From: an uncultured Bacteroidales bacterium
Lineage (GTDB): Bacteria; Bacteroidota; Bacteroidia; Bacteroidales; DTU049
DNA: 64,000 nt
Direction of reading: 5' to 3'
Assembly (NCBI GenBank): GCA_964388575.1
Contig: CAYMAZ010000011.1
Coordinates: 1,141-65,140, forward strand
How positions within the stretch are numbered: the stretch's first letter is position 1; each line of letters starts with the position of its first letter. Below are positions 1-64,000 of this stretch, piece by piece. The position numbers and the translations under genes are program-made. The notes beneath the pieces were generated by a model. That model ran no database searches. It was not told the origin of the DNA and saw only the letters and a program-made list of their open reading frames with translations.

Positions 1-1
1 A

Positions 2-1108
2 AACACTCTAGCATCTCAATTTTGGGGAACATCCAGATACATAAAATTTGATGTATTACCCTATGACGGGATACACCATATTGACATGCACATGAAACTT
101 CTTGATGAAGAAACCATTCTTTTTGGGGAGTATCCAACAGGAATCTCAGATGGTCCACAGATTGAGGCCAATCTGCAGTATCTGCTGGCAAACTACAATT
201 CTGTATTCGGAACTCCCTATAAAATTGTCAGAATTCCCATGCCATCAAATGCAGCAGGAACAAGTTGGCCAAGTACAGGCGCTTATTACCGGACATACAC
301 AAACGGAGTATTTGTAAATAAAACATTTATATATCCTACATATTACGAGAAATATGACACCACTGCAACCAGAATCTATTCAGAAGCGTTACCGGGTTAC
401 AAACTTGTCGGAATTGACAGTGATGACGGAAGCAGCCCCATAATCAGTGCAAGTGGATCAATCCATTGTATAACCAATAATATACATGTTCAGGATCCAT
501 TGCTGATTTCACATAAAAGACTTGAAAACACAGATTCTGTCGGCCCCTATCAGGTGCAAGCCAGAATTCAACACCGGACAGGCATCATGTCGGCAACTTT
601 GTATCATACAATAGACACGAGTCTTGCATTCTCATCAGTTCCAATGACACTTGCTGATTCCTTAAGCAATATCTGGACAGGAAATATTTCCACATACCCT
701 GCAGGAGCAACAGTATATTATTATATCGGAGCAACATCAGTTTCAAATAAAACACAGGTCAGGCCGATCACTGCTCCTGACGGTTTCTGGAAATTTACTA
801 TTTCTGTTCTGGCAGGACTTGAGGATAATCAAGAGATTGAAACACACATCTCACTCAAAAATCCTTTTCCGAATCCTGCAAGAGCAATAACATGTATACC
901 CATAGAATCTTCGGGGCATTTTCAATGCAGTATCGGGCTCTACGACATCAACGGCAGAAAGGTTGAACCAATATTTGAAGGGCAACTGAAACCCGGCCCC
1001 AATTATTTCTTTTTCAACGCCACTCATATGGATTCGGGAGTATATCTCATCAGATTAGAAAGTGACCATATTACAGAAACCAAAAAAATCATTGTATATG
1101 GTTACTAA
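2..1108 (+). CDS. Agmatine deiminase / Porphyromonas-type peptidyl-arginine deiminase family protein with T9SS C-terminal sorting domain (5' end lies outside the window)
   Basis: The frame is open from base 2 (..IHHIDMHMKLLDEET..). Motif SGSIHCITNN resembles the catalytic Cys of the guanidino-modifying fold. The C-terminal ~80 aa (NPFPNPARAIT...GVYLIRLESD...KKIIV) fits the T9SS CTD pattern. Confidence 0.7.
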   Translation, partial: NTLASQFWGTSRYIKFDVLPYDGIHHIDMHMKLLDEETILFGEYPTGISDGPQIEANLQYLLANYNSVFGTPYKIVRIPMPSNAAGTSWPSTGAYYRTYTNGVFVNKTFIYPTYYEKYDTTATRIYSEALPGYKLVGIDSDDGSSPIISASGSIHCITNNIHVQDPLLISHKRLENTDSVGPYQVQARIQHRTGIMSATLYHTIDTSLAFSSVPMTLADSLSNIWTGNISTYPAGATVYYYIGATSVSNKTQVRPITAPDGFWKFTISVLAGLEDNQEIETHISLKNPFPNPARAITCIPIESSGHFQCSIGLYDINGRKVEPIFEGQLKPGPNYFFFNATHMDSGVYLIRLESDHITETKKIIVYGY

Positions 1109-1202
1109 ATAATTTTATCAATGGTAAGCAACCCTGAAAAATCCCTATAGGAATGCATGCTTTGATAAATTGCTACGGAAAATTAAAATTTTTCAAACAT
1201 AA

Positions 1203-1233
1203 TTTGTTAATTCAAAAAATGTTTGTAATTTTG
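1203..1233 (+). promoter_or_regulatory. Bacteroidetes-type promoter (TTTG -33, TAATTTTG -7) upstream of rplM
   Basis: TTTG at 1203-1206 and TAATTTTG at 1226-1233 are 19 nt apart, 33 nt upstream of the rplM ATG. This matches the TTTG-N19-21-TAnnTTTG consensus described for Bacteroides sigma-A promoters. Confidence 0.5.
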
Positions 1234-1265
1234 CAACCCATTTAAATCAGGAAAGGATATTTGTC

Positions 1266-1721
1266 ATGGATACATTAAGTTACAAAACAGTTTCAGCAAA
1301 CAATCAGACAGTAAATAAAGAATGGTTGATAATTGATGCAGAAGGTCAGACTTTAGGTCGTTTTGCATCAAGAGTGGCCTTCATACTCAGAGGCAAACAC
1401 AAGACCAATTTCACTCCACATGTTGATTGCGGTGACAATGTGATCATCATAAATGCTGATAAAGTGAAACTTACAGGAAATAAAATAAATCAAAAAACAT
1501 ATATTCGTCATACCGGTTATCCCGGAGGACAACGTGAACGCACAGTTCAGGAAATGTTTACAAGATTTCCTGAAAGAGTTGTTGAGATGGCAGTTAAGCG
1601 TATGTTGCCAAAAAACAAGCTCGGAAGTGAGCTTTACAGAAATCTGTATGTATATTCAGGAACTGCGCACAAGCACGAAGCACAACAACCCAAGACATTT
1701 GACATCAAAAACATTAAATAA
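1266..1721 (+). CDS. rplM: 50S ribosomal protein L13
   Basis: The translation (..[34 protein letters not shown]..) is typical L13. Conserved rplM-rpsI order. Confidence 0.97.
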
Positions 1722-1732
1722 ACTTTCCCAGC

Positions 1733-2119
1733 ATGAACGTTATCAATAAAATTGGAAGAAGAAAAAAGGCAATTGCACGTATATATATGACTCCCGGCAA
1801 TGGAAATATTGTTGTAAACGGGCGAGACATGGAAAAATACTTTACGACAGAAACTTTAAAGTATGTAGTAAATCAACCATTTGCGCTCACCGATACTACA
1901 GGAAAATATGACATTAAAGTTAACCTTGACGGAGGTGGTATTGCAGGACAGGCAGAAGCATTACGGCTTGCAATTTCACGTGCACTTGTTGAGATTGATG
2001 CTGAAAACAGATTGCGTTTAAAGCCCCACGGATTGCTTCGTCGTGATCCCAGGATGGTTGAAAGAAAAAAACCGGGAAGACCCAAAGCCAGAAAAAGGTT
2101 TCAGTTTTCAAAGCGTTAA
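1733..2119 (+). CDS. rpsI: 30S ribosomal protein S9
   Basis: GRRKKAIARIY...GGGIAGQAEALRLAISRAL...RKKPGRPKARKRFQFSKR is the S9 signature and C-terminus. Confidence 0.97.
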   Translation: MNVINKIGRRKKAIARIYMTPGNGNIVVNGRDMEKYFTTETLKYVVNQPFALTDTTGKYDIKVNLDGGGIAGQAEALRLAISRALVEIDAENRLRLKPHGLLRRDPRMVERKKPGRPKARKRFQFSKR

Positions 2120-2217
2120 GATTTCTTTCCGGAACGTGTTTAGTATCCAAATCTTCAGGACCACATTGGTGCTACCTCAAGATTGAATTCAGTGAATGTA
2201 AACATAAATTATAAATA

Positions 2218-3093
2218 ATGAAACAATTAACTTTCGAACAATTACTTGATGCAGGTTGCCACTTTGGTCACCTTAAAAGAAAATGGAATCCGAATATGGC
2301 TCCTTATATTTTTATGGAGCGAAACGGAATTCATGTCATTGATCTTTACAAAACAATTGCAAAGCTTGAAGAAGCTGCCAATGCAATTAAACAGGTTGCC
2401 AAATCAAACAAAAAAATACTGTTCATCGGCACCAAAAAACAAGCAAAGGAACTCGTCGCCAATGCTAGTAAAAATGCTGGCATGCCATATGTAGTAGAGC
2501 GCTGGCCTGGTGGTCTTCTTACAAATTTTGCTACCATTCGCAAGTCTGTCAAGAAAATGACGAATATTGACAAAATGATGGAAGATCCCTCATTTACCAA
2601 TATATCAAAAAGGGAAAGACTTCAACTTGCCCGAGAACGTGCAAAACTTGAAAAGAATCTTGGAAGTATTTCAGATCTTACCAAAATTCCTGCTGCACTG
2701 TTTATTGTTGACATTAATAAAGAACACATTGCTGTTGCTGAAGCACGTAAACTGAATATTCCTACATTTGCCATTGTTGATACCAACACAAATCCTTTGC
2801 TGATTGATTTTCCAATTCCTGCAAATGATGATGCTGCAAAATCCATCGGGTTAATTCTGGATTATATTAGTGATGCCGTTGTTGAAGGCCTTGAAGAAAG
2901 AAAAGCAGAAAAAGATTACAGCGAATATGTTGAAGAAGAAACTGATGACAACTCTGTTTCCATCCCGGAAGTTGATGAAGATGCGATTATTGAAAAGCAT
3001 ATAGCAACAAAACCAGCCGGTAAGGAGATCAAGCTGGATATTGATGATGATGAAAGTTCCAAAACGGCTAAAAAAGTTACAAAAAAGAAATAA
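2218..3093 (+). CDS. rpsB: 30S ribosomal protein S2 (with acidic/lysine-rich C-terminal extension)
   Basis: LLDAGCHFGHLKRKWNPNMAPYIF..GIHVIDL is the S2 N-terminal signature. Followed by tsf. Confidence 0.97.
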   Translation: MKQLTFEQLLDAGCHFGHLKRKWNPNMAPYIFMERNGIHVIDLYKTIAKLEEAANAIKQVAKSNKKILFIGTKKQAKELVANASKNAGMPYVVERWPGGLLTNFATIRKSVKKMTNIDKMMEDPSFTNISKRERLQLARERAKLEKNLGSISDLTKIPAALFIVDINKEHIAVAEARKLNIPTFAIVDTNTNPLLIDFPIPANDDAAKSIGLILDYISDAVVEGLEERKAEKDYSEYVEEETDDNSVSIPEVDEDAIIEKHIATKPAGKEIKLDIDDDESSKTAKKVTKKK

Positions 3094-3117
3094 ATAACAT
3101 TTTAAATTAAGTAGACT

Positions 3118-3954
3118 ATGGCGAATATAACAGCGCAAGATATAAATAAACTCCGCAAAATGACAGGAGTTGGTATGATGGATTGCAAACAGGCACTTAC
3201 AGAAGCTGAAGGTGATTTTGACAAAGCAATAGAAATTCTGCGTAAAAAAGGACAAAAAGTTGCAAGCAAACGTGCTGACAGAGAGACATCAGAAGGAATT
3301 GCAATTGCCAGGACAACAGACGACAATACTTTTGGTATTGCTTTTGTCCTCACCTGTGAAACAGATTTTGTTGCAAAGGGTGATGATTTCGTAAAAGCAG
3401 CTAATGACATTATGAATGTAGCCATGAATGGTAAATTTAAAACCATTGAAGATCTGAATGCAGCAAAACTTCTCAATGAGAACAAAACTGTCGGAGAACT
3501 CATCAATGATCTGCTTGGAAAAATTCAGGAAAAGATTGAAATTGCTGCATACACAATTCACGAGGCACCTTTTGTAATGGATTATACACACCACAACAAA
3601 AAGATTTCCACACTTGTCAGTTTTAACAAGCAGGTCAGTGGAATTATCGAGGCTGGAAAGGATATTGCAATGCAAATAGCTGCAATGGCTCCTGTTTCTA
3701 TTGATGAAACTTCAGTTTCATCTGAAATCATTGAAAAAGAGCTTGACATTGCACGTGACCAGGTTCGTCAGGAAGGCAAACCGGAAGAAATGGTAGAAAA
3801 AATCGCTCAGGGAAAACTGAACAAATTTTTCAAGGAAAACACATTAATGAGTCAGGCATTTATTAAAGACGGAAACATGAATGTGAAATCATATCTGGAA
3901 TCCATTGACAAAGAACTTAATGTCTTATCATTCAACAGATTAACAGTGTCCTAA
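3118..3954 (+). CDS. tsf: Translation elongation factor Ts
   Basis: N-terminal UBA-like motif INKLRKMTGVGMMDCKQALTEAEGDFDKAIEILRKKG. rpsB-tsf synteny. Confidence 0.96.
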   Translation: MANITAQDINKLRKMTGVGMMDCKQALTEAEGDFDKAIEILRKKGQKVASKRADRETSEGIAIARTTDDNTFGIAFVLTCETDFVAKGDDFVKAANDIMNVAMNGKFKTIEDLNAAKLLNENKTVGELINDLLGKIQEKIEIAAYTIHEAPFVMDYTHHNKKISTLVSFNKQVSGIIEAGKDIAMQIAAMAPVSIDETSVSSEIIEKELDIARDQVRQEGKPEEMVEKIAQGKLNKFFKENTLMSQAFIKDGNMNVKSYLESIDKELNVLSFNRLTVS

Positions 3955-3975
3955 AAATTCTTTAAAAGCTGTAAT

Positions 3976-4012
3976 AAAAAAGCCCTGTCTGAAAATACAG
4001 GGCTTTTTTTGT
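3976..4012 (+). terminator. Rho-independent terminator after tsf
   Basis: Stem AGCCCTGT (3981-3988) pairs with ACAGGGCT (3997-4004) and is followed by a T7 run. Confidence 0.8.
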
Positions 4013-4066
4013 TTCTGAAAAATACATACATATCTTTTTTGTAATTTTACAGCCAAAGAATGACAT

Positions 4067-4771
4067 ATGAAATACAAAAGAATACTATTAAAATTAAGCG
4101 GTGAATCACTGATGGGAAATCAGGCATACGGCATATCTGCCGATCAGCTCAGATATTATGCAGAAGAAATTCAGAGTATCGTTCGGAATGGGATTCAGGT
4201 CGGTATTGTTATTGGTGGCGGTAATATTTTCAGGGGTATTCAGGGGTCAGAAAAGGGATTTGACAGGATTGACGGAGATTATCTTGGAATGCTTGCAACA
4301 ATCATGAACAGTCTTGCTTTAAAATCCGAACTGGAAAAGCAACACATTAAAACTATCGTCTTTTCGGGACTTGAAATACAACCACTCTGCAGCAAGATGC
4401 ATTCTTCAACAGCACAACATTTTATTGATCAGGGCTATGTTGCAATCATTGCAGGTGGAACAGGAAATCCTTTCTTCACCACAGACAGTGCAGCAGCGTT
4501 GAGAGCTCTTGAAATTCATTCTGAAATCCTGCTCAAAGGTACCCGCGTTGACGGAGTCTACAGTGCAGACCCTGAAAAACATGCAGATGCTGTAAAATAT
4601 GAAAAACTTCAATTTGATGAAGCGTATGAAAAAGGCTTAAACATCATGGATCTAACAGCATTTACTTTATGCAGGGAAAACAAATTACCCGTCATTGTTT
4701 TTGACATAAACACAAAAGGCAATCTGTTAAAAATTATGAACGGTGAAAAAATTGGGACACTGATCTCATAA
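4067..4771 (+). CDS. pyrH: UMP kinase
   Basis: KRILLKLSGESL..GIVIGGGNIFRG..TGNPFFTTDSAAALRA are amino-acid-kinase / PyrH motifs. Confidence 0.95.
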   Translation: MKYKRILLKLSGESLMGNQAYGISADQLRYYAEEIQSIVRNGIQVGIVIGGGNIFRGIQGSEKGFDRIDGDYLGMLATIMNSLALKSELEKQHIKTIVFSGLEIQPLCSKMHSSTAQHFIDQGYVAIIAGGTGNPFFTTDSAAALRALEIHSEILLKGTRVDGVYSADPEKHADAVKYEKLQFDEAYEKGLNIMDLTAFTLCRENKLPVIVFDINTKGNLLKIMNGEKIGTLIS

Positions 4772-4792
4772 TTTCAAACTTCAAAAATTTCG

Positions 4793-4800
4793 TATTTTTG
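4793..4800 (+). promoter_or_regulatory. Candidate -7 box TATTTTTG
   Basis: Matches TAnnTTTG, 20 nt upstream of the ATG at 4820. Confidence 0.4.
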
Positions 4801-4819
4801 CAAAATCTAAAGAAATACA

Positions 4820-5155
4820 ATGGACACCAACCCATTTGAATACAAATACCATGAACAGTTAAGGGAAAAAGCACGTTCAATCGTCAATTTCAAGATGCAC
4901 AGAACAGTGTTTTTACTAGCCAATATTTTAATCTGGCTCGTCAATATGTTTTTATATTTTGCATTTCAACTCACATGGGTTTGGGCAATTTTTCCCACCT
5001 CAATCTGGGCTGTTATACTGATTTTTCATTATTTCTGGGTCTTTAAATGGAACAACGACAGGATTGAAAATGAATATCAGAAACTTTTAAGAAAAGGAAG
5101 CAAAACTGACAAAATATTGAAGGATTCTTCGACAGCAAACAACCAAACAAAATAA
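4820..5155 (+). CDS. Small membrane protein with two predicted TM helices (2TM-domain-like)
   Basis: Two adjacent hydrophobic helices (VFLLANILIWLVNMFLYFAF / IFPTSIWAVILIFHYFWVF) are flanked by charged termini. Its own -7 box is present. Confidence 0.6.
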   Translation: MDTNPFEYKYHEQLREKARSIVNFKMHRTVFLLANILIWLVNMFLYFAFQLTWVWAIFPTSIWAVILIFHYFWVFKWNNDRIENEYQKLLRKGSKTDKILKDSSTANNQTK

Positions 5156-5175
5156 AAAATTAAAATTCATACCAT

Positions 5176-5739
5176 ATGACAGACGACTCAATACTCCTTT
5201 TGGAAGAAACAGAAGAGCAGATGCAGCAGGCATTTGCCTATCTGGAAAAAGAACTTCTGAAAATCAGGGCAGGAAAAGCATCACCTCAGATTCTGGAAGA
5301 TATTAAAATTGATTATTACGGCACAATGACTCCGCTCAATCAAACAGCAAATATCAATACTCCGGATGCACGGACAATCGTTATTCAAGCCTGGGACAAG
5401 AGTATTCTTGGTGTGATTGAAAAAGCCATTCTTGCAGCGAATCTGGGATTTACACCTATGAACAACGGTGAGGTACTAAGAATCAACATCCCTCCTATCA
5501 CAGAAGAAAGGAGAAAAGAACTTGTCAAGAAGGCCAAGCAAGAAGCAGAAAATGCCCGAATTGCGATCAGGAATCTCAGGCGTAGTGCAAATGAGAAAGC
5601 CAAGAAACTTGAAAAAGATGGTGTTCCTGAAGATGAAGTAAAGTTACTTGAAAAAGAAATTCAGGACTTGACTGACAAGTGTATAGAAAAGGTTGATAAA
5701 CTGGTTGAAGGTAAGGAAAAAGAAATTCTTACCATTTAA
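5176..5739 (+). CDS. frr: Ribosome recycling factor
   Basis: ..LKIRAGKASPQILEDIKIDYYG..LNQTANI..PDARTI.. and the length (187 aa) are typical of RRF. Confidence 0.96.
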   Translation: MTDDSILLLEETEEQMQQAFAYLEKELLKIRAGKASPQILEDIKIDYYGTMTPLNQTANINTPDARTIVIQAWDKSILGVIEKAILAANLGFTPMNNGEVLRINIPPITEERRKELVKKAKQEAENARIAIRNLRRSANEKAKKLEKDGVPEDEVKLLEKEIQDLTDKCIEKVDKLVEGKEKEILTI

Positions 5740-5796
5740 TTACAGGACTGAAGTTCAGAGTGATTCCAGTCGTTTACACTGGAATGACAGGATTGT

Positions 5797-8292
5797 TTAA
5801 AACATATCATCCTCATTCATTTCATCATCCGAACGTGTTCTTCTTCTTTCAGCCTGTCCATTCTTCGCATTCATTTGCCAGGTGATTCCAACAGTGATAA
5901 CTCTTGATTGCCATTTTCTATTCACATCAAATTTGAAGGTTTCATCCTGCATGGAAACACCAAATTTCATGGTGTTAAAGATATCTCTGACATTCAGATT
6001 AACAGTGAGTTTATTCTGGATTGCCTGATATCGCAGTCCGGCATTCATAAAATACATTGCATTACGTTTGCCCTGCAGCATAACTCTTGGACCACGATAC
6101 ATTGCATTCAACTGAAGATCAAGAGCTTTGGTCAGTTTCATAGTAGAGTTCAGATTTCCGCTGTAAGAAAAGTCGTCTGCTGTCAAATCTGTATCCAGAT
6201 TTTCTCCGTTTATCATTGTTCTGAACAAACTCCCGCTTAAATTGAGCTTCCACCACTTAGTTATGGTTTGATTTACAATGAGTTCCAAGCCAAAAGCATC
6301 GGCACTGGCAATATTTTCATAGGTAGCCAAAGACATTGTGTCCTGATATGTAACTCTGAAACGGGAAATAAGATCAACTGTTCTTTTATAAAATACACTT
6401 GGCATCAGGCTTGTATTCTTCCATATTTTCATATATCCCAACTCCAGTGAATGAATATATTCAGGATTGAGATAAGGATTACCCCCCCTCAGGTTCGGTG
6501 AGTTTGTATAGTCAATAAAAGGACTTAACGAATGGAAACTTGGTCTGTTTACACGTTTACTATATGTAAGCTGTACTTCTTCTCCATCCTTTATCTTTCG
6601 GGAAATTGCAGCAGTTGGATATAAACTGTAATAGTCGTTAAGAATGACAGGTTCATTATTTACCTGTGGTTTTGCCTGCGCATATTCAAAACGCAGACCT
6701 GCTGAGTAGCTCCATTGATCATTGAAAGTCTGCGAAAAATTTGCATAAACAGCATAAACATCTTCATCAAAAGAAAACACATTACTTCTGAGTGTATCAA
6801 ACAATAAGTTCTCATAGGACGAATACCCAGAAAAATAAGCATTATCACTTGTCATAGTTCTGAGAGTTACATGAGTTCCAGTTTCCAGTTTGGCATTTTC
6901 GCCAATTGGATGAGTATAATCGATTTTGCCGAGTATGGTTGAGTTGATTGAGTTTGAGTTTATATCTTCAAGCCATTGATCAACAGAGTCTATTGCAACC
7001 CAGTTTTCATTGAAATAACTCCTGCTTTGTTCCGTTAAGCTTTGAAAATTGCCCCAGGAATAATTAAGATCAACCTGAAGAAATTGTTTGGGATTGTCAA
7101 ATTTCAGATTATAATAAAGATTGCTATTCAGCATATTGTGAGAAAATTCAGAGGTGTTATCATTTCTGAAATTTCTTAGAAAGCTGAGGGCATAATCTTT
7201 TTCTGTATTTGTGTTAAAAGATTCAGAATTTGAGCTTCTGATATTTCCGTTTACTGATATTCCAACGGTAGTTCTGGGATTTATAAAATAATCAGCACCA
7301 AGCTTAAATGAATGCCCCATTGAACGAGATTCATTTTCAGAAATTTGTTCCTGTAGATAAACAGGATAATTTGAGTTATAGCTATATCTGGTAGTCTGAC
7401 CTTCTCCCTTTCTACGGTCACTTCTCAGATCATAATTTGCATAAAGATTAACTTTCTCCAGACCATGTGATACAGCAATATTTCCGGAATATCCCAATTT
7501 TGAATTTGCGTTGACAGAAGCAATGACAGAAGTATTTTGTTCCTTTCTTTTTTTAAGAACGATATTAATAATTCCAGATGTTCCTTCAGGATCATATTTT
7601 GCAGAAGGATTTGTAATCAATTCAATTGTAGAAATCATGTCAGCCGGAATCTGATCCAGCACAGCTTTTCTGGAACCAGCAAAATTGGCTGGACGTCCGT
7701 CTATAAGTATGGTAACATTCTCTGAACCTCTGTAACTTACATTTCCATCCATATCCACAGTTACAGACGGGACAGTTTCGAGAACATCAATTGCAGTACC
7801 GCCTGCAATTGTCACATTGCTCTCAATATTGACGACCTTTCTGTCAAGATTCATTTCAACAAATGGTTTTTCACCAACAATTTCAACTGCATTAAGTGAA
7901 GCAGATGATAAAGTAATGTGTATTTTTCCCACATCCACAACATCTCCGGACTGCTGTGAAACAGTAAAAGGTCCGCATTCTTTGGTGTGATAACCCACAA
8001 ATGTAACTCTGAGCATATATTTACCTGGTGTGATCTGTGGAATTGAAAACAATCCACGTGTATTTGTAATTGCCCCACTCACCAGCATTGAGTCTCTCAT
8101 TCTGAAAGCTGCCACACTTGCAAATTCAAGTGGATGTCCGGAAAGAGAGTCTAGAACATGCCCTCTGATGGTTTTACTTGCCGGTGAATGATTAGCTTGT
8201 TGTTGTTGAGCTGAAAGTGTCAGATTAATTAACAGTAAAAGACAACTGAGTATCAAAGTGTACGTGAGTTTCATATTTAAGAAAATTTTCAT
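5797..8292 (-). CDS. TonB-dependent-receptor-like outer membrane beta-barrel protein with N-terminal carboxypeptidase-regulatory-like domain
   Basis: Signal peptide. A CarbopepD_reg-like segment (IRGHVLDS..PLEFASVA) is followed by a plug-like segment (AIDVLETVPSVTVDMDGNVSYRGSENVTILIDGRP). The rest is a long beta-strand-rich C-terminus ending in an aromatic residue (..DDMF). Confidence 0.8.
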   Translation of the reverse strand: MKIFLNMKLTYTLILSCLLLLINLTLSAQQQQANHSPASKTIRGHVLDSLSGHPLEFASVAAFRMRDSMLVSGAITNTRGLFSIPQITPGKYMLRVTFVGYHTKECGPFTVSQQSGDVVDVGKIHITLSSASLNAVEIVGEKPFVEMNLDRKVVNIESNVTIAGGTAIDVLETVPSVTVDMDGNVSYRGSENVTILIDGRPANFAGSRKAVLDQIPADMISTIELITNPSAKYDPEGTSGIINIVLKKRKEQNTSVIASVNANSKLGYSGNIAVSHGLEKVNLYANYDLRSDRRKGEGQTTRYSYNSNYPVYLQEQISENESRSMGHSFKLGADYFINPRTTVGISVNGNIRSSNSESFNTNTEKDYALSFLRNFRNDNTSEFSHNMLNSNLYYNLKFDNPKQFLQVDLNYSWGNFQSLTEQSRSYFNENWVAIDSVDQWLEDINSNSINSTILGKIDYTHPIGENAKLETGTHVTLRTMTSDNAYFSGYSSYENLLFDTLRSNVFSFDEDVYAVYANFSQTFNDQWSYSAGLRFEYAQAKPQVNNEPVILNDYYSLYPTAAISRKIKDGEEVQLTYSKRVNRPSFHSLSPFIDYTNSPNLRGGNPYLNPEYIHSLELGYMKIWKNTSLMPSVFYKRTVDLISRFRVTYQDTMSLATYENIASADAFGLELIVNQTITKWWKLNLSGSLFRTMINGENLDTDLTADDFSYSGNLNSTMKLTKALDLQLNAMYRGPRVMLQGKRNAMYFMNAGLRYQAIQNKLTVNLNVRDIFNTMKFGVSMQDETFKFDVNRKWQSRVITVGITWQMNAKNGQAERRRTRSDDEMNEDDMF

Positions 8293-8377
8293 ATTGTTAT
8301 AATGTACCCATTAGACAGAAAACAACAATAAAACTTGCGAAAAATGTGAAATATTTTAAAAAAATATGTTTTGGATG

Positions 8378-9130
8378 TTAGTGACACTTGCAATCAGGGT
8401 GTATACCCAATACATAGTTATTAATAACTTCAAGTTGTTGTGCGGTTTCAGCCCCGGCAAAACCTTTCAGATCATTATAAGTCACAGTTTTAATATAATC
8501 TTCTGTGAACCGACATGCAAGAGGAAGATAAGACCAATGCCATGGTTCATCTTCATAACCAGTTAATCGTTCAATTCCTTTCATTTTATATGGCTGACAA
8601 AAACCAAAACGAGCTGCATTATCTTTCAGCCACTGATATTCCTTCACTCCTTTACCTTTCTGGAAATATTCCGGAGATACGCTGTTTATGTCAATATCAG
8701 TTCCCCAGTGATGCCTTGATGTTCCGGGCATAGACGAATAGGTCAGGATTTTTTCAGCACGCATCACTGGATCAGCACATGTTTTGCTTAAATTACTTCC
8801 TTCAACAAGAGTAACGCCCTTCCATTTATTCTCCCATATTTGTTTTTGTCTATCAAAACTGCGGGTTGCGGAAACGATATACAACCTCACACCATCTTTC
8901 ATTGCAGCTTCATGCATCTTCTTAAATGCATCAAAGGTTTCATTGTGCAGATACATGCCCTGTTTAAATGTATAGGGTGTTTTTGCTTCGGTATAATCAG
9001 GTTGTTGAGCAGGATCAAACTGTCCAAGCAGAATTTTTTTTTCTGTTTGTTTCATAACTGTATCATCATTGTGAAATGAAAATCCGTTTAAAAATATCAA
9101 AAAAAAGAAAGGGTATAAAATCGTATTCAT
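8378..9130 (-). CDS. Peptidase M15 family (VanY-like D-alanyl-D-alanine carboxypeptidase)
   Basis: Motifs SATRSFDRQ, SRHHWGTDIDI and EPWHW match the Zn-ligand pattern of M15B/VanY. An N-terminal signal is present. Confidence 0.8.
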   Translation of the reverse strand: MNTILYPFFFLIFLNGFSFHNDDTVMKQTEKKILLGQFDPAQQPDYTEAKTPYTFKQGMYLHNETFDAFKKMHEAAMKDGVRLYIVSATRSFDRQKQIWENKWKGVTLVEGSNLSKTCADPVMRAEKILTYSSMPGTSRHHWGTDIDINSVSPEYFQKGKGVKEYQWLKDNAARFGFCQPYKMKGIERLTGYEDEPWHWSYLPLACRFTEDYIKTVTYNDLKGFAGAETAQQLEVINNYVLGIHPDCKCH

Positions 9131-10107
9131 TTTCTGTTCATTACTTTAAATGCTGCATGATATATGGATTTCGGGTCAAGTTTATATTTTTCCATAAGTT
9201 CTTCAGGCCTTCCGGATTCACCAAACGTATCATGCACACCAATAAATTCAACCGGAACAGGTTTGTTTACAGATAACAACTCTGAGACAGCTGATCCCAG
9301 GCCACCTGCGATCTGATGTTCTTCACAGGTCACAACGGCCCTGCAATGTTCAGCAGCATTCAATATCAATTCATTGTCAAGTGGTTTGATTGTGTGTATG
9401 TTGATAACCATGGCATCAATATCTTTCTTCTTCAGGAGCCTCGATGCATGAAGGGCATTCCATGTTAAATGTCCTGTTGCAATAATACACACATCTGATC
9501 CTGAATTAAGTATCTGACCTTTTCCAATTTCGAAAATCTGTTCTTCTGATGAAAAATCGGGCACAGCTTCACGACCATATCTGATATAACAAGGCCCTTT
9601 AATCTGTTCAACTGCTGCAATAACTGCTTTTTCTGTTTGTGTTGCATCACATGGAGACAAAACTGTCATATTGGGCAGCACCCTCATCACAGCAATATCT
9701 TCAAGAGCCTGATGTGTTGCGCCGTCAGGACCAACGGAAACGCCAGCATGAGCCCCTCCGATAATGACGTGCAGTTTGTTATAACACACTGAAATTCTAA
9801 TCTGGTCTGCACAACGAAAAGCTGAGAAAACCCCGTAGGTGGAAAAAACCGGAATTTTACCCATCAGAGCAAGACCTGAGGCCACTCCCACTGCATTTTG
9901 TTCAGCTATACCCAGAGAAATGAAACGTCCTGGAAAGTGTTCGGCAAATATATCCATTCCGACTGATGCAGTGATGTCTGTTCCAAGACACACTATATTC
10001 CTGTGTTCCAAACCGGCATGATGTAATCCTTTGGCAAATCCAGTTCTTGTGGGTAAGATGGATCTGTACTGATCAGTTTCCATTGTAATTCTTTTCAAGT
10101 TCTTCAA
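9127..10107 (-). CDS. Transketolase, C-terminal (pyrimidine-binding) subunit
   Basis: GIAEQNAVGVASGLA..GKIPVFSTYGVF and the following region resemble the C-terminal half of transketolase. It overlaps the end of the N-terminal subunit gene. The true start may be the internal Met at 10083. Confidence 0.9.
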   Translation of the reverse strand: MKNLKRITMETDQYRSILPTRTGFAKGLHHAGLEHRNIVCLGTDITASVGMDIFAEHFPGRFISLGIAEQNAVGVASGLALMGKIPVFSTYGVFSAFRCADQIRISVCYNKLHVIIGGAHAGVSVGPDGATHQALEDIAVMRVLPNMTVLSPCDATQTEKAVIAAVEQIKGPCYIRYGREAVPDFSSEEQIFEIGKGQILNSGSDVCIIATGHLTWNALHASRLLKKKDIDAMVINIHTIKPLDNELILNAAEHCRAVVTCEEHQIAGGLGSAVSELLSVNKPVPVEFIGVHDTFGESGRPEELMEKYKLDPKSIYHAAFKVMNRK

Positions 10108-10915
10108 TAAATAATATTGATTCAGCCGGCGATGGTGCTTTTCCGTGCCAGAGATGATTTCCCTCTATTGATGGCACACCCTTGCCCATTTTGGTACTGG
10201 CAATGATAACACTGGGGTTTTCTGTCAAAGTTTTACATCGGGCAAATAACTCAAGCATTTGACCGATATCATGTCCATCACAATCATAACACTCCCAGCC
10301 AAATGATTTCCATTTTTCTGATAGTGGTTCAAGCGCCATAACTTCTTCTGTTTCTCCGTCAATTTGTTTATAATTTCTGTCAACAACCGCAATCAGATTT
10401 CCAAGTTGATGAAATGAAGCAGCCATAGCAGCTTCCCACACACTTCCTTCCTGCAATTCTCCGTCTCCCAATATTGTATATATAAAAAAATTTTTCTTGT
10501 CCATTTTTGCTGCAAGAGCCATGCCAACAGATACCGAAAGGCCTTGTCCCAGACTTCCAGATGATATCTCAATTCCCGGAAGACCGTGATCCTTTGCGGG
10601 ATGACCCTGTAACCTTGACCCAAGTTTTCTTAGTGTCATTAATTCGGAAGTTTCAAAATATCCTGCATGAGCAAGTGAAGCATATAATACGGGAGCAACA
10701 TGACCAATTGATAATATCAGTCTGTCACGATACTCCCATTCAGGTTCATTTGGTTTATGGTTCAGAACATTGAAATACAAAACAGAAAAAATATCAGCCA
10801 GGCCGAGTGAGCCCCCCAGATGTCCTGAACCAGCCTCTGAAAGGGCAAGAATGACATTCTTCCGAATTTCAAACGCAATATGTTCAAGTTGTTCAACTGA
10901 TGAGATCTTACTCAT
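10073..10915 (-). CDS. Transketolase, N-terminal (TPP-binding) subunit
   Basis: SGHLGGSLGLADIF..., GHVAPVLYA, GSLGQGLSVSVGMA and ILGDGELQEGSVWEA are TPP-binding motifs. Confidence 0.9.
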   Translation of the reverse strand: MSKISSVEQLEHIAFEIRKNVILALSEAGSGHLGGSLGLADIFSVLYFNVLNHKPNEPEWEYRDRLILSIGHVAPVLYASLAHAGYFETSELMTLRKLGSRLQGHPAKDHGLPGIEISSGSLGQGLSVSVGMALAAKMDKKNFFIYTILGDGELQEGSVWEAAMAASFHQLGNLIAVVDRNYKQIDGETEEVMALEPLSEKWKSFGWECYDCDGHDIGQMLELFARCKTLTENPSVIIASTKMGKGVPSIEGNHLWHGKAPSPAESILFIEELEKNYNGN

Positions 10916-11177
10916 TACTACTTTTTAATTGATAAAATTACACATTTTTTTCTCACGACTAAAACTGCTTTCCTGACCAAAAGTTCTAAAGCAACACTCT
11001 GAAACTCAAAAATTGATATTTCAATAGTTATAACAGGCTTTGAAAATGCAATTCAAAATTGTCCAGCAAGTAAATTTTGTCCAATTTTTTAACGCTCTCC
11101 ATTAACTGTCATTCATGATTAAGATGAGTTGTACGGAGCTCCAAAAGAAAAAAATCACATTAATGGAGTATTTTTTT

Positions 11178-11185
11178 TAATTTTG
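11178..11185 (+). promoter_or_regulatory. Candidate -7 box TAATTTTG
   Basis: TAnnTTTG match 13 nt upstream of the ATG at 11198. Confidence 0.4.
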
Positions 11186-11197
11186 GCACTTCAATAA

Positions 11198-12238
11198 ATG
11201 ATCAATCATATGACACCACAAAAGAACCAGGATTCAGCATCTCAGCTTTTCAATTCGGTAACTATTCTGTATTTTTTATGGAGATGGAGAAAGTTATTAA
11301 TCATCATTACATTTTCAAGTGCAATAATTTCTGCTGCTGTTTCACTGATGATCACTCCGAAATTTCAATCCAAGGTCATCATGTTTCCCACATCAACAAA
11401 TTCAATTTCTAAGGCACTTATTGCAGATAATTATGGAGATAAGAAAGACATCATGGAACTTGGGGAGGAAGAGCAGGCTGAACAATTGCTTCAAGTTCTT
11501 CATTCTAGTCTGATCAGAGACAAAGTTGTTGAAAAGTTTGATTTATACACCCATTATAAAATTGACCCAAAGTCAAAATACAGACAAACAAAACTTATAC
11601 AACAATATAACAGCAATATTAAATTTACAAGAACAAAATACATGGCTGTTGAGATTTCTGTTATGGACAAAGATCCTCAAATGGCTGCTGATATTGCAAA
11701 CACAATTTCTTCATTGCTTGATTCAGTCATGAGTGACATGCAAAAGGAACGTTCAATAAAAGCTTTTCAGATTGTAGAACAAACTTATTCAAAACTGAAC
11801 AATGATATCAATAAAATGGAAGATTCGCTGGCCTGGCTCAGATCAAAAGGGGTATTTGATTATGAATCCCAATCAGAGCGTATTTTTGAAACTCTTTCGA
11901 AAGAAGTTGCAAGGGGAAATACTCCGGGGATAAAAGCATTACAGTCAGAACTGGATACTCTTGCAAAATATGGCGGAGCTTATGTTTCACTGCGTGATGC
12001 TCTTGAACATGAAAAAAAACAACTCGTGACAATCAAGTTGAAATATGAAGAGGCAAAAATTGATGCTGAAGAATTTATTCCGCATAAATTTATCGTTGAC
12101 AGAGCCTATAAGGCTGAAAAAAAATCATATCCTGTTCGATGGCTAATTGTAATTGTATCAACATTCTCTACGTTCTTTCTTGCACTTATTGGTATCATTA
12201 TTTTTGAGAATATTAAAAAATTCAGGAGTCTGGAATAA
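11198..12238 (+). CDS. Polysaccharide co-polymerase (Wzz / chain-length-determinant-like) protein, tentative
   Basis: One N-terminal and one C-terminal TM helix bracket a coiled-coil-rich ~270-aa domain. After TM1 comes ITPKFQSKVIMFP, typical of the Wzz N-terminal domain. Family call is from topology and context only. Confidence 0.55.
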   Translation: MINHMTPQKNQDSASQLFNSVTILYFLWRWRKLLIIITFSSAIISAAVSLMITPKFQSKVIMFPTSTNSISKALIADNYGDKKDIMELGEEEQAEQLLQVLHSSLIRDKVVEKFDLYTHYKIDPKSKYRQTKLIQQYNSNIKFTRTKYMAVEISVMDKDPQMAADIANTISSLLDSVMSDMQKERSIKAFQIVEQTYSKLNNDINKMEDSLAWLRSKGVFDYESQSERIFETLSKEVARGNTPGIKALQSELDTLAKYGGAYVSLRDALEHEKKQLVTIKLKYEEAKIDAEEFIPHKFIVDRAYKAEKKSYPVRWLIVIVSTFSTFFLALIGIIIFENIKKFRSLE

Positions 12239-12247
12239 TTCTTAAAT

Positions 12248-13180
12248 ATGGCTAAATCAGGAGAGAATTTTTTGAGTATCATATTCAGGTGGAAAAAAAC
12301 ACTGCTTATTGTTTTTATAATCAGTGTCTTAATTTCAATTGTATTTTCAGGAAACAAATTTATTAAGCCACTCTACAGGTCAACTGCTATCATCTACCCG
12401 ATCAATATGTTCAGCTATTCTGAGGAATCAGAAACAGAGCAAATGTTACAACTTTTAACTTCCAGGGACCTCTCCTTTGAAGTTATTGATTCTCTTGACT
12501 TATACTCTCATTACAACATTCAAAAAGGTGCTCTTTATACCAATGAAAAAGTTTTGAAGAAATTTGATAACCGCGTATCAATCAAACGAACACCCTATGA
12601 TGCTGTGAAAATTGATGTTTACGACAGGTCACCTGAAGTAGCCTATCAAATTGCTGATTTGATCATTCACACATTCAATAAATTCTCACTGGAACTGATG
12701 AGAAAAAAGGCCCGTGATGTGCTTGAAATTAAGGAAAAACTGTATACTGACAAATTAGTTGAGGTGGATTCACTGAAATTGATGGTTGATTCACTTATCA
12801 GAAATTCAGGACTTGCAGAATACAACATACTGAGGGAATCTATGCGCGGTAATTTCCAGTATTTGCATAAAAAGGGAAATCCAAATTATTCAGACAATGC
12901 ATTTTCCGAGAAGACTCTTGATCTGTTTTACTACCAACGCATCCTTGAAAATGAACTTTCTATCCTTATAAAATATAAAAATGATTATGAAATCGCATTA
13001 TCAGATGTCAGCAAGACCCTTATTTTCACAGATGTGATTTCTGCTCCGGCTGTTTCACATAAAAAAGCACATCCAACCAGAATTATAATAATTTTATCCA
13101 GTATTTTCACTATACTATTTCTAGCTCTGGCAATAATTTTATTTTTCGAAAGACCCGAATCTGACCCAACGAAATTATGA
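12248..13180 (+). CDS. Second Wzz-like polysaccharide co-polymerase paralog, tentative
   Basis: It has the same N- and C-terminal TM topology and the same internal motifs as the preceding gene (KPLYRSTAIIYP..; DLYSHY..; V.I.V.D..P..A..IA). It overlaps the next gene by 4 nt. Confidence 0.5.
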   Translation: MAKSGENFLSIIFRWKKTLLIVFIISVLISIVFSGNKFIKPLYRSTAIIYPINMFSYSEESETEQMLQLLTSRDLSFEVIDSLDLYSHYNIQKGALYTNEKVLKKFDNRVSIKRTPYDAVKIDVYDRSPEVAYQIADLIIHTFNKFSLELMRKKARDVLEIKEKLYTDKLVEVDSLKLMVDSLIRNSGLAEYNILRESMRGNFQYLHKKGNPNYSDNAFSEKTLDLFYYQRILENELSILIKYKNDYEIALSDVSKTLIFTDVISAPAVSHKKAHPTRIIIILSSIFTILFLALAIILFFERPESDPTKL

Positions 13181-14658
13181 AATTCAAAATCTTTAATTAT
13201 CCGTTGAGTGACAAAACAATACAGATCATTATCGTTGTATTGAGTTTTTTATTTCTAGCCATAAATATTACACTTATTGCAAATCGTGAGTTTTATTATT
13301 TTGCAATCATTCCTTTCTTACTCATTCTGGCATATTTTTATTTTACTTCACTTGATCTTGTATTTTTCTTTACTATTTTTCTTACACCGTTGTCTTTTAC
13401 GATTGTTGCTGAAGATTTTAATCTTGGAATCAGCCTTCCGGCAGAACCACTTCTCTTTGGGATTATGATCTTTTTTATTTTCAAATTACTTTATCAGAAA
13501 TTACTCACAAGAAGTATTCTGATACACCCTGTGAGTATGTTTATTTTCATTCAGGTGATCTGGATGTTTATCTCAACCTTAACAAGTCAGATTCCCTTTG
13601 TTTCATATAAATATTTGCTGATGCAACTATGGTTCATTATTCCCGTTTATTTTTTTGGTCAGCTCATTTTTTCAGATAAAAAGAAAATATATCAATTTTT
13701 TATTTTACTGGTCATCTCCATTTCCATCACAGTAATCTATACAACCGTACATCATGCGTTGAATGATTTCGGAGATAAGGCGGGGAATTGGGTAATGCAA
13801 CCATTTTTCAACGACCACACTGCTTATGGTGCTGTTCTGGCAATGATATTTCCTGTTATTTTTGGAATGGCCTTCCGTAGTACGCTTGGAAGATTCACGA
13901 GAATATATCTGTTTATTGCTTCAATGTTACTATTATTGGGAATATTTTTATCTTTCAGCAGAGCAACCTGGCTGAGCCTGATTCTTGCGCTCGCATTTTA
14001 TTTGGTTCTGGAATTTAAAATTAAATTCAGATGGATTTTCCTGTCTGTAATCTTCATTGCTGGTTTATTTTTCCTTAACTACAATAGCATCATGATGCGA
14101 CTTGAAAAAAACCGTCAGGATTCTTCAGCTCACTTCGTAGAACATGTTCAGTCCATTTCAAACATCAAAACTGACGCATCAAATCTGGAGCGAATCAACA
14201 GGTGGAAAGCTGCCATGCGCATGTTTGAAGAATATCCATTTTTCGGAACCGGACCAGGAACGTATCAGTTTCTGTATGCGCCCTATCAGAAGGCAAAAGA
14301 CCGAACCATTATAAGTACCAATGCCGGAAATATGGGCAATGCACACAGTGAATATATTACTCCACTGGTAGAAAGGGGGGTGTTTGGTCTTGTGTTTTTC
14401 CTTTGCATCATCATCTCTGTATACATTACTGGAATAAAGACTTACAAGCGAATCAAAGACAAGGAGTTGAAGATGATTATTGCAGTTATCTTAACGGGAA
14501 TGTTTTCCTATCTGATGCATGGTTTTATGAACAATTTCCTTGATACTGAAAAAGCCTCTGTAATATTTTGGGGATTCATTGCAATCATCGTCAAATTATC
14601 AATTGACTCAAAAAAGGAAGAATCAATTCATGAAAATAATCAGGCTCTGCCTGATTGA
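13177..14658 (+). CDS. O-antigen ligase / Wzy_C-family polytopic membrane protein
   Basis: About 10 or more TM helices. FSRATWLSLILALAF and the periplasmic loop with HSEYITPLVERGVFGL resemble the O-antigen ligase (Wzy_C) domain. Confidence 0.75.
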   Translation: MKFKIFNYPLSDKTIQIIIVVLSFLFLAINITLIANREFYYFAIIPFLLILAYFYFTSLDLVFFFTIFLTPLSFTIVAEDFNLGISLPAEPLLFGIMIFFIFKLLYQKLLTRSILIHPVSMFIFIQVIWMFISTLTSQIPFVSYKYLLMQLWFIIPVYFFGQLIFSDKKKIYQFFILLVISISITVIYTTVHHALNDFGDKAGNWVMQPFFNDHTAYGAVLAMIFPVIFGMAFRSTLGRFTRIYLFIASMLLLLGIFLSFSRATWLSLILALAFYLVLEFKIKFRWIFLSVIFIAGLFFLNYNSIMMRLEKNRQDSSAHFVEHVQSISNIKTDASNLERINRWKAAMRMFEEYPFFGTGPGTYQFLYAPYQKAKDRTIISTNAGNMGNAHSEYITPLVERGVFGLVFFLCIIISVYITGIKTYKRIKDKELKMIIAVILTGMFSYLMHGFMNNFLDTEKASVIFWGFIAIIVKLSIDSKKEESIHENNQALPD

Positions 14659-14666
14659 AATTGATA

Positions 14667-15617
14667 TTAAAGCTTACTGAGTTTTTCAAGTTTATCCACC
14701 AACTCCGGCAGACGTTTCATTAAAGCAATTTCTTTCATTTTATCAACTGCTTCACGCACCGGGCTTCCAAAATAAGTTTTACCACCTTCTATTGATTTGG
14801 CAACACCACTCTGACCCAATACAACGGCACCCTTGCCGATAGTCAGATCCTTCTGCACGCCAACCTGGCCCCAAAGGATCACATCATCCTCGAGATTGAC
14901 AACACCTGCAATCCCAACCTGTGAGGAAATCAGACAATTTTTTCCGATAACTGTATCATGTCCAACCTGAATATGATTATCCAGTTTTGATCCCCATCCA
15001 ATGATTGTGTCACTGCTAACACCCCGGTCAATCGTACAACATGAACCGATTTCAACATAATCTTCAATAACTACACGTCCACATCCTTCAAGTTTATCAT
15101 AACGGTCAGGACGACGCTTAAAATAAAACGCCTCACCACCGATTACTGAATTGGAATTTATGATTACATTATCTCCGATGACTGAATAATCATTGATACT
15201 TACATGTGAATGAATGATACAGTTTTTGCCGATCTTCACGTGATTGCCGACAAAGACAAAAGGTTGAATAACTGTTCCTTCTCCAATTTCAGCTGTTGCA
15301 GCGATCTCAGCAGTTGCAGGAATGAACGGACTGAAATGTTTCACAAGTTTAACATAGTCACGAAAGGGATCGTCTGAAAATATCAATGCTTTGCCTGCAG
15401 GGCATTCCACATCACGCTGATTAATAATGATTGTTGTTGCTCTGGATTCAAGGGCAGTCTTATAATATTTGTAATGATCAACAAATGTGATATCTCCGGG
15501 TTCAACGCGGTGAATTTCATTGATTCCTGAAATAATATGATTTTCTGCTCCGATAAAATCATCTATGCCTATAATAGCTGCTATTTCTTTTAAAGTATGC
15601 TCCTTTTTCAATCGCAT
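14667..15617 (-). CDS. lpxD: UDP-3-O-acylglucosamine N-acyltransferase
   Basis: An LpxD-type N-terminal domain is followed by a long left-handed beta-helix of hexapeptide repeats and a C-terminal helix. Confidence 0.85.
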   Translation of the reverse strand: MRLKKEHTLKEIAAIIGIDDFIGAENHIISGINEIHRVEPGDITFVDHYKYYKTALESRATTIIINQRDVECPAGKALIFSDDPFRDYVKLVKHFSPFIPATAEIAATAEIGEGTVIQPFVFVGNHVKIGKNCIIHSHVSINDYSVIGDNVIINSNSVIGGEAFYFKRRPDRYDKLEGCGRVVIEDYVEIGSCCTIDRGVSSDTIIGWGSKLDNHIQVGHDTVIGKNCLISSQVGIAGVVNLEDDVILWGQVGVQKDLTIGKGAVVLGQSGVAKSIEGGKTYFGSPVREAVDKMKEIALMKRLPELVDKLEKLSKL

Positions 15618-15629
15618 GTGGAAATGTTA

Positions 15630-16196
15630 TTAGTCCTTAACTCGTTCTGAATAATCACCGGTTCGTGTATCAACTCTGATTTTCTCACCTTCTGAGACAA
15701 ACAGGGGGATATTGACTTGTGCACCTGTTTCTACTGTTGCAGGTTTCAATGTGTTCGTTGCAGTATCACCCTTAACACCCGGTTCTGTATAGGTGATAAG
15801 TAAATCAACAAAAGGAGGTAATTCACAATTTAAGGGTGATTCTGTGTCAGCATGAAACACAATTTCTACTTCCTGAGCCTCCTTCAAAAATTGCGGTGCA
15901 TTAATAATTTCTTCAGGAATACTAACTTGCTCAAATGTATTAACATGCATAAAATGATACCCGGATTCATCTTTATATAAATACTGATATGGTCTGCGCT
16001 CTACTCTCTGAATGTTTATCTTGGACCCGGATGGAAATGTATTGCTCAGCACTTTTCCGGTCCGGAGATTCTTCATTTTCGTTCTGACAAAAGCGGCACC
16101 CTTCCCAGGTTTAACATGCTGGAATTCAGTAATAACATATAGATCTCCGTTAAACTCTAAACACAAACCATTTCTTATCTCTGCAGTTGTTGCCAT
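15630..16196 (-). CDS. efp: Elongation factor P
   Basis: [42 protein letters not shown] is the EF-P signature. Confidence 0.96.
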
Positions 16197-16273
16197 TTCT
16201 CAAAATTTTGCGTGCAAAGTTACATAAAAAATGTATACTCTTTGTATTATTATTTTTTTTACAATTTATCCTA

Positions 16274-18457
16274 TTATCTGCCCTGCAAATGGTTAAACAA
16301 AAATTCCGTCATTCGGGTATATAAATGCAATCGTGTATATCCACCATAGATTCCATGATTTTTATTGGGATAAATATACATGTCAAACTGTTTGTTCGCA
16401 TTGACCAGTGCATTTACAAACTCATGTGTATTCTGCACATGAACATTGTCATCAGCATCACCATGAACAATTAAAAATGGACCTTTAAGTTTCTTTGTAT
16501 AAAATACAGGAGAATTTTTGTCGTACCCATCTGGATTCTCTTCAGGAGTACGCATAAACCGTTCTGTATATATATTATCATAATATCTCCAATTCGTTAC
16601 AGGAGCAACAGCAATTCCTGCCTTAAAAACATCAGATCCTTTTGTCATACAAAGAGATGACATATAACCACCGTAACTCCATCCAAAGATTCCGATATTA
16701 TTTTTGTCTACATAGGGCAATGTGCCGAGATATTTTGCCGCTTCTACCTGGTCTTCGGTTTCTAGTTTTCCCAGCTGCATATAGGTGCATTTCTTAAACT
16801 CTTCACCCCTGGCTCCAGTACCTCTGTTGTCTACTGAAACGACAATGAATCCGTTCTGCACAAGCATCTGATGCCAGATAAAATCGTACCAACCCCAATT
16901 ATTATTCACAGTTTGTGAGCCGGGACCACCATACACATGCATCAGTACAGGATATTTCCTGTCCTTTTCCAATTGTTCCGGCTTCATGATCCATCCGTGC
17001 AACTCAATATCTTGTAAAGTTGTAAAAGTAAAAAACGTTTTTTTTACAAATTGATATTTTTCAGTTGCTTCAATAAGATCTTTGTTGTTTTCAAGTTCGA
17101 CCAGCATTTTGGGTCTTGTGTTATAAATCGCATATTGTGGGGGGGTGTTTGCATCTTCAAATGTTAAAATAAAGTAACTTGAATTATTACTGAAACTTGC
17201 ATTATAAGTTCCCTGTTTTTCAAAGAGTTTTTTTCTGGAAGAACCATCAAAACCAACACTGTAAAGCATTGCATTCACAGGTCCGTCTTCTGATGATGTA
17301 TAATACACAAGCCTATTGGTTTCATCAATATGTACAAGAGACAGAACATCAAACTGTCCGCTTGTAATTTGTTTCAATTCATTTCCGTTGATATCAGATA
17401 GATAAATATGATTAAATCCATCCTTTTCTGAAGTAAAAATAAACTCTTTGCCATTTTTCAGAAAAGTAAGATTGTCTGTAATATCAATATAATAGTTGTT
17501 TGTTTCGGTATATATTACACGTGAACTGCCTGTTGCGGGTTCGGCATAGAGAATCTCCAGTTTGTTTTGCAAACGGTTTAATCTCTGAATCCACATCACA
17601 TCTGAATTTGCTGTCCATCCCATTCTTGGAATATATTGATCGGGTTCAGGGCCAACATCAATCTTTACATGACGGTCAAGATCCTGATGATATACCCAAA
17701 GTTCCACCAGAGAATTGTCTTCTCCCGCTTTTGGATATTTAAAAGTATACAGCTCAGGATATTCTTCTCCAAGGTAATTCATAAGTGTAAATTCTTTCAC
17801 ATCGGATTCATCGAACTTATAATAGGCAATTTTTTTACCATCGGGAGACCACTGATACCCTTTTGAGAACCCAAACTCTTCCTCATATACCCAATCAGGG
17901 GCTCCGTTAATGATCCTGTTAAACTCTCCGTCGGAAGTTATTTGCCTTTCATCCCATGTAGACAAGTCAGTTATAAATAAATTGTTATCCCTTACAAAAG
18001 CAACATGTTTGCCATTCGGAGAAATTTCGGCAAGCATCTGTTTTCCATTTTCTGACACGGGCTTCAGCTGTTTGGTTTTAAGATTATAGATGTAATAATC
18101 GGCAACAAATGAATGTCTGTAAATCATATCAATTCCTGAAGTAATCAGAACAAGGCTCTCATCTAATGAAAACTGATAATCATCAATATCAACAGGATAA
18201 TTTTCATTCTTCAGCATAAACTCACTACCACTCAGTACTACGCCTGTTTCTTTTCCGTTTTTGTAATTGAACCGGACAATCCTATTGCCTTTAAGTATGG
18301 TATAGGACTCTCCGTCATTCATACTTCTGATTTCATCTATTCTGTTGGGCAGAAATGTTCTGGATGCCCATATATCATTGAGTGTCAGCTTTGTTGTCTG
18401 TGCATGAACACCAACAAAGAAAAATAAAAGGAATGTAACAACTGAAATTCTTCTCAT
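16274..18457 (-). CDS. Dipeptidyl peptidase IV (S9B family serine peptidase)
   Basis: A DPPIV N-terminal propeller region is followed by a catalytic alpha/beta hydrolase domain with GWSYGGYM (nucleophile Ser), GDADDNVH and NHGI. Signal peptide present. Confidence 0.9.
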   Translation of the reverse strand: MRRISVVTFLLFFFVGVHAQTTKLTLNDIWASRTFLPNRIDEIRSMNDGESYTILKGNRIVRFNYKNGKETGVVLSGSEFMLKNENYPVDIDDYQFSLDESLVLITSGIDMIYRHSFVADYYIYNLKTKQLKPVSENGKQMLAEISPNGKHVAFVRDNNLFITDLSTWDERQITSDGEFNRIINGAPDWVYEEEFGFSKGYQWSPDGKKIAYYKFDESDVKEFTLMNYLGEEYPELYTFKYPKAGEDNSLVELWVYHQDLDRHVKIDVGPEPDQYIPRMGWTANSDVMWIQRLNRLQNKLEILYAEPATGSSRVIYTETNNYYIDITDNLTFLKNGKEFIFTSEKDGFNHIYLSDINGNELKQITSGQFDVLSLVHIDETNRLVYYTSSEDGPVNAMLYSVGFDGSSRKKLFEKQGTYNASFSNNSSYFILTFEDANTPPQYAIYNTRPKMLVELENNKDLIEATEKYQFVKKTFFTFTTLQDIELHGWIMKPEQLEKDRKYPVLMHVYGGPGSQTVNNNWGWYDFIWHQMLVQNGFIVVSVDNRGTGARGEEFKKCTYMQLGKLETEDQVEAAKYLGTLPYVDKNNIGIFGWSYGGYMSSLCMTKGSDVFKAGIAVAPVTNWRYYDNIYTERFMRTPEENPDGYDKNSPVFYTKKLKGPFLIVHGDADDNVHVQNTHEFVNALVNANKQFDMYIYPNKNHGIYGGYTRLHLYTRMTEFLFNHLQGR

Positions 18458-18492
18458 TATAGTTTGTTTTTAAATGTGTATTAATCTTATTT

Positions 18493-18523
18493 AAAAAAAA
18501 CGGTTACTCAAGAGAGCAACCGT
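18493..18523 (-). terminator. Rho-independent terminator downstream of floA
   Basis: On the minus strand, ACGGTT..loop..AACCGT is followed by a T8 run (plus-strand A-run at 18493-18500). Confidence 0.6.
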
Positions 18524-18544
18524 CTGAATTGATATTATCAAAAA

Positions 18545-19597
18545 TTACTTGATTTCTGAATCAGGTTTTTTTGGTTTTGCAATGGTATCTCGCATTTGAG
18601 TATCTGCCTGAATGTTCTGCATTTTATAATAATCCATAATCCCAAGATTACCAGCTCTGAATGCTTCTGCCATTGCTTTAGGCACCTCTGCTTCTGCTTC
18701 AATAACTTTTGCACGGGCTTCCTGTGCTTTAGCCTTCATTTCCTGTTCTAGAGCAACGGCCATTGCACGACGTTCTTCAGCTTTTGCCTGTGCAATTTTC
18801 TTGTCCGCTTCTGCCTGATCCATCTGAAGTTCTGCTCCGATATTCTTTCCAATATCAATATCAGCTATATCAATTGAAAGAATTTCGAATGCCGTTCCTG
18901 AATCAAGTCCTCTGGAAAGTACAAGCTTTGAAATTTTATCTGGATTTTCAAGAACTTCCTTATGTGAGATCGCAGAACCAATGGCTGTAACAATTCCTTC
19001 ACCTACACGAGCAAGGACAGTTTCTTCTCCTGCACCGCCCACAAGTTGTTTAATGTTTGCACGAACCGTAACACGGGCTTTACAAATCAACTGAATACCA
19101 TCCTTAGCAACTGCTGTAACAGGTGGTGTATCAATTACCTTTGGATTTACACTCATCTGAACTGCTTCCAGCACTTCACGGCCGGCAAGATCAATTGCTG
19201 TTGCTGCTTTAAAATCCAGTGAAATATTGGCTTTATCAGCTGAAATCAATGCATTGACAACTCGCTGTACACGACCTCCAGCAAGATAATGCGCCTCAAG
19301 CTCATTACGTCCAAGTTTTAAACCTGCTTTTGATGAAGTGATCATAGCGTTCACTATTACTTTGGGTGGAACTTTACGCCAGCGCATGAAGATTAACTGT
19401 ACCAGTGATATTCTCACTCCGGAAAGCATAGCTGTAAACCATAGTCCGACCGGAACAAAGTAAAAGATGATCCATAATCCAAACAACGCAGCTAATGCAA
19501 TTCCAAAATAAATTCCCACAGATACTCCGGAATTAAGGATGATTAAATAATTGTCAATGACTGTTTCCATAATTTTTATATTTTTTTTAAATAACAT
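18545..19597 (-). CDS. floA: Flotillin-like protein FloA (UPF0365/YqfA family)
   Basis: N-terminal TM hairpin, then ..[24 protein letters not shown]...[26 protein letters not shown].. and an Ala/Glu-rich C-terminus, as in Bacillus FloA. Confidence 0.85.
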
Positions 19598-19655
19598 GGC
19601 GAAGTTACAATATTTTTTGATTTTTCAGTGTTTATTTGGAAAAATTTCATCTCTC

Positions 19656-20039
19656 ATGAAACAGATTTTCTCCATTTTCATGATTTCTCTGCTGATCTTT
19701 TCATGTAAACGTGAACCTGAAGTACATACAACAAACAACAACATACCGAAAAAACAACATTTCTGTTATGATATTCTCTCAGCTGTTGCTCAGAAACCAG
19801 TTCATTCATCATTATATTCATATTCATTTTACAGGAACAGTTCTGTCATTTACTCCGCAAAATATATTATCAGCGGTGCACATACAACAGAAACTGAAAA
19901 TTTTATGATAACCCGTTACGGAATGGAGCCGCTTTTTTTTGTGTGTTGCGGATGGGAAACCAAAAACAAACCCGGTTATATTCGCTCTGCAAATTATGAA
20001 AGTGATTTCAGCATCATCGAGTTAGATATGCTTTCTTAG
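19656..20039 (+). CDS. Hypothetical lipoprotein
   Basis: The internal ATG at 19656 gives MKQIFSIFMISLLIFSCKRE (lipobox LIFSC). The longer track ORF from 19551 would overlap the floA start. No recognisable family. Confidence 0.45.
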   Translation: MKQIFSIFMISLLIFSCKREPEVHTTNNNIPKKQHFCYDILSAVAQKPVHSSLYSYSFYRNSSVIYSAKYIISGAHTTETENFMITRYGMEPLFFVCCGWETKNKPGYIRSANYESDFSIIELDMLS

Positions 20040-20125
20040 AAACACTGAAAACAGACAGATTACAATGGAATGAAACTGACACGTTTTGCATCAATGTCAG
20101 ATTACTTAGAATATAAATGAACTGA

Positions 20126-20587
20126 TTATTCTGATTTTTTCACAAGAATCCTGCTTCCCTCAACCTTAAGGACTTCAATCCCCTGATTTGCATCAACATA
20201 CTCGCCATTTGTTGAAACTTCGTAATATTCGTTATTGATGATTGCCTTTCCCATTGGTGCAAGTCTGGAAACTGACTTACCTTTGTCTCCGGGATTCAGC
20301 TCTTTCTCAATTGTATTCATTTTGCTGTCAATCACATCACCAAGTGCAACTTTTTTCCATGTTCCTGATTTAAAAAAGACGATCATTCCGATGACAAAAA
20401 CAGCAATTGTAGACAATAACGTGATGTGTCCGGCAAATGCTCCATAACTTGCATAAGACTGATACACCCCAAAAACGACAACCAATCCACCGATGATGCC
20501 TACAACCAAACCGGGAAGAACAAATATTTCAAGCATGACCATTAACAGGCCAAACACAATGAGTGGGATAATTACTGACCAGGACAT
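20126..20587 (-). CDS. NfeD-family membrane protein
   Basis: Three N-terminal TM helices plus a C-terminal OB-fold-like soluble domain (..GKAIINNEYYEVSTNGEYVDANQGIEVLKVEGSRILVKK). NfeD is the usual flotillin partner. Confidence 0.8.
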   Translation of the reverse strand: MSWSVIIPLIVFGLLMVMLEIFVLPGLVVGIIGGLVVVFGVYQSYASYGAFAGHITLLSTIAVFVIGMIVFFKSGTWKKVALGDVIDSKMNTIEKELNPGDKGKSVSRLAPMGKAIINNEYYEVSTNGEYVDANQGIEVLKVEGSRILVKKSE

Positions 20588-20617
20588 ATATTTAATGAGT
20601 TTTTGTGAGTATTCATA

Positions 20618-21424
20618 TTATGGTTTATAGTATTTCATTGCTTTTGGCAGAAATTTTCTCATTTCATCAATTCTGTTCTGATGATGCGGATGTGTACTTA
20701 AAAATTGCGGAATCTGAACTCCTGATGCATGTGATTCCATTCTTTCCCAGAATTTGATTGCTTCTTCGGGGTGATAACCTGCAAGAGCCATGAATACCAT
20801 GCCTATTTTGTCTGCTTCATACTCGTGTTTTCTGGAGTATGCCAGACTTCCAAGTTCACCACCTATCCCATAGACTGCAAGAAACAGGTTTCTTGTTTCT
20901 TCAGGCTTTTCATTCATCGCAACAGCAAGGGTAATCCCACCGAGATACAAGGCTAGCTGTTGACTCATTCTTTCATTACCATGGCGAGCCACTGCATGAG
21001 CCATTTCATGTCCCATAATGACTGCAATCCCTGCATCATTCTGAACAAGTGGCATAATTCCAGAATAAAAAACAATCTTCCCGCCAGGCATACACCATGC
21101 ATTTACCTGCGAATTATTGACCAACTCAAAATTCCAGGCAAAATTTCTTTTAATTTTTTTAAATCCGTTACTTACCAAATAATAATCAACCGTTTGTGAC
21201 ATTTTCTGACCGACCTGTTTCACACGTGATGCATCTGCATTGGATGGAGGCATCGGCGGATACTGTTTAAGAAAATCATTGTATGACGTAATACTTAAGC
21301 TCAGCAGCATGCTTTCCGGTAACATTCTGAACTGTCTTCTGCCGGTCACAGGAACCTTATGACATGCCGGTATGATCAGAAGTAAAATGAAGATTGAAAC
21401 AATAAATCTTTTCATAATGATCAC
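20618..21424 (-). CDS. M48-family zinc metallopeptidase (lipoprotein)
   Basis: HEMAHAVARH (HExxH) plus a downstream E..EADKIG motif. Signal/lipobox ..LLLIIPAC. Confidence 0.85.
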   Translation of the reverse strand: MIIMKRFIVSIFILLLIIPACHKVPVTGRRQFRMLPESMLLSLSITSYNDFLKQYPPMPPSNADASRVKQVGQKMSQTVDYYLVSNGFKKIKRNFAWNFELVNNSQVNAWCMPGGKIVFYSGIMPLVQNDAGIAVIMGHEMAHAVARHGNERMSQQLALYLGGITLAVAMNEKPEETRNLFLAVYGIGGELGSLAYSRKHEYEADKIGMVFMALAGYHPEEAIKFWERMESHASGVQIPQFLSTHPHHQNRIDEMRKFLPKAMKYYKP

Positions 21425-21430
21425 TTTGAA

Positions 21431-21703
21431 TTATTCAATACTGACGGTTATACTCCTGAATGTAAGTTCTTTATGGGTTGCCATTAATTCTTTGAACGTC
21501 CCTTCCATTATTTCGCAGAATCCTTTGTAATGTGCAATCAGAGCACATTGCTCTGCCTGAACGGGATCATGACCAGCGACATCTATCAATGAATTGACAA
21601 TGAAATCAAAATGATTGAAATTGTCATTGTGAAGAACAAGTTTTTTTACTGCATCAGAATTATCAGAATGACATTCATCCAATCTGATTTTTTCTTTAAC
21701 CAT
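21431..21703 (-). CDS. clpS: ATP-dependent Clp protease adaptor ClpS
   Basis: VLHNDNFNHFDFIVNSLIDVAGHDPVQAEQCALIAHYKG matches the ClpS core. Length 90 aa. Confidence 0.9.
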   Translation of the reverse strand: MVKEKIRLDECHSDNSDAVKKLVLHNDNFNHFDFIVNSLIDVAGHDPVQAEQCALIAHYKGFCEIMEGTFKELMATHKELTFRSITVSIE

Positions 21704-21722
21704 ACTCCCAAAACATTTTTTT

Positions 21723-21730
21723 CAAAATTA
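21723..21730 (-). promoter_or_regulatory. Candidate -7 box TAATTTTG for clpS
   Basis: The minus strand reads TAATTTTG about 20 nt upstream of the clpS ATG (21703). Confidence 0.4.
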
Positions 21731-21736
21731 AAAAAA

Positions 21737-21794
21737 ATTACTGAATTTCGACCCGGAAACTTTATGAAATTTGTAAATCATTAAATTCAGTAAT
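21737..21794. promoter_or_regulatory. Perfect 12-bp inverted repeat in the clpS / nuoE-like divergent control region
   Basis: ATTACTGAATTT (21737-21748) and AAATTCAGTAAT (21783-21794) are exact reverse complements separated by 34 nt. A second 8-bp inverted repeat, ATTTACGA/TCGTAAAT, lies at 21802-21827. Confidence 0.3.
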
Positions 21795-21956
21795 TCGCGT
21801 AATTTACGATGGTAAAATTTCGTAAATAGAAATCACAAACAGCTCATTATATGTGTTTTAAAAATTATTATGCTAATTTGTATTAAATTAAAATTAATAA
21901 ATTAAATCTTTTGAGACTAAAAAAAATATATTTTCGCTTCTGTAAAAAATAATAAT

Positions 21957-22505
21957 ATGAGGATTGCAAGAATATCCAATCAAAAAGAGAATGGTTCTGC
22001 GGAAGAAGATTATCTTCAGGTCAGAGAGAAAATTCAAAAATTTATACACAAAAGGGGAGCAACGATACCTGTATTACAAACCATTCAGGAAGTTTACGGT
22101 TATCTTCCAGGAAACGTGCTGCGTTGTGCAGCTGATGATCTCGGACTTCCGCTGAGTGATATGTATGGAGTTGCAACATTTTACGCACAGTTCAGATTTT
22201 CTCCTGTCGGGAAGTACATCATCAAAGTGTGTCATGGGACAGCATGTCATGTGCAGAATGCCAATTCAATTACCGAAGCACTGGAAGAAGTCCTTGATGT
22301 CAAAGACGGAGAAACAACAGAAGATGGGTTGTTTACACTTGAGTCAGTCGCATGTCTTGGATGTTGCTCTCTTGCTCCGGTCATGATGATCAGCAACAAC
22401 ACATACGGCAAGTTGACAGCCTCCTCATGCGGAAAAATTATTAAAGATATCAGAGCTCAGGAAAAAGAAATAATTCAATCAGATAATACTGAAAATCATG
22501 GGTAA
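21957..22505 (+). CDS. NuoE/HydC-like [2Fe-2S] thioredoxin-fold subunit of an NADH-dependent flavin/Fe-S complex
   Basis: ..LPVLQTIQEVYGYLP...VCHGTACHV....LESVACLGCCSLAPVMMI shows the four-Cys NuoE pattern. Overlaps the next gene by 8 nt. Confidence 0.85.
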   Translation: MRIARISNQKENGSAEEDYLQVREKIQKFIHKRGATIPVLQTIQEVYGYLPGNVLRCAADDLGLPLSDMYGVATFYAQFRFSPVGKYIIKVCHGTACHVQNANSITEALEEVLDVKDGETTEDGLFTLESVACLGCCSLAPVMMISNNTYGKLTASSCGKIIKDIRAQEKEIIQSDNTENHG

Positions 22506-24276
22506 TACAAAAATTCTGGTCGGTTATGCCAGTTGCGGGATTGCTGCCGGGGCCAATAAAGTATACAAAGCATTTGAAAGTATTCTGCAGGATGAACATT
22601 CTGATGCGGAATTGAAACAAACAGGATGTGTCGGAATGTGCTACAGAGAACCTCTTGTTGAAATTATTGACGATACCGGTGCATATCTGTACGGCGGCGT
22701 TGACGAGGAAAAAGCACTCGAAATTTACACCAAACACGTAAAGCTTCATGAACCGGTTAAAAACTATCTGGTTAAAACCGATTTATTTGAAACCGAAGAT
22801 GAAAATTTTTTCAGAAGGCAAATTAAAATTGCACTCCGAAACTGTGGAAAAATTGATCCTGAAAGAATTGAAGAGTATATTGACGAAGGGGGCTATTCCG
22901 CTGTTAAAAAAATCCTTTCAGATAAACTTTCGCAGGAAACAGTCATTCAGGTGGTGCTTGATTCAGGGTTAAGAGGCAGAGGCGGCGGTGGCTTCCCAAC
23001 CGGTTTAAAATGGAAGTTTGCTTATAATAGCTCCGGAAACAACAAATATGTCATTTGTAATGCAGACGAGGGTGACCCGGGGGCTTTCATGGACAGAAGC
23101 CTGCTCGAAGGCGACCCTCATGCAGTGATTGAAGGGATGATCATTGGGGCATATGCCATCGGAGCAAATGAAGGTGTCATTTATTGTCGCGCCGAGTATC
23201 CGCTTGCAATAAAACGACTCAACATCGCACTGGCTCAGGCACGAGAAAAGGGATTCCTTGGAAAAAACATTTTCGGTAAAGAAGGATTCAATTTTGACAT
23301 GTATGTGAAGGAAGGTGCTGGCGCTTTTGTTTGTGGTGAAGAAACTGCTCTAATCGCTTCAATTGAAGGAGAACGCGGAATGCCCAGAAGAAGACCACCT
23401 TTTCCTGCTGTTTCAGGCTTATACAAAAAACCCACAAACATCAATAATGTTGAAACCTGGGCAAATGTTCCGTGGATTATTCGCAACGGTGCTGAAAAAT
23501 ATGCTCAGTACGGAACCGAGAAAAGTAAAGGAACCAAGGTTTTTGCACTTGCGGGAAAAATTAATCACGGTGGACTGGTAGAAGTCCCTATGGGAATCAC
23601 AATTCACGATATCATTTTTGAACTGGGCGGAGGAATTCAGGGAGGCAAACAATTCAAAGCAGTCCAGCTGGGTGGTCCTTCCGGTGGATGTATTCCCGCG
23701 TATCTGAGCAATACCATCGTCGACTATGACTCAGTCAATGCCACTGGAGCCATCATGGGCTCAGGCGGAATGGTGGTTATGGACGAAACAACCTGTATGG
23801 TGGACATGGCAAAATTCTTTCTGGATTTTACGCAAAAAGAATCATGCGGAAAATGTACATTTTGTCGGATCGGTACAAAACGAATGCTCGAAATACTTGT
23901 AAGAATCACTGAAGGAAACGGCAAAGAAGAAGATATTGACATGCTGGAAGAGTTGGCTCAGAATATAAAAGATAATTCGTTGTGTGGGCTTGGACAAACA
24001 GCACCAAATCCAGTTCTGACCACTTTGAAATACTTCAGGGATGAATATATTGCTCACATTGTAGAAAAAAGATGCCCTGCAAAAGTCTGCAAACCTTTGC
24101 TGACCTATACTGTTATTCCTGAGAAATGTACAGGATGTACAGTATGTGCTAAAAACTGTCCTTCAAACTGCATCAGCGGATCAAGAAAAGAAATCCATTT
24201 CATAAACCAGGAATCGTGTATCAAATGTGGAATGTGTTTCACAAAATGCAAATTTGATGCAATCCATATTGAATAA
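22498..24276 (+). CDS. NuoF/HydB-like FMN- and NADH-binding subunit with N-terminal thioredoxin-like Fe-S domain and C-terminal 2x[4Fe-4S] ferredoxin domain
   Basis: GLRGRGGGGFPTGLKWKF (FMN/NADH site). ESCGKCTFCRIG (N3-type cluster). C-terminal CTGCTVCAKNCP and CIKCGMCFTKC motifs. N-terminal ..SCGIAAGA...GCVGMCYREPLV. Confidence 0.9.
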   Translation: MGNTKILVGYASCGIAAGANKVYKAFESILQDEHSDAELKQTGCVGMCYREPLVEIIDDTGAYLYGGVDEEKALEIYTKHVKLHEPVKNYLVKTDLFETEDENFFRRQIKIALRNCGKIDPERIEEYIDEGGYSAVKKILSDKLSQETVIQVVLDSGLRGRGGGGFPTGLKWKFAYNSSGNNKYVICNADEGDPGAFMDRSLLEGDPHAVIEGMIIGAYAIGANEGVIYCRAEYPLAIKRLNIALAQAREKGFLGKNIFGKEGFNFDMYVKEGAGAFVCGEETALIASIEGERGMPRRRPPFPAVSGLYKKPTNINNVETWANVPWIIRNGAEKYAQYGTEKSKGTKVFALAGKINHGGLVEVPMGITIHDIIFELGGGIQGGKQFKAVQLGGPSGGCIPAYLSNTIVDYDSVNATGAIMGSGGMVVMDETTCMVDMAKFFLDFTQKESCGKCTFCRIGTKRMLEILVRITEGNGKEEDIDMLEELAQNIKDNSLCGLGQTAPNPVLTTLKYFRDEYIAHIVEKRCPAKVCKPLLTYTVIPEKCTGCTVCAKNCPSNCISGSRKEIHFINQESCIKCGMCFTKCKFDAIHIE

Positions 24277-24293
24277 ATAATATTTCCATCTCA

Positions 24294-27200
24294 ATGAATA
24301 AAATAAATGTAATATTAAACGGAAAGCCTGTTGTTGGTTTTGAAGGGGAATCAATCCTTGAGCTTGCAAAGCGCAATGGATATGAAATCCCGACATTATG
24401 CCATGACCCGAGAATTGAACCGTTCTCTTCGTGTTTTGTCTGTGTTGTTCAGGTTGAAAAAATGAAGGGAATGCAACCTTCCTGTTCAACAAAAATTACT
24501 GAAGGAATGATCATTGACAGTGAGAGTGATCAGGTGAAAAAAGCACGCAAATCCGCTCTTGACTTATTACTGAGCAATCACTATGCAGACTGTGTTGCTC
24601 CCTGTAAACAAACTTGCCCGGCCGGTGTGGATGTTCAGGGCTATATTTCACTGATTGAAAAAGGATTGTATTCGGAAGCCATCGGTTTAATCAAACAAAC
24701 GAATCCACTGCCTGCTATCTGCGGACGTGTGTGTGTTCGTCCCTGTGAGGCAGCCTGCCGGCGCAATCTGCTTGACGAACAAACCGGGGTTGGTATAGAT
24801 TACCTGAAACGCTTTGCTGCAGATCAGGACCTGGCTTCTGACAATCATTACAAACCAGAAGTGGCTCCCTCAACAGGGAAAAAAATCGCAATCATCGGCG
24901 GAGGCCCTGGCGGTTTGTCTGCAGCATATTTTTTGCAGCAAAAGGGGCATCAGTGTGACATTTATGAAGTAGCACCTGCTGTGGGCGGCTGGCTCAGATA
25001 CGGAATTCCCGAATATCGTTTGCCAAATGACCTGATTGAAAAAGAAGTGTCAACCATCACCGAACTTGGAGTTCAGATTTTCTGCAACAGAAAACTCGGA
25101 GGAAATATCAGTTATAAAGATCTTCGTGAACAATATGATGCAACGATCATTACTGTGGGATCACAAAAAGGCACACTTGTCGGTGTTGATGGTGATGATG
25201 CAGAAAATGTTTTCTCAGGGATAGAGTTTTTAAGGAATATGGCCATCACCGGACAGGTGTACGACTTCAAAGGGAAAACGATTGCTGTTGTCGGAGGTGG
25301 AAATACTGCCATGGATTGTTGCCGCACGTCCATTCGCTGTGGGGCAGAGAAAGTATATGTCATTTACAGGCGCACAGAAAAGGAAATGCCTGCAAATCCA
25401 ATTGAAATACACGAATCAAAACTTGAAGGTGTGGAATATATGTTTCTCACAAATCCCACCAGGGTGAATAAAGATGAAAACGGCAGACTGAAGTCGGTCA
25501 CCTGCATCAAGATGGAACTGGGTGAACCCGACAGTTCAGGACGCAGAAGGCCTGTCCCCAAGGAAGGATCTGAACATGATATTGAACTGGATTATTTGCT
25601 GGCAGCTATCGGACAAAAAACTGATGTGAGTTTTATTAACGACATCAATGAATTTGCAAAAGCAGGCGAATTTAAAATCAACAAATGGGGTGATGTCGAA
25701 GTCAATCCGAATACTTTTGAAACAGGAATTCCGGGAGTTTTTTCAGCCGGAGATTGTGTTTCAGGACCCGCAACAGTCATTGAAGCAATTTATCAGGCTC
25801 GCATTGCATCACAAAGCTGTCATCAATTTCTGACCGGACAACCGGTTGAAAACAAAAACTTCGAATTTATCAGCAGAAAGCATCATTTTAAAGAACAGAT
25901 AAAGGAAGAATATGCCCCCTATTTCAAAAAGCAAATGCGCGAAGAGATGCCTGTTCTTGATCCCGGCAAACGCATGAACTTTGATGAAGTTGAACTTGGT
26001 TATGCAGGTGATGAAGTTGCAAAACACGAAACAGGAAGGTGTCTTGAATGTGGCTGTTCAGCTTATTACACCTGTAATCTCAAAAAATTTGCTACTGAAT
26101 ATCAGGCTGACCAAAAGCATTTTGCAGGGGATTTCAAGGAATATCATGTTGATTTTTCACATCCGTTTATTGAGATTGATAACAACAAATGTATTTTGTG
26201 CGGCCGGTGCATCAGGATCTGTCGTGAAGTTGTCGGGGCAAATGCACTTGGATTTATCAACAGGGGATTTGACACATTTGTGGCCCCAGCCATGGAGTTA
26301 CCACTGACAGAAACAACATGTGAAAGCTGCGGAATGTGCATCTCCACATGTCCTACGGCTGCTTTGTCCGAAAACAAAGACTTTAAGCCCGGACCCGTGA
26401 AAACTGAATCATTTAAAGCCGTGTGCAATTTCTGTTCAGTTGGATGCGAAGTCGAATATCATCATGTGAACGGATTCATCATGGGAGCAGAAGGCTCAAA
26501 GGGACTTGTCAATAAAGACGGAAATATCTGCCGCTTTCCGAGGTTCGGCTATCGTCTCTTTAACAGAGATAACAGGATTACAAAGCCAATGGCAAAGAAA
26601 CAAGGCAATCTGGTTGAAATTTCGTGGGATGAAGCTTTTGATCTGATCCGCTCCCGCATTCAGTTTGTACTGCCGGATGAAAATGCATTTTTTGCAGGAG
26701 CACGACTGAGCAATGAAGAGATGTACCTGGTTCAGAAATTTGCACGCGCCGCAGTGAAGACAAATAATGTTGCCAGCTTCCAGTACCTAGAAAGAGGAAA
26801 AGGATATCATGCCACCACATTAAAAAATGTTCCGTTTGATCAGATCGCCGGTGCAAAACGTGTTGTATTGTTCGGTTCTGAAATCAACCGTGAAAATGCA
26901 GTTGTGAGTTTTATGATCCAGAATTCTGTACATAAATTCGGAACCAGGCTTGAAATCATCACAACCTGCAATGAAACACTGATGGATCATAAAGCCGGTC
27001 ATATTCTCAGAATTTCGTCATATCATTCTTTCATGCAGGCCGCAAACCACTATCTGATCAGCAACAAGCTGCACAATATGATGTTCATTACTGAAAGAAC
27101 CGAAGGATTTGAAGACTACAAAAACGAACTGTTACAGAAAAATTATCAGGATCTGCTTGATCATGCCGGAACAACAAAAGCTGAACTTGAACAATTTGTC

Positions 27201-27983
27201 AGCAACTTCAACAATGATCACGAATCAATACTGGTCTATGCCGAACGTAATGTTGATGCGAATACCGCTTTTGAGATCGCAGCATTCGGGATGCTGACCG
27301 GAAAAACAGGAAAAAAGTCTGCAGGAATTATTGCGATGAAAGAAAGTAATAATTCGCACGGACTGTTTGACATGGGCATTTGCCCGAAAACCGGACCCGG
27401 CGGACAATCGCTGACGGATGAAGTGTATATCGAAAACCTGAAGAAAATATGGGAAGTTGATGAAATTCCAGTAATTAAAGACTACAGTCTTGTGGAGAAA
27501 ATGAAAACCTACCAGATCAAAAATTTGTTCATTTTCGGCGAAGACCCGGTAGGATGTGCTGACGACGGGCAGGAAACCAATGAATTATTGTTCAATTCAT
27601 CATTTATCTGTGTTCAGGATGTGTTCCTTTCAGCCACTGCAAAAACTGCTGACCTTGTCCTTCCAATGAACCTGCCGTTTGAGGAAGGCGGAACATACAC
27701 AAACACACAAAAATTTGTGCAGAGTTTTGAGTCTCAGCTGAAATCACCAAACCTGAAAAGTAATTTCGGTGTACTCAATGAACTGATGAAATTATCCGGT
27801 TTAAAAACCTATGAATCATGGCATAGTGTCAGCGATGAGATTGCATCTGTTCTTCCCGGACAGGAGATTGATCCTGAATTTAACTTTACTGAAAAGGAAA
27901 AATATGCACGTCGCTTCAATCATGGATGCGATGACATTAAAAGAATGTATTGTGAATTTTTCACTTCCTGTATACAGAAATAA
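24294..27983 (+). CDS. 1229-aa fusion: 2Fe-2S ferredoxin + GltD/NfnB-like NAD(P)H flavoprotein + NuoG-type Fe-S domains + degenerate molybdopterin-oxidoreductase-like domain
   Basis: N-terminus CHDPRIEPFSSCFVCVVQV..PSC (2Fe-2S). CKQTCPAGVD..ICGRVCVRPCEAAC (GltD-type clusters). KKIAIIGGGPGGLSAAYFL and TIAVVGGGNTAMDC (two Rossmann GxGxxG sites). HETGRCLECGC, CILCGRCIRIC and CESCGMCISTCP (NuoG-type clusters). CNFCSVGCEV..x28..C (molybdopterin-type 4Fe-4S). The remainder is a ~520-aa Fdh/NuoG-like domain. Confidence 0.85.
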   Translation: MNKINVILNGKPVVGFEGESILELAKRNGYEIPTLCHDPRIEPFSSCFVCVVQVEKMKGMQPSCSTKITEGMIIDSESDQVKKARKSALDLLLSNHYADCVAPCKQTCPAGVDVQGYISLIEKGLYSEAIGLIKQTNPLPAICGRVCVRPCEAACRRNLLDEQTGVGIDYLKRFAADQDLASDNHYKPEVAPSTGKKIAIIGGGPGGLSAAYFLQQKGHQCDIYEVAPAVGGWLRYGIPEYRLPNDLIEKEVSTITELGVQIFCNRKLGGNISYKDLREQYDATIITVGSQKGTLVGVDGDDAENVFSGIEFLRNMAITGQVYDFKGKTIAVVGGGNTAMDCCRTSIRCGAEKVYVIYRRTEKEMPANPIEIHESKLEGVEYMFLTNPTRVNKDENGRLKSVTCIKMELGEPDSSGRRRPVPKEGSEHDIELDYLLAAIGQKTDVSFINDINEFAKAGEFKINKWGDVEVNPNTFETGIPGVFSAGDCVSGPATVIEAIYQARIASQSCHQFLTGQPVENKNFEFISRKHHFKEQIKEEYAPYFKKQMREEMPVLDPGKRMNFDEVELGYAGDEVAKHETGRCLECGCSAYYTCNLKKFATEYQADQKHFAGDFKEYHVDFSHPFIEIDNNKCILCGRCIRICREVVGANALGFINRGFDTFVAPAMELPLTETTCESCGMCISTCPTAALSENKDFKPGPVKTESFKAVCNFCSVGCEVEYHHVNGFIMGAEGSKGLVNKDGNICRFPRFGYRLFNRDNRITKPMAKKQGNLVEISWDEAFDLIRSRIQFVLPDENAFFAGARLSNEEMYLVQKFARAAVKTNNVASFQYLERGKGYHATTLKNVPFDQIAGAKRVVLFGSEINRENAVVSFMIQNSVHKFGTRLEIITTCNETLMDHKAGHILRISSYHSFMQAANHYLISNKLHNMMFITERTEGFEDYKNELLQKNYQDLLDHAGTTKAELEQFVSNFNNDHESILVYAERNVDANTAFEIAAFGMLTGKTGKKSAGIIAMKESNNSHGLFDMGICPKTGPGGQSLTDEVYIENLKKIWEVDEIPVIKDYSLVEKMKTYQIKNLFIFGEDPVGCADDGQETNELLFNSSFICVQDVFLSATAKTADLVLPMNLPFEEGGTYTNTQKFVQSFESQLKSPNLKSNFGVLNELMKLSGLKTYESWHSVSDEIASVLPGQEIDPEFNFTEKEKYARRFNHGCDDIKRMYCEFFTSCIQK

Positions 27984-28000
27984 TTAAAAAGGAGGAATGT

Positions 28001-28456
28001 ATGAAAGTCTTTCAAAATGTAAATGAAATTCTTGTTTTTGCCATGGAGCAGGAACAAAAGGCTGTTGAGTTTTACACACAGCTGGCAGCTGATGCTAAAA
28101 CCGAAGACATGCGTAAGATATTTGAAGATTTTGCAAAAGAAGAAATCAGTCACAAAGCCCGGTTAAAGCAAATTCAGCAGGACGGCATCATGACACTTAC
28201 CGAAGAAAATGTACAGGATCTTAAAATTTCTGATTATAATGTCCCTGAGGAACCCTCGGCTGACATGACCTATTCAGAAGCAATGAAACTTGCCATGTCA
28301 AAAGAAAAAGCTGCATTCAAACTCTACACAGCACTGGCTGATCGTGTTGAAAACAAAGAACTTCAAAAGATTTTTCAGTTGCTTGCAATTGAAGAATCAA
28401 AGCATAAACTGAGATTCGAAATCGAATACGATGAATTTGTACTGAGAGAAAACTGA
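28001..28456 (+). CDS. Rubrerythrin-like / ferritin-like diiron four-helix-bundle protein (no rubredoxin domain)
   Basis: Two E...ExxH pairs (EQKAVEFY...EEISHKARL; EKAAFKLY...EESKHKLRFE). 151 aa. Starts 18 nt after the fusion gene. Confidence 0.7.
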   Translation: MKVFQNVNEILVFAMEQEQKAVEFYTQLAADAKTEDMRKIFEDFAKEEISHKARLKQIQQDGIMTLTEENVQDLKISDYNVPEEPSADMTYSEAMKLAMSKEKAAFKLYTALADRVENKELQKIFQLLAIEESKHKLRFEIEYDEFVLREN

Positions 28457-28674
28457 TTGCATTCAGATTTTCAATAAAATATTTGCTCCTCAGATTCCTG
28501 TTCAGTGTAAAAATTTATGTGACAAAAAAACATTCTATCACTTTGCATGATATACATAACAACAGCCGAAGTCTGTCTGTAAGCAAGCTTTTCAAATTAT
28601 GCATCCGGAACAATGTTATGGCTTTTGCAGAATAAAAAAAGTTTTCAATAATTTTTTGATTGGCGAACTTTCTA

Positions 28675-28879
28675 CAATACAAAAGGCGTCATCTTCAGAT
28701 AAAAATCAACTGTGTTGATTTTTTATTGTCTTGAGACAGCTGCGATGAAATCTTGATTTTTGAGTAATTGTCTCAAAACAACAGAACGCCTTTTGTATTG
28801 CCACACTCTCATTATTCGTGGTATTTGTGAAATTCGTGGCTGAAAAAACGTGCGTTTTGAACCTAATAAGCAATTACAA
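28675..28879 (+). repeat. Structured intergenic repeat, copy A (nested-hairpin element 28675-28800 plus conserved TCGTGG/TTTGTGAAA tail)
   Basis: A 15-bp closing stem, CAATACAAAAGGCGT (28675-28689) / ACGCCTTTTGTATTG (28786-28800), encloses a 10-bp hairpin (28701-28723) and an 8-bp hairpin (28731-28738 / 28769-28776). The tail, from about 28801 to 28879, recurs at 33292-33371. Confidence 0.6.
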
Positions 28880-28941
28880 TTTTAGTGTTTTGGTGGCAAT
28901 AATTTCAGAAAATTTTAACCGGACATTCATGATTTAATTTT

Positions 28942-28949
28942 TATTTTTG
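28942..28949 (+). promoter_or_regulatory. Candidate -7 box TATTTTTG
   Basis: TAnnTTTG match 26 nt upstream of the ATG at 28975. Confidence 0.4.
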
Positions 28950-28974
28950 CACCTTAACCAAATAAATCCATAAA

Positions 28975-29478
28975 ATGAAAAAGATCCTACAATTCACGGC
29001 AATTGCAATTTCATTGTTTATTGCTGCATGCGGAGCACCCACAAAAGAAGAAGCGATTGATTACAATGATGAGTTGGTTGCAGACCAGAAAGAAATTCTC
29101 GCTCTTGAAGACAATCTCATTGGCAGTATCGTCGACTGGAAATACGAAAATGCAAAATCCGATCTTGCAGTGTATCAGTCAAAAATTAATGAATACCATA
29201 CAAAATATGAAGACATGAAGTCTTTTGACAAGGAAGATGAATTCCGTCTGGCCATGATTGATTTGTTGAAAGCTCTTAAAGAACAGGCCGAAGGCAACTA
29301 TCCTGAAGTGATTGAATACATCCCGCTTTCTGAAACCATTGACGATCTTGAGGATGAACCATTAATGCAATTGCTTGATATTCTTGATGAAATTGACTTG
29401 AATTCAGATTCTGCAAACGGACAATTTCTGGATGCTCAGAAAAAATTTGCAGACAAATATGAATTACAGTTGCAGTAG
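28975..29478 (+). CDS. Hypothetical acidic lipoprotein
   Basis: Signal plus lipobox (SLFIAAC). Helical, Asp/Glu-rich. No family recognised. Confidence 0.6.
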   Translation: MKKILQFTAIAISLFIAACGAPTKEEAIDYNDELVADQKEILALEDNLIGSIVDWKYENAKSDLAVYQSKINEYHTKYEDMKSFDKEDEFRLAMIDLLKALKEQAEGNYPEVIEYIPLSETIDDLEDEPLMQLLDILDEIDLNSDSANGQFLDAQKKFADKYELQLQ

Positions 29479-29496
29479 TTTGACAAAAATTTCAGC

Positions 29497-29532
29497 AAAC
29501 GGGATGAATTCTGAATTTTTCCCGTTTTTTTT
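29497..29532 (+). terminator. Rho-independent terminator
   Basis: AAACGGG (29497-29503) pairs with CCCGTTT (29521-29527), which runs directly into a T-run. Confidence 0.75.
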
Positions 29533-29582
29533 GTCTTCCGTGTGATGAAAAAAATTGTAATTTCGAAGGATAAAACCTGAAA

Positions 29583-29816
29583 ATGTTGCATATCATTTTT
29601 GTTATTCTGATTGTATATATCATTTACAGATTTGTTGTCAGATTTGCTGTACAGAAAATTTCAGACAATTACCTGAAAAAACAACGCGACAGGTTTTATG
29701 AAGAAAACCCACATCTTTCAAAACCGAAGCCGGAAGAAATATCAACCCAAAACACCGGATTTTCGCTCCGGAAAACAGACAAAAGAAAACGACATTCATT
29801 GATTACAGAAAAATAA
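29583..29816 (+). CDS. Small single-pass membrane protein with basic tail, hypothetical
   Basis: N-terminal TM helix ([17 protein letters not shown]) followed by a Lys/Arg-rich region. The ORF ends 5 nt before the YfhO-like gene. Confidence 0.4.
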
Positions 29817-29821
29817 ACCAT

Positions 29822-32329
29822 ATGAAAAAAGAAATCATCAGAAAACTTATGCCTTATGGCATTGCCATCATTGTCGGGCTCATCCTGACAGCAATCTATT
29901 TTTATCCGCAACTGCAGGGTAAAACAATCTATCAGCTTGATATTCTGAAACACAGAGGAATGAGTCAGGAAATGATCGAATACAAAGATTCAGGCGAGCC
30001 GGTGTTATGGACCAACAGGGCTTTCGGAGGAATGCCAACCTATCAGATCACGACCAACCATGACGGGAATATTTTTTATTATATTGACCAGATCTTCAAA
30101 CTGGGCATGCCACGTTCTTCGGGATTTCTTTTTCTCTATTTTCTGGGGTTTTTCATCCTACTGAAATCCATGAAAAAAGATACATGGCTTGCAATACTCG
30201 GTGCACTGGCTTTTGCCCTGTCGACATATTTTATCATCATTATCCAGGCCGGGCACACTTCAAAGGCACATGCCCTTGGATATATGGCTCCTGTTGTTGC
30301 AGGAATTCTGCTGGCTTACAGGGGGAAATATCTGACCGGAGGTATTCTTACCGCCATGTTTGCCGGCCTTCACATTATGGCCAACCATTTTCAGATCACT
30401 TACTACCTGCTTTTTCTCATTGCATTCATTCTCATCGGAGAACTTGTTATTGCTGTCAAAGGCAAAACAATTCAGAAGTTTATTAAGGCTTCAGCGGTGA
30501 TGATCATTGCCGCGATATTTGCCCTGGGACCCAATTTCAACAATTTTCTGTTGTCGTATTCATATGCACAGCACACAATGCGCGGAGAAACAGAACTGAC
30601 ATTCAATGAACAGCAGAAAAGCGGAGGTCTCGACAAAGATTATATCACTGCCTGGAGCTATGGAAAAGATGAAACAATGACACTGTTCATTCCAAATCTG
30701 AAGGGCGGCGCATCTGAACCAATTGCCCAACATAAAAGCGCCATGGAAAAAGTTGACCCTCAGTATAAGCAAAGCGTGGGTCAGATCGGAAGCTACTGGG
30801 GCGAGCAGCCCTTTACTTCAGGGCCTGTGTATGCCGGTGCTTTTATCTTTATGTTGTTTATCCTGTCGCTTTTTCTTGTTAGAAACTGGCTGAGCTGGTC
30901 GCTGCTTGGTGTGACAATACTGGCAATATTACTTGCCTGGGGACGTCACTTTATGCCGCTGACCGACTGGTTTATTGATTACTTTCCAATGTACAACAAG
31001 TTCCGAACGGTTTCGACATTCCTGATCATTGCTGAATTTACGATTCCGCTGCTTGCAATTCTCGGATTGAAAAAGATTTTTGATCAGCCAAATCTGATCA
31101 AAGAAAAATCGAAATATTTTTGGACCGCATTCGGGCTTACCGGAGGGCTGTCGCTTCTGTTCTGGCTATTGCCCGGGACATTTTTCAACTTCTTTTCATC
31201 AACAGAGCTCACACAGTTTTCAGAATTTGCAGCCCAGGGTGCAACCCAGGCACAAATTGATGCATATATGGATAACATTGAAACCGCAAGAATATCGATA
31301 CTGAAATCTGATGCCATCAGAAGCTTTCTGATTATTCTTGCCGGCACTGCATTGTTGTGGCTCTGGTCGGTCAACAAACTTAAAAAAGAAATTTTTATCA
31401 TCGGATTGTTCATCGTGGTTGCTGCTGATCTCATTCCTGTAAACAAAAGATATCTCAACGAATCGCATTTCAAAAATAAAAGAATGATGGAAAAACCCTA
31501 CCAGCCGTCTCAGGCTGATGAATTTATTCTGAGAGATACAGAACTGAATTATCGTGTTTTAAACATAGCAGTGAATACATTCAATGATGCCAGTACTTCA
31601 TACTTCCATAAGTCAGTTGGGGGGTATCATGCGGCCAAACTCCAGCGCTATCAGGATTTGATTTCATATAAACTTCAGAATGAAATTGAAAAACTGATCG
31701 GTACTTTCCAGAATAATCCCTCCGACTCAGCAATAAATGAAACTCTTGCTTCATTGCACGGGCTGAATATGCTGAATACAAAATATATCATCTATAATCC
31801 CCAGGCACCTCCCCTGCCAAATCAGCATAGTATGGGCAATGCATGGTTTGTGAATGATGTGCGTTTTGCTGCTGATGCTGATGAGGAAATGAATCTGCTT
31901 TTGCAAACAGACATTAAGGAAACCGCAATCATCAATGAGAATTTTAAAGATGTTGTGGGAGATTTTGCTTTCAATACAGACACAAATTCAATTATTGCCC
32001 TGACACATTATTCTCCGTCAAAACTTGAATATCAGTTTACTTCTACAACACCACAACTGGTTGTGTTTTCGGAAATTTATTATCCGGATGGCTGGCATGC
32101 CTATGTGGGTGATGATGAAGCCGGGATTTTCAGGGCAAATTATGTTTTGAGAGGGTTGATCGTCCCGGAAGGAAATCATACCATTACTTTCAGGTTTGAA
32201 CCGTCGGAATATACGACAGGAAAAATGGTTTCCACATCATTTTCTGTTGTATTTATGCTGATGCTCCTTGGCATTATTGCTGTTGAAGTGAAAAAGAATT
32301 ACTTCGGTAAAGAAATCGTTTCGAAATAG
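29822..32329 (+). CDS. YfhO-family polytopic membrane protein (putative glycosyl/glycopolymer transferase)
   Basis: 835 aa. A many-TM N-terminal two thirds, a large extracytoplasmic C-terminal domain and a final TM helix. Size and topology resemble bacterial YfhO-family proteins. Call is by architecture only. Confidence 0.7.
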
Positions 32330-32868
32330 TACTTTCCTTTTTCAGACAAGGGGGTATCAGCTATGGTATTTTTCATTTATAAAATGAATGCCCCCGCTGC
32401 TGCAATTTTGCGGATTTTTCTCGCAAAGACACAGTTTTTTTTTATAGAGCGGTACTCTGTAAATTTATCTTTTGTCTGGAGTCAGGTGTATGCAAATATT
32501 ACAGTGCGAGTTGGTGGACTGACAAACTAATGCGCATGAACAGTGTGGTTTTGTTTTTACCACACGATGCAATCGTTCGGTTTTGGGGGTTGACGGTTTG
32601 CCACTTGGCGTAGGCGGGCAGTTTTGAAAATATATCATTCCGGCCAGCACAATTTTCATTAAATGTACAATCTTTCTCCTTACACCAATGTGCCCGTTAG
32701 CGTTTAGCCTTTGTTAACTGCAGGCTATCTTTACAATGGATTCAGAAATCTTCATCAATTCATTCATTAATAATTATAAACCAAGTACTTATGATAAAAG
32801 TCATTCTAGGATTTTGGGTATCTCCAATAAGGTATGCAAATAAAATCTCAATATGTTTTGAATCTCAA

Positions 32869-33057
32869 TTAAGCTTTATTTTTATTATTAATATATGAAA
32901 TATATCGACCAATATAATATGCGATAATCAAGGGCAGCCAAAGATGTCGGCATATAATGTTGCAGTTATCTATATTTTGATCAAAGTTCAGAATTATTAA
33001 GTAAACTCCGAATGAAAGTATTATAAAGACAATGTCAAAAAATTTTCCTTTATTCAT
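32869..33057 (-). CDS. Possible small two-TM membrane protein (weak call)
   Basis: A 62-aa ORF with two hydrophobic segments in an extremely AT-rich stretch. No homology recognised. Confidence 0.2.
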   Translation of the reverse strand: MNKGKFFDIVFIILSFGVYLIILNFDQNIDNCNIICRHLWLPLIIAYYIGRYISYINNKNKA

Positions 33058-33221
33058 AATTGTTTTCTTCTAATGATTAAAACTCACATTTAATAACGAA
33101 TTCAAAAACCAGCAAATCTTCCTGATATTAGAATTCTTTATTTTGCTTGCAACTTTCTAGTTTTTTATTCAACGTTTTGATTTTCAAAAATAGATAATAT
33201 TTTTAATTCTGCCGAACAAAT

Positions 33222-33371
33222 TTGAGACCACTGAGATGAAATCTTGCTTTCAGGAGCAGCTGTCTCAAAACAACAAAATACCTTTTGTATTGCCATACTC
33301 TCATTATTCATGGTATTTGTGAAATTCGTGGCTAAAAAAACGGAAGTCTTGAACCTGCTGAGCAGTTACAA
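33222..33371 (+). repeat. Structured intergenic repeat, partial copy A' (lacks the left closing arm)
   Basis: It aligns by eye with 28731-28879 in the same orientation. The core TGTCTCAAAACAACA..CCTTTTGTATTGCCA.ACTCTCATTATTC.TGGTATTTGTGAAATTCGTGGCT is nearly identical. The hairpin TTTGAGAC/GTCTCAAA is retained (33221-33228 / 33262-33269). Confidence 0.6.
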
Positions 33372-33405
33372 AAAAAGCAGATTGTAAGAAATCTGCTTCT
33401 TTTTA
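33369..33405. terminator. Bidirectional terminator hairpin (serves the minus-strand DUF3108-like gene)
   Basis: AAGCAGATT (33375-33383) pairs with AATCTGCTT (33390-33398) across a 6-nt loop. An A-run lies upstream and a T-run downstream. Confidence 0.7.
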
Positions 33406-33420
33406 AACATTCAGGCATCG

Positions 33421-34269
33421 TCATTTCAGTTTCGATCTGAGCGGATTTTTGACACCCTTGTAGCTGATGAGTTCCATTTTGATACTTCCCACAAGGATCT
33501 GGGATTTGGCAAAAACGGGAATTTTGTTCTCATCATCTGTTACCCAAACCATCATGGGAAACGGATCTTTAAAGACATTTCCGGTCAGCACCATCGGTTT
33601 CACTTTGAATGTGTTGAAAGTTCCAAGTGACGTTTTCAGCTGTTCCTTACCCATATAGAATACTTTGGTTGTGTAGACAGTATCATCAAGTGTGAATGTG
33701 ATGGGGTAGCTGTCGCCTTCTTTCGCATCAGTAAAGTCGAGCGTACGCATATAGTAAATTGACGAAAGTATATCCTGGGTATATGGCGGGATTGAACTTG
33801 TATTGGTTGTCTTTCGTTTGAGGTTTTTAAACTGTGTTGTATTGTTGTAATGATTGAAATTTACATCCTGTTCGATGATATATCCGCCTTCGTTAACCCT
33901 GCGTAGAAACAGCCATGGAACCATCGCCTCTTCATCCAGAAATGTTTCATAGCGGTCGCGAACCCTGTAAAACAAATTGAATGCACCTTTAGTCACTCCG
34001 TTGACGATGATGTGCATTGTATTTCTTTTTGCAATGACCCGAGAATCTTTCTGAATGTCAAATGTACACTCTCCTGCTATGACTTCACCGGTTACAAATG
34101 AATCATAATACACTTTATATACAAGTTTCTCTCCTCTCTGAAATGCATTATTTTCAACTGTTCTCAGTTGTGCAGATAAGGTAACAATGAAAAGCATGAC
34201 CACACTGAATAGTAAAGCTTTTCTGAAAGGGTCAGTCTTTATAGCTAAAAAAAAGTGGATTGTTTTCAT
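33421..34269 (-). CDS. DUF3108-like secreted protein
   Basis: GEKLVYKVYYDSFVTGEVIAGECTFDI.. and the all-beta character resemble DUF3108. The start is placed at the internal Met (34269), before the hydrophobic signal region. The track ORF extends to 34365. Confidence 0.6.
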   Translation of the reverse strand: MKTIHFFLAIKTDPFRKALLFSVVMLFIVTLSAQLRTVENNAFQRGEKLVYKVYYDSFVTGEVIAGECTFDIQKDSRVIAKRNTMHIIVNGVTKGAFNLFYRVRDRYETFLDEEAMVPWLFLRRVNEGGYIIEQDVNFNHYNNTTQFKNLKRKTTNTSSIPPYTQDILSSIYYMRTLDFTDAKEGDSYPITFTLDDTVYTTKVFYMGKEQLKTSLGTFNTFKVKPMVLTGNVFKDPFPMMVWVTDDENKIPVFAKSQILVGSIKMELISYKGVKNPLRSKLK

Positions 34270-34549
34270 CCGTGAATATTTTTGTATTCTAAGGTCTGAT
34301 GCAACTCGCAAATTTTTTTCATGCTCATTTGTACTTTTTAAACATGCTCGTTTCATATGGCTCAAAATTTATTCTTCTCAATAATCAAAATACATACCAT
34401 TCTGTTAACGTATTGAAAAACAAAATATTACACGGAAAACACAAATAAGCTGTCCTGCACATTTGATATCAGATAATCAATATATCAAAACTTATGTCCA
34501 ATACACTGACACTTTGAAAAAAGAATTTAATGTGAGTAAAACAAAACGT

Positions 34550-35941
34550 TTACTCTTTCACAACTTTCACAGAATAATGAGATTTTCCAATGAACGTTAG
34601 AAAATACACACCATTTTCCAGAGCAGATAAATCCATATATTCATTCCCCAGTGTTATAGTTGTTGACAAAATTTCTCGGCCAATAACATCAAATATTTTC
34701 AGCACATATTCATCATCAGCGTATATCTGCAACATATCGGAAACAGGATTTGGAAAAACGGTGATGTTTGCCTGTTCGAAATGTGAAACTGAAGTTGTAT
34801 CAATGATTTCAAACTCAACAGTTACATGAGCAGTATCAGTCAGGCCGGCCAGTGTGTATGACGGAAGTACGAATGAAGGAATGATTGTTCCGTTTAAAGT
34901 CCATTCCAAAATTTCATAACTGTTGTCTGGAGTAGCAGTAAACTCAACATCTTTACCTTCCTCCACCAGATCCCCTGACAAAATTGTAACTCCGTCAACA
35001 GTTGCAACCAGACTTCCATTGCCATTGATAACTTCAAAAGTAACAGGATAAGTGATTACCGGCGGAGTATATGTGTATGGAATAGCCAATGCACATAATT
35101 CTGCATTTGCACATGTCCCCAAACTAGCAGAAACGAGTCCGGTGGTGACATCAAGGGTTCTCCATGAACTCACTCCGCCTCCTTCATAGGCTGCAATGTA
35201 CAGAATATTGTCTTCAAGATCATACTCCATGTCTTGTGCATAATTAATTCCAATACCGATTCCGGTTCCGATGGGAGTTGCTGCACCAGTCGTTTTGTTA
35301 ATAGAATATAAAATATCATCATTCATATTCACAGAATATAAAACCCCTGAAGGAGAACATGCAAGATTAATAAAAGTGGACGATGCAACATTACATGAGC
35401 CAATTAAGGTTGAAGCTCCTGTTGAAATATCAATTGTATACAGATCTGTACCGGTGATGGCATATAAAACAGAGTCTAAAACGTCATAAGCCAGACCGTT
35501 AAACTGGATACTCCCTGTTGAGCCGATGGGTGTTAATACTCCTGTTAATGTGTCAATAGAAACAAGAGTAAAGTCAGTTGCATTGGCACCAAGCCATTGT
35601 CCTTCTGCCCAAGTCCCTGCATACACATTTTCCCCGTTGGCAGCAATCAAATAAAATGTATTTGGATCATCAGAATAAAAATAAGAAGGTCCTCTGGTTA
35701 CTGTTGAATAGCCACCCATAGGTATGCAGAAAATCTTCTTTCCGCTTCTGTTGTTTTTTAGATCTGCCTGGACAGACTTGTCGTCCGTTGGAATTACATG
35801 TGCATTGAATTGATCATTCTGCAGATGCGTTGTTGTTTCAACTGTAGCATATTTTTCAGAAGCTTGTGGAACGAACCCTTGTGCACTCAGGTTCCCAGAA
35901 AATACGACTACTAAGAACAAAATAAAAATAAATTTCTTCAT
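34550..35941 (-). CDS. T9SS-sorted surface protein (beta-propeller-like region + InlB-B-repeat-like Ig domain + T9SS CTD)
   Basis: Signal peptide. Segment YPVTFEVINGNGSLVATVDG..VEFTATPDNSYEILEWTLNG. C-terminal FPNPVSDMLQIY...GVYFLTF..VKVVKE. Confidence 0.7.
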   Translation of the reverse strand: MKKFIFILFLVVVFSGNLSAQGFVPQASEKYATVETTTHLQNDQFNAHVIPTDDKSVQADLKNNRSGKKIFCIPMGGYSTVTRGPSYFYSDDPNTFYLIAANGENVYAGTWAEGQWLGANATDFTLVSIDTLTGVLTPIGSTGSIQFNGLAYDVLDSVLYAITGTDLYTIDISTGASTLIGSCNVASSTFINLACSPSGVLYSVNMNDDILYSINKTTGAATPIGTGIGIGINYAQDMEYDLEDNILYIAAYEGGGVSSWRTLDVTTGLVSASLGTCANAELCALAIPYTYTPPVITYPVTFEVINGNGSLVATVDGVTILSGDLVEEGKDVEFTATPDNSYEILEWTLNGTIIPSFVLPSYTLAGLTDTAHVTVEFEIIDTTSVSHFEQANITVFPNPVSDMLQIYADDEYVLKIFDVIGREILSTTITLGNEYMDLSALENGVYFLTFIGKSHYSVKVVKE

Positions 35942-36042
35942 AGTTGTAGTTTTTTAAATTAATAAATACCAAAACTACAAATTATTGTTTATAATTCACT
36001 TAATATTATGATAAAAAAAGAATTTTTTATATCTAACAATAA

Positions 36043-38823
36043 CTAAACAACCACATTTACAATCTTTCGGGGCACAACAATCACCTTTTTGGGTTGTTTT
36101 CCATCGAGCCATTTCTGTGATTCGGGGGCTTCAAGAACCATGCGTGTTACTTCCTCCTGACCGGCATCAACAGGGACTGAAAGTGTGAATCTCATTTTAC
36201 CATTGAAAGAAACCGGACATTCAAATGTACTCTCTGTGACAAAACCAGGATTAAACACAGGGAAATCAGCCTGTACAACTGAAGTGTTGTTTCCGCACAA
36301 ATGCCATAATTCCTCAGCAAAATGCGGTGCAAATGGCGAAATCAGCACAAGCAACGGTTCCAGAATTTTCTTTTTGCTGCATTTCAGTTCGGTGAGTTCA
36401 TTGACACAGATCATAAAGGCACTGACAGCCGTATTCAGGGAAAACCGCTCAATGTCTTCTTCAATTTTCTTAATGGTTTTGTGTAGCACCTTCAATTCGG
36501 CAGCAGTAGGTTCTTCATCAGTTACAGTCACATTTCCCTGCGCATCAAAAAACAACCTCCAGAACTTTTTCAAAAATCTGAACACACCTTCTATACCGTT
36601 TGTATCCCAGGGTTTTGACTGTTCAACAGGGCCGAGGAACATTTCATACAAACGTAGTGTATCAGCTCCGTAGCGCGAAATGAGTGAATCGGGGTTCACT
36701 ACATTGTAAAATGACTTCGACATTTTTTCAACTTCAACTCCGCAGATGTATTTACCGTTTTCAAGCTCAAATACGGCATTTACAAATTCAGCTCTCCAAT
36801 TTTTAAATGCCTCTGTATCAAGCACGTCATTATTCACAATGTTCACGTCAACATGCATGGGCATAACTTGATAGCGATCAATCAGGCCTGCAGAAATGAA
36901 TTGCCCGGTATTTTCCTTATTTCTGTAAACAATATTTGAGCGGCCCAGGATCATTCCCTGGTTGACCAGCTTTTTAAAAGGCTCATCTTCGGGTGTGAGT
37001 CCGATATCAAACAGGAATTTATTCCAGAAGCGCGCATACATCAGATGACCTGTGGCATGTTCGGCACCGCCAACATAAAAATCAACACTTTTCCAGTAGT
37101 CAACAATGTTTCTGTTAAAATATTCAATGTCGTTGTTGGGATCCATAAACCGGAAATAATAGGCACTTGAACCTGCAAAGCCGGGCATTGTATTGGTTTC
37201 TATCTGATGGCCTTCATCTGTTATCCAGTTTGTGGCACGGGCAAGAGGTGGTTCTCCGGTTTCTGTGGGCAGATATTTGTCAACTTCGGGCAAAGTGAGT
37301 GGGAGTTGATCAATCTCCATAACGTAGGGAATACCTTCTTTGTAATACACCGGAAACGGTTCGCCCCAATAGCGCTGACGGCTGAAAATAGCATCACGGA
37401 TGCGATAAGTTGTTTTGCCATACCCTATGTTCTTTTTTTCAAGTTCTGTGATGACAGTTTCGATGGCTTCGAGAGGATGCATTCCGTTGATAAAATCAGA
37501 ATTGACCATCGAACCTTCTTTTTCTTCCCAGGCTGCTTCTTCGACATTGCCTCCGGTGATTACTTCTTTGACCGGTAATCCAAAATGTTTTGCAAAGGCA
37601 TGATCACGGGCGTCATGTCCGGGAACTGCCATGACAGATCCTGTTCCATAACCGGCAAGCACATAATCGGCAACCCAGATTGGGATTTTTTCTCCTGAAA
37701 AAGGGTTGATGGCGTAAGCACCGGTAAACACACCAGATACTTTTTTAACTTCAGTCATGCGTTCTCGCTCAGAGCGGTTGACAGCATATTCAACATAACG
37801 TTTTACTTCTTCCATTTGCTCAGGAATAGTGATTTTCATCACTGCTTCATGTTCGGGAGCATAAGTCATGAAACTAACACCAAAGATCGTATCGGGGCGA
37901 GTGGTAAATACATCAAGAGTCATATCAGGATGTTCGTCAATGGCAAAGCTGATCATTGCGCCTTTTGACTTTCCGATCCAGTTTCTCTGAATGTCTTTAA
38001 TACTCTCAGACCAGTCAATTCGATCAAGACCTTCTAGCAGACGATCGGCATAGGCCGTTATTCTGAGCAGCCACTGTTTCATCGTTTTCTTTACCACAGG
38101 ATGTCCTCCTCTGACGCTCAGGCCTTCGCTGACTTCGTCATTGGCGAGCACAGTTCCAAGTGCAGGGCACCAGTTCACGGTGGTATCGGCAAGATAGGCA
38201 AGGCGGTAATTCATAAGAATTTCACGTTGCTGCTTTTCATTAAAAGCATTCCACTGCGTGGCAGTAAAGATTTCATCCTTACTACAGGCAGCGTTAACAG
38301 AAGCGTTTCCTTCTTTACAGAAGATCTCAATAAGATGTGAAACTGGTTCTGCCTTTTGAGTATCGGAATTGAAATAATGTTCAAATAACTGAATAAAAGT
38401 CCATTGAGTCCATTTATAGTATGCCGGATCGCAGGTTCTTACTTCACGGCTCCAGTCATAATCAAATCCAAGGCTTTGAAACTGTTCTTTATAGCGTTTG
38501 ATATTTTGCTCTGTGGTAATTGCAGGATGCTGGCCTGTCTGGATAGCATATTGTTCGGCAGGCAGTCCAAACGCATCAAAACCCATTGGATGAAGCACAT
38601 TAAATCCCTTCAGTCTTTTATACCGTGATAAAATATCGGAAGCGATATATCCGAGGGGATGGCCTACATGCAACCCAGCCCCTGAGGGGTAGGGAAACAT
38701 ATCAAGCACATAATATTTGGGTTTTGAGGGATCAGTTTCGGTTTTAAATATCTGCTGTTCTTCCCAGAGAACCTGCCATTTTTGTTCAATATCAGTAAAT
38801 TTGTATTCCATATTCAGCGCCAA
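36043..38823 (-). CDS. leuS: Leucine--tRNA ligase
   Basis: [18 protein letters not shown] (HIGH region), KMSKS ([10 protein letters not shown]), the CP1 editing domain, and a length of 926 aa. Confidence 0.97.
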
Positions 38824-39032
38824 TAATTTTCAGTTTGCGAAATTACTAAAAAATAGGGATTTGGTCTGCAAAGTAAATCATACAATGAATAACAATAAAC
38901 CGGCAAAATTTATACTAAAATTGCTGGTCGACTAACCGTGTTATAAACATAAAGCCTAAAGTTCTGCCATTCATAACATTTCTGATTTGATAAGAAATTT
39001 TTAGTTTATTTGCATGAACATATATTTTTAAA

Positions 39033-41321
39033 ATGAAGTTAATATTCTTAAAAGTCATTTTGCCTTTTGTATGTGCCATAACACCTCTATTATGTGCCGC
39101 AAAACAAACTGCGATCATCCCTGCGCCAGTGAACATTGAGTATCTCAAAGGCAGTTTTCTTTTTTCTCCTTCAGTAACTATTGTCAGTACCAACGGAAAA
39201 TTTCAGAATGAAATCAGGTTTTTTAATGAAATGCTGAACAAATATTTCGGCTTTACTCTTTCCAAAGACACACAAGCTTCTGAAAAAGAATGTATTGAAT
39301 TGATTTACGATTCAACTTTTGGCAGTGAGGAATATCTTCTTGATATTTCATCCTCAATAATCAGAATTCAGGGAAGGGAAGCCGGCGTATTCTATGGTTT
39401 GCAAACCCTTCTTCAGCTGCTTCCTCCTCAAATGAATGGCAAAGCTGAAGTTCCCTGTCTTCGAATCCATGATTATCCCCGTTTTCATTGGCGGGGTATG
39501 CATCTCGATGTGAGCCGACACTTTTTCCCAAAAGAATTTATTTTCAGGTATATTGACTTTTTGGCAATGTATAAAATGAATACCTTCCACTGGCATCTTA
39601 CAGATGATCAGGGTTGGAGAATTGAAATAAAAAAATATCCGCTGCTGACAGAGATAGGTGCATGGCGGAAAGGCACACTCATCGGTCATGCAAGTGATGA
39701 AGCCATGCTTGCAGATACCTTAAAATACGGAGGATTTTACACGCAGGAAGAGGTGCGCGAGGTTGTTGCCTACGCAAAAGCCCGGCACATTACAATCGTC
39801 CCTGAGATTGAAATGCCGGGTCATGCTATGGCTGCATTGATGGCATATCCGAATTTATCGTGCACCGGAAAACAGCAGGATGTTGCTACAGCTTGGGGTG
39901 TTTTCGAACATGTGTTCTGTACGAAAGATGAAGTGTTTGAGTTCCTTGAAGATGTTCTGACCGAGGTTATTGATCTGTTTCCTGAGACCTATATTCATGT
40001 GGGTGGAGATGAATGTCCCAAAACCAACTGGAAAAAATGTCCTCATTGCCAGGCACGTATGAAATCCGAAGTATTGAAAGATGAACATGAACTACAAAGT
40101 TATTTCATCACACGTATCGAAAAGTTCATCAGCAGTAAAGGCCGCAAACTGATCGGATGGGATGAGATCCTTGAAGGCGGGCTGGCCCCAAATGCAGCCG
40201 TGATGTCGTGGCGGGGAACTGAAGGTGGAATTGAAGCAGCACGATCCGGACATTACGCAGTCATGACTCCCGGCTCACATTGCTATTTTGATCATTACCA
40301 GGGAGATCCCACAAATGAGCCGTTGGCATTCGGAGGATTTACCACTGTGGAGAAGGTCTATTCATACGAGCCCGTTCCTACCGAACTAAATGAGGAAGAA
40401 GCAAAATTCATTCTTGGGGCGCAGGGAAATGTATGGACTGAATACATTGCCACCGAAAAGCATGTTGAGTATATGATTTTCCCACGCCTCTGTGCGTTGT
40501 CTGAGGTTGTCTGGACTCCTGCAAAACAAAAGAATTGGATTGATTTCCGCACAAGGCTGATCAGACATTTTGATTATTTTGATCACAGAGTCATCAATTA
40601 CTCCAGGGCATTGTTTGAGATAAGAAAAAAGGTGGTCTGTGATACTGTTCAGAGAAAAATTTTTCTGGAACTCAGTCAGGAACTGAATATGGGAGACATT
40701 TACTACCATATTGCAGGAAAGGACAGCTCAATACAATTACATACCGGAGGATATTCTGTACCCATAGAAATTACAGATTCTTATACTGTTTACGCTTCTA
40801 CGTATGATGCAAACGGGAAACAAAGAGGCAGCACCAAGCAGGAGTTTGTTCACTCTTTGTCCTCAGGAGCAAAGATACAGCTCACTCATGCTCCTTCAAA
40901 GTTTTACAATTATGGCAGCCCATATACTTTAGTTGACGGTGTGTCGGGAAGAGTGCCATGGAATGGAAAGGAATGGCTGGGATTTTCCAATACGGATATG
41001 GAGGCTGTGGTTGATCTCGGAAGAAATGAAACCATTTCAACAGTGAAAGTTCATGCATTGAAAGCTGAGGCAAGCTGGATATATCTACCAGTTGGAATGA
41101 CAGTTTGGGTATCTTCGAATGGTAAAAAATTTCAGAAAGTTGGTCAGTTATCAGCTGAAGAAATAGCAGCTGGCGGAAGATTCATGACTGTTGAGCTGGC
41201 AAAACCCGTCAATGCAAGATATGTGAAAATTCTGGTTGAGCGGGCGGGAATCATCGGTGCTGGAAAGCAGGGCGAAGGACATAATGCATGGTTGTTTATC
41301 AGTGAGATTGAAGTTCGGTAA
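39033..41321 (+). CDS. Beta-N-acetylhexosaminidase (GH20) with C-terminal F5/8-type-C (discoidin)-like domain
   Basis: RGMHLDVSRHF, FHWHLTDDQGWRIEIKKYP, IVPEIEMPGHA and GGDEC are GH20 catalytic motifs. Signal peptide present. Confidence 0.9.
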   Translation: MKLIFLKVILPFVCAITPLLCAAKQTAIIPAPVNIEYLKGSFLFSPSVTIVSTNGKFQNEIRFFNEMLNKYFGFTLSKDTQASEKECIELIYDSTFGSEEYLLDISSSIIRIQGREAGVFYGLQTLLQLLPPQMNGKAEVPCLRIHDYPRFHWRGMHLDVSRHFFPKEFIFRYIDFLAMYKMNTFHWHLTDDQGWRIEIKKYPLLTEIGAWRKGTLIGHASDEAMLADTLKYGGFYTQEEVREVVAYAKARHITIVPEIEMPGHAMAALMAYPNLSCTGKQQDVATAWGVFEHVFCTKDEVFEFLEDVLTEVIDLFPETYIHVGGDECPKTNWKKCPHCQARMKSEVLKDEHELQSYFITRIEKFISSKGRKLIGWDEILEGGLAPNAAVMSWRGTEGGIEAARSGHYAVMTPGSHCYFDHYQGDPTNEPLAFGGFTTVEKVYSYEPVPTELNEEEAKFILGAQGNVWTEYIATEKHVEYMIFPRLCALSEVVWTPAKQKNWIDFRTRLIRHFDYFDHRVINYSRALFEIRKKVVCDTVQRKIFLELSQELNMGDIYYHIAGKDSSIQLHTGGYSVPIEITDSYTVYASTYDANGKQRGSTKQEFVHSLSSGAKIQLTHAPSKFYNYGSPYTLVDGVSGRVPWNGKEWLGFSNTDMEAVVDLGRNETISTVKVHALKAEASWIYLPVGMTVWVSSNGKKFQKVGQLSAEEIAAGGRFMTVELAKPVNARYVKILVERAGIIGAGKQGEGHNAWLFISEIEVR

Positions 41322-41449
41322 TGGTTTCTCGCATAGACGCAGAGACGCAAAGAAGATAATTTTTTACCGATTATTACTAATGAAAAAAAGAATTGAGAAC
41401 TTTGTAAAAATCATCGTAAAGTCAAAATTTTATGATGTTATTTGCTAAA

Positions 41450-41569
41450 CCAAAGCCGTGATTTACTCTGAAAATTCTGATTTTGTAAGCATGCTAAAAA
41501 AATCGAAATTTTCAGAGTAAATTGCAAACACAAGCTCATGTTTTGTTTGTCTTTCGGACACGGCTTTGG
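41450..41569 (+). repeat. Structured intergenic repeat, copy B (closing stem + two internal hairpins)
   Basis: Closing stem CCAAAGCCGTG (41450-41460) / CACGGCTTTGG (41559-41569). A 16-bp perfect hairpin ATTTACTCTGAAAATT (41461-41476) / AATTTTCAGAGTAAAT (41507-41522). A second hairpin CAAACA..TGTTTG (41525-41549). Confidence 0.55.
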
Positions 41570-41652
41570 GAAGAACATTTTTCAATTTTGATTTACTTGT
41601 GACTCTTTAAATATTATTACTTTTACGACATAAACCAAACATACCTACATCC

Positions 41653-42030
41653 ATGCATGAAAATGAAATTGCCTCAATCGTTGTAGATACATGTTTCAAA
41701 ATTCATTCAGAGCTTGGACCTGGTCTTTTTGAATCAGTATATGAAGAAATTATTTATTATGAGTTGAGGGAAGCAGGATTAAGGGTTGAAAAACAAAAGT
41801 CAATTCCTGTTTTCTGGAAAGAATTAAAGATGGATGTTGGTTTTCATGCTGATCTGGGCATAGAAGAAAAAGTCATTCTTGAAATTAAATCAATTGAAAC
41901 GATTGCATCTGTTCATAAAAAACAGCTCTTAACATATTTAAAAGTTACAGGGTTGAAGTTGGGACTTCTGATAAATTTCAATGAAGCTCTCATTAAGACC
42001 GGCATAACAAGAATTGTCAACAAATTGTAA
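41653..42030 (+). CDS. GxxExxY protein (PD-(D/E)XK nuclease-like superfamily, PDDEXK_3 type)
   Basis: The motif GPGLFESVYEE and the D..(E)IK core (GFHADLGIEEKVILEIKS) fit the GxxExxY / PD-(D/E)XK-like small protein family. 125 aa. Confidence 0.85.
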   Translation: MHENEIASIVVDTCFKIHSELGPGLFESVYEEIIYYELREAGLRVEKQKSIPVFWKELKMDVGFHADLGIEEKVILEIKSIETIASVHKKQLLTYLKVTGLKLGLLINFNEALIKTGITRIVNKL

Positions 42031-42074
42031 ATTAACAGCGTCTTAGCGCCTTTGCGAGAAAAACACAAAAAATT

Positions 42075-44702
42075 ATGAAAAGAATTTACATTTTAATTTT
42101 AGTTTTTACACTAACCATTGGTTTATCAGCGCAAATCATTACTAACCCCCGGCGGATTGAAGATATTGAAACGATGTTACAACAGCAACAACTCATGCTG
42201 GGACAACGCTCAGAATCCGTATTTGGCTTTTTGAAAGACAACATCACTAGCGATGAAATGCAGGCAATGAAGTTCCTTTATGCCTATATGCCTTTGAGTG
42301 ATATGGCCGATTATAGCAATGAATTTTTTCTTGCGAATGTCAGGTATTCCATGAAAGCTCTTCAAGAAATGCCTTGGGCTGCAAAAGTGCCTGAAGATGA
42401 GTTTTTGCATTTTGTCTTGCCATTGCGAGTAAATAATGAAAATCTTGATTCGTTCAGGATTGTGTGTTATCATGAATTGTCAGAACGTGTAAAAACCATG
42501 AGCATGTATGATGCTGCTATGGAGGTGAACCACTGGTGTCATGAATATGTTACATACAGAGCGTCTGACGGTCGAACAAGTTCTCCGTTAAATACGATGA
42601 AATATTCTTTCGGGCGTTGCGGTGAAGAGTCTGTTCTCACAGTAGCAGCCATGCGAACAGTTGGAATACCTGCCCGCCAGGTATATACTCCGCGCTGGGC
42701 ACATTCCGATGATAACCACGCCTGGGTTGAAGTGTGGATTGATGGTCAATGGTATTATCTTGGTGCATGCGAGCCCGAACCCGAACTAAACATGGGCTGG
42801 TTTTCTTTCCCAGCTTCCAGAGCAATGCTGGTACACACACGTGCCTATGGAAAATACTTTGGTTCCGAAGAAGTCATCACTGCTGAAGAACGCTTTTCTG
42901 AATTAAACCTCATATCCAACTATGCTAAAACAAAAAACCTTGTCATACAAGTTTACGATCAAAACGGCCTTCCTTCTCCCGGCGCAGGAGTTGATGTGCT
43001 GCTTTACAATTATGCCGAACTTTACCCCATCGCCAAAAAAACCACTTCACAGCAAGGCACGACTGCAGTGACACTGGGACTCGGAGAAGTCATTATCTGG
43101 GCAACAGACGGAACACTGTTTAACTTTGAACATGTCAGGGTTGAAACCTCTGATACTATTCACATACAGCTCGGAATTAAACACAATGTTCCTTACAGGA
43201 AAAATTTCACTTTTATACCGCCAAAGGGCACATTTGTTGAACCTTATTCAGGAGTAAAGGCTGAGCTGACGCGTCAGAGACTCATATATGAAGATTCTCT
43301 CAGGGCAGTGTATATGTCAACCTTTAAGGATTCTTCCCGATCAAATGATATCGCACACACACTTGGCTTTGAACCGCAGACTGCAGGTGATTTTATTCAG
43401 AGAAGCTATGGAAACCATGCTTATATCATAGAATTTTTGCAGCATACTCCTGATGATTTAAAAGACATGGCACTGATGCTTCTTGAGGTAATTTCGGAAA
43501 AAGACCTGCGTGATGCAACTGCCGAAGTATTTTTTGACCACCTGATGGAAACAGCAGCACTGAAAAGTGACTGGTATACCAACGACAAAGATATGTTTGC
43601 TTCATACATCCTCAACGGCCGGATTGCCAATGAAGACATGAAGGCATGGAGAAGCTTTCTGAAAAAAGAATTGAATTTTGAATTTTTAGGAAAGGAAATA
43701 TCACCGGCTTTAATTGAACAGTGGGTGAAAAGTAATATTCAGATTCATAAAACGGCCAATTTGCACTCCAGGGCTCCGCTTTCACCTGAAGGAGTCTGTA
43801 AGCTCAGGGTTGCAGATCCGGGATCACGTGATATTTTTTTTGTTGCATTGTGCCGCACATTCGGTATTCCTTCACGTCTTCATCCTGAAACAAGAATTCC
43901 TCAATATTTTTTCGCAGATCAATGGAACAATGTATGGTTTGATCCGGAAACGGACGGAATACAAGAAACAGCACAGTTGTATTTTACCAATCCTTCAAAA
44001 AGTACAACCGACAAATACTATAACACTTTTACGTTGTCACGTATTGAAAAAGGCAGAATGAAAACACTTGAATATGACTGGGGAAAACCTCTCACAGAAT
44101 TGGAAGGAAACCCTCAGGAAGTGTTTGCGGGTGATTATGTGCTTATAAAAGGGATTCGACTCACTGATGGTACTGTGATTTCAGAATTTTTACTTTTCCC
44201 CATGGCCGCAGGCGAAAAAGCTGAAGTCAATGCAAATGCACCGCAACTTCAAGCATCAAAAAGCAAAAACAGCAAACTGAAACTGAAAAATATTGTTCCT
44301 GAAGAATTTGGTACCGGAAAACAGGAAAACCTGGAATGGGCAGTCAGGAACAGAAATGTGTTGTTTGTTTTTATTGATCCTGACAAAGAGCCTTCGAAGC
44401 ATGTGATGCATGATCTGGCACTGGTGAAAACGAAACTTGAAGAAAGCGGAATTACAATTTATTATGTTTTGTCGCCGTCAATTCTCAGCCCTTCGTTTCA
44501 CAGTGGATTGTTTAAAGGAATGCCTGAGCAGGGAAAGTATTTGCTTGACACAAACGATGAGCTCACAAAGTTGGTTTCAGAAAAAAGTAGCGATAAAACA
44601 CTCCCAATGATATGCCTGATATCGCCCAAACGAAAGATCCTTTATCTGAGCAATGGGTACAGAATTGGCACAGGGGATGAGATATTGAGGTTGTTGAAAT
44701 AA
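42075..44702 (+). CDS. Transglutaminase-like (papain-fold) domain protein, secreted, 875 aa
   Basis: FGRCGEESVLTVAAMRTVGIPARQVYTPRWAHSDDNHAWVEVWIDGQWYYLGACEP contains the Cys...His...Asp transglutaminase-core pattern. Signal peptide present. Confidence 0.75.
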   Translation: MKRIYILILVFTLTIGLSAQIITNPRRIEDIETMLQQQQLMLGQRSESVFGFLKDNITSDEMQAMKFLYAYMPLSDMADYSNEFFLANVRYSMKALQEMPWAAKVPEDEFLHFVLPLRVNNENLDSFRIVCYHELSERVKTMSMYDAAMEVNHWCHEYVTYRASDGRTSSPLNTMKYSFGRCGEESVLTVAAMRTVGIPARQVYTPRWAHSDDNHAWVEVWIDGQWYYLGACEPEPELNMGWFSFPASRAMLVHTRAYGKYFGSEEVITAEERFSELNLISNYAKTKNLVIQVYDQNGLPSPGAGVDVLLYNYAELYPIAKKTTSQQGTTAVTLGLGEVIIWATDGTLFNFEHVRVETSDTIHIQLGIKHNVPYRKNFTFIPPKGTFVEPYSGVKAELTRQRLIYEDSLRAVYMSTFKDSSRSNDIAHTLGFEPQTAGDFIQRSYGNHAYIIEFLQHTPDDLKDMALMLLEVISEKDLRDATAEVFFDHLMETAALKSDWYTNDKDMFASYILNGRIANEDMKAWRSFLKKELNFEFLGKEISPALIEQWVKSNIQIHKTANLHSRAPLSPEGVCKLRVADPGSRDIFFVALCRTFGIPSRLHPETRIPQYFFADQWNNVWFDPETDGIQETAQLYFTNPSKSTTDKYYNTFTLSRIEKGRMKTLEYDWGKPLTELEGNPQEVFAGDYVLIKGIRLTDGTVISEFLLFPMAAGEKAEVNANAPQLQASKSKNSKLKLKNIVPEEFGTGKQENLEWAVRNRNVLFVFIDPDKEPSKHVMHDLALVKTKLEESGITIYYVLSPSILSPSFHSGLFKGMPEQGKYLLDTNDELTKLVSEKSSDKTLPMICLISPKRKILYLSNGYRIGTGDEILRLLK

Positions 44703-44729
44703 CAAAATGAATGAATCCAATGAATTATA

Positions 44730-44808
44730 GCCACGAAGACTCAAGGACTCAAAGGTTTCACAAAGCTAACCTCTTTGTGATTTCTTAATGCCTTAGAACC
44801 TTCGTGGC
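44730..44808. repeat. Nested hairpin built from CACGAAG / CACAAAG words
   Basis: Outer stem GCCACGAAG (44730-44738) / CTTCGTGGC (44800-44808). Inner stem TCACAAAG (44758-44765) / CTTTGTGA (44773-44780). It lies between the transglutaminase-like gene and cutC. Confidence 0.5.
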
Positions 44809-44835
44809 AAAAAAATCAATAAAAAAAATAATAAA

Positions 44836-45552
44836 ATGCTACTCGAAGTCCCCGTTTTTGATATTCAAAGTGCGCTAAAAGCACAGAACGCAGGTGCACA
44901 CCGCATCGAACTTTGTGCTTCGATGGCTGATGGCGGGATTACTCCTTCTCAGGGGATGATCCTCAAAGCGAAAGAACTTCTGAAGATCCCTTTTTATGTA
45001 ATGATCAGGCCACGTGGTGGAAATTTCACTTATTCTGATGAAGAAATAAGTATCATGCATAGCGATATTGAATTTTGCCGAGAACTTGGCATTGAGGGTA
45101 TTGTTTTCGGAGTATTGACTTCAGAGGGAAATGTTGATATGTCTTCTTGTAAAGTATTGATAGAAATTGCCGGCTCCATGCAACTAACATTTCATCGTGC
45201 ATTTGACAGATCAGCAGATCCGTTTAAAGCATTAGAAGATATTATTGAATGTGGCTTTCACAGAATTCTCACTTCAGGGCAGAAGGAAACTGCTCACGAA
45301 GGAGCTAATCTGATTACAGAATTAAACAAACGTGCTGCCAGAAGAATCATTATCATGCCCGGCTCCGGCGTGAATGAAACAAACCTCAAAGTACTACACG
45401 AACAATGCAACTGCAGGGAATACCATTCTTCTGCTAAAATTAAAATTCCGAATTCTAATGCTCGTCCATTACCATCTGATGAACCTGAGAGATGGACTAT
45501 AGATAAAGAAAAAATTCGGAAAATGCTTGAGGTGATGAAAAAATGCAAGTGA
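44836..45552 (+). CDS. cutC: Copper homeostasis protein CutC family
   Basis: LEVPVFDIQSALKAQNAGAHRIELCASMADGGITPS, ..FHRAFD.. and ..RILTSGQ.. are CutC TIM-barrel motifs. Confidence 0.9.
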   Translation: MLLEVPVFDIQSALKAQNAGAHRIELCASMADGGITPSQGMILKAKELLKIPFYVMIRPRGGNFTYSDEEISIMHSDIEFCRELGIEGIVFGVLTSEGNVDMSSCKVLIEIAGSMQLTFHRAFDRSADPFKALEDIIECGFHRILTSGQKETAHEGANLITELNKRAARRIIIMPGSGVNETNLKVLHEQCNCREYHSSAKIKIPNSNARPLPSDEPERWTIDKEKIRKMLEVMKKCK

Positions 45553-45567
45553 TCTGCGGACAAAATT

Positions 45568-47727
45568 CTATTGCTTCACAAACTTTGCAGTCTGAATTTC
45601 ATTTCCTGAGCGGACAACAAGCACATAAAAACCGCTGCTTAAATTGCTCAAGTTCACCTGCTTGATGGGATCCTCTGAACTATATTCTGCAACGATTTTA
45701 CCAGCAGGGTCATGAATCTGTATTTTGTGTTGCAGGTTGAAGCCCGTTTTTACAAAAAGCTCGTCTCCTGCCGGATTGGGGTAAACATGAATATTAAACG
45801 CATTGTTACTGAGTGAATCTTCATCTTCTACTGAGAAAATTACACCATTTTCATTAAACACTGCCAGGCCAGATTCTGTTCCAATCCATTTGTTATCATT
45901 GTCGTCAATTGAAATTGAAAAAACCCTGTTATCAGGCAATCCTGAATTTGATGTATTAAATATTGTCCAGGTTATGCCGTCAAATATCGTTAAGCCGCCA
46001 GTTGACGCAATCCATAAATTCCCGGGCAGATCAATGGCGATTGAATTCACATAATCAGATGCTAGTCCTGAATTGATGCTATTTTTCACATCCCAACTTG
46101 TGTTGTCGTATTTAGCTAAACCACCTCCCTGGGTTCCAATCCATTTATTATTAAACTGATCAATGACAATTGACCTTACAAAATCATTAGGCAACCCTGA
46201 ATTGAAAGTATTATACACTACCCAGTTCGTTTCATCAAATTTTGCAACACCATTATCTGTACCTATCCATTTATTTCCATACTGATCTATTGCGATAGAT
46301 TTAACATTATTATCTGGTAATCCGGAATTTGATGTATTAAATACAGTCCAGTTCGTGCCGTCAAACTTTGCCAAGCCAAGGCCAGACCCAATCCATTTGT
46401 TATTATACTGATCTATGGTGATTGAAAAAATATAATTATCAGGTAACCCGGAGTTTACAGTATTATATGTTGTCCAAATTGTTCCGTCAAATTTTACCAA
46501 ACCACCACCATAAGTTCCAAGCCAAATGACATCATTAACATCATTGGCAAAAGAAATAACATAATCTTCGGGCAAATCTGAATTTAATGTATTATAAGCA
46601 AGCCACTCAGAACCATTAAATGTTGTCAAGCCATGTTGACTTCCAATCAATATTTTTTCATTCTGATTAAAAGTTATACAACTAATAAAATTATCAGGCA
46701 ATCCGGAATTTGATGTGTTTTTTACATCCCAGGTTGTATCGTCAAAACTCACTAAACCACCTCCATTTGTGCCTATCCATTTATTTTCATTCTGATCAAT
46801 GATAATGGTCGAAATATTATTTTCCGGCAGACCCGAATTTGCAGTATTATATGTCACCCAGTTTGCATCGTCAAATGTTACCAGCCCTCCGGAAGTTCCA
46901 ATCCATTTTTTATCATTCTGGTCAATTGCCAATGAATAAATCCAATTGTCCATCAATCCTGAATTTGCAGTATTAAATACGTTCCAATTTGTTCCGTCAA
47001 ATGTTGCTAAACCACCACCAGATGTTCCAATATAAATTTTTCCGCTTTGATCTAATGATAAAGCTAAAACATCATCACTCGGTAGGTCGGAATTTGAGGT
47101 ATTATAAACGGTCCAGTTAATTCCGTCAAATTTAACCAATCCTACACCTCCTGCAAAAATATCCCATGTTGAAATCCATTTGTTATCAAACTGGTCAATA
47201 ACTACATAAAGTATTGTGTTTCCCGGTAAACCAGAATTTGAAGTGTTATATACTGTCCAGTTTGTACCGTCAAACATAACCAATCCTCCAAATCCGGTTC
47301 CAATCCATTTATTATTAAACTGATCAATTGCTATAGAATTTATACCACTATCCGGCAGGTCTGAATTTGCTGGATCAAAAACTGTCCAGTTCAAACCATC
47401 AAATTTTGCTATTCCACCACACCAGGTGCCTATCCATTTATTTCCATATTGATCAATGGCAATCGAACGAACTCTGTTGTTTGGTAATCCAGAGTTGGCT
47501 CGATTAAAAAAAATTGAACTACCATTTACTTTGTCATATCTTATAAGCCCTCCATTATAAGTCCCGATCCATATATATTCTTCTTCATCTGTTATTGAGG
47601 AAACATTGTTGCCATTTGTATAATTGATCCACGGAGGATTTTGAGAATATGCGTAAATTACAGACAGTGAAATGCTAACAAGAAATAATAGTATTCTTCT
47701 CATAATTTTTTTGTAAATATTTTTCAA
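45568..47727 (-). CDS. Secreted multi-repeat 'two-component regulator propeller' (Reg_prop) protein with T9SS CTD
   Basis: A ~24-25-aa module (NKWIGT..GGL..FDGTNWTVYNTSNSGLPDN.V.SIAIDQ) is repeated roughly two dozen times. Signal peptide present. C-terminal YPNPAGDELFV...GFYVLVV..AKFVKQ. Confidence 0.8.
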   Translation of the reverse strand: MKNIYKKIMRRILLFLVSISLSVIYAYSQNPPWINYTNGNNVSSITDEEEYIWIGTYNGGLIRYDKVNGSSIFFNRANSGLPNNRVRSIAIDQYGNKWIGTWCGGIAKFDGLNWTVFDPANSDLPDSGINSIAIDQFNNKWIGTGFGGLVMFDGTNWTVYNTSNSGLPGNTILYVVIDQFDNKWISTWDIFAGGVGLVKFDGINWTVYNTSNSDLPSDDVLALSLDQSGKIYIGTSGGGLATFDGTNWNVFNTANSGLMDNWIYSLAIDQNDKKWIGTSGGLVTFDDANWVTYNTANSGLPENNISTIIIDQNENKWIGTNGGGLVSFDDTTWDVKNTSNSGLPDNFISCITFNQNEKILIGSQHGLTTFNGSEWLAYNTLNSDLPEDYVISFANDVNDVIWLGTYGGGLVKFDGTIWTTYNTVNSGLPDNYIFSITIDQYNNKWIGSGLGLAKFDGTNWTVFNTSNSGLPDNNVKSIAIDQYGNKWIGTDNGVAKFDETNWVVYNTFNSGLPNDFVRSIVIDQFNNKWIGTQGGGLAKYDNTSWDVKNSINSGLASDYVNSIAIDLPGNLWIASTGGLTIFDGITWTIFNTSNSGLPDNRVFSISIDDNDNKWIGTESGLAVFNENGVIFSVEDEDSLSNNAFNIHVYPNPAGDELFVKTGFNLQHKIQIHDPAGKIVAEYSSEDPIKQVNLSNLSSGFYVLVVRSGNEIQTAKFVKQ
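45855..47595 (-). repeat. Coding tandem repeats (about 150-nt period) inside the Reg_prop gene
   Basis: The DNA-level periodicity mirrors the protein repeats. Repeated words include AATCCATTTATT/GTTATC and CCGTCAAA. Confidence 0.7.
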
Positions 47728-47863
47728 ATATACAATAAAACAACTTCAAAAACAACAACCAGGAAGTGTCAGGCATGCATGAAAAAGTTAAAGGCATATA
47801 ATAAAATCCCAAGAAAAAGACCTACGATAGCTCCCTCTTATTGTTCTGCTTATTGTAATTCAC

Positions 47864-47871
47864 TAATTTTG
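47864..47871 (+). promoter_or_regulatory. Candidate -7 box TAATTTTG
   Basis: TAnnTTTG match 12 nt upstream of the ATG at 47883. Confidence 0.4.
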
Positions 47872-47882
47872 TAAAAAAAATT

Positions 47883-48914
47883 ATGAAGAAAACCCTCGCC
47901 AGCGACAACTATGCCGGCATTCTGCCCGGAATTATCGAAGCCATTGCAGAAGCCAACACTGCGCATGAAACTTCATACGGGTACGACACATACACAAAAC
48001 TTGCTAAAAAAGAATTTCAGAAACTGTTCGGAAACAATATTGAAGTAACGTATGCTTTTAACGGTACAGGTGCCAATGTACTCGGAATCAGTTGTGTGAC
48101 ACAATCATTCAATTCAATATTCTGCTCTCAACATGCACATGCATTTGTGGATGAATCAACAGCTCCTGAAACATTTACAGGTTGCAGATTGTTTCCTTTG
48201 CCAACTGATGAACAGGGAAAGATTCCAGCTGAAACATTACGAAAAGCCATTATCCGAAAAGGCGATGAACATCATCCCCAACCCAGGGTTTTAACAATTT
48301 CTCAGCCCACCGAATACGGCACATTATACACCATAGATGAACTCAGGGCAATTTCTGCCGTACTCAAAGAACATGACATGTTATTTCACGTTGACGGAGC
48401 ACGTTTCTTCAATGCACTGGCAGCCATGAAATGTACTGCAAAAGAAATGATCACAGAAACTGGCGTTGATATTCTCTCTGTCGGCGGCACCAAAGCCGGG
48501 CTCATGATTGGTGAAGCCATTGTTTTTCTGAATCCAGAACTTGCCAAAGACCTGAAATATCGTCAGAAACAAAGTATGCAACTTGCATCGAAGATGCGGT
48601 TTATTTCAGTGCAGTTTCACAAGCTTCTGAAAGTTGAACTCTGGAAACCATCCGCTTCACATGCCAATGTCATGGCGGCTTTGCTTGCAAATGGCTTATC
48701 TGCAATTCCTCAGGTTCAGATTACCCGAAAAGTGGAAACCAATGCAGTTTTTGCAATCATACCTCCGGAATGGATTGACGAAATGCAGAAACTCACATTT
48801 TTCTACAGGTGGAAAGAAGCCACAGGCGAAATCAGGCTCATGTGCTCATTTGACACAACCGAAAAGGAAATTGAACTTTTTGTTCAACGAATGAGGGAAT
48901 TGTCTTCAAAATAG
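47883..48914 (+). CDS. ltaE: Low-specificity L-threonine aldolase (beta-eliminating lyase / PLP fold type I)
   Basis: LASDNYAG..., YGYDTYT..., NGTGANVLG, HVDGARF and SVGGTKAG (PLP Lys) follow the threonine aldolase pattern. Confidence 0.85.
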   Translation: MKKTLASDNYAGILPGIIEAIAEANTAHETSYGYDTYTKLAKKEFQKLFGNNIEVTYAFNGTGANVLGISCVTQSFNSIFCSQHAHAFVDESTAPETFTGCRLFPLPTDEQGKIPAETLRKAIIRKGDEHHPQPRVLTISQPTEYGTLYTIDELRAISAVLKEHDMLFHVDGARFFNALAAMKCTAKEMITETGVDILSVGGTKAGLMIGEAIVFLNPELAKDLKYRQKQSMQLASKMRFISVQFHKLLKVELWKPSASHANVMAALLANGLSAIPQVQITRKVETNAVFAIIPPEWIDEMQKLTFFYRWKEATGEIRLMCSFDTTEKEIELFVQRMRELSSK

Positions 48915-49010
48915 ATTTTACCTATTCCCCTAAGCTTTTATATGTTCATGTTTTTGTATCACTAAGTCGCACAAGGTACGTCACAAAGTTACTCAACGCA
49001 CAAGGTGCAT

Positions 49011-49126
49011 GGCAAAAGCCGTTATTTGTTCACATCAAAAAATCTGAAAACAGGCTTTCAGTTTTTTTCTGTGAACAAATCTCAAACACAACTCGTTGTG
49101 TTTGTTTCACAAACACGGCTTTTGTC
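49011..49126 (+). repeat. Structured intergenic repeat, copy C
   Basis: Closing stem CAAAAGCCGT (49013-49022) / ACGGCTTTTG (49115-49124). An 11-bp hairpin ATTTGTTCACA (49024-49034) / TGTGAACAAAT (49070-49080), with a small CTGAAA/TTTCAG hairpin in its loop. A 9-bp hairpin CAAACACAA (49083-49091) / TTGTGTTTG (49096-49104). Confidence 0.55.
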
Positions 49127-49224
49127 TGAGAAAAAAGTACGTTGTGAGACGTCGTGAAACAGTTCTGAAAAATATTATTGTATCTTTGATAGGCAAATAA
49201 TAAGACAATAGAAATTGAAAATAA

Positions 49225-49581
49225 ATTAGCAAAATAATACTTGATTGTGATTTCAGAATACATACTGAAATTGGACCGGGGTTACTCGAAAATATATACA
49301 AAACTTGTCTTGCTTATGAACGAACACAATCCGGATTGCTTGTTGAAACTGAAAAAATTTTCCCTTTCGTATATAAAGAGATTACGTTTGATTGTGGCTA
49401 TAGAATTGATATTTTGGTTGAAAACAAAGTGATCATCGAAACTAAAAACGTTGATTGTTTGACAGATGTTCATTTTGCACAAACATTAACATATATGAAA
49501 TTGTCAGGTTGTAGACTTGGGTTAATATTAAATTTTAAAACCAAGTCTTTAAAAGATGGTATTAAAAGACTGGTCTTGTAA
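49225..49581 (+). pseudogene. Second GxxExxY (PD-(D/E)XK-like) gene, apparently 5'-disrupted
   Basis: The in-frame translation ..KIILDCDFRIHTEIGPGLLENIYKTCL..ILVENKVIIETK.. aligns with the 41653 paralog. There is no ATG/GTG/TTG before the TTG at 49336, which lies after the GxxExxY motif. The expected N-terminus (..IEIENKLAK) sits in another frame, offset at the run GCAAAATAA (49229-49237). Confidence 0.5.
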
Positions 49582-49629
49582 TAATTTTTTCATTATTTAT
49601 CTCAAAGTTACGCAATGAACGACTTGCCC

Positions 49630-49750
49630 GACAAAAGCCATCATTTATTATCATAGGAAAAGTATGAAAGCGAGCTTTCTTGGTTTTTCTATGATAATAA
49701 ATACCAAGCACAACATGTTGTGTTTGTGTGCTTAGCACATGGCTTTTGTC
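49630..49750 (+). repeat. Structured intergenic repeat, copy D
   Basis: A 12-bp perfect closing stem GACAAAAGCCAT (49630-49641) / ATGGCTTTTGTC (49739-49750). A 14-bp hairpin ATTTATTATCATAG (49643-49656) / CTATGATAATAAAT (49689-49702). A 7-bp hairpin AAGCACA (49707-49713) / TGTGCTT (49726-49732) encloses the CACAACATGTTGTG palindrome. Confidence 0.55.
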
Positions 49751-49820
49751 TCAGAGAGAAGTGCGTCGTGGATACTTTGTGAAAACTTCGTGAAACGTTG
49801 TGAAACCAATCGCCAATATT

Positions 49821-51224
49821 CTATAACAGGCTTTCATCAATCTGATAAGGAGCAATGTGTTCAGGTTTGCAATGAAGTATACACTGATCGCAACTTGAAA
49901 GTTCACCCTTCAGGCGCCGGTGCACCATATTCTCAGTACGAGTCTGCAATCTTTCAACCCTGATCTTTCTGACAACTTCGTCAGCAAAAGCATACATCAT
50001 CAGCAAACGTGCATTTTTTTCACAAATTCCGCGCTGACGCAGATAAAACATTGAGTCAAGATCGAGCTGTCCGGTTGTAGAACCGTGACTACACCGCACA
50101 TCATCATTGTAGATTTCAAGGAAAGGTTTACTTATGACACTTGCCTGATCAGTCAGAAGGATATTCTTGTTCGACTGAAACGCTTCGGTTTTCATTGCAC
50201 CTTCAGCAACAAAGATATGACCTGTAAACACTGAACTGGCTTCTTCATCAAGAATCCCCTTAAAAGTCTGACGACTGAAGCAGTTGGGCGCATAATGCCT
50301 CACAAACAACTGATTATCTACATGTTGTGTTTTGTCAATCAGATAAAGCCCGGATAAATCAGCATTTGCCTCAGTGCCATTCAAATTCACGACAAATTCA
50401 TTTCTGATGGATCCTGCATTAAACGTAATCATATTGCTATGCAACTGCCCCTGTGATTCAATATTAAAAAAAGATGTATTGATCATTGAAGAGCTGAGGT
50501 CTTTATTCTGAAGCTTATAATGGTCAAGTTTGGCATTTTCGCCAATAAAGAACTCAGTGACTGAATTTTTAAAGGAATTCTTATCTTCCAGTGAATCATC
50601 ACATTGCAAAAAAGTCAGGCTGCTGTTTTTCTCAAGTACAATCAGGTTTCTTGTCTGGACAAACAGTCCATCCCTGTGCATGATAAGGTTCACCAATTGC
50701 ATGGGTGTATCACAATGAATGTTTTCAGGAACATAAATAAACAAACCGTCAGATGCCAGTGCTGCGTTCAAAGCTGTCAAGCCATTATAGGTTGCAGTTT
50801 CTGATTTGCTCCAAAACTTTTCAATAAGATCGGGAAACTCCATAAGTGCCTGTTTGATACTTCCGGCTATGATTCCGTTATCCATGCGGGTCAGTGGACT
50901 TGAATCGTACAGATTATGACCGTTGTAATTGGCAAAGAAAAGTGTTTCAAAATTGTGAATTTCACATTTAAAAACGTTGTTCACATCAATGGAACGATCG
51001 ATCTGTATATCATTGCTGAATTTATATTCAGGCTGAAGGATTTTTCCCAGATCTGTTCCCTTCCAATATTCCATAGCAGTTGACGGGAATCCGTTTTCTT
51101 TAAAAAAATCCAATGCCTTATTACGCTCAGATTGAACATAATCAGGAAAACCTAAATGATCACCATTCAGTCTGTCGTACAACTTCAACAAGTTATCAGT
51201 TAATACTTGTATGTTCTGATTCAT
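49821..51224 (-). CDS. sufD: Fe-S cluster assembly protein SufD
   Basis: C-terminal beta-helix region with ..KPFLEIYNDDVRCSHGSTTGQLD..MFYLRQRGI... Follows sufB-sufC. Confidence 0.9.
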   Translation of the reverse strand: MNQNIQVLTDNLLKLYDRLNGDHLGFPDYVQSERNKALDFFKENGFPSTAMEYWKGTDLGKILQPEYKFSNDIQIDRSIDVNNVFKCEIHNFETLFFANYNGHNLYDSSPLTRMDNGIIAGSIKQALMEFPDLIEKFWSKSETATYNGLTALNAALASDGLFIYVPENIHCDTPMQLVNLIMHRDGLFVQTRNLIVLEKNSSLTFLQCDDSLEDKNSFKNSVTEFFIGENAKLDHYKLQNKDLSSSMINTSFFNIESQGQLHSNMITFNAGSIRNEFVVNLNGTEANADLSGLYLIDKTQHVDNQLFVRHYAPNCFSRQTFKGILDEEASSVFTGHIFVAEGAMKTEAFQSNKNILLTDQASVISKPFLEIYNDDVRCSHGSTTGQLDLDSMFYLRQRGICEKNARLLMMYAFADEVVRKIRVERLQTRTENMVHRRLKGELSSCDQCILHCKPEHIAPYQIDESLL

Positions 51225-51233
51225 GAGTTTCTC

Positions 51234-51980
51234 CTAATTAATTTCCTTTATCCAGTTATACCCTTTTTCTTCAAGTTCGAGAGCCAACTCTTTGCCTCCT
51301 GATTTCACCAATTTTCCATCATATAAAATATGAACATAATCTGGAACGATATAATCCAGTAGCCTCTGATAATGGGTGATTACAATTGTTGCATTATCCG
51401 GTCTTTTCAATTTATTGACACCATTGGCAACAATACGGAGGGCATCAATATCAAGTCCTGAATCAGTTTCATCCAGAATTGCCATCTGAGGTTCAAGCAT
51501 AGCCATCTGAAAAATTTCATTTCGTTTTTTCTCACCTCCTGAAAATCCTTCATTTACAGAACGGTTGGTTAAAGAAGTACTCAATTCAACAAGTTCCTGC
51601 TTTTCACGCATCAATTTCAGAAAATCAGCTGAAGTAAGTTCAGGTTGTCCGCGATACTTTCGAACTTCATTAATTGCAGTTTTCATAAAATTAACCATGG
51701 AAACACCCGGAATTTCAACAGGATATTGAAAGCCAATGAATAACCCTTCACGTGCACGATCTTCTATAGACATATCTAGAAGGTTATGTCCTTTGTAAAT
51801 CACTTCGCCATCATCAACATTAAACAAGTCACGACCAGCCAAAACCTGTGCAAGTGTGCTTTTTCCGGTTCCGTTCGGACCCATGATCGCATGAATCTCA
51901 CCGGGTCTCACATCAAGATTGAAGTTTTTCAGAATATTTTTACCGTTGACTGAAACTTTTAAATTTTTTATGTGTAACAT
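51234..51980 (-). CDS. sufC: Fe-S cluster assembly ATPase SufC
   Basis: The start is set at MLHIKNLKV (ATG at 51980). GPNGTGKST (Walker A), LSGGEKKR-like FSGGEKKRNE and LDETDSGLD (Walker B). Confidence 0.93.
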   Translation of the reverse strand: MLHIKNLKVSVNGKNILKNFNLDVRPGEIHAIMGPNGTGKSTLAQVLAGRDLFNVDDGEVIYKGHNLLDMSIEDRAREGLFIGFQYPVEIPGVSMVNFMKTAINEVRKYRGQPELTSADFLKLMREKQELVELSTSLTNRSVNEGFSGGEKKRNEIFQMAMLEPQMAILDETDSGLDIDALRIVANGVNKLKRPDNATIVITHYQRLLDYIVPDYVHILYDGKLVKSGGKELALELEEKGYNWIKEIN

Positions 51981-52029
51981 ATCTTTTTCTTTAAACTTAT
52001 TTTTACTTTGTACTTTTTTAACTTTTAAA

Positions 52030-53475
52030 CTACCCAACGCTCCCTTCCAGACTTATACTCAGAAGTTTTTGTGCTTCAACAGCAAACTCCATCGGCAGTT
52101 TCTTTAAAACCTCTCTGGCATATCCGTTTACAATGAGTCCGATTGCATCCTCCATTCCAATACCACGTTGCAGGCAGTAGAACAACTGATCATCTGAAAT
52201 TTTTGAAGTTGTGGCTTCATGCTCAACAATAGACGATCTGTTATCAACCTGTATGTATGGAAAAGTATGTGCCCCACAGGTATCTCCCATGAGCAAAGAG
52301 TCACATTGGGTGAAATTGCGGCTTCCAGTTGCTGCTTTACCAATTCTTACCAGTCCGCGATACGCATTATTGCTTTTCCCGGCTGAAATTCCCTTTGAAA
52401 TGATTGTGCTGCTGGTATTTTTTCCAATGTGGATCATTTTAGATCCCGTATCTGCCTGTTGATGATTATTTGTCACTGCCACAGAATAAAATTCACCGAC
52501 AGAATTTTCTCCAAGTAAAATACAGCTAGGATACTTCCATGTAATCGCACTCCCTGTTTCAACCTGGGTCCATGAAATTTTTGAGTTCTTTCCTTTACAG
52601 ATTCCCCGTTTTGTCACAAAATTATAGATGCCTCCTTTTCCCTGTTTATCTCCAGGAAACCAGTTCTGTACTGTTGAATACTTCACTTCTGCATTGTCCA
52701 TAGCTACAATTTCAACAACTGCAGCATGAAGCTGATTTTCATCACGCATTGGGGCTGTACATCCTTCCATATAACTCACATAAGACCCTTCGTCAGCAAT
52801 GATGAGTGTACGCTCAAACTGACCGGTATTACGCGCATTAATACGAAAATATGTGCTCAATTCAATTGGGCAACGCACACCTTTCGGTATGTAACAGAAT
52901 GAACCGTCGCTAAAAACTGCTGAATTGAGAGCTGCATAATAATTATCACTAAATGGAACCACCGAACCGAGATACTTTTTCACTAGGTCAGGATGATGCT
53001 GAACTGCGTCACTCATTGAACAAAAAATCACTCCGTGGTCAGCAAGAGTTTCCTGCATGGTTGTTTTTACGGATACACTGTCAAATACTGCATCCACAGC
53101 CACGCCACTCAGCATTTTCTGTTCTTCAAGCGGAATTCCGAGTTTATTAAATGTATCTATAAGTTCAGGATCTACTTCATCCAAAGATTTGAGTTCAGGT
53201 TTATTCTTTGGTGCAGCATAATAAATGATATCCTGAAAATCAATTTCAGGGATGCTCAGATGACCCCACTTCGGATGAACCATTTCTTTCCATTTTCTGA
53301 AAGCCCGAAGTCTGAATTCGAGCATGAACTCGGGTTCATTCTTTATTTCTGAAATCTTACGAACAACATTTTCATCCAATCCTTTTGGAAAATAGTCCAT
53401 TTCAATTTCCGTTGTAAAGCCGAATTTATATTCATTTTCAATGACTTCCGGAATTATGTTATTTTCTTCATTCAT
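52030..53475 (-). CDS. sufB: Fe-S cluster assembly scaffold SufB
   Basis: ..YKFGF.T.IE...., ..GVIFCS..DA...HP.LV.KYLG.VVP..DN. and the C-terminus [30 protein letters not shown]-like are classic SufB. Confidence 0.95.
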
Positions 53476-53514
53476 GATTACTATTTTAATTTATTCCATA
53501 TAAGAATTGAAATG

Positions 53515-53522
53515 CAAAATTA
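53515..53522 (-). promoter_or_regulatory. Candidate -7 box TAATTTTG for the suf operon
   Basis: The minus strand reads TAATTTTG about 40 nt upstream of the sufB ATG (53475). Confidence 0.4.
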
Positions 53523-53803
53523 CAAAATATTCCATAAAAATATTTACTGATTTCAATAGGATGCAAATCTTTAAAAAAAATTGACATTTGAAAAACTGAA
53601 TCTCAGGCAAAAAATAAAGCGACGTTTTTTAAATCGAACATCTGATTCAAATAAAATATTTTCAACATACTTGAAGTACCCATTTTGCTGATAATCTGAA
53701 TCATACAACGCTCAATGTTAATAATTTATTTGCAAATACAACTAAAAACTGTAATTTTAACAAAAAAAAGTATAAAAAAATATAAAAATTCAAATTTTAT
53801 TTA

Positions 53804-53811
53804 TATTTTTG
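53804..53811 (+). promoter_or_regulatory. Candidate -7 box TATTTTTG
   Basis: TAnnTTTG match 87 nt upstream of the ATG at 53898. Confidence 0.35.
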
Positions 53812-53897
53812 CTGGCAATAAATTGCTTTTAATCTATAAACTTATTCCATAAAAAGATATTTTTTTACTACAAGAAATAATTTAAAAAATTGACAAA

Positions 53898-56800
53898 ATG
53901 ATACATGAAGTATATAAAACCATTGTTCAGGAAGCTCCATATGGTTTTAGTATGTTTCAAATCATTTCAAATGATTTGAACAAACCGTATCATTTTCGAT
54001 GTACTGAAATTAATTCTGCTTTTGAGAAAATATCGGGAATTCAAGCCGAACAGATTATAAATCATGGAGCATCCGATGTTTTTAGCCGGATGTTTCAGGA
54101 TGGTTTTGACTGGAACATTCTTTTTTTAGAAGTTCTCAGTAAACACAAACAGGAAGAGATTAAGAAATTCCATACAACTCTGAATCAGTGGGTTAACATA
54201 ATTATTCAACCCATCAATAATCAATATATCTGTGCAATTTTATACACAGGACATGAGTTTGAAAAAGAAGAACATATTATCAATCAGCCTGTTAAACAAG
54301 AATCACTGACTGATGTTGCTGGTTTTTCACTAAATGAGGAGGGTAAAATAACAGAAGTTGACCAGCATTGGAGCCAGTTATTCGGATACACTCTTGAGGA
54401 AGTTTCAGGCCGCTGGTTCGGGGTATTTATTCATCCTGAACACATCGATGACTTTATTCAATGGTTTAACAAACTAAAATATTCAGGCAAGCTTGACAAA
54501 GAACTGAAAATTAATACTCGGACTGGTGACAACAGTTTGTTTCACTTCAGTGGTATGGTCATTTCTAAAGATGACAATCAGACCATCAGTATTGTATGCC
54601 GGATGGAGAGAAAGCCTGAAACAGATGTATTTCATTATAATCAGGAAGAAGCAATAAATGTTGTTCCTGAGAATCAAACAAATGAGATCAAGGAACAAAA
54701 TGAACCAAAAGGTATTCAATTTCAAAATGATGTTGAACCTCATCCTGAGTCCCATCATAAAGAACAACAATTTTCGTCATCCCTAGATTTAGAGTTCCTG
54801 AAAGAAATTACCCGAAATATTCCGATTCTTATTGCAATTACTGATTCTGAAGGAAATTTTGAGTTTACAAGTAAATCTTACGATATTTTAGGAAAACAGT
54901 CCGGCAGTTTGAAAGGAAAAAATTTCGCTGAGCTCATTCACCGGGATGAAAAAAATGATATTGGTCTGATTCTGAATGATCTCAACAAACATCCTGATTC
55001 CATCCGTACAATAGAGTTACGCTATCAGTCTCCCGACGGCAATTATATATCTTATGAAACAACCATTCATAGTGTTGTTTTGACTGAAAACGAACCACAA
55101 TTCATTATCACTTCAGTAAATCTTTCTGAACGAAAAAACGCCCAGATCTCTTTACGCACAAGTGAAGAAAAATTTCGCAGACTTGTTGAACATTCTCCGG
55201 ATATCGTTTACAGTTATTCATCAATACATGGAAGAAGGTTTCATTCTTCAAAGGTTCTTCATGTTATCGGGTATTCAACTGAGCAATTGCATAGTGACCC
55301 CTCTTTGTGGAGAACTTTAATCCATCCGGACGATCAGGCAATATTTGACAGAGCACTTGCCGCTACAGAAACAGGTCATGCACTGAATATTGAATACCGC
55401 ATCAAAGATGCAACAGATCAGTGGAAATGGATTTATGACCGCAGCATTCATATTCACTATAGGTATGGAGAGACTCTGATCGAGGGTCTTGCCATGGACA
55501 TTACAGATCGCAAACAGGCTGAAGAGCAATTGCAACTAACCAAAGATACCTACGTGGGAATTTTCAATTCCCTCACTGAAGCAATCTTTATTCAGGACGA
55601 GTCAGGGTCATTCATTGATGTCAACAAAGGGGCAATGTTAACTTACGGTTACGAAAGAAAAGAGCTCATCGGTAAATCCCTTCTTTCACTAGCTGCTCCT
55701 GAAATGAACGACTTTGAGCAGATAAAACAAATTCTGAAGGATGTTTTTCTGACCGGAAAATCAGAACAGATTGATTTCTGGGGAATTCGTAAAAACAGAG
55801 AAATTTTTCCAAAAGATGTCATCATCAATAAAGGGAATTACTTTGGTCAGAACATTCTGATTATCACAGCCAGGGATACTTCCGAACGAAAACAGGCAGA
55901 AAAAAAATCCTTTGAGCATAATCTTTTTGTTTCTTCTCTTATGAAGGCTGTTCCTGTTGCTGTTTTTTACAAAGACCTTAATGGTAAGTTCATTGATTGT
56001 AATGATATTTTCACAGAGATTACGGGCCTGAAGAAAGAAGATATATTAGGCAAAACTGTCAGTGATATTTGGGAGAATGATATTTCTGAATATTTTATGA
56101 GTAAGGATAAGGAACTTCTTTCATCTTCAGATTACATCATGTATGAGCACATTGTGAAAAACAGAAATGGAGAAATCATCCCCGTAATTCTGACAATAGA
56201 TTTTTTTAATGATTCGGAAGGAAATAAAGCAGGAATAGTTGGAGCTGTCATTGACATCCGGAATCAAAAAAAAGCCGAAGATGAACTCAAGAAAGCTAAA
56301 GAACAGGCTGAAAACAATGATCGACTGAAATCTGCTTTTCTTGCCAATATGAGTCATGAAATTCGGACTCCAATGAACGGAATTCTGGGATTTACAAGTT
56401 TGCTCAAAGAACCGCTCGGACCAGGAGAAAACCAGAATGAATACATTGAAATTATAGAACAGAGCGGGCAAAGAATGCTTGGCATTATAAATGATTTAAT
56501 CAACATTTCAAAGATTGAAGCGGGTCAGATGGATGTTTCGATTACAGACATCAACCTCAACGAACAGCTTGAATATCTTTTCACTTTTTTCCTGCCTGAA
56601 GCCCAGAAGAAAGGAATTCAACTCTTTGTTTATACTCCACTTTCTGATCAGAATGCCAATATTCAAACTGATAAAGAAAAAGTTATTGCCGTATTAACCA
56701 ATCTTATCAAAAATTCAATCAAGTTCACTGACAAAGGAAGTATTGAGTTTGGTTATGAGATGAAAGATTCAGACATCAGGTTTTTTGTTAAAGACACAGG

Positions 56801-57446
56801 CATGGGTATTCCCAAAGAGAAACAAAAACAGATTTTTGAACGTTTTGTACAGGCACAAAAAAATCTACCCGGCAACAGGGAGGGAGTTGGTCTTGGGCTT
56901 TCAATCTCAAAAGCTTATGTAGAATTGCTTGGAGGTAAAATCTGGGTTGAATCCGAGAAAGGCATTGGAGCTTCATTCTTCTTCACAATTCCAGTTTCCA
57001 TTGCCGAAAGTGTCGTTAATGATGAAGACCAGGGAGTTGAATCTCATAAAAAAGAACTCAAAACAAACAAACTGCATGTGCTGATTGTTGAAGATGACAA
57101 CATCTCATCATTTTTGCTTACAAAAATTATTGAAGACATATCTGTCAAAATCCATCACGCACAATCTGGCGATGAGGCAATTCAGATTTTCAAATCTCAT
57201 CCTGAAATTAATCTAATACTTATGGACATCAAACTACCTGGAATGGATGGTTACGAAACGACACGCCATATCAGAAAAATCAACAAAGATGTCATCATCA
57301 TTGCACAAACAGCATACGCTCAAAAAGAGGATAAGAACAAATCATTCGAGGCTGGGTGTAATGAGCACATTACTAAGCCTTTAAATTCCACAACAATCAT
57401 TAATACAATAAACAGACTGTGTGCTGAAAAGGATTATTCCAATTGA
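53898..57446 (+). CDS. Hybrid sensor histidine kinase / response regulator with multiple PAS domains
   Basis: Several PAS/PAC-like modules. HisKA H-box FLANMSHEIRTPMNGI. HATPase motifs (N box LIKNSIKFT, DTGMGIP, GVGLGLSI). C-terminal receiver (LIVEDD...MDIKLPGMDGYE...TK). Confidence 0.9.
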   Translation: MIHEVYKTIVQEAPYGFSMFQIISNDLNKPYHFRCTEINSAFEKISGIQAEQIINHGASDVFSRMFQDGFDWNILFLEVLSKHKQEEIKKFHTTLNQWVNIIIQPINNQYICAILYTGHEFEKEEHIINQPVKQESLTDVAGFSLNEEGKITEVDQHWSQLFGYTLEEVSGRWFGVFIHPEHIDDFIQWFNKLKYSGKLDKELKINTRTGDNSLFHFSGMVISKDDNQTISIVCRMERKPETDVFHYNQEEAINVVPENQTNEIKEQNEPKGIQFQNDVEPHPESHHKEQQFSSSLDLEFLKEITRNIPILIAITDSEGNFEFTSKSYDILGKQSGSLKGKNFAELIHRDEKNDIGLILNDLNKHPDSIRTIELRYQSPDGNYISYETTIHSVVLTENEPQFIITSVNLSERKNAQISLRTSEEKFRRLVEHSPDIVYSYSSIHGRRFHSSKVLHVIGYSTEQLHSDPSLWRTLIHPDDQAIFDRALAATETGHALNIEYRIKDATDQWKWIYDRSIHIHYRYGETLIEGLAMDITDRKQAEEQLQLTKDTYVGIFNSLTEAIFIQDESGSFIDVNKGAMLTYGYERKELIGKSLLSLAAPEMNDFEQIKQILKDVFLTGKSEQIDFWGIRKNREIFPKDVIINKGNYFGQNILIITARDTSERKQAEKKSFEHNLFVSSLMKAVPVAVFYKDLNGKFIDCNDIFTEITGLKKEDILGKTVSDIWENDISEYFMSKDKELLSSSDYIMYEHIVKNRNGEIIPVILTIDFFNDSEGNKAGIVGAVIDIRNQKKAEDELKKAKEQAENNDRLKSAFLANMSHEIRTPMNGILGFTSLLKEPLGPGENQNEYIEIIEQSGQRMLGIINDLINISKIEAGQMDVSITDINLNEQLEYLFTFFLPEAQKKGIQLFVYTPLSDQNANIQTDKEKVIAVLTNLIKNSIKFTDKGSIEFGYEMKDSDIRFFVKDTGMGIPKEKQKQIFERFVQAQKNLPGNREGVGLGLSISKAYVELLGGKIWVESEKGIGASFFFTIPVSIAESVVNDEDQGVESHKKELKTNKLHVLIVEDDNISSFLLTKIIEDISVKIHHAQSGDEAIQIFKSHPEINLILMDIKLPGMDGYETTRHIRKINKDVIIIAQTAYAQKEDKNKSFEAGCNEHITKPLNSTTIINTINRLCAEKDYSN

Positions 57447-57448
57447 TT

Positions 57449-58360
57449 TCAGAGTTCTTCACACAAGCCATCATAGGCTTCAATAGAGTTTTTGAATATT
57501 TCTCTGGCTTCAAATATTAGAGGAGAAACATCTCTGTAACGGCTTGAAAAATGTCCGATGATGAGCCTTCCAGCTCCTGATTGTTTAGCTATCATGGCAG
57601 CCTGCCGGGCTGTGCTATGAAATTTTCGTTCTGCATTTTCCGATTGATCATCTGCAAAAGAGGCTTCATGATATAGCAATGACACATTTTGTATTAAAGG
57701 GATGATTGAGTCTTCATACGCAGTATCAGAACAATAAGCATAAGACCTTGATACAGCAGGAATACGAATAATGGAATCGTTTGAATATCTTGTTCCTTTT
57801 TCATCTATAAAATCTTCTCCTGCAAGTATTCTTGAATACCATTCAACCGGGATGTTGTGCTGCTCTGTAAATTCCTTTCTGATATTACGTGCTCTTTTCT
57901 TCTCCTGGAATAGAAAGCCACATGTTGGTATTCTGTGTTTCAGCGGAAAAGAAGTGACAGTAACATGTTTGTCATTATGAATTGTTTGAGGCTTCTCATT
58001 GCTGAGAAAATGATAGTTCAGTTTAAAGGACAATGCTGTTGAAGCAGCATTAAGTTGAAGATTAATAATTTCCTTCAAGTCGGGAAAACAAAAAATATTC
58101 AGATCGCGTTTTCTGTTATATAAGTGCATTGAGTTAATCAGCCCAATCAGTCCGAAATAATGATCACCATGCAAATGAGAAATAAAAACATGATTGATTT
58201 TACTCATAGGAATCTGATATTTCATCATTGAAATCTGAGCACCTTCTCCGCAGTCAATCAAATACAAATGCTCATGTACATTGAGTACATGAGCACTTGT
58301 AAGCCGTTCAGTTGTAGGTTTTGCTGATCCTGAACCTAAAATTGTGACGGCAAATTTCAT
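57449..58360 (-). CDS. rnz: Ribonuclease Z (tRNA 3' endonuclease, MBL fold)
   Basis: ILGSGSAKPT....., LIDCGEG, ISHLHGDHYFGL and the C-terminus ..IGHFSSRY. Confidence 0.9.
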   Translation of the reverse strand: MKFAVTILGSGSAKPTTERLTSAHVLNVHEHLYLIDCGEGAQISMMKYQIPMSKINHVFISHLHGDHYFGLIGLINSMHLYNRKRDLNIFCFPDLKEIINLQLNAASTALSFKLNYHFLSNEKPQTIHNDKHVTVTSFPLKHRIPTCGFLFQEKKRARNIRKEFTEQHNIPVEWYSRILAGEDFIDEKGTRYSNDSIIRIPAVSRSYAYCSDTAYEDSIIPLIQNVSLLYHEASFADDQSENAERKFHSTARQAAMIAKQSGAGRLIIGHFSSRYRDVSPLIFEAREIFKNSIEAYDGLCEEL

Positions 58361-58365
58361 TCCTG

Positions 58366-59100
58366 TTATCTGGAAATATTCAGTTTTTTTGTAATGACAA
58401 TATCTCCGTTACTTATTTTGTAGAAATACATTCCCGGAGGATATTGTTTTAAAGGAATTGTCAAATTATTTAATCCTGGAGATATTTGATGCTTGGACTC
58501 TGCAATGAGAGTTCCAACAAGATTATAGAGTGTAAAACTGAGATTTTCATGACCTGGTGAAAATACTTCTACGGTTGTGTACTCATTAGCAGGATTTGGA
58601 AATGCCTTCTGAACAGAAAATTGTTGATTTGTATAGGGAACTACAGATGAAGGCTGCATATCAATTTTATAAAACTTTACAGTGTCTGCCACACTCATGG
58701 GTAATCCCTGAAAGTTTCCATTTGCAGACAAAGCAATCTGAATATTGTGAACTCCTTCAACATTGGTTACCCCTTGAATTATAAGACATCCTTTCTGACC
58801 CCCAAGCCAGAAATTGTTTGGTGCATCTGTTTCCCATGTAAGTCCGGCAGGCAATCCCAAAACATTGACGACACCTATTGAATCAATTTGTACCGTCATG
58901 CTCATAAAAATTGTATCTGTTGGAATCATCGCTGAAATCACAGCCTGATAATTCTGACCGGCAATTCCTGGTGGAAGATTTGTGGCACTATCTGGACTGA
59001 ATCCTGGTGTGTTTAGAGACGGATCCGGAGTACAGGGTTGTGATAATGCAACAAATGAAATTACAACAAAGAAAACAGTTGAAAATAATATTCTTTTCAT
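58366..59100 (-). CDS. T9SS-sorted small surface protein, hypothetical
   Basis: Signal peptide. C-terminal AFPNPANEYTTVEVF...LYNLVGTLI...PGMYFYKISNG..VITKKLNI fits the T9SS CTD. Confidence 0.65.
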   Translation of the reverse strand: MKRILFSTVFFVVISFVALSQPCTPDPSLNTPGFSPDSATNLPPGIAGQNYQAVISAMIPTDTIFMSMTVQIDSIGVVNVLGLPAGLTWETDAPNNFWLGGQKGCLIIQGVTNVEGVHNIQIALSANGNFQGLPMSVADTVKFYKIDMQPSSVVPYTNQQFSVQKAFPNPANEYTTVEVFSPGHENLSFTLYNLVGTLIAESKHQISPGLNNLTIPLKQYPPGMYFYKISNGDIVITKKLNISR

Positions 59101-59380
59101 ACGAATTGGATTTATTATACAAAATTAATACTTTTTTTTAAGATTACAATTGAATTCGTCTAAAAAAATCTCACAAAACGATAATGAAGATTTTTAACTG
59201 AAATACAGATTTCAAAATAATTCATTCCTTAAGGCTGTCCCCTATGTTATAAAGAAATGATGATCCTGATGTTCGTGAAGAAAAGGAACAAATACATTTT
59301 TTCTTATGTCTCCTGTTCATAGAACAATGTTAAAATCTGATAAAACAATCTACACAGTTATTCAGCATTAATCCAGTAAT

Positions 59381-59416
59381 CAAAAAAAAGGAAGCGAACC
59401 TCATTCCCTTCCTTTT
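59381..59416 (-). terminator. Rho-independent terminator downstream of rpmH
   Basis: AAGGAAG (59388-59394) pairs with CTTCCTT (59408-59414). On the minus strand a T8 run follows the hairpin. Confidence 0.7.
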
Positions 59417-59483
59417 ATCATATCACACTGAGATTTTTTGCAAACAGTTGTCTCAGCGCACAGTACTTTTTTATATCAATAAA

Positions 59484-59642
59484 CTATCGTTTATGTAATT
59501 TTTCGTCAGAAACAGACAATCTTTTTCTGCCCTTTGCTCTTCTTCTCGCTAAAACACTGCGACCGTTAACAGATGACATACGTTTGCGAAATCCGTGTTT
59601 ATTTCTTCTTTTCCGTAATGATGGCTGAAATGTTCTTTTCAT
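59484..59642 (-). CDS. rpmH: 50S ribosomal protein L34 (too short for the ORF track)
   Basis: The minus-strand translation is [61 protein letters not shown]...HGFR.RM is the L34 signature. Confidence 0.9.
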
Positions 59643-59664
59643 TGTTCTTCGTGTATTGGGAGTG

Positions 59665-59672
59665 CAAAATTA
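59665..59672 (-). promoter_or_regulatory. Candidate -7 box TAATTTTG for rpmH
   Basis: The minus strand reads TAATTTTG 22 nt upstream of the rpmH ATG (59642). Confidence 0.45.
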
Positions 59673-59773
59673 GTAATTTTTTTTATGTTTCCAAATATTT
59701 TTACAAAAAAACTTTTGGGCCTGAAGTAAAGTGTTTTTTAAAAAGCAAGTAAACCATATAAAAAAGTTTTCTT

Positions 59774-61156
59774 TTATTTGATCATTTTTGATGGATCTAC
59801 CCACATATTAAATTGATCTTCAGTAACAAGACCTGATTCAAGAGCAGCCTGTTTCAGAGTTTTTCCCTCATTATGAGCCTTTTTCGCGATGAATGCAGCA
59901 TTGTCGTATCCAATATGTGGGTTCAGTGCTGTAACAAGCATCAGAGAATTATTCAGATGTCTTTTTATTGTATTATGATTCGGTTCAATTCCTACCACAC
60001 AATTATTCAGAAATGATTTTGAAGCATCTGTAAGCAGTCTTACTGAAAACAACAAGTTATATATCATCATTGGCATAAACACATTAAGCTGAAAATGTCC
60101 GTTTATTCCTCCGATGTTAATTGCGGTATCATTTCCGATGACCTGGGCACATATCATCGTCATGGCCTCAGCTTGTGTCGGGTTTATTTTGCCAGGCATG
60201 ATTGAGGATCCCGGCTCATTTACAGGCAATATAATCTCTCCTATCCCACATCGTGGACCTGAAGCCAGCAACCTGATGTTGTTTGCTATGTGCATCAGAC
60301 TGACAGCCAGTGTTTTCAATGCTCCTGAAGCTTCAACAAGTGCATCATGGGAGGAAAGTGACTCAAATTTATTTTCAGCACTGACAAAATGGTGCCCTGT
60401 AAGGTCGCAGATTTTTGCAGTTACATTTTCCACAAACCCTTCTGGTGCATTGATTCCGGTGCCAACTGCCGTACCACCCAGAGCCAGTTCCGACAAATGT
60501 TTCAGTGAATGTATTACTGTCTGAATTCCATGGCTGATTTGAGAAACATATCCAGAAAATTCCTGACCAAGAGTAAGCGGCGTTGCATCCATTAGATGGG
60601 TTCTGCCGGTTTTGATAATCTTCTCAAATTCCTTCGCTTTTTTGGCAAACCCTTCTTTCAAAGCTTCAACCGCAGGAAGCATTTCTTCTACGATCATCGA
60701 ATAAGCAGCAATACTCATGGCAGATGCAAACATATCATTGGATGACTGTGACTTGTTCACATCATCGTTTGGATGAATATTCCTTTTCCCTTCACCCAGG
60801 GTAAGTCCTGAAAGAACATGAGCTCTGTTTGAAATGACTTCGTTGACGTTCATATTCGTCTGTGTTCCGCTTCCGGTTTGCCATACAACAAGTGGAAAAT
60901 GTTCGTGTAATTTTCCTTCAATAATTTCATCACATACCCGTACAATACATTTACCTTTTTCTTCCAACAGAACACCAAGCTGAACATTCACTATTGCTGC
61001 TGCTTTTTTTGCAATGGCAATTGCCCGGATTATTTCATGAGGCATCAACGTCAATCCAATGTTGAAATTCTGTAATGACCTTTGTGTTTGTGCCCCCCAA
61101 TATTTGTCAGCAGGAACTTCAACAGGTCCAAGACTATCATATTCAATTCTTTTCAT
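59774..61156 (-). CDS. fumC: Class II fumarate hydratase
   Basis: [16 protein letters not shown] (fumarate lyase signature; the PTQ variant is typical of FumC rather than AspA). ..[11 protein letters not shown]... Confidence 0.9.
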
Positions 61157-61189
61157 GATGTATCATCAATTAAAAAATCTTTGCATTAT

Positions 61190-62809
61190 TCAAATCATTT
61201 TGTAGAAATCATTTCCCTTGTCATCCACAAGAATAAATGCGGGAAAATTTTCAACTGTAATTTTATAAATTGCTTCCATTCCAAGTTCTGGATATTCGAT
61301 CAATTCTACCTTTCTGATGTTTTCCTGCGCCAGAATAGCAGCAGGACCTCCAATACTTCCCAGATAAAAACCACCATACTTTTTACAGGCATCAGTGACT
61401 ACCTGGGATCTGTTTCCTTTGGCAATCATAATCATGCTTCCTCCATGCTGCTGAAACAGATCTACATATGAATCCATTCTTCCTGCTGTTGTCGGTCCGA
61501 AAGATCCGGAAGGCAATCCTTCAGGAGTTTTTGCAGGACCAGCATAATATACGGGATGATCTTTTACATATCGGGGCAATCCTTCACCATTTTCAAGTCT
61601 TTCCCTGAGCTTTGCATGAGCAATATCACGGGCTACAATGATTGTTCCATTCAGAGTAAGCCTGGTTCCAACAGGATGTTTGCTTAATTCCTTCAGGACA
61701 GAATCCATGGGCAGTTCAAGATTCACACGAACTGCTCCGGCATTATCATCTGAATTTCTGAGATGTTCAGGAATAAACCGACCAGGATTGGTTTCAAGCT
61801 TCTCAATCCATATGCCGTGCCTGTTGATCTTTGCTCTGATATTCCTGTCTGCAGCACACGAAACACCCATTCCCACAGGACAGGATGCACCATGTCTGGG
61901 CAGTCTGATCACTCGAATATCAAGCGCAAAATATTTCCCGCCAAACTGAGCACCGATTCCTGTTTCCCGGGCTGCTTTGTATAATTCTTCTTCCAGTCCG
62001 ATGTCACGAAAGGCTTGTCCTCCCCTATTCCCTTCACGAGGAAGATAATCCAGATATTTTGTAGTAGCAAGCTTTACAGTTTTGAGATTGTCTTCCGCCG
62101 ATTTACCACCTATCACAAAGGCTACATGATATGGTGGACATGCAGCTGTGCCAAGAGATTTGAGTTTTGATACAAGATATTCCTTCAGTCTGTCCGGATT
62201 CAACAATGCTTTGGTTTCCTGAAAAAGTGCAGTTTTATTCGCCGATCCCCCACCCTTGGCAATAAATAAAAAATTGTACTCATCACCTTTTGTTGCATAT
62301 ATATCAATCTGAGCCGGCAGATTATTCCCTGAATTAATTTCATGATACATATCAAGTGGAACAATTTGTGAGTACCTCAGATTTTCTTCTATATAGGTTT
62401 TGAAAATCCCTTTTGACAAGGCTTCCTCGTCATGTCCACCTGTCCACACTGCCTGACCTTTTTTTGCATATATGGTTGCTGTGCCGGTATCCTGACAAAA
62501 AGGCAAAACGCCCTGAGCGGATATTTCAGCATTACGAAGCATGGTAACTGCAACATACCTGTCATTGTCACTTGCATCCGGATCTTTGAGAATTGCTGCC
62601 AGTTGCAGCGCATGTTCTGTTCTTACCATAAAGGAAACATCTTTCATTGCCCTTGATGCAAGTATTTCAAGTGCCACAGGATCAACGACGAGAACCTCTT
62701 GTCCATTAAACCGGTTGATTTTCACATAATCTGATGATAGTAAATAATAATCTGTATCATCTGAATCCAAAGGAAATGGCTCCTGATAAACAAATTCCAA
62801 TTTTTTCAT
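61190..62809 (-). CDS. Class I (Fe-S dependent) fumarate hydratase, fused alpha/beta type
   Basis: 539 aa. ..PFCQDTGTA.., ..AACPPYH.., ..SCAADR.. (cluster Cys ligands) and a C-terminal beta-domain (..[12 protein letters not shown]...[10 protein letters not shown]). Confidence 0.9.
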
Positions 62810-63009
62810 AATATTAAAATTTTTGATGAAATTTGGATAGGGTAACTTTTTTTCAAATATAAGATTTATTGTTATACATTACATCCTTTTCTTATATGAA
62901 TTGCTCGGGATTTTTCAAAAAAGTGAAGTCAATTCTGAAAAAAGCATGTTTCATAGGAAAGTACTCGTTGTGTTTCGGAGTCCTTTGACTATTTATAAAG
63001 TTTTGTACG

Positions 63010-63017
63010 TATTTTTG
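63010..63017 (+). promoter_or_regulatory. Candidate -7 box TATTTTTG
   Basis: TAnnTTTG match 18 nt upstream of the ATG at 63035. Confidence 0.4.
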
Positions 63018-63034
63018 CAAAAAATGAAAACAGA

Positions 63035-64000
63035 ATGAAAAAACAAATGTTTCCCTGGCGAATTATGATTTTGGCTTTATTATTCCATTCATGCAGTTTA
63101 AGCAGTTATGAAGTTTATAAACTGGATCAACTGAACGATTTCCTGAAAAAAGAAGGCATGTTTTACTTTCTTCCTCGAACAGTGATCAATTTTGAGATCA
63201 CAATTGAAAAATCAGATCAAATCAAAGGTCCTTATGCTGCTTTTTCAGCCAAGTATCTGGGTATTTCCAACGTCATCACTGAAAACAGTACTAAATACAG
63301 CATCGTTGATCTTAAAATCAAAACTCAAAATGAGCCTGATCCTGAGAAAATATTTTACATTTCTTTTCCAAACTGCATAAACAAAAAACATCAGCTGTTG
63401 ATATCACTGAAAGAAAATGGCATTATTGAGAGTGTGAATTTTGATGTCGATTCACTTTCAGTTCAAAATCAACAAATGAAATTTTCTTCACTGCAAAATG
63501 AATTTGAAGAAGAAGGACAGCCTTTTAAAATGTTCATCAATTATAATATTCTCGAAAAAGTTGACACCATTGTAGAGTTTATTCACATGGATACAATTAC
63601 CATTGAAAAACAAATTTACAAGCGCTCTGTCATAGAAAAAGACTTGGAACACAGAGCTAAAGAAGCTTCAGAATATATCATAAAACTAAATGAATACAAA
63701 ATGAATCTAATAAGTGGTTATCAGGAAGTTACATATTCTGATGCTACGTTAACTCTTATGATCTCGTCAATTGACCAGCAGATTAATGAATATATGTCAT
63801 TGTTTACCGGAAAAACGATCAATCAAACAATGACTTACAATTTCTCTCAGATTCCCGAGTCATCAACCAAAAACACAAGATTATTTTTATTTAGTTTCGA
63901 AAAAAATGAAGGATTGAATGATTTTGAATCTTCAGATCCTTCTAAAAACATATACGTTGAGTTTATGCCCAGCCTAACGACCAGCAAAATTGCACCTGTT
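63035..64000 (+). CDS. Lipoprotein, possibly DUF4831-like (3' end outside window; absent from the ORF track)
   Basis: The ATG at 63035 opens a frame that stays open to base 64000 (322 codons). Translation starts MKKQMFPWRIMILALLFHSCSLSS (lipobox). GMFYFLPRTVINFEITIEK..GPYAAFSAKYLGI resembles DUF4831, from memory only. Confidence 0.55.
   Translation, partial: MKKQMFPWRIMILALLFHSCSLSSYEVYKLDQLNDFLKKEGMFYFLPRTVINFEITIEKSDQIKGPYAAFSAKYLGISNVITENSTKYSIVDLKIKTQNEPDPEKIFYISFPNCINKKHQLLISLKENGIIESVNFDVDSLSVQNQQMKFSSLQNEFEEEGQPFKMFINYNILEKVDTIVEFIHMDTITIEKQIYKRSVIEKDLEHRAKEASEYIIKLNEYKMNLISGYQEVTYSDATLTLMISSIDQQINEYMSLFTGKTINQTMTYNFSQIPESSTKNTRLFLFSFEKNEGLNDFESSDPSKNIYVEFMPSLTTSKIAPV

Follow-up and report, generated by a model that had tools for sequence, protein, structure and literature searches.

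The closest described relatives of the system reported here are three enzymes of solved structure: StnABC of Sporomusa ovata (8OH5; PMC7483475, PMC10482914), NfnABC of Caldicellulosiruptor saccharolyticus (Csac; 9BOV/9BP5; PMC11829005) and Nfn-BfuABC of Thermococcus sibiricus (Tsi; 9N5U; PMC12018979), the identities of these entries being confirmed in PMC11829005, PMC10482914 and PMC12018979. StnABC catalyzes NADH-dependent reduced-ferredoxin:NADP+ oxidoreduction, for which a lysine ligand on the FAD-proximal cluster is essential (PMC7483475, PMC10482914). A 2020 survey found the family in Firmicutes, Proteobacteria, Synergistetes and Euryarchaeota and listed no Bacteroidetes (cited with StnABC: PMC7483475, PMC10482914); a 2022 survey of Bfu enzymes, in which the Nfn clade of BfuB is clade 53, already noted it in Bacteroidota (PMC9304861).

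Based on the comparisons presented here, a locus within a 64,000-nucleotide stretch of DNA from an uncultured Bacteroidales bacterium (the window) very probably encodes an Nfn-Bfu (NfnABC/StnABC) electron-bifurcating transhydrogenase, accompanied by an accessory diiron gene (Table 1). A first-pass annotation had placed three genes at 21957-27983, and the open reading frames were found exactly there, tightly packed on the + strand and specifying NuoE-like, NuoF-like and 2Fe2S-GltD-NuoG/Fdh-like products. The first two genes overlap by 8 nt and 17 nt separate nfnB from nfnA; a further 17-nt gap, which contains a strong AGGAGG-type ribosome-binding site, lies between the nfnA stop and the fourth gene. 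Upstream, the presumed promoter region lies between a divergent clpS gene and the nfn operon, and a sigma-70 scan of it gave no score above chance. The four genes together appear to form a Bacteroidota operon of NfnABC with a co-transcribed fourth gene.

Table 1. Features of the nfn locus (positions in the window)
Feature	Position (nt)	Strand	Basis
AT-rich intergenic region, 253 nt, presumed promoter region	21704..21956	+	sequence read
nfnC (BfuC; NuoE/HydC-like, 182 aa)	21957..22505	+	ORF, Pfam, PDB matches
nfnB (BfuB; NuoF/HydB-like, 592 aa)	22498..24276	+	ORF, Pfam, PDB matches
NfnB N-terminal thioredoxin-like domain, about aa 1-110	22498..22827	+	alignment to solved NfnB
NfnB core: Rossmann-like FMN/NADH domain, ubiquitin-like domain, four-helix bundle	22957..24057	+	alignment
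NfnB hinge and C-terminal ferredoxin-like domain	24055..24273	+	motifs, alignment
nfnA (BfuA type 1; Sporomusa name StnC; 1229 aa)	24294..27983	+	ORF, Pfam, PDB matches
NfnA N-terminal [2Fe-2S] domain, cluster A1, C36/C47/C50/C64	24294..24548	+	Pfam Fer2_4
NfnL/GltD-like module, aa 96-516	24579..25841	+	Pfam Fer4_20 and Pyr_redox_2
NuoG/HydA-type Fe-S region of NfnA, three [4Fe-4S] sites	26040..26363	+	Pfam Fer4_Nqo3
Degenerate formate-dehydrogenase-like domain, aa 706-1229	26409..27980	+	Pfam, alignment to FDH-H
Diiron ferritin-like fourth gene, 151 aa	28001..28456	+	ORF, Pfam, linkage to nfnA

All three subunits find their top PDB matches in the 9BOV, 8OH5 and 9N5U enzymes, essentially over their full length and collinearly, and the predicted ligands for A1-A7, B1-B5 and C1 are all present and invariant, including the family-specific A7 lysine and the Bfu-specific B2 histidine. 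These relatives, the collinearity and the retained ligands, together with the loss of formate-dehydrogenase residues and of the pterin cap, support the initial proposal of a Bfu/Stn-type enzyme coupling NADH, ferredoxin and NADPH. NfnABC here belongs to the known NfnABC/Stn family as an ordinary member, and neither of two features first taken as unusual is so: the domain order matches the canonical one of Csac NfnA and Sporomusa StnC (PMC11829005), and the family is abundant in Bacteroidota, the listed best 120 homologues all being full- or near-full-length and those with a name all coming from Bacteroidota metagenome-assembled genomes.

NfnA, the putative NADP(H)-binding subunit and site of electron input, aligns collinearly with 9bov_A (E 4e-228; aa 4-1030 against 4-998), followed by 8oh5_C (4e-214) and 9n5u_A (7e-181). 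It carries successive Pfam matches to Fer2_4 (aa 3-77), Fer4_20 (100-181), Pyr_redox_2 (197-502), Fer4_Nqo3 (624-691), Molybdop_Fe4S4 (706-754) and Molybdopterin (761-1166; 1e-31, 110 bits). The four A1 cysteines and the twelve of the NuoG/HydA-type sites (C583/C586/C588/C594, C633/C636/C639/C643 and C676/C679/C682/C686) are invariant among 28 diverse representatives and 120 Bacteroidota homologues. The GltD-like insert, expected at about 24546-25884, was found close to those limits and is homologous to NfnSL large subunits (4ylf_B, 2e-95; 5jca_L, 9e-86). Two [4Fe-4S] sites, A6 and A7, fall within it, and A7 shows the hallmark ligation C108/C147/C151 and K172, assigned by alignment to Csac C108/C147/C151/K170. 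Its cofactor-binding motifs are conserved on alignment, with an FAD site GGGPGG (aa 202-207) and an NADPH site GGGNTAMD (aa 334-341) accompanied by R359/R360; K172, R359, R360 and H96 are invariant in the 120 homologues. As the first reading had stated, the subunit has no hydrogenase H-cluster domain (no Fe_hyd_lg_C match in Pfam).

NfnB would be the bifurcating subunit, which binds FMN and NAD(H). Its Pfam matches are Complex1_51K (4e-48), SLBB, NADH_4Fe-4S (5e-36) and, at the C-terminus, two Fer4 domains (aa 539-589), and over about residues 5-592 it scores 887 bits against 9n5u_B, 851 against 9bov_B and 847 against 8oh5_B. The bifurcating hydrogenase HydB follows at 780-626 bits, whereas respiratory Nqo1/NuoF reaches only 383-363 bits and lacks both terminal domains; this ranking of bit scores, 887-626 against 383-363, is the basis on which the subunit is placed in the bifurcating BfuB class rather than with respiratory NuoF, in line with its original assignment. 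The NADH/FMN loops named in PMC11829005, GLRGRGGGGFP (aa 157) and TGAIMGSGG (aa 416), are conserved in the alignment. The predicted ligands are C450, C453, C456 and C496 for the B1 [4Fe-4S] cluster, and for B2 (Zn) C433 in the core with H520, C526 and C531 in the hinge and C-terminal part, as mapped by alignment from Tsi C437/H524/C529/C534. The C-terminal ferredoxin-like domain, recognized from the outset as carrying two [4Fe-4S] clusters, has two CX2CX2CX3C motifs (C544/C547/C550/C554 for B3 and C574/C577/C580/C584 for B4) and would form the end of the low-potential branch facing ferredoxin. At the N-terminus, the proposed thioredoxin-like Fe-S domain is borne out in its fold, but probably not in its cluster. 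Pfam detects nothing there, but the domain can be aligned over its whole length with the thioredoxin-fold domain in solved NfnB, and its B5 site consists of C13/C44/C48/E51, that is three cysteines and a glutamate instead of four cysteines. Tsi NfnB has the same motifs, SCGIAAGA...GCVGMCYREPL, and Csac NfnB conserves them; B5 holds Zn in both solved structures, the Csac site being 3Cys+1Glu (PMC11829005, PMC12018979); by analogy, B5 most likely binds Zn and not a [2Fe-2S] or other Fe-S cluster.

NfnC matches 2Fe-2S_thioredx (PF01257, E 8.5e-50) and, among solved structures, best the NfnC chain 9n5u_C (8e-50), then 8oh5_A and 9bov_C. A helical N-terminal part precedes a thioredoxin-like C-terminal domain bearing the C1 [2Fe-2S] site, with predicted ligands C92, C97, C133 and C137, which correspond to Tsi C74/C79/C115/C119 with an alignment offset of +18.

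By analogy with the three solved homologues, NADP(H) would dock in NfnA at the FAD held by the GltD/NfnL-like module, and electrons would pass from A7 (3Cys+Lys172) through A6, A3, A2 and A1 to B1 of NfnB. The flavobicluster B1-FMN-C1 would then split or merge electron pairs, with NAD(H) at the FMN as the high-potential branch and, as the low-potential branch, the mobile C1 [2Fe-2S] domain of NfnC leading via B3 and B4 to ferredoxin. By the Csac count, the complex would hold about eleven Fe-S clusters. The direction most likely taken in the cell is confurcation, NADH + reduced ferredoxin + 2 NADP+ -> NAD+ + oxidised ferredoxin + 2 NADPH, which would provide an anaerobic fermenter with biosynthetic NADPH. 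Gene order, domain architecture, the conservation of ligands and operon, and the closest relatives are shown directly here, whereas we infer cofactor occupancy and catalytic direction by analogy, and likewise oligomeric state, activity and the role of the fourth protein. The top NCBIfam match of the large subunit, PRK12814 ('putative NADPH-dependent glutamate synthase small subunit', 627 bits, under the 916-bit cut-off), might suggest that the proteins only look like Nfn-Bfu and form either a non-bifurcating oxidoreductase (NADH:NADP+ or NAD(P)H:ferredoxin) or a complex of the glutamate-synthase small-subunit type. This is improbable, given the full bifurcating core (H520 of B2, which marks a Bfu-type B subunit, the B3/B4 ferredoxin-like domain, and the thioredoxin-like C1 domain together with its linker), the lack of any gltB-like large subunit in the ~19 kb upstream and ~35 kb downstream examined, and the fact that every characterised enzyme of the same architecture bifurcates.

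A second question is raised by the C-terminal part of NfnA, whose JGI label is 'formate dehydrogenase major subunit'. The Pfam matches to Molybdopterin and Molybdop_Fe4S4 agree with this label, and the last 530 aa match true formate dehydrogenases with E-values from 1e-49 to 1e-31, while the counterpart domain of neither Csac nor Sporomusa NfnA reached E 1e-30; on these better scores, the Fdh-like domain has degenerated less than its characterised counterparts. Moreover, relatives exist in which the same N-terminal architecture is joined to a complete FDH module (P0311, P0319, P0321, P0341, P0376 and L015). However, their Molybdopterin scores are 250-292 bits against the 110 bits of NfnA. Alignment to E. 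coli FDH-H (1aa6_A) shows the FdhF catalytic residues SeCys140, His141 and Arg333 replaced by E833, R834 and K1016, position 833 being variable and unconstrained (G in 44, N in 30 and E in 24 of 120 homologues). The same alignment stops near residue 510 of 715, and the C-terminal pterin-capping domain is absent (no PF01568, Molydop_binding, match). The solved Csac homologue shows no pterin density (PMC11829005). A working formate dehydrogenase or other molybdopterin oxidoreductase, which would make the complex an Fdh-Bfu or an NADP-linked FDH, is on this evidence very hard to credit. In agreement with the earlier view that no competent formate-dehydrogenase site is present, the domain is probably a catalytically dead remnant, which keeps the A5 [4Fe-4S] ligands C711/C714/C718/C746.

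The diiron fourth gene is the sole new point here, and of the features initially called unusual it is the only one that truly is. Its cysteine-free product matches Pfam Rubrerythrin (E 6e-16) and has no rubredoxin domain; E18, E48, H51, E102, E132 and H135 of the diiron motifs, and Y25 and Y109, are invariant in 22 family members. The AF2 model (pLDDT 89) has four long helices, with best fold matches to 1vjx (TM1526) and 2fzf (both TM 0.78), pointing to a ferritin-like (erythrin-type) diiron four-helix bundle. The gene directly follows nfnA in 7/7 Bacteroidota loci, the window included, and is beside it in 0/16 non-Bacteroidota loci chosen for a near-full-length NfnA preceded by the C and B genes. 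In the reverse search, starting with the diiron gene, 68 family loci had enough DNA upstream, and nfnA lies there in 64 of them. The intervening gap has a median of 17 nt in 63 metagenome loci, 8 of which overlap. The four-gene order is kept among loci at 56-63% NfnA identity, and in one locus (L001) it stands among flanking genes unlike those of the window. In Bacteroidota, the nfnABC operon almost always includes a diiron ferritin-like fourth gene, and by this conserved gene the system differs in composition from the characterised three-subunit enzymes.

This linkage, the invariant diiron ligands and flanking tyrosines, and the independent prediction of rubrerythrin-coupled Bfu cores by Schut et al. 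could mean that NfnABC serves the diiron protein as docking partner and electron donor. Lacking the rubredoxin domain, the electron feeder in canonical rubrerythrins, it would need an external donor, for instance the otherwise dead-end A2-A4-A5 branch, of which the Csac authors regard A4-A5 as a side branch without acceptor (PMC11829005). Such a four-component system would have peroxidase or oxidase activity driven by NAD(P)H/ferredoxin, protecting the complex or acting as an electron overflow valve, and would correspond to the predicted 'Rub-Bfu' enzymes, but with BfuA. We consider it unlikely, albeit worth keeping in mind: the case is one of gene neighbourhood alone, no Bacteroidota-specific insertion or docking element of at least 4 aa was found in NfnA, and its C-terminal cysteines are not conserved among the 120 Bacteroidota homologues. 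Furthermore, TM1526, the closest structural relative, is not near Bfu genes in Thermotoga, and in 3 of the 4 diiron-family loci without nfn the gene is placed after glutamate dehydrogenase, so that it is not strictly tied to NfnA. The most plausible reading is a lineage-specific accessory, for which peroxide or oxygen scavenging, or iron handling for the complex, are the likeliest putative roles.

Among the known systems, NfnSL/NfnAB (4YLF, 5JCA) catalyzes the same overall reaction and has a large subunit homologous to the GltD-like insert in NfnA, but this two-subunit enzyme is unrelated: a single FAD is its bifurcation site, and its FAD-proximal cluster has Glu as fourth ligand, not Lys as in the window. 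The Tsi enzyme is the top match for NfnB and NfnC, shares the B5 motif, has Zn in both B2 and B5 and uses the flavobicluster B1-FMN-C1 mechanism; however, it is an archaeal, monomeric heterotrimer whose NfnA is short (963 aa), missing cluster A4 and the greater part of the Fdh-like domain. StnABC has the same family and architecture (residues 1-838 against 1-819), with its subunit letters reversed (StnC = NfnA, StnA = NfnC), but its B5 was modelled as [2Fe-2S] and its genes adjoin Wood-Ljungdahl genes in an acetogen. Csac NfnABC has the same three subunits and gene-product architecture, including the order NTD [2Fe-2S], NfnL/GltD-like and Fdh/NuoG-like in NfnA (1178 against 1229 aa), and shares A7 3Cys+Lys, B5 3Cys+Glu, B2 3Cys+His and the incomplete pterin site. 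It differs in its host, a thermophilic Firmicute, and in a strongly diverged Fdh-like domain, that of the window scoring better against true FDHs than against Csac NfnA. As for the fourth protein, TM1526 (1VJX) and P. furiosus 2FZF, COG1633 ferritin-like diiron proteins, are likewise single-domain four-helix bundles with two E...ExxH motifs, but their sequence identity to it is only 22-26%, and the Thermotoga homologues are not beside Bfu genes. By description, the arrangement is reminiscent of the predicted 'Rub-Bfu' (Type 4 Bfu), in which a rubrerythrin-family gene lies immediately 3' of the Bfu genes and for which an NADH/ferredoxin link to peroxide reduction was proposed (PMC9304861). There, however, BfuA is absent by definition and the rubrerythrin gene comes right after BfuB (clade 57), whereas the window has a full Nfn-type BfuA followed by the gene for a 151-aa ferritin-like domain free of any rubredoxin module.

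By sequence searches against all PDB chains, the locus is an ordinary and correctly recognised member of the Nfn-Bfu/Stn family, and its novelty is confined to a conserved, lineage-specific diiron accessory gene lying directly downstream of it. Each of the three subunits, the NuoE-like NfnC, the NuoF-like NfnB and the large NfnA (BfuC, BfuB and BfuA, respectively), is closest among all PDB chains to the three solved enzymes of this family, those of Caldicellulosiruptor saccharolyticus (9BOV/9BP5), Sporomusa ovata (8OH5) and Thermococcus sibiricus (9N5U), which upholds the Nfn-Bfu/Stn-type identity proposed in the first-pass annotation. The best matches are 9bov_A (E 4e-228), 8oh5_C (4e-214) and 9n5u_A (7e-181) for NfnA, 9n5u_B (887 bits), 9bov_B (851) and 8oh5_B (847) for NfnB, and 9n5u_C, 8oh5_A and 9bov_C for NfnC. 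NfnB aligns over its full length to solved NfnB and HydB proteins; the next-ranked chains are the B subunit of the NiFe Bfu hydrogenase (780 bits) and FeFe HydB proteins (711-626), and respiratory Nqo1/NuoF reach 383-363 bits with coverage of residues ~110-526 only, the placement relative to NuoF being one of ranked bit scores.

Pfam recovers, in place, the domain set that had been listed from the sequence alone: 2Fe-2S_thioredx in NfnC; Complex1_51K, SLBB, NADH_4Fe-4S and two Fer4 in NfnB; Fer2_4, Fer4_20, Pyr_redox_2, Fer4_Nqo3, Molybdop_Fe4S4 and Molybdopterin, in this order, in NfnA; and Rubrerythrin in the fourth protein. This order, together with motifs conserved in the alignment, supports the complete GltD/NfnB-like FAD/NADPH module that had been placed between the 2Fe-2S and NuoG-type domains, and the large subunit is assignable from its sequence as a type 1 BfuA with an NfnL/GltD-like module between the [2Fe-2S] and NuoG/Fdh-like domains. 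Such an order had been called unusual, but it is that of the C. saccharolyticus NfnA (an N-terminal domain, an NfnL-like domain, then an Fdh/NuoG-like domain; PMC11829005) and is therefore canonical. The two proteins align collinearly (4-1030 versus 4-998), and NfnA was also aligned to 8oh5_C and 9n5u_A.

Features of the operon, of the cofactor sites of its products and of the surrounding DNA (positions in window nucleotides or protein residues; cluster sites named as in the solved enzymes)
Feature	Position	Strand	Remarks
nfnC	21957-22505	+	182-aa ORF
nfnB	22498-24276	+	592-aa ORF; overlaps nfnC by 8 nt
nfnA	24294-27983	+	1229-aa ORF; gap to nfnB 17 nt
diiron gene	28001-28456	+	151-aa ORF; gap to nfnA 17 nt, with AAAGGAGG
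A1	NfnA C36/C47/C50/C64
A7, FAD-proximal [4Fe-4S]	NfnA C108/C147/C151 + K172		aligned to C. saccharolyticus C108/C147/C151/K170; T. sibiricus K165 equivalent
Remaining GltD-domain cluster residues	NfnA H96, C100, C104, C155
Three NuoG-type clusters	NfnA C583-C594, C633-C643, C676-C686
A5	NfnA C711/C714/C718/C746
FAD motif GGGPGG; NADPH motif GGGNTAMD + R359/R360	NfnA		conserved
B1 [4Fe-4S]	NfnB C450/C453/C456/C496		conserved with C. saccharolyticus
NADH/FMN loops GLRGRGGGGFP, TGAIMGSGG	NfnB		conserved with C. saccharolyticus
B2	NfnB C433/H520/C526/C531		aligned to T. sibiricus C437/H524/C529/C534
B3, B4	NfnB 544-554, 574-584		two CX2CX2CX3C motifs, ferredoxin-like C-terminal domain
B5	NfnB C13/C44/C48/E51		3Cys+Glu in N-terminal thioredoxin-like domain; motifs identical to T. 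sibiricus NfnB
C1 [2Fe-2S]	NfnC C92/C97/C133/C137		thioredoxin-like C-terminal domain; aligned to T. sibiricus C74/C79/C115/C119
FloA (flotillin-like) and NfeD genes	18545-20587	-	~0.5 kb apart; directly upstream of M48 peptidase and clpS genes
Two SufB/SufD-family genes	49821-53475		flank a 248-aa ORF
Class II fumarase gene	59774-61156		adjoins class I fumarase gene
Class I Fe-S fumarase gene	61190-62809

The reported ligands, transferred from the solved enzymes through pairwise alignments, vary little or not at all across 28 diverse representatives and 120 Bacteroidota homologues. The lysine of A7, which is essential in mutants of S. ovata (PMC7483475, PMC10482914) and T. sibiricus (PMC12018979), is invariant in these 120 + 28 sequences, and the histidine of B2 is, according to the T. 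sibiricus authors, a mark of Bfu-type B subunits that is absent from non-bifurcating homologues (PMC12018979). Of the two terminal Fe-S domains previously ascribed to NfnB, the 2x[4Fe-4S] C-terminal domain stands; the N-terminal domain is indeed thioredoxin-like, but by analogy it is unlikely to be an Fe-S domain, B5 being zinc in T. sibiricus (PMC12018979) and in C. saccharolyticus, where the ligands are explicitly 3Cys+1Glu (PMC11829005). By homology with the solved enzymes, NADP(H) would react at the FAD of NfnA and electrons would travel along A7-A6-A3-A2-A1 to B1; bifurcation or confurcation would occur at the B1-FMN-C1 flavobicluster, with NAD(H) reacting at the FMN, and the C1 domain of NfnC would swing to B3/B4, which would serve ferredoxin. 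By analogy, the physiological direction should be from NADH and reduced ferredoxin to NADPH.

[quoted passage not shown] When its C-terminal 530 residues are aligned to E. coli FDH-H (1aa6), SeCys140/His141/Arg333 are replaced by E833/R834/K1016, and the alignment to FdhF stops near residue 510/715, which indicates that the cap domain is missing; Pfam detects neither the Molydop_binding cap (PF01568) nor Fe_hyd_lg_C, the [FeFe]-hydrogenase domain. These results confirm the early reading that the large subunit holds no H-cluster and no competent formate dehydrogenase (FDH) site. The 120 homologues have G, N, E, T or H at position 833, which, being variable, is unconstrained. An identity as formate dehydrogenase alpha subunit was thus rejected, given the absence of the catalytic Sec/Cys-His-Arg and of the cap domain and a TIGR01591 score of 256 bits (cut-off 666). 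Longer relatives of 1365-1409 aa (P0311, P0319, P0321, P0341, P0376 and the protein of locus L015) join an equal 2Fe2S-GltD-NuoG N-terminus to a complete FDH with PF01568, and score 250-292 bits for Molybdopterin versus 110 in the window NfnA. Such proteins fit the view of the C. saccharolyticus authors that the Fdh-like domain is an evolutionary remnant (PMC11829005). The L015 relative (4980-9158) is from Aeromonas sobria, where BfuB/BfuC genes are not adjacent, and a further relative, P0362 (1589 aa), additionally carries a MobA-like domain. The Fdh-like domain of the window (26391-27980) matches real formate dehydrogenases at E 3.5e-49 to 3.5e-31 and does not match the equivalent domain of the C. 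saccharolyticus or S. ovata NfnA at E 1e-30; the remnant thereby appears less decayed in Bacteroidota than in these two proteins.

A search of 5.8 billion proteins with NfnA returned about 8000 matches at E<=1e-50. The best 120 listed are 1156-1255 aa long (all except one at least 1224 aa) and 57-96% identical, and every named one among them belongs to Bacteroidota or is a Bacteroidales MAG. After 50% clustering, with NfnA residues 1-1200 as query, the best 150 representatives have E<=3e-158; most align from the first residues of the query, and a few are C-terminal fragments. Genome scans found C-B-A clusters in Acidobacteriota, Bacillota, a Chromatiales MAG, Cloacimonadota, Elusimicrobiota, Spirochaetia, Chloroflexota and others. 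Kremp et al. 2020 list Firmicutes, Proteobacteria, Synergistetes and Euryarchaeota, and for Nfn-type BfuB Schut et al. 2022 state an occurrence 'also in Synergistetes and Bacteroidetes' (PMC9304861). Given this abundance and this statement, the Bacteroidota context, previously flagged as unusual, is neither rare nor unreported. These modules are arranged differently in a Christensenellaceae locus (L057, 3303-8411): BfuB carries a C-terminal GltD-like Fer4_20/Pyr_redox_2 module, gives no Fer4 dicluster hit at the threshold applied, and is followed by the [FeFe]-hydrogenase HydA; ORFs of 1022-1065 aa resembling that of L057, the one locus covered by the domain scan, occur in L054, L059, L072, L073 and L076.

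As found, the locus matters mainly for annotation. The source databases name the best 120 listed homologues 'formate dehydrogenase major subunit', 'molybdopterin-dependent oxidoreductase', 'FAD-dependent oxidoreductase' and once 'nitrate reductase', and the NCBIfam models whose cut-offs are passed by the two smaller subunits are those of NuoE and NuoF. In many anaerobic Bacteroidota the operon would, by analogy, connect the pools of NADH, ferredoxin and NADPH and generate NADPH, and its reassignment bears on metabolic models of the communities in gut, sediment and digesters.

The C-B-A order of three co-directional, adjacent genes is shared by the window and the Bacteroidota loci L001, L004, L038 and L167-L169. 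Upstream of the operon lie an AT-rich 253-nt spacer and then a divergent clpS-M48 peptidase-nfeD group, of which the M48 peptidase and clpS genes point away from the operon; downstream lies a 518-nt spacer. The G+C content is 41-43% in the operon (22001-28000), where GC skew is positive, compared with 35-37% in the adjoining 2-kb bins, and scans of the operon for sigma-70 promoters and intrinsic terminators gave counts at or below shuffled expectation. The spacer 3' of the diiron gene contains a nested palindromic element of 126 nt (28675-28800), whose perfectly complementary 15-nt outer arms (CAATACAAAAGGCGT / ACGCCTTTTGTATTG) enclose two hairpins, one terminator-like (28701-28723) and followed by a U-run, the other long. 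Folded as RNA, the element reaches -45.5 kcal/mol (z = -6.3); Rfam gives no match for it, and its arms do not recur in the window. The exact sequence of the diiron protein is also present on a Logan contig whose gene layout is that of the window and whose five called products, from nfnC to the 167-aa gene, each match the window counterpart in length; an exact-sequence look-up of the window NfnA gave no match. The closest relatives that carry a name are MAGs of uncultured Bacteroidales and Prolixibacteraceae. The remaining window is ordinary Bacteroidota chromosome without functional tie to the operon, and also encodes a TonB-dependent receptor, T9SS-tailed proteins, DPP-IV, LeuRS, a GH20 glycosidase and a PAS hybrid kinase; whole-window scans found no Rfam families and no tRNA genes.

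The product of the fourth gene contains zero cysteine and two E...ExxH motifs (E18, E48, H51; E102, E132, H135). These diiron ligands, as well as Y25 and Y109, are unchanged across 22 family members. By predicted structure the protein is a four-helix bundle (pLDDT 89) that most resembles two uncharacterised COG1633 proteins of the ferritin-like diiron type, TM1526 (1vjx) and 2fzf (TM 0.78 each); true rubrerythrins reach a TM of about 0.63. With the NCBIfam rubrerythrin model it obtains 19.6 bits (cut-off 200), and it does not match NF009413, the NCBIfam model named as a GltD/ferritin-domain fusion. The protein is thus cysteine-free, COG1633-like in fold and weak in rubrerythrin score, and is therefore of erythrin type; a rubrerythrin sensu stricto was rejected, as there is no rubredoxin-like Fe(Cys)4 domain.

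The linkage of this gene to nfnA was followed in both directions. Starting from nfnA, the diiron gene is 3' of it in 7/7 Bacteroidota loci (the window, L001, L004, L038, L167, L168 and L169), including L001, where NfnA is 63% identical to that of the window and the flanking genes are different. By phmmer and a family HMM (E<=10), it is absent from all non-Bacteroidota loci scanned, including 16 with near-full-length NfnA (>=1100 aa) and C and B upstream. The reverse search, started from the diiron gene, yielded 80 metagenome loci, 68 with sufficient upstream DNA: nfnA ends <=400 nt upstream in 61/68 and lies 0.8-1.7 kb upstream in 3/68, two of which have an extra gene in between, and nfn is absent in the other four. 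Over 63 loci, nfnA and the diiron gene are separated by a median of 17 nt; the distance is <=60 nt in 47 of them, and in eight the two genes overlap. The insert consists of low-complexity sequence alone in L090 (5213-5983), and contains a 337-aa ORF whose N-terminus is hydrophobic in L098 (4390-5992) and a 525-aa ORF in L149 (4248-5965).

These data leave the diiron protein most likely a co-expressed protective or iron-handling accessory. In a minority reading, which we consider improbable, it would be an electron-accepting partner of the complex. Bacteroidota would then possess a four-component Nfn-Bfu, itself an unlikely assembly, in which a dedicated, cysteine-free diiron 'erythrin' physically joined to NfnABC takes electrons from its Fe-S chain, with the A4-A5 side branch, acceptor-less in the solved enzymes, as their plausible source, and passes them on to H2O2 or O2. 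However, comparison with 26 diverse representatives revealed no docking insertion of >=4 aa specific to Bacteroidota NfnA, and there is no extra conserved metal site in the NfnA tail: a hidden rubredoxin-like or metal site at H1210, C1212, C1220 and C1226 was dismissed, C1212 alone being conserved in 120 homologues. The diiron gene also has a second, minor context, the neighbourhood of gdh. In three of the four nfn-less loci it is directly 3' of a glutamate dehydrogenase gene (ELFV_dehydrog; L118 4563-6456, L141 35-1957, L158 4519-6456), a gene absent from the 6-kb flanks of the nfn-diiron loci covered; in L080, a locus of the GltD-domain type that lacks the diiron gene, a glutamate dehydrogenase gene is 2.6 kb upstream. 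Two other candidate connections were discarded. TM1526 is not encoded beside Bfu genes, its Thermotoga neighbours being GH12 cellulases and an Rrf2 regulator or radical-SAM gene, and the longer NfnA relatives contain no Rosetta-stone ferritin-like fusion, their extra length being a complete FDH cap domain and, once, MobA.

The conserved diiron gene offers a cheap, testable lead. Should the diiron protein prove to be a true partner, the so far unexplained dead-end branch of clusters in NfnA would acquire a function, and the rubrerythrin-linked Bfu enzymes that have been proposed would gain an experimental basis; through a four-component complex, a bifurcating transhydrogenase would be tied to defence against oxidative stress. 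A rubrerythrin-like gene linked to an Nfn-type Bfu was not found in the literature searched; the nearest published idea is Rub-Bfu, the predicted Type 4 Bfu, which consists of BfuBC without BfuA and has a rubrerythrin gene directly 3' of BfuB (PMC9304861). The operon of the window was not classed as Rub-Bfu, since BfuA is present. Whereas rubrerythrin directly follows BfuB in that hypothetical class, a complete Nfn-type BfuA here sits between nfnB and the diiron gene, and a four-component complex, if real, would be the first BfuA-containing counterpart of Rub-Bfu.

Follow-up and report, generated by a model that had tools for sequence, protein, structure and literature searches.

A GxxExxY gene between inverted repeat arms in an uncultured Bacteroidales bacterium: one copy of a putative widespread gene-plus-repeat cassette

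How does a small gene, bounded by inverted repeats and accompanied by no transposase, come to lie in the narrow gap between two protein-coding genes? The question is posed by 737 bp (41325-42061) of the 64,000-nt stretch of an uncultured Bacteroidales genome analysed here (the window), in which the gene for a GxxExxY protein is wedged between a GH20 gene and a transglutaminase-like gene. An initial annotation, made from the letters alone, took this unit for a minimal mobile or homing module and likened it to REP/RAYT-type and MITE-like elements. The unit is probably one copy of a widespread gene-plus-repeat cassette, in which a promoter-less gene (about 375 nt, encoding a minimal nuclease) would be set between inverted 28-nt arms. 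The anatomy of this cassette is well supported, and from it we infer that the arms are what the nuclease acts on, at the level of DNA.

The boundaries of the unit held up on inspection. The 9-mer TTTCTCGCA (41325-41333) is the exact reverse complement of TGCGAGAAA (42053-42061), and the match extends imperfectly, as had been described, into an inverted repeat of 24 nt that is 83% complementary (41325-41348 against 42038-42061). The terminal 9-mer occurs three times in the window against 0.66 expected, a count reached by no shuffle. The GH20 stop codon (41319-41321) and the start of the unit are separated by three nucleotides (TGG), and 13 nt lie between its end and the ATG of the transglutaminase-like gene at 42075. 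As claimed, 41325-42061 and the sequence beside it contain no ORF for a transposase or integrase, and the GxxExxY protein gene (41653..42030, + strand, 125 aa) is the sole ORF of a recognised family within it. The left arm, L (TTTCTCGCATAGACGCAGAGACGCAAAG; 41325..41352, + strand), is made of a terminal TTTCT and three CGCAnAGn octamers, and the right arm, R (AACAGCGTCTTAGCGCCTTTGCGAGAAA; 42034..42061, + strand), begins 3 nt past the GxxExxY stop codon; together they form the inverted repeat I2. Compared with the consensus from other phyla, CTTTGCGYCTTTGCGYCTTTGCGWGAAA, the left arm matches as its reverse complement at 26 of 28 positions and the right arm at 23 of 28, and 21/28 was reached by no shuffle of the window. 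The unit had been said to hold a hairpin element and the 125-aa gene and nothing else. Both are present, but the left arm is separated from the hairpin by about 100 nt (41353..41449, + strand), whose sole ORF has 22 codons and belongs to no known family, and a further 83 nt (41570..41652, + strand) follow the hairpin before the ATG.

Besides its two arms, the 64 kb of the window hold one truncated copy and no more. This solo left-arm copy, TTTCTCGCAAAGACAC (32417..32432, + strand), lies 88 nt past the stop of an 835-aa gene and matches the 16-nt inner half-motif GCGYCTTTGCGWGAAA at 15 of 16 positions; the half-motif has three sites in the window, namely this one and the two cassette arms, and 40 shuffles gave none. 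A weak arm-like match (42276-42303, 21/28) was set aside as a chance resemblance, for it falls within the conserved KFLYAYMPLSD codons of the transglutaminase-like gene, which are kept in orthologues at empty sites as well. Sigma-70 promoter matches were at chance level, and a search for intrinsic terminators or terminator-like sites found none.

The encoded protein was correctly recognised as PD-(D/E)XK-like. It scores 130.8 bits (cut-off 22) against PF13366 PDDEXK_3, with residues 5-121 on profile positions 2-117 of 117, and 135.9 bits (cut-off 35) against TIGR04256 GxxExxY. Among 41-52 homologues there is no variation at G24, E27, Y30, D67 or K79, and E77 shows at least 90% conservation; the window protein has them all, the catalytic E27, D67, E77 and K79 included, while it carries H65 and G69 where the homologues have a nearly invariant R65 and I69 (R65H, I69G). 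The proteins of the L083 and L208 type are closer to the consensus here, with R65 and I/V69. An E/D/E/K site of this kind is typical of metal-dependent DNases. The AlphaFold2 model (pLDDT 85.5, pTM 0.79) depicts a minimal PD-(D/E)XK nuclease fold of alpha-beta-beta-beta-alpha-beta order. Its best Foldseek match in the PDB, Cas4 SSO0001 (E 1.9e-3), is weak, as are the further matches to lambda exonuclease, tRNA-splicing endonucleases and RecU (TM 0.3-0.47), and a sequence search of the PDB returned no solved structure. A known defence protein was considered and rejected, PADLOC and PHROGs giving marginal matches alone (Cas4, AbiEii, 'CRISPR-associated'). The PF13366/GxxExxY family is very large, with 17,066 clusters at 50% identity (E<=0.001), and a survey of the PD-(D/E)XK superfamily gives its function as 'Unknown'.

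It is across this family that the arms recur. An arm is a 28-nt motif composed of a terminal TTTCW and three tandem CGCAAAGN octamers, and at least one lies within 400 nt of the gene at 77 of 80 GxxExxY loci from Bacteroidota, Ignavibacteriota and Chlorobiota, although many of these loci form orthologous groups, so that the counts are not independent. Within the 453 kb of these loci, 272 of the 289 arms fall within 400 nt of the gene. The L-gene-R layout is found at 45 of the 80 loci; L precedes the ATG by a median of 27 nt and R follows the stop by a median of 7 nt, and the tightest copies leave 2 nt between the ORF and either arm. Other loci do not have the gene within an L...R pair, the layout being R-gene-L at 11 and arms of the same orientation at 9, and tandem same-orientation arrays of arms occur as well. 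Distant homologues in other phyla (44-49% identity) keep the layout with variant octamers; the variants include CGCGAAG in Sphingomonas, CGCAGAGG in Gemmatirosa, CACAGAGG in Bacteroides finegoldii and CACAGAGA in Bernardetia, and one homologue of 46% identity retains the CGCAAAG type. The two arms of one element match each other in variable columns about as well as arms of different elements do (0.61 within against 0.55 between), and their duplex energies are similar (-34.7 kcal/mol within against -33.1 between). The arm consensus is thus conserved more than the pairing of arm with arm, which points to sequence-specific recognition.

The cassettes also share a genomic setting. At 58 of 69 loci the genes on both sides run in the direction of the cassette. 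Among 26 simple cassettes, 15 have a left arm that starts 0-5 nt past the upstream stop codon; the next ATG follows the right arm at a distance of 1-53 nt, and some insertions split tight operon junctions such as fabD-fabG. Cultivable carriers include Sphingomonas parapaucimobilis (fabD-cassette-fabG), Bacteroides finegoldii (radA junction) and Reichenbachiella ulvae. Expression would most likely come by read-through from the upstream gene. Relatives were found neither in IMG/VR viral contigs nor in GenBank phages, and matches were found on just 8 of 72,556 plasmids, mostly megaplasmids, so that neither phages nor plasmids are its carriers. Runs of N beside some arms were considered as deliberate masking, an idea that was rejected: they are 100-N assembly gaps, some of them at repeats.

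Is the unit, then, a discrete block that was inserted into this junction? Relatives in which the GH20 gene directly precedes the transglutaminase-like gene had been proposed as the place to look, and three of them, on four contigs (L085, L086/L087 and L209), have a cleanly empty junction with no arm, while two others (L083/L084 and L208) carry the insertion at that very position. The window's junction of R, 13 nt and ATG is repeated in both of these, and the filled lineages group together in a neighbour-joining tree. Such clean alternation bears out that the inverted repeats delimit a discrete unit, and the pattern of empty and filled sites, as read from the aligned junctions, fits a single ancestral insertion of the whole. 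The GH20 and transglutaminase-like genes would have been parted by an A-rich spacer of about 20 nt, which the unit entered once, in an ancestor of the lineage, to be inherited vertically thereafter.

The proposal of a mobile unit survives in part. Insertion as a discrete block is upheld, but recent mobility is not evident, the same locus having been kept through substantial divergence of the hosts. Cassettes stay at one locus across whole families and the divergence of the ORF follows that of its flanks, so transposition, if there is any, must be rare. Moreover, no target-site duplication is evident by eye in the listed flanks of 87 L...R pairs, and the bases abutting the unit in the window, TGG to its left and AACAC to its right, show none either.

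The hairpin itself ('element B', 41450..41569, without assigned strand) is a 120-nt nested structure in which an 11-bp closing stem (CCAAAGCCGTG/CACGGCTTTGG) encloses two hairpins, one with arms of 31 nt and the other short. Its two strands fold about alike as RNA: the + strand has a minimum free energy of -50.4 kcal/mol (z -7.1; 0 of 200 shuffles folded equally well) and the - strand one of -45.9 kcal/mol (z -7.2). No Rfam family matched anywhere in the window at gathering scores, and a scan of the unit at E<=10 gave generic hairpin matches to miRNA precursors alone. The initial annotation had raised the possibility that this element is the nuclease's own structured DNA/RNA substrate and proposed a census of GxxExxY genes for its co-occurrence. 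It is neither a feature of the family nor a partner or substrate of the nuclease in general: the remainder of the window and 80 other GxxExxY loci yielded no look-alike, its carriers are confined to the window's immediate lineage (L001, L002 and L083, with 93% identity in L083), and L208, an older copy of the same insertion, is without it. The leader at 41353..41449 is likewise missing from L208, where this site holds the canonical short cassette. In comparison with the same-locus relative L083, the segment 41325-41449 is 96.8% identical, and the stretch directly 5' of the ATG (41570..41652) has diverged fast, to 65% identity against 93-99% in the adjoining sequence on both sides. Direct repeats of 9 nt around the element (TAAACCAAA, TGATTTACT) were rejected as being at chance level for 900 AT-rich bases. 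By these comparisons element B stands outside the family design and is limited to the window lineage, where the 120-nt hairpin would be a secondary acquisition together with the remainder of the 300-nt leader. The window copy is an old and perhaps decaying cassette with a lineage-specific structured leader.

When the search is turned round and begins from the arms, most of what is found has no gene. Metagenome loci selected by the motif (n=80, GC 0.30-0.66) contain 170 arms, and 38 of 51 adjacent L->R pairs are doublets 8-48 nt apart without a gene, while the three pairs spaced 391-517 nt apart all enclose a GxxExxY gene (3/3). No other specific gene family recurs beside the arms in these motif-selected loci, and neither does the Y1 transposase family. 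Gene-free doublets also occur near some GxxExxY loci, and one is present or absent at an orthologous spacer; the spacers of L058 and L068 do not align and give no exact boundaries for their doublet. No Rfam family covers the doublets in 20 loci that bear them, and no Pfam match lies inside a 558-nt L...R pair (L136).

What would account for a gene and a repeat that occur together and a repeat that also occurs apart? We give an even chance to a module like the REPtrons and TIRtrons, with a PD-(D/E)XK nuclease in place of the HUH transposase, that acts on its own arms. A dimer of the GxxExxY protein would recognise the octamer arms as DNA and cut at or near them, and host break repair or recombination, with the conserved arms as homology, would bring about the clean gain, loss or copying of gene and doublets. 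To our knowledge, a hydrolytic nuclease of 125 aa alone is incapable of strand transfer or of joining DNA strands, and mobility must therefore make use of host functions. Against this reading stand the R-gene-L and same-orientation loci, the want of a visible target-site duplication, the persistence at one locus across families and the scarcity of arms in the window, whose 64 kb have one truncated copy besides the cassette's own pair. Further, the co-orientation of the cassettes and their purine-rich 5' and pyrimidine-rich 3' arms suit a role in RNA equally well. Such an RNA-level module, which we regard as possible though on the unlikely side, would be a promoter-less operon passenger in which L and R pair into a helix of about 28 bp that RNase III or the encoded enzyme cuts; the cut would free or insulate the cassette mRNA and leave the flanking genes unharmed, as in the excision of 23S rRNA intervening sequences, and the gene-free pairs would be RNA hairpins for processing or stability. 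The tight operon junctions, the arms abutting the upstream stop and the next ATG, the many copies without space for a promoter between L and the ATG, and the excess of L-gene-R over R-gene-L all favour it, as does the predicted RNA duplex of the window arms (-31.1 kcal/mol against -8.7 +/- 3.0 for shuffled arms). The arm variants CGCAAAG, CGCGAAG, CGCAGAGG and CACAGAGG differ mainly by transitions, so that the arms stay purine-rich or pyrimidine-rich, and tRNA-splicing endonucleases are among the weak Foldseek matches. However, pairing alone would allow compensatory drift, whereas the arm sequence is conserved across phyla and over GC contents of 0.30-0.66, with complementarity within elements barely above that between them. 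R-gene-L, R-R and L-L layouts and same-orientation tandem arrays exist, the active site is of a kind typical of DNases, and neither an Rfam family nor a terminator-like feature was found.

The abundance of doublets, far commoner than gene-bearing pairs, invites the opposite thought that the repeat is the target of the gene and not its vehicle. The doublets would then be independent hairpin repeats, mobilised by something else or of use to the host, the GxxExxY genes selfish ORFs that land or are retained in their loops, and the arms the halves of a split hairpin. The spacers between gene and arms, summed (27 + 7 nt), indeed equal a typical doublet loop (8-48 nt), in L113 the loop of a doublet encloses a further, variant inverted-repeat pair, and some genes sit between two complete doublets and not inside one (as in L030). 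We nevertheless hold this to be unlikely. The empty GH20-transglutaminase junctions have no hairpin, so that arms and gene came together or in two traceless steps; in the tightest copies the mobile unit would be a nearly bare ORF; the arm variants differ among distant protein lineages; and the loops hold no other gene family. That the unit is an ordinary gene beside an inverted repeat that arose by chance, or beside terminator or regulatory hairpins of the usual kind, with nothing modular or mobile about it, would agree with its stable vertical inheritance and with a family as common as this one, but is scarcely credible given how far the window arms exceed any shuffle in their likeness to the cross-phylum consensus, the arms at nearly all loci of the census, the cleanly empty orthologous sites and the want of terminator-like features. 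A bolder extension, which we think very improbable, is an intron-like mRNA passenger whose arms pair in the operon transcript, where the endonuclease or RNase III would cut and a host ligase such as RtcB reseal; insertion between essential co-transcribed genes such as fabD-fabG would then be phenotypically silent. In a less radical version, the cassette of about 470 bp may be the smallest autonomous mobile DNA known, spreading by nuclease-triggered break repair into hairpin doublets.

The likening to REP/RAYT and MITE-like elements proves apt, as arms flank nearly all close GxxExxY genes and also occur as gene-free doublets. REPtrons and TIRtrons are RAYT or TIRYT genes flanked by REP/TIR repeats, with dispersed REPIN/TIR doublets (PMC3733652, PMC3116915), and the repeat unit is defined as a short palindrome tagged by GTAG or CGTC (PMC3733652). 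The cassette resembles them in its lone small nuclease-type gene between inverted copies of a short repeat, in the excess of that repeat as gene-free singlets, inverted doublets and alternating or tandem arrays (counted here in motif-selected metagenome loci), in the place of the repeats just 3' of ORFs and mostly between co-directional or convergent genes, in its long-lived, vertically inherited gene and in being without classical transposon features. It differs in its enzyme, a 125-aa PD-(D/E)XK protein against an HUH/Y1 (IS200/IS605-like) transposase, and in its arm, which is not self-complementary, bears no GTAG or CGTC, is built of a pentamer and three tandem octamers, and is conserved in sequence across phyla. 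With MITEs and their parent insertion sequences the cassette shares inverted repeats of about 28 nt at its ends, short derivatives without a gene (about 65-105 nt) that outnumber the gene-bearing form (about 470 nt), and the presence or absence of both forms at orthologous intergenic sites; it has, in contrast, no DDE, serine, tyrosine or HUH transposase and no target-site duplication found by eye, and is fixed at its loci for long periods.

Homing endonuclease genes, which may be free-standing or intron-encoded and whose PD-(D/E)XK types include I-Ssp6803I, likewise have a small nuclease ORF as sole cargo, cleanly filled and empty sites and no target-site duplication, and their spread by break repair needs a hydrolytic nuclease alone. 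The cassette, however, occupies many loci and not one allelic target, lies outside introns and inteins, and has inverted arms that travel along. Like the 23S rRNA intervening sequences (PF05635 bears the name '23S rRNA-intervening sequence protein'), it is a small ORF within inverted flanks able to form a long helix and is tolerated in an essential transcription unit, but it lies between protein-coding genes and encodes a protein of another family. Finally, integron cassettes (ORF plus attC) share the promoter-less single ORF, the imperfect palindromic site and the expression driven from upstream; here, direct reading of the arms finds no attC core sites (RYYYAAC/GTTRRRY), there is no integrase or attI array, the arms stand on both sides of the ORF and the insertions are scattered between core genes.

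A search of the literature on GxxExxY, PDDEXK_3, PF13366 and the arm sequences found no published description of such a cassette. The conserved three-octamer arm, which spans phyla, and the abundant doublets offer a concrete candidate substrate for the very large PF13366/GxxExxY family, and arms and nuclease together define a second class of repeat plus enzyme, parallel to REP/RAYT and built on another nuclease fold. The arms also explain common spurious small ORFs (peptides such as ...SLRLCVFA...) and common assembly gaps in the genomes of Bacteroidota and others. Overall, the cassette raises the question of how a promoter-less ORF can sit exactly after stop codons in tight operons without harm.

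The unit at 41325-42061 has the exact 9-bp terminal inverted repeats that the initial annotation claimed for it, TTTCTCGCA (41325-41333) and TGCGAGAAA (42053-42061) being exact reverse complements; its inverted repeat is 24 nt long with 83% complementarity, and the window contains three occurrences of the terminal 9-mer where 0.66 would be expected. On the right, as claimed, 13 nt separate the unit from the ATG (42075) of the transglutaminase-like gene; on the left, the gap after the GH20 stop codon (41319-41321) is 3 nt. The sole convincing ORF (41653-42030) encodes the 125-aa GxxExxY PD-(D/E)XK protein proposed earlier, which clearly belongs to PF13366/TIGR04256, with profile matches to PF13366 PDDEXK_3 (130.8 bits) and TIGR04256 GxxExxY (135.9 bits), a family of 17,066 clusters at 50% identity (E<=0.001). 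In the homologue alignment G24, E27, Y30, D67 and K79 are invariant and E77 nearly so, and AlphaFold2 (pLDDT 85.5) predicts a minimal PD-(D/E)XK fold whose best solved structural neighbours, all weak, are Cas4 SSO0001, lambda exonuclease, archaeal splicing endonucleases and RecU. The window copy carries H65 and G69 (codons at 41845-41860) against R and I in more than 90% of relatives, and the 98.9% identical copy at the orthologous locus L083 has R and V; given the near-invariance of these positions, the window copy may be impaired, possibly by the start of nuclease decay.

In a forward census, 80 loci encoding relatives at 62-77% identity were fetched, one genome per species, from several orders of Bacteroidota, Ignavibacteriota, Chlorobiota and one MAG labelled Paceibacterota. 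Reading their flanks revealed a near-universal motif, TTTCWCGCAAAGRCGCAAAGRCGCAAAG upstream and its reverse complement CTTTGCGYCTTTGCGYCTTTGCGWGAAA downstream, built of a terminal pentamer and three tandem octamers. The window arms match the consensus from these outside loci at 26/28 (41325-41352) and 23/28 (42034-42061) positions, and shuffled window sequence never attained 21/28. At least one arm lies within 400 nt of the gene in 77 of the 80 loci, and 272 of 289 arms fall within that distance; the layout is L-gene-R in 45, R-gene-L in 11 and same-orientation in 9, with median spacings of 27 nt (L to ATG) and 7 nt (stop to R). Simple cassettes span 438-702 nt (median 469), and the window cassette, at 737 nt, is longer than any of them owing to the 300 nt that separate L from the ATG. 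At some loci the arms form arrays, either alternating (R L R L) or tandem, with as many as 13 + 10 copies.

Several features accompany these repeats. GxxExxY genes lie within same-orientation tandem arrays at L005 (2438-3772), L017 (3393-3706), L013 (2851-3644) and L008 (2768-3411), with up to 13 arms upstream and 10 downstream at spacers of 4-18 nt; the arms differ chiefly at octamer positions four and eight, and ORF callers translate the arrays into peptides such as SLRLCVFA or RKDAKAQR. Assembly gaps of 100 N coincide exactly with arm doublets or separate tandem cassettes (L057 3995-4094; L063 1529-1628; L077 1168-1267), and the arm repeats thus break short-read assemblies. Elsewhere in the window, a solo truncated left arm (TTTCTCGCAAAGACAC, 32417-32432, context 32340-32460) lies 88 nt past the stop of an 835-aa membrane-protein gene, preceded by a GC-clamped hairpin (GGGGGTATCAGC...GCCCCC), and stands at the beginning of a stretch of about 1.1 kb with few genes (32330-33420). 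An arm-like match inside the transglutaminase-like gene (42276-42303, 21/28) was dismissed as chance, since it represents conserved KFLYAYMPLSD codons also found in cassette-free orthologues.

The reverse census, in which metagenome contigs were searched for GCGNCTTTGCGNCTTTGCGWGAAA, recovered at least 80 loci (475 kb; GC 0.30 to 0.66). Among the matches listed, 80 motif-selected loci held 170 arms and only three GxxExxY genes, all inside L...R pairs spaced 391-517 nt; 38 of 51 adjacent L->R pairs were gene-free, hairpin-type doublets 8-48 nt apart, and 14 R->L pairs were spaced 3-28 nt. Clustering of the ORFs within 250 nt of an arm in these listed matches returned GxxExxY as the sole specific recurrent family, with no other cargo found beside the arms. 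Given the gene, an arm is therefore present with a probability of about 0.95; given an arm pair, the gene is present with a probability of about 0.06 among the matches listed, the kind of asymmetry that an enzyme gene with non-autonomous repeat derivatives should show. Filled and empty states are also seen for the gene-free doublets: one orthologous spacer is filled in three loci (L014, L022, L058) and empty in six (L012, L018, L027, L031, L032, L068). No Rfam family covers the arm doublets in the 20 loci scanned.

Orthologous LeuRS-GH20-transglutaminase-CutC loci, recovered via homologues of the transglutaminase-like protein, allowed the history of the window junction to be read. The complete cassette, including the 120-nt hairpin element, is present in L083/L084 (transglutaminase 89% identical to the window), and L208 (70%) has a canonical short cassette in the same place, with L about 15 nt ahead of the ATG, without the hairpin element and with a right junction homologous to that of the window (GCGAGAAA + 13 nt + ATG). 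The search for empty sites suggested in the initial annotation was rewarded: in L085 (75%) the GH20 stop is followed by an A-rich spacer of 18-20 nt and the ATG, without an arm, L086/L087 (70%) have the same armless A-rich junction, and L209 (62%) has a 78-nt spacer without arms. In a neighbour-joining tree of the transglutaminase-like proteins, L208 groups with the window and L083, and L085, L086 and L209 fall outside, the internal branch being short; the data are thus explained if the entire L-gene-R unit entered a spacer some 20 nt long in a single insertion. The 270-nt leader including the hairpin element is a later addition in the sub-lineage of the window. A second presence/absence difference exists in this neighbourhood, where an opposite-strand AAA_14/DUF4143 ATPase gene lies between the transglutaminase-like gene and cutC in the cassette-free L085 (6712-8010), L086 (6755-8056) and L087 (4008-5309), and is absent from L083, L208, L209 and the window (equivalent position about 44703-44835).

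The hairpin element itself (41450-41569) is real but local. Its claimed structure stands, at -50.4 kcal/mol (z -7.1), far better than shuffled sequence and on either strand. It is absent from the older L208 version of the insertion; beyond the L083/L084 orthologues, no further copy was found in the rest of the window or in the other loci, nor any Rfam match. The L083 copy is 93% identical, with changes partly stem-breaking and partly stem-improving, two sequences being too few for covariation. It may represent a palindromic insertion that has decayed, or act as a structured leader or small RNA.

The 80 loci partly represent large orthologous groups (14 Prolixibacteraceae-type, 8 Ignavibacteria, 8 Cyclobacteriaceae-type), within each of which the cassette site is constant and ORF identity roughly follows flank identity; the cassettes have therefore long resided at their sites with largely vertical inheritance, as RAYT genes do. 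In a few close pairs the ORF is far more alike than its flanks, as in L050 and L055 (ORF 100%, flanks 82-93%), a hint that the ORF block was recently exchanged or converted. Conservation between the window (41322-42074) and L083 (882-1631) is a mosaic, with the ORF 98.9% and R plus spacer 100% identical, L to hairpin 93-97%, neighbouring genes 86-92.5% and the 83 nt ahead of the ATG only 65%, suggesting that the ORF block was recently replaced or converted, or else that nucleotide-level constraint is unusual here. The gene is rare on plasmids and absent from phage collections.

Megaplasmid homologues at 44-49% identity keep the architecture with different octamers: CGCGAAG in Sphingomonas, between fabD and fabG, CGCAGAGG in Gemmatirosa, CACAGAGG in Bacteroides finegoldii, between radA and the next gene, and CACAGAGA in Bernardetia. 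A metagenome homologue at 46% identity retains the CGCAAAG type, a Treponema copy (33%) is flanked by another inverted repeat of 11 nt, and L213, from a Fusobacteria bacterium ZRK30 plasmid (about 601-975; 40%), has direct repeats of about 50 nt (AATCrGTGAAAAT...CAGATTTAATCCGTGTACCTAT), not inverted octamer arms. The CGCGAAG-type cassette of Sphingomonas parapaucimobilis (L211, NZ_CP155749.1, 555-993) starts 4 nt after the fabD stop, and its annotated ORF continues through the right arm to stop 2 nt short of the fabG start; the insertion is thus tolerated in an essential operon. At L113 (3205-3406) another inverted-repeat pair (AACCACGAAAGACACGAAAAA ... TTTTCGTCCTTTTCGTGTATTTCGTGGTT) is nested in the loop of a CGCAAAG-type doublet, and this nesting suggests a second octamer-repeat family, and loops capable of receiving inserts. 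Two GxxExxY domains in tandem (two matched stretches each) occur in proteins of about 272-295 aa (P0242-P0244, P0250, P0261, P0278 and others), an arrangement compatible with tandem cassettes that are fused or read through, or with a covalently linked form of an obligate dimer.

How these modules work can be approached from the arms, whose sequence is conserved across phyla and GC contents. Complementarity at variable columns is 0.61 within an element against 0.55 between elements, and duplex energy -34.7 against -33.1 kcal/mol; with pairing so little better within elements, selection appears to act on sequence and not merely on pairing. The main rival holds that the arms pair in a read-through transcript and are processed, insulating the passenger from the operon. 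It is well matched by the purine/pyrimidine asymmetry of the arms, by co-orientation with both neighbours (58/69 loci) and by left arms abutting the upstream stop codon (0-5 nt past it in 15/26 simple cassettes); right arms lie 1-53 nt ahead of the next ATG in 23/24, all three counts being inflated by orthology, and this layout leaves little or no promoter room, implying expression by read-through. The possibility that the gene inserts into pre-existing hairpins is opposed by the empty sites at the window locus, which hold no hairpin. An integron cassette identity was rejected, and strict MITE or insertion sequence status is denied by the lack of a transposase and of any target-site duplication evident at the window junctions or, by eye, in the flanks of 87 L...R pairs.

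The natural reader of the arms is the GxxExxY protein, the one always travelling with them, and a REPtron/TIRtron-like model (PMC3733652) is therefore favoured. The module is likened to that class in its working, yet differs on two defining points, as its enzyme is no HUH/Y1 transposase and its repeats are not palindromes tagged with GTAG or CGTC. Full-text searches on the family names and arm sequences turned up passing mentions only, with function 'Unknown' in a PD-(D/E)XK survey. A hydrolytic nuclease alone is unable to join strands. In the favoured model, the nuclease would recognise the octamer arms as DNA, and host repair or recombination via the conserved arms would lead to the gene and the doublets being cleanly gained, lost or copied. 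Overall, the window copy is best seen as a typical, old member of this family with an unusual leader, and possibly one in decay.

Follow-up and report, generated by a model that had tools for sequence, protein, structure and literature searches.

The 906 nt between the convergent genes ltaE and sufD are best explained, with modest confidence, as a small selfish cassette that was inserted into the chromosome and that is MITE-like and related to the ORF-carrying IVS of 23S rRNA; how it moves is inferred. The basic module consists of a 125-aa GxxExxY gene within inverted arms of two or three short tandem words, and it is present in many Bacteroidota, Ignavibacteriota and Chlorobiota. In this lineage, arms of the CACAAAG subfamily also form gene-less, MITE-like units of ~240 nt (head words, a 125-nt core with the helices P1-P4, tail words). 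For the locus itself, cassette 2, we lean towards a composite of one nuclease gene with its own putative promoter between two such units in direct orientation.

The ltaE-sufD locus in the window and in relatives

In the window, i.e. the whole stretch of 64,000 nucleotides that was analysed, the ltaE and sufD stop codons lie at 48912-48914 and 49821-49823 (coordinates refer to the + strand unless stated otherwise). These positions confirm that the convergent gap is filled by an element C, a disrupted GxxExxY gene and an element D, as an earlier note on this DNA had described. In relatives with an empty site, the two stops are only 1 nt (L099) or 5 nt (L102 and L103) apart, and the gap of 906 nt is therefore taken as an insertion. 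The site is thus polymorphic: the window has cassette 2, and L099 and L102 lack it. Relatives with the same intergenic content but without repeats, which would have refuted the proposed insertion, did not turn up.

The polarity rests on these few relatives, whose SufD is 73-76% identical, and the locus is a recombination mosaic. Both points leave some room for the opposite order of events, with the 906 nt as ancestral intergenic DNA and a loss in the relatives. We consider this hardly credible. It needs precise deletions in two lineages that left both stops intact, 1 and 5 nt apart, while the same type of cassette occurs at an unrelated locus and element A (see below) has a like pattern of presence and absence at another site.

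One relative, L104, carries the ltaE-sufD cassette at the same site, and there the gene is intact (P0241, 124 aa, 96% identical). L104 is a mosaic: its cassette is 93-99% identical to that of the window, its sufD only 58-84%. This pattern means that ordinary homologous recombination could explain the shared site. The left spacer between the ltaE stop and element C (48915-48949) belongs to the inserted 906 nt and is missing from the empty sites L099 and L102, but it is less conserved than the elements (~75-84% versus 96-97% identity to L104). On the right, a spacer at 49809-49820 precedes the sufD stop, which reads CTA on the + strand. No target-site duplication is visible at either junction and precise element ends could not be defined, which counts against the insertion of a cassette as we prefer to read it.

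The lack of sufS and sufE after sufD was also borne out. The ~40 ORFs scanned, i.e. every long ORF of the window save overlapping spurious ones, include no cysteine desulfurase or sufE, and none follows sufD; three further window genes were identified only via the precomputed annotation of identical contigs. Since the empty-site relatives likewise have sufBCD and then convergent ltaE without sufS or sufE after sufD, the absence is, judging by this gene order, ancestral and predates the insertion of cassette 2 rather than being caused by it.

Contigs from Logan end inside the cassette, and short-read assemblies of these loci seem to be interrupted by the repeats.

Architecture of elements C and D

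Element C begins with a head at 48950-49010, in which L-type words (TCGCACAAGG, GTCACAAAG, CGCACAAGG) come after a T-run. Its core at 49011-49126 (P1 pairing 49011-49022 with 49115-49126; covariance model score 120 bits) is followed by a short tail of R-type words (GTACGTTGTGAG, ACGTCGTGAAAC) at 49127-49160, which aligns to the tail of D. Element D has a shortened head at 49582-49629 (TCTCAAAGTTACGCAATGAACG) that aligns to the inner part of the C head, a core at 49630-49750 (127.5 bits), whose P1 (49630-49641 with 49739-49750) is a 12-nt perfect inverted repeat, and a full tail of R-type words (GTGCGTCGTG, CTTTGTGAAAA, CTTCGTGAAAC, GTTGTGAAAC) at 49751-49808. The intervals 49011-49126 and 49630-49750, reported earlier as direct repeats with similar tails, coincide exactly with the P1-closed cores. 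Their homology was upheld by formal alignment: blastn in the 64-kb window matched 190-196 nt (48981-49170 versus 49600-49795) with 72% identity (E 6e-19), MAFFT aligned C and D with their tails included, and the covariance model agreed.

Each element thus has head and tail arms of its own, with the inner C tail and the inner D head shortened. It follows that the outer inverted repeat of the composite is made of the full C head as left arm and the full D tail as right arm. The imperfect repeats placed by the earlier note at 48981-49001 and 49761-49782 are present within it and agree in 18 of the 22 columns of their alignment. The predicted duplex of C head and D tail has -35.2 kcal/mol (z = -3.1; equalled in 2 of 300 shuffles). 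C head and C tail pair with -26.5 kcal/mol (z -3.7), and the pairing of D head with D tail is weak (z -0.8).

The C head is conserved in L104 and in L107, an unrelated locus described below, and its type of word also flanks genes of the gene 2 subfamily in L108-L110, where CTTTGTGAAAC and the CTTCGTG words of the D tail recur downstream of the genes. The C tail of L104 has one additional 22-nt word unit, and this indel lies between direct ACGTCGT repeats.

GxxExxY gene 2 and its protein family

The second GxxExxY ORF, between C and D, was said to be disrupted, and both the profile match and the comparison with the intact L104 orthologue bear this out. Gene 2 (49208-49581; PF13366, PD-(D/E)XK) has lost its former start by an ATG to ATA change at 49208-49210, and its frame is shifted by the loss of 1 nt near 49226-49229 (TTAAGC to TTAGC). 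The main frame has a stop at 49222 and the N-terminal frame one at 49235, and the first canonical in-frame start is at 49336. The remaining frame (49225-49581) is open with GxxExxY, D68 and E78-x-K80 intact. The window copy is dead and does not qualify as an intact, translatable gene.

The gene is preceded by a promoter-like spacer (49161-49207). Its TATCTTTG at 49181-49188 fits TAnnTTTG, which we take from the Bacteroides promoter literature to be the Bacteroidota -7 consensus; the promoter role is putative. L104 and L107 share the conserved block ATATTATTGTATCTTTG but differ in its surroundings.

Even the remnant scores far above the cut-offs of its family profiles (PF13366, 121.9 bits against 22; TIGR04256, 131.4 bits against 35). 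More than 8,000 close GxxExxY homologues were scored. Residues G25, E28, Y31, D68, E78 and K80 are invariant in the family alignment, the window remnant included. A sequence search of the PDB with the GxxExxY protein returned no homologue, the fold matches of its AlphaFold model are generic (PD-(D/E)XK), and PADLOC gave insignificant matches only (AbiEii at 0.003, Cas4b at 0.01). We know of no activity or function of GxxExxY (PF13366) proteins. Searches of the literature on GxxExxY, PDDEXK_3 and IVS proteins turned up next to nothing on the family, and neither word repeats nor mobility were described in what they returned.

Cassette 1 and single elements

Cassette 1 carries the intact GxxExxY gene 1 (41653-42030, 125 aa; PF13366 4e-38, 130.8 bits; TIGR04256 7e-40, 135.9 bits), for which AlphaFold predicts a PD-(D/E)XK fold with a pLDDT of 92. 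It is bounded by canonical inverted repeats, the left one of CGCAAAG-type words (TTTCTCGCATAGACGCAGAGACGCAAAG) at 41325-41352 and the right one (GCGTCTTAGCGCCTTTGCGAGAAA) at 42038-42062. A third member of the element family, element A (41446-41576; covariance model 112 bits, z -7.1), is inserted singly between the left repeat and the start of gene 1, and its head and tail are degenerate (roughly 41385-41640). The orthologous cassette in L111 lacks element A and has 33 nt between left repeat and ATG, compared to 300 nt in the window.

Element E (28672-28799, - strand) is a fourth, divergent member (model R1, 45 bits, E 2.7e-8). Model R2 gives it 87.7 bits, a value that is not independent because the R2 alignment includes E. 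Its P1 and P3 show compensatory changes. The head contains CACGAAT and CACAAAT words, the tail is lost, and head-tail pairing is at chance level. E stands alone, with no GxxExxY gene nearby, on the strand opposite to both neighbouring genes. The family thus comprises four copies in 64 kb, each of ~240 nt. Two further model matches were rejected: a weak one (53889-54000) extends over the start of a coding sequence, and the other (3969-4012) is no more than a simple hairpin.

Fold of the element cores

In both cores, P1 encloses a long variable hairpin P2, a conserved hairpin P3 and a small P4 (GTTT/AAAC in C, GTGC/GCAC in D). P1-P3 are supported by covariation, and P4 was read by eye. The minimum free energies are -46.7 kcal/mol (z -7.5) for C and -56 kcal/mol (z -8.3) for D. 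Over nine copies, 95% of the cells are paired and 23 of 46 pairs have changed on both sides, a value to which none of 500 shuffles and no slid control came close. All nine substitutions between the C and D cores and their orthologues are either unpaired or exchange GU for AU or GC on the + strand, and G-U pairs exceed A-C pairs by 15 to 6 on the gene strand. Counts of G-U versus A-C from the first five copies (8 to 5) had left the strand undecided; only the orthologue comparison assigned it. These comparisons show that compensatory changes have kept the predicted fold intact, as have wobble-preserving ones on the gene strand.

No copy of the core was found in 80 other GxxExxY genome loci (regular expression, covariance models R1 and R2), adjoining 71-72% homologues of gene 2, or in plasmid and phage collections and one pattern scan of viral contigs. 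A metagenome pattern scan gave 12 matches, none confirmed by the model, with ~7 expected by chance as a rough estimate. The pattern needed CAYGGCTTT, so it was blind to copies of the L107 type (CGCGGCTTT). Among the data searched, the folded core, as recognised by pattern and model, was found here only, i.e. in the present lineage. Spacers of ~120 nt between word arms at other loci (L021, L056 and others) give a unit-gene-unit layout, but they were dismissed as cores due to their weak fold (-12 to -25 kcal/mol) and unrelated sequence.

Selection on a fold raises the possibility that the cores are structured RNAs which act together with the GxxExxY gene or with genes beside it, or control them, e.g. 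as terminator or stabiliser, riboswitch-like leader, antitoxin-like RNA or guide-like RNA, and that their repetition is secondary. The strong covariation and the strand preference of the substitutions would fit, as would the hairpins with a subsequent U-tract, similar to terminators, that the + strand shows in the 3' part of C and D. Moreover, A, C and D are each preceded by a gene of the same orientation, and A and C end ~80 nt before the next GxxExxY start. We nevertheless regard such a role as quite unlikely. C precedes the conserved promoter-like block, E is antisense to both neighbours and far from any GxxExxY gene, the GxxExxY genes searched elsewhere have no core beside them, and the elements are kept at 96-97% identity beside a dead gene. 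Neither is there an Rfam match: the window has none at the gathering threshold, rRNA included, and the C-gene-D region searched at E up to 10 has only chance-level ones (best rli53, 22.6 bits versus a threshold of 70). No tRNA or tmRNA was found. A riboswitch-like alternative pairing of the P3 3' strand with J/P1 is clear in C; it was discarded as unconserved in A or E.

Composite unit or separate insertions

At L107, which belongs to another genome, an element-gene-element layout recurs between unrelated genes, with a gene 82% identical to gene 2. Its flanking copies C' and D' are 89% alike and 70-78% identical to C or D. D' has the strongest head-tail complementarity (-41 kcal/mol, z -7.1), and extra partial copies form duplicated partial-plus-full units. 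Together with the empty sites, this equivalent layout supports the proposal that a composite cassette was inserted at ltaE-sufD. The proposal has to be modified in one respect, as the elements are self-contained units able to insert singly. Because C' and D' resemble one another more than they do C or D, the composite may have been assembled independently rather than moved whole, so movement of the composite is likely but unproven, and targeting of GxxExxY flanks by single elements is not excluded.

Taken further, the composite might not be a mobile unit at all: a resident GxxExxY gene could have been hit separately on both sides by MITE-like elements that prefer its flanks. The single element A next to gene 1 and the solo copy E show the kind of insertion this requires, C and D are only 70% identical to each other while each is 96-97% identical to its own orthologue, and the L107 flanks and extra partial copies point the same way. 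We rate separate insertions as unlikely, though a serious contender. Gene and elements are missing together at the empty sites, and we know no relative with gene 2 alone between ltaE and sufD. Full-length outer arms and shortened inner ones are what one would expect if the ends of the whole unit matter, and the layout is found again at L107.

Word repeats at other GxxExxY loci

Word clusters lie on both sides of the gene in 59 of 76 homologous loci, 49 of the 76 have the canonical left-gene-right arrangement, and words of the cassette 1 left repeat occur upstream of close homologues in 70 of the 76. Canonical cassettes have tri-word inverted repeats of 26-28 nt. In 10-kb loci, canonical word clusters number 1.13 per kb up to 1.5 kb from the gene and 0.03 per kb further out, a 36-fold enrichment.

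The words come in two types. Gene-1-type flanks contain 593 CGC-type versus 19 CAC-type words, and gene-2-type flanks (L108-L110) 0-1 versus 4-11. The arm words of cassette 2 are of the CACAAAG type, as in flanks of the gene 2 subfamily elsewhere; the other subfamily has CGCAAAG. These counts show that the type of flanking word tracks the nuclease subfamily, at least in the loci compared. Co-inheritance alone could explain this covariation.

Comparison with known systems

GxxExxY genes also occur in IVS. The 23S rRNA IVS of Leptospira, Coxiella and others resemble the cassettes in being small selfish inserts (~0.4-0.75 kb) with one small ORF, in having an ORF family named after them (the four-helix-bundle 23S_rRNA_IVP), and in being bordered by terminal inverted repeats of ~28 nt that form a stem. 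The IVS of Coxiella is described with a 28-bp terminal inverted repeat, an ORF in decay and, directly before the start codon, a region prone to change (PMC4990558); the latter matches the hypervariable 60 nt upstream of gene 1. Cassette 2 meets the IVS criterion of a terminal inverted-repeat stem around a small ORF, but not that of a location in a 23S rRNA helix, as it lies between the protein-coding genes ltaE and sufD. Unlike those of IVS, the cassette arms are tandem words, often amplified into arrays; in cassette 2 they also enclose the 125-nt junction core, and gene-less units exist.

MITEs and palindromic intergenic repeats (Correia elements of Neisseria, REP/BIME, REPINs) are likewise short, non-coding and multi-copy, with terminal inverted repeats and long hairpins, and are frequent after stop codons and between convergent genes. 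The criteria of a short non-coding multi-copy element with terminal inverted repeats and of insertion polymorphism are met here. As with the RAYT gene within REPs, a nuclease or transposase gene is flanked by repeats presumed to be its targets. The only gene linked to the elements is that of the GxxExxY nuclease, which shares their type of arm word. However, this is a 125-aa PD-(D/E)XK protein and not a Y1/HUH (RAYT) or DDE transposase, and no transposase, tyrosine recombinase or Y1_Tnp/HUH domain was detected among the ~40 window ORFs scanned. In further contrast to REPIN/RAYT and MITEs, the words cluster beside the genes in 10-kb loci and are not dispersed, the nuclease genes are multi-copy and patchily distributed, and the core is a branched junction instead of a simple hairpin.

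An ORF between direct copies of a folded element, with structure conserved above sequence and the fold selected on one strand, also recalls integron cassettes. C and D would then be attC sites folding as single-stranded DNA in an array without integrase (CALIN). We give this very little credence. Apart from the lack of a tyrosine recombinase among the window ORFs scanned, the base of P1 reads GRCAAAAGCC...GGCTTTTGTC and has no RYYYAAC/GTTRRRY (R''/R') core site. The ~125-nt branched junction inside 50-nt arms is longer and more branched than a typical attC, the gene has its own promoter-like block, and elements also insert singly, as the partnerless one upstream of the gene inside cassette 1 demonstrates.

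IS26-type translocatable units resemble the selfish cassette that we favour in that a mobile repeat borders a gene on both sides in direct orientation. If the two repeats recombined, a circle would be released and a single repeat would stay behind; integration of the circle into another copy would restore the layout, a scheme that fits the duplicated partial-plus-full units of L107. The repeats of cassette 2 differ in that they encode no transposase, and no circular form or recombinant solo site was observed.

Possible mechanism and significance

If the insertion of a selfish cassette is correct, the word arms, and the single-stranded fold that they close, would be cis-acting sites. The cognate GxxExxY nuclease may make the break that allows copies to spread, although there are no activity data. 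Spread could then occur by gene conversion or by recombination, be it between arms or between units, and the two direct repeats could serve for excision and re-integration. Once transcribed, the arms might pair like IVS stems and render the insert harmless between genes; no transcription or RNase III data are at hand. The clustering of words beside the genes, without dispersal over the 10-kb loci, is a poor fit with a nuclease acting on many genomic copies.

As a tentative extension, which we would call possible rather than probable, GxxExxY nucleases with their cognate tandem-word hairpins may represent a previously unrecognised class of small mobile elements, with autonomous (arm-gene-arm) and non-autonomous (arm-core-arm) forms; the nuclease would initiate the recombination by which they spread, at DNA that is folded or palindromic. 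The 125-nt core would then be a structured substrate or RNA specific to this lineage, and the 23S rRNA IVS only the rRNA-resident tip of this class.

Thousands of GxxExxY (PF13366) genes exist across bacterial genomes, and with the ltaE-sufD locus the biology of the family becomes open to testing: filled and empty sites are clear-cut, intact and dead alleles occur at one site, gene-less derivatives insert alone, and protein subfamily and word type are strictly paired. Should the nuclease act on its own arms, this would explain the puzzling ORFs of the rRNA IVS and define a compact nuclease-plus-site system.

As a side observation, a 23S_rRNA_IVP gene adjoining sufB in L100 likewise lies within tandem-word inverted repeats.

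Cassette 2 and its genomic setting

The window has a G+C content of 38% and contains Bacteroidota-like housekeeping genes (ribosomal proteins S2, L13 and S9, EF-Ts, RRF, EF-P, LeuRS, sufBCD). The convergent genes ltaE (47883-48914, + strand) and sufD (49821-51224, - strand) are separated by 906 nt. As the earlier note had claimed, this gap is filled by cassette 2, which consists of element C, a disrupted GxxExxY gene (gene 2) and element D. The direct repeats C and D were aligned and proved homologous along 190-196 nt, with 72% of positions identical (E 6e-19 for the window); the positions given for them (49011-49126 and 49630-49750) correspond precisely to the cores that helix P1 closes. The inverted repeats proposed to bracket the unit match in 18 of 22 columns, and the head of C and the tail of D pair at -35.2 kcal/mol (z -3.1). 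The left end has a full head (C) and the right end a full tail (D); the tail and head on the inside are shortened.

Gene 2 belongs to the GxxExxY family (PF13366) and, as suspected, is disrupted, with no usable start. Its frame is open from 49225, a stop at 49222 comes just before it, and the N-terminal codons belong to a different frame, which ends at 49235. The closest homologue, P0241 (124 aa, 96% identical), is found between ltaE and sufD in L104, L105 and L106, where C and D are also present. Compared to this intact allele, gene 2 has two lesions (ATG → ATA and TTAAGC → TTAGC). The GxxExxY motif, D68 and E78-x-K80 are invariant in the alignment, even in the dead copy. An AlphaFold model of the intact GxxExxY protein of cassette 1 (pLDDT 92) gave only generic PD-(D/E)XK matches (E ~1e-3, TM ~0.47), namely Cas4 SSO0001, lambda-exonuclease-like proteins, a tRNA-splicing endonuclease and Hjc. 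No sequence homologue was found in the PDB, and PADLOC returned no significant match.

Among the window ORFs scanned there was no transposase, integrase, reverse transcriptase or HUH protein. Assemblies of the source organism from short reads are interrupted in or beside the cassettes: L001 ends 384 nt and L002 228 nt past sufD, and L097 and L098 are contigs of <2 kb around cassette 1, the one with the intact gene 1. Such breaks would be expected if the genome held several copies of the elements or genes.

Empty and filled sites

Relatives with sufB-sufC-sufD and then a convergent ltaE were found through their SufD homologues, and the comparison yielded the empty sites by which the earlier note had proposed to check the insertion. 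In L099 (76% amino acid identity) the stop codons of ltaE and sufD are 1 nt apart; in L102 and L103 (73%) they are separated by 5 nt. Ancestral DNA that was deleted in the relatives is a rival explanation. Because all three have only 1-5 nt between the stops, the 906 nt are extra, i.e. an insertion. The note had left undecided whether the lack of sufS/sufE after sufD was ancestral. Both are missing there in the relatives too, with the convergent ltaE instead, and since the absence is common to the empty-site relatives, it predates the insertion.

The alignment to the filled-site orthologue shows a 22-nt word indel in the tail of C. Window positions 47600-53500 and L104 139-6143 come from two related populations; nucleotide identity between them is 95-99% to the left of ltaE and 77-98% inside that gene, 93-99% across the cassette, 58-84% over sufD and about 80% for sufC/sufB. 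This sharp mosaic indicates that diverged lineages have recombined, and one boundary coincides with the cassette's right edge. Two histories are compatible with it and cannot be distinguished: recombination that moved the cassette from one diverged background to another, or its re-insertion at this site. Cassette 2 is an inserted, now decaying cassette, and the overall reading of the earlier note was largely correct; the finding is real.

A family of folded repeats

Compared with shuffled sequence, the folds of the C and D cores are far more stable (-46.7 and -56 kcal/mol; z -7.5 and -8.3). A first covariance model, derived from C, D and one further copy, recovered all three; the further copy, element A (41446-41576), lies upstream of intact gene 1 (41653-42030). 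The model also detected a fourth copy, E (28672-28799, - strand), which is divergent and solo (45 bits, E 2.7e-8). A second covariance model run with filters off gave no further convincing copies in the window. The stretch downstream of E (28457-28671, - strand) begins with CTGCAAAAGCCATAAC, which resembles the 5' half of the P1 stem; it may be a degenerate second unit, and neither a closing strand nor a model match was found for it.

Base pairs were counted across nine copies: the four in the window, a single one from L095 and two each from L104 and L107, the latter a second genome. Paired cells amounted to 95%, and 23 of 46 pairs had changed on both sides. None of 500 shuffles, and no slid register, approached the observed pairing. 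As the alignment was fitted to the model, these counts are somewhat inflated; RNAalifold recovered the same three helices independently. A fourth short hairpin, P4, lies between P3 and P1 and covaries as read by eye (C GTTT/AAAC, D GTGC/GCAC, A GTC/GAC, L107 GTCT/AGAC, E ATCT/AGAT); the alignment is out of register there, and no pair count is available. If P4 holds, the core is a four-way junction. Every core sits between two arms that form imperfect inverted repeats, a head of a T-run plus L-type words (e.g. GTCACAAAG) and a tail of R-type words (e.g. CTTTGTGAAAC, CTTCGTGAAAC). The best-preserved arm pair is that of D' in L107 (-41.3 kcal/mol, z -7.1).

The fold is under selection on the gene strand. 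Across related copies, 15 G-U compared to 6 A-C pairs are weak evidence taken alone. In the C and D cores, nine substitutions separate the window from L104, five of them unpaired and four being GU → AU, CG → UG or GU → GC on the + strand; on the opposite strand, the positions of these four would become A-C mismatches. Since all nine are unpaired or preserve pairing on the + strand only, the fold is maintained there, as RNA or single-stranded DNA. A function purely at the RNA level is a rival explanation. On the + strand, the 3' parts of C and D contain terminator-like hairpins followed by a U-tract.

Insertion of single units and possible duplication

L111 holds the orthologous cassette 1 and shares a contig with the empty site L099; its order is canonical: left repeat, 33 nt, ATG to stop, 8 nt, right repeat. 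Because the left repeat and the ATG are 300 nt apart in the window and 33 nt apart in L111, element A (~265 nt with arms) was inserted alone. Units do insert singly.

In L107, gene P0242 (82% identical to gene 2) lies among unrelated neighbours; a partial unit and then a full one come first, followed by a promoter block and the gene, and after the gene again a partial and a full unit. The truncated copy before each full element (770-860 and 1567-1655) comprises the head and the initial 22 nt of the core (GACAAAAGCTGTGATTTGCTCCGTC). Independent insertions targeted to the flanks of GxxExxY genes are a rival explanation. Both flanks carry the same partial-plus-full pair, and this fits duplication by recombination rather than two independent insertions. 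Core identity is 70% between C and D, 89% between C' and D' (the L107 copies), 77-78% between C and either L107 copy and 70-74% between D and either. Either recombination has homogenised the flanking copies or the composites arose by separate assembly.

Word repeats around GxxExxY genes

We collected 80 genome loci (L003-L082) with close homologues of gene 1 (62-77% identity) from Bacteroidota, Ignavibacteriota, Chlorobiota and one "Paceibacterota" MAG. In almost all of them (e.g. L005, L006, L008, L013, L017) the gene is bracketed by tri-word inverted repeats, TTTCTCGCAAAGGCGCAGAGACGCAAAG and its complement; those of cassette 1 lie at 41325-41352 and 42038-42062. The repeats are often amplified to long arrays with alternating or tandem units. 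Among 76 loci with enough flank, word clusters were found upstream in 70, downstream in 62 and on both sides in 59, with the canonical left-gene-right order in 49. Their density is 1.13 per kb within 1.5 kb of the gene versus 0.03 per kb further away, a 36-fold enrichment. No description of tri-word repeats bracketing GxxExxY genes was found in the searchable literature.

The flanks of gene 2 homologues (L108-L110, 71-72% identity) carry CACAAAG / CTTTGTGAAAC words, the same as in the arms of C and D. The type of word follows the protein subfamily: flanks of the gene 1 subfamily contain 593 CGC-type and 19 CAC-type words (80 loci, summed), those of the gene 2 subfamily 0-1 and 4-11 per locus, respectively. 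The arms thus match the nuclease subfamily. The upstream unit of L109 consists of L-words, a 4-nt loop, R-words and 8 nt before the ATG; the 125-nt core of C takes the position of this loop.

In the relative L100, a 23S_rRNA_IVP (four-helix-bundle) gene that is inserted just upstream of sufB is bracketed by a different word inverted repeat (7150-7215 and 7590-7625; words GGCTAAG / CTCAGCC, repeats AAGGCTAAGGCTAAGG / CCTCAGCCTCAGCCT), and the word-bracket theme therefore reaches the other intervening sequence (IVS) protein family. In unrelated Flavobacteriales and Cryomorphaceae MAGs, L021 (4760-5800) and L056 (4640-5580), both flanks of a GxxExxY gene consist of left repeat, ~120 nt and right repeat. 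These cores are homologous within each genome, but their folds are weak and they show no relation to C and D; the unit-gene-unit layout is thus found again with cores specific to the lineage.

Distribution and possible mechanism

The structured core was absent from all 80 gene 1 homologue loci, ~85 kb of relatives and two gene 2 homologue loci, as well as from plasmid and phage collections. One viral-contig pattern scan gave nothing, and a metagenome pattern scan gave chance matches only, its pattern being too narrow for L107-type copies. As far as the data reach, the core is restricted to the present lineage and the L107 organism.

Integron-like cassettes are a rival explanation. The element matches none of the defined families: Rfam does not contain it, and it is not an integron, a REP/RAYT element or an insertion sequence. 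It works like an IVS- or MITE-type selfish insert. We infer that the arms, and the folded strand closed by them, would serve as cis sites, the GxxExxY nuclease supplying the break, and that copies would spread via recombination between arms or units. Through the two direct repeats, the cassette could be excised as a circle and re-integrate into a solo unit; in RNA, the arms might pair as IVS stems do. The chance that the nuclease-plus-word-hairpin system behind it is an undescribed class is substantial.

A close parallel is the Coxiella IVS, which is described as a selfish element (PMC4990558): its terminal stem measures 28 bp, its ORF is decaying, and the region immediately before the start codon is changeable. 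A changeable stretch upstream of the start codon is also seen at gene 1: the ~60 nt before the start are almost unalignable between the window (41575-41652) and L095 (1135-1209), and the rest of the cassette is 98-99% identical. Element A is only 88% identical between the two strains. By analogy with Coxiella, the ~60 nt may be a local hotspot of change or gene conversion.

Elsewhere in the window, 1.1 kb of AT-rich sequence (32330-33420) between a YfhO-like gene and a DUF3108 gene has no ORF of at least 90 aa and starts with a G+C-rich hairpin (GGGGGTATCAGC...GCCCCC).
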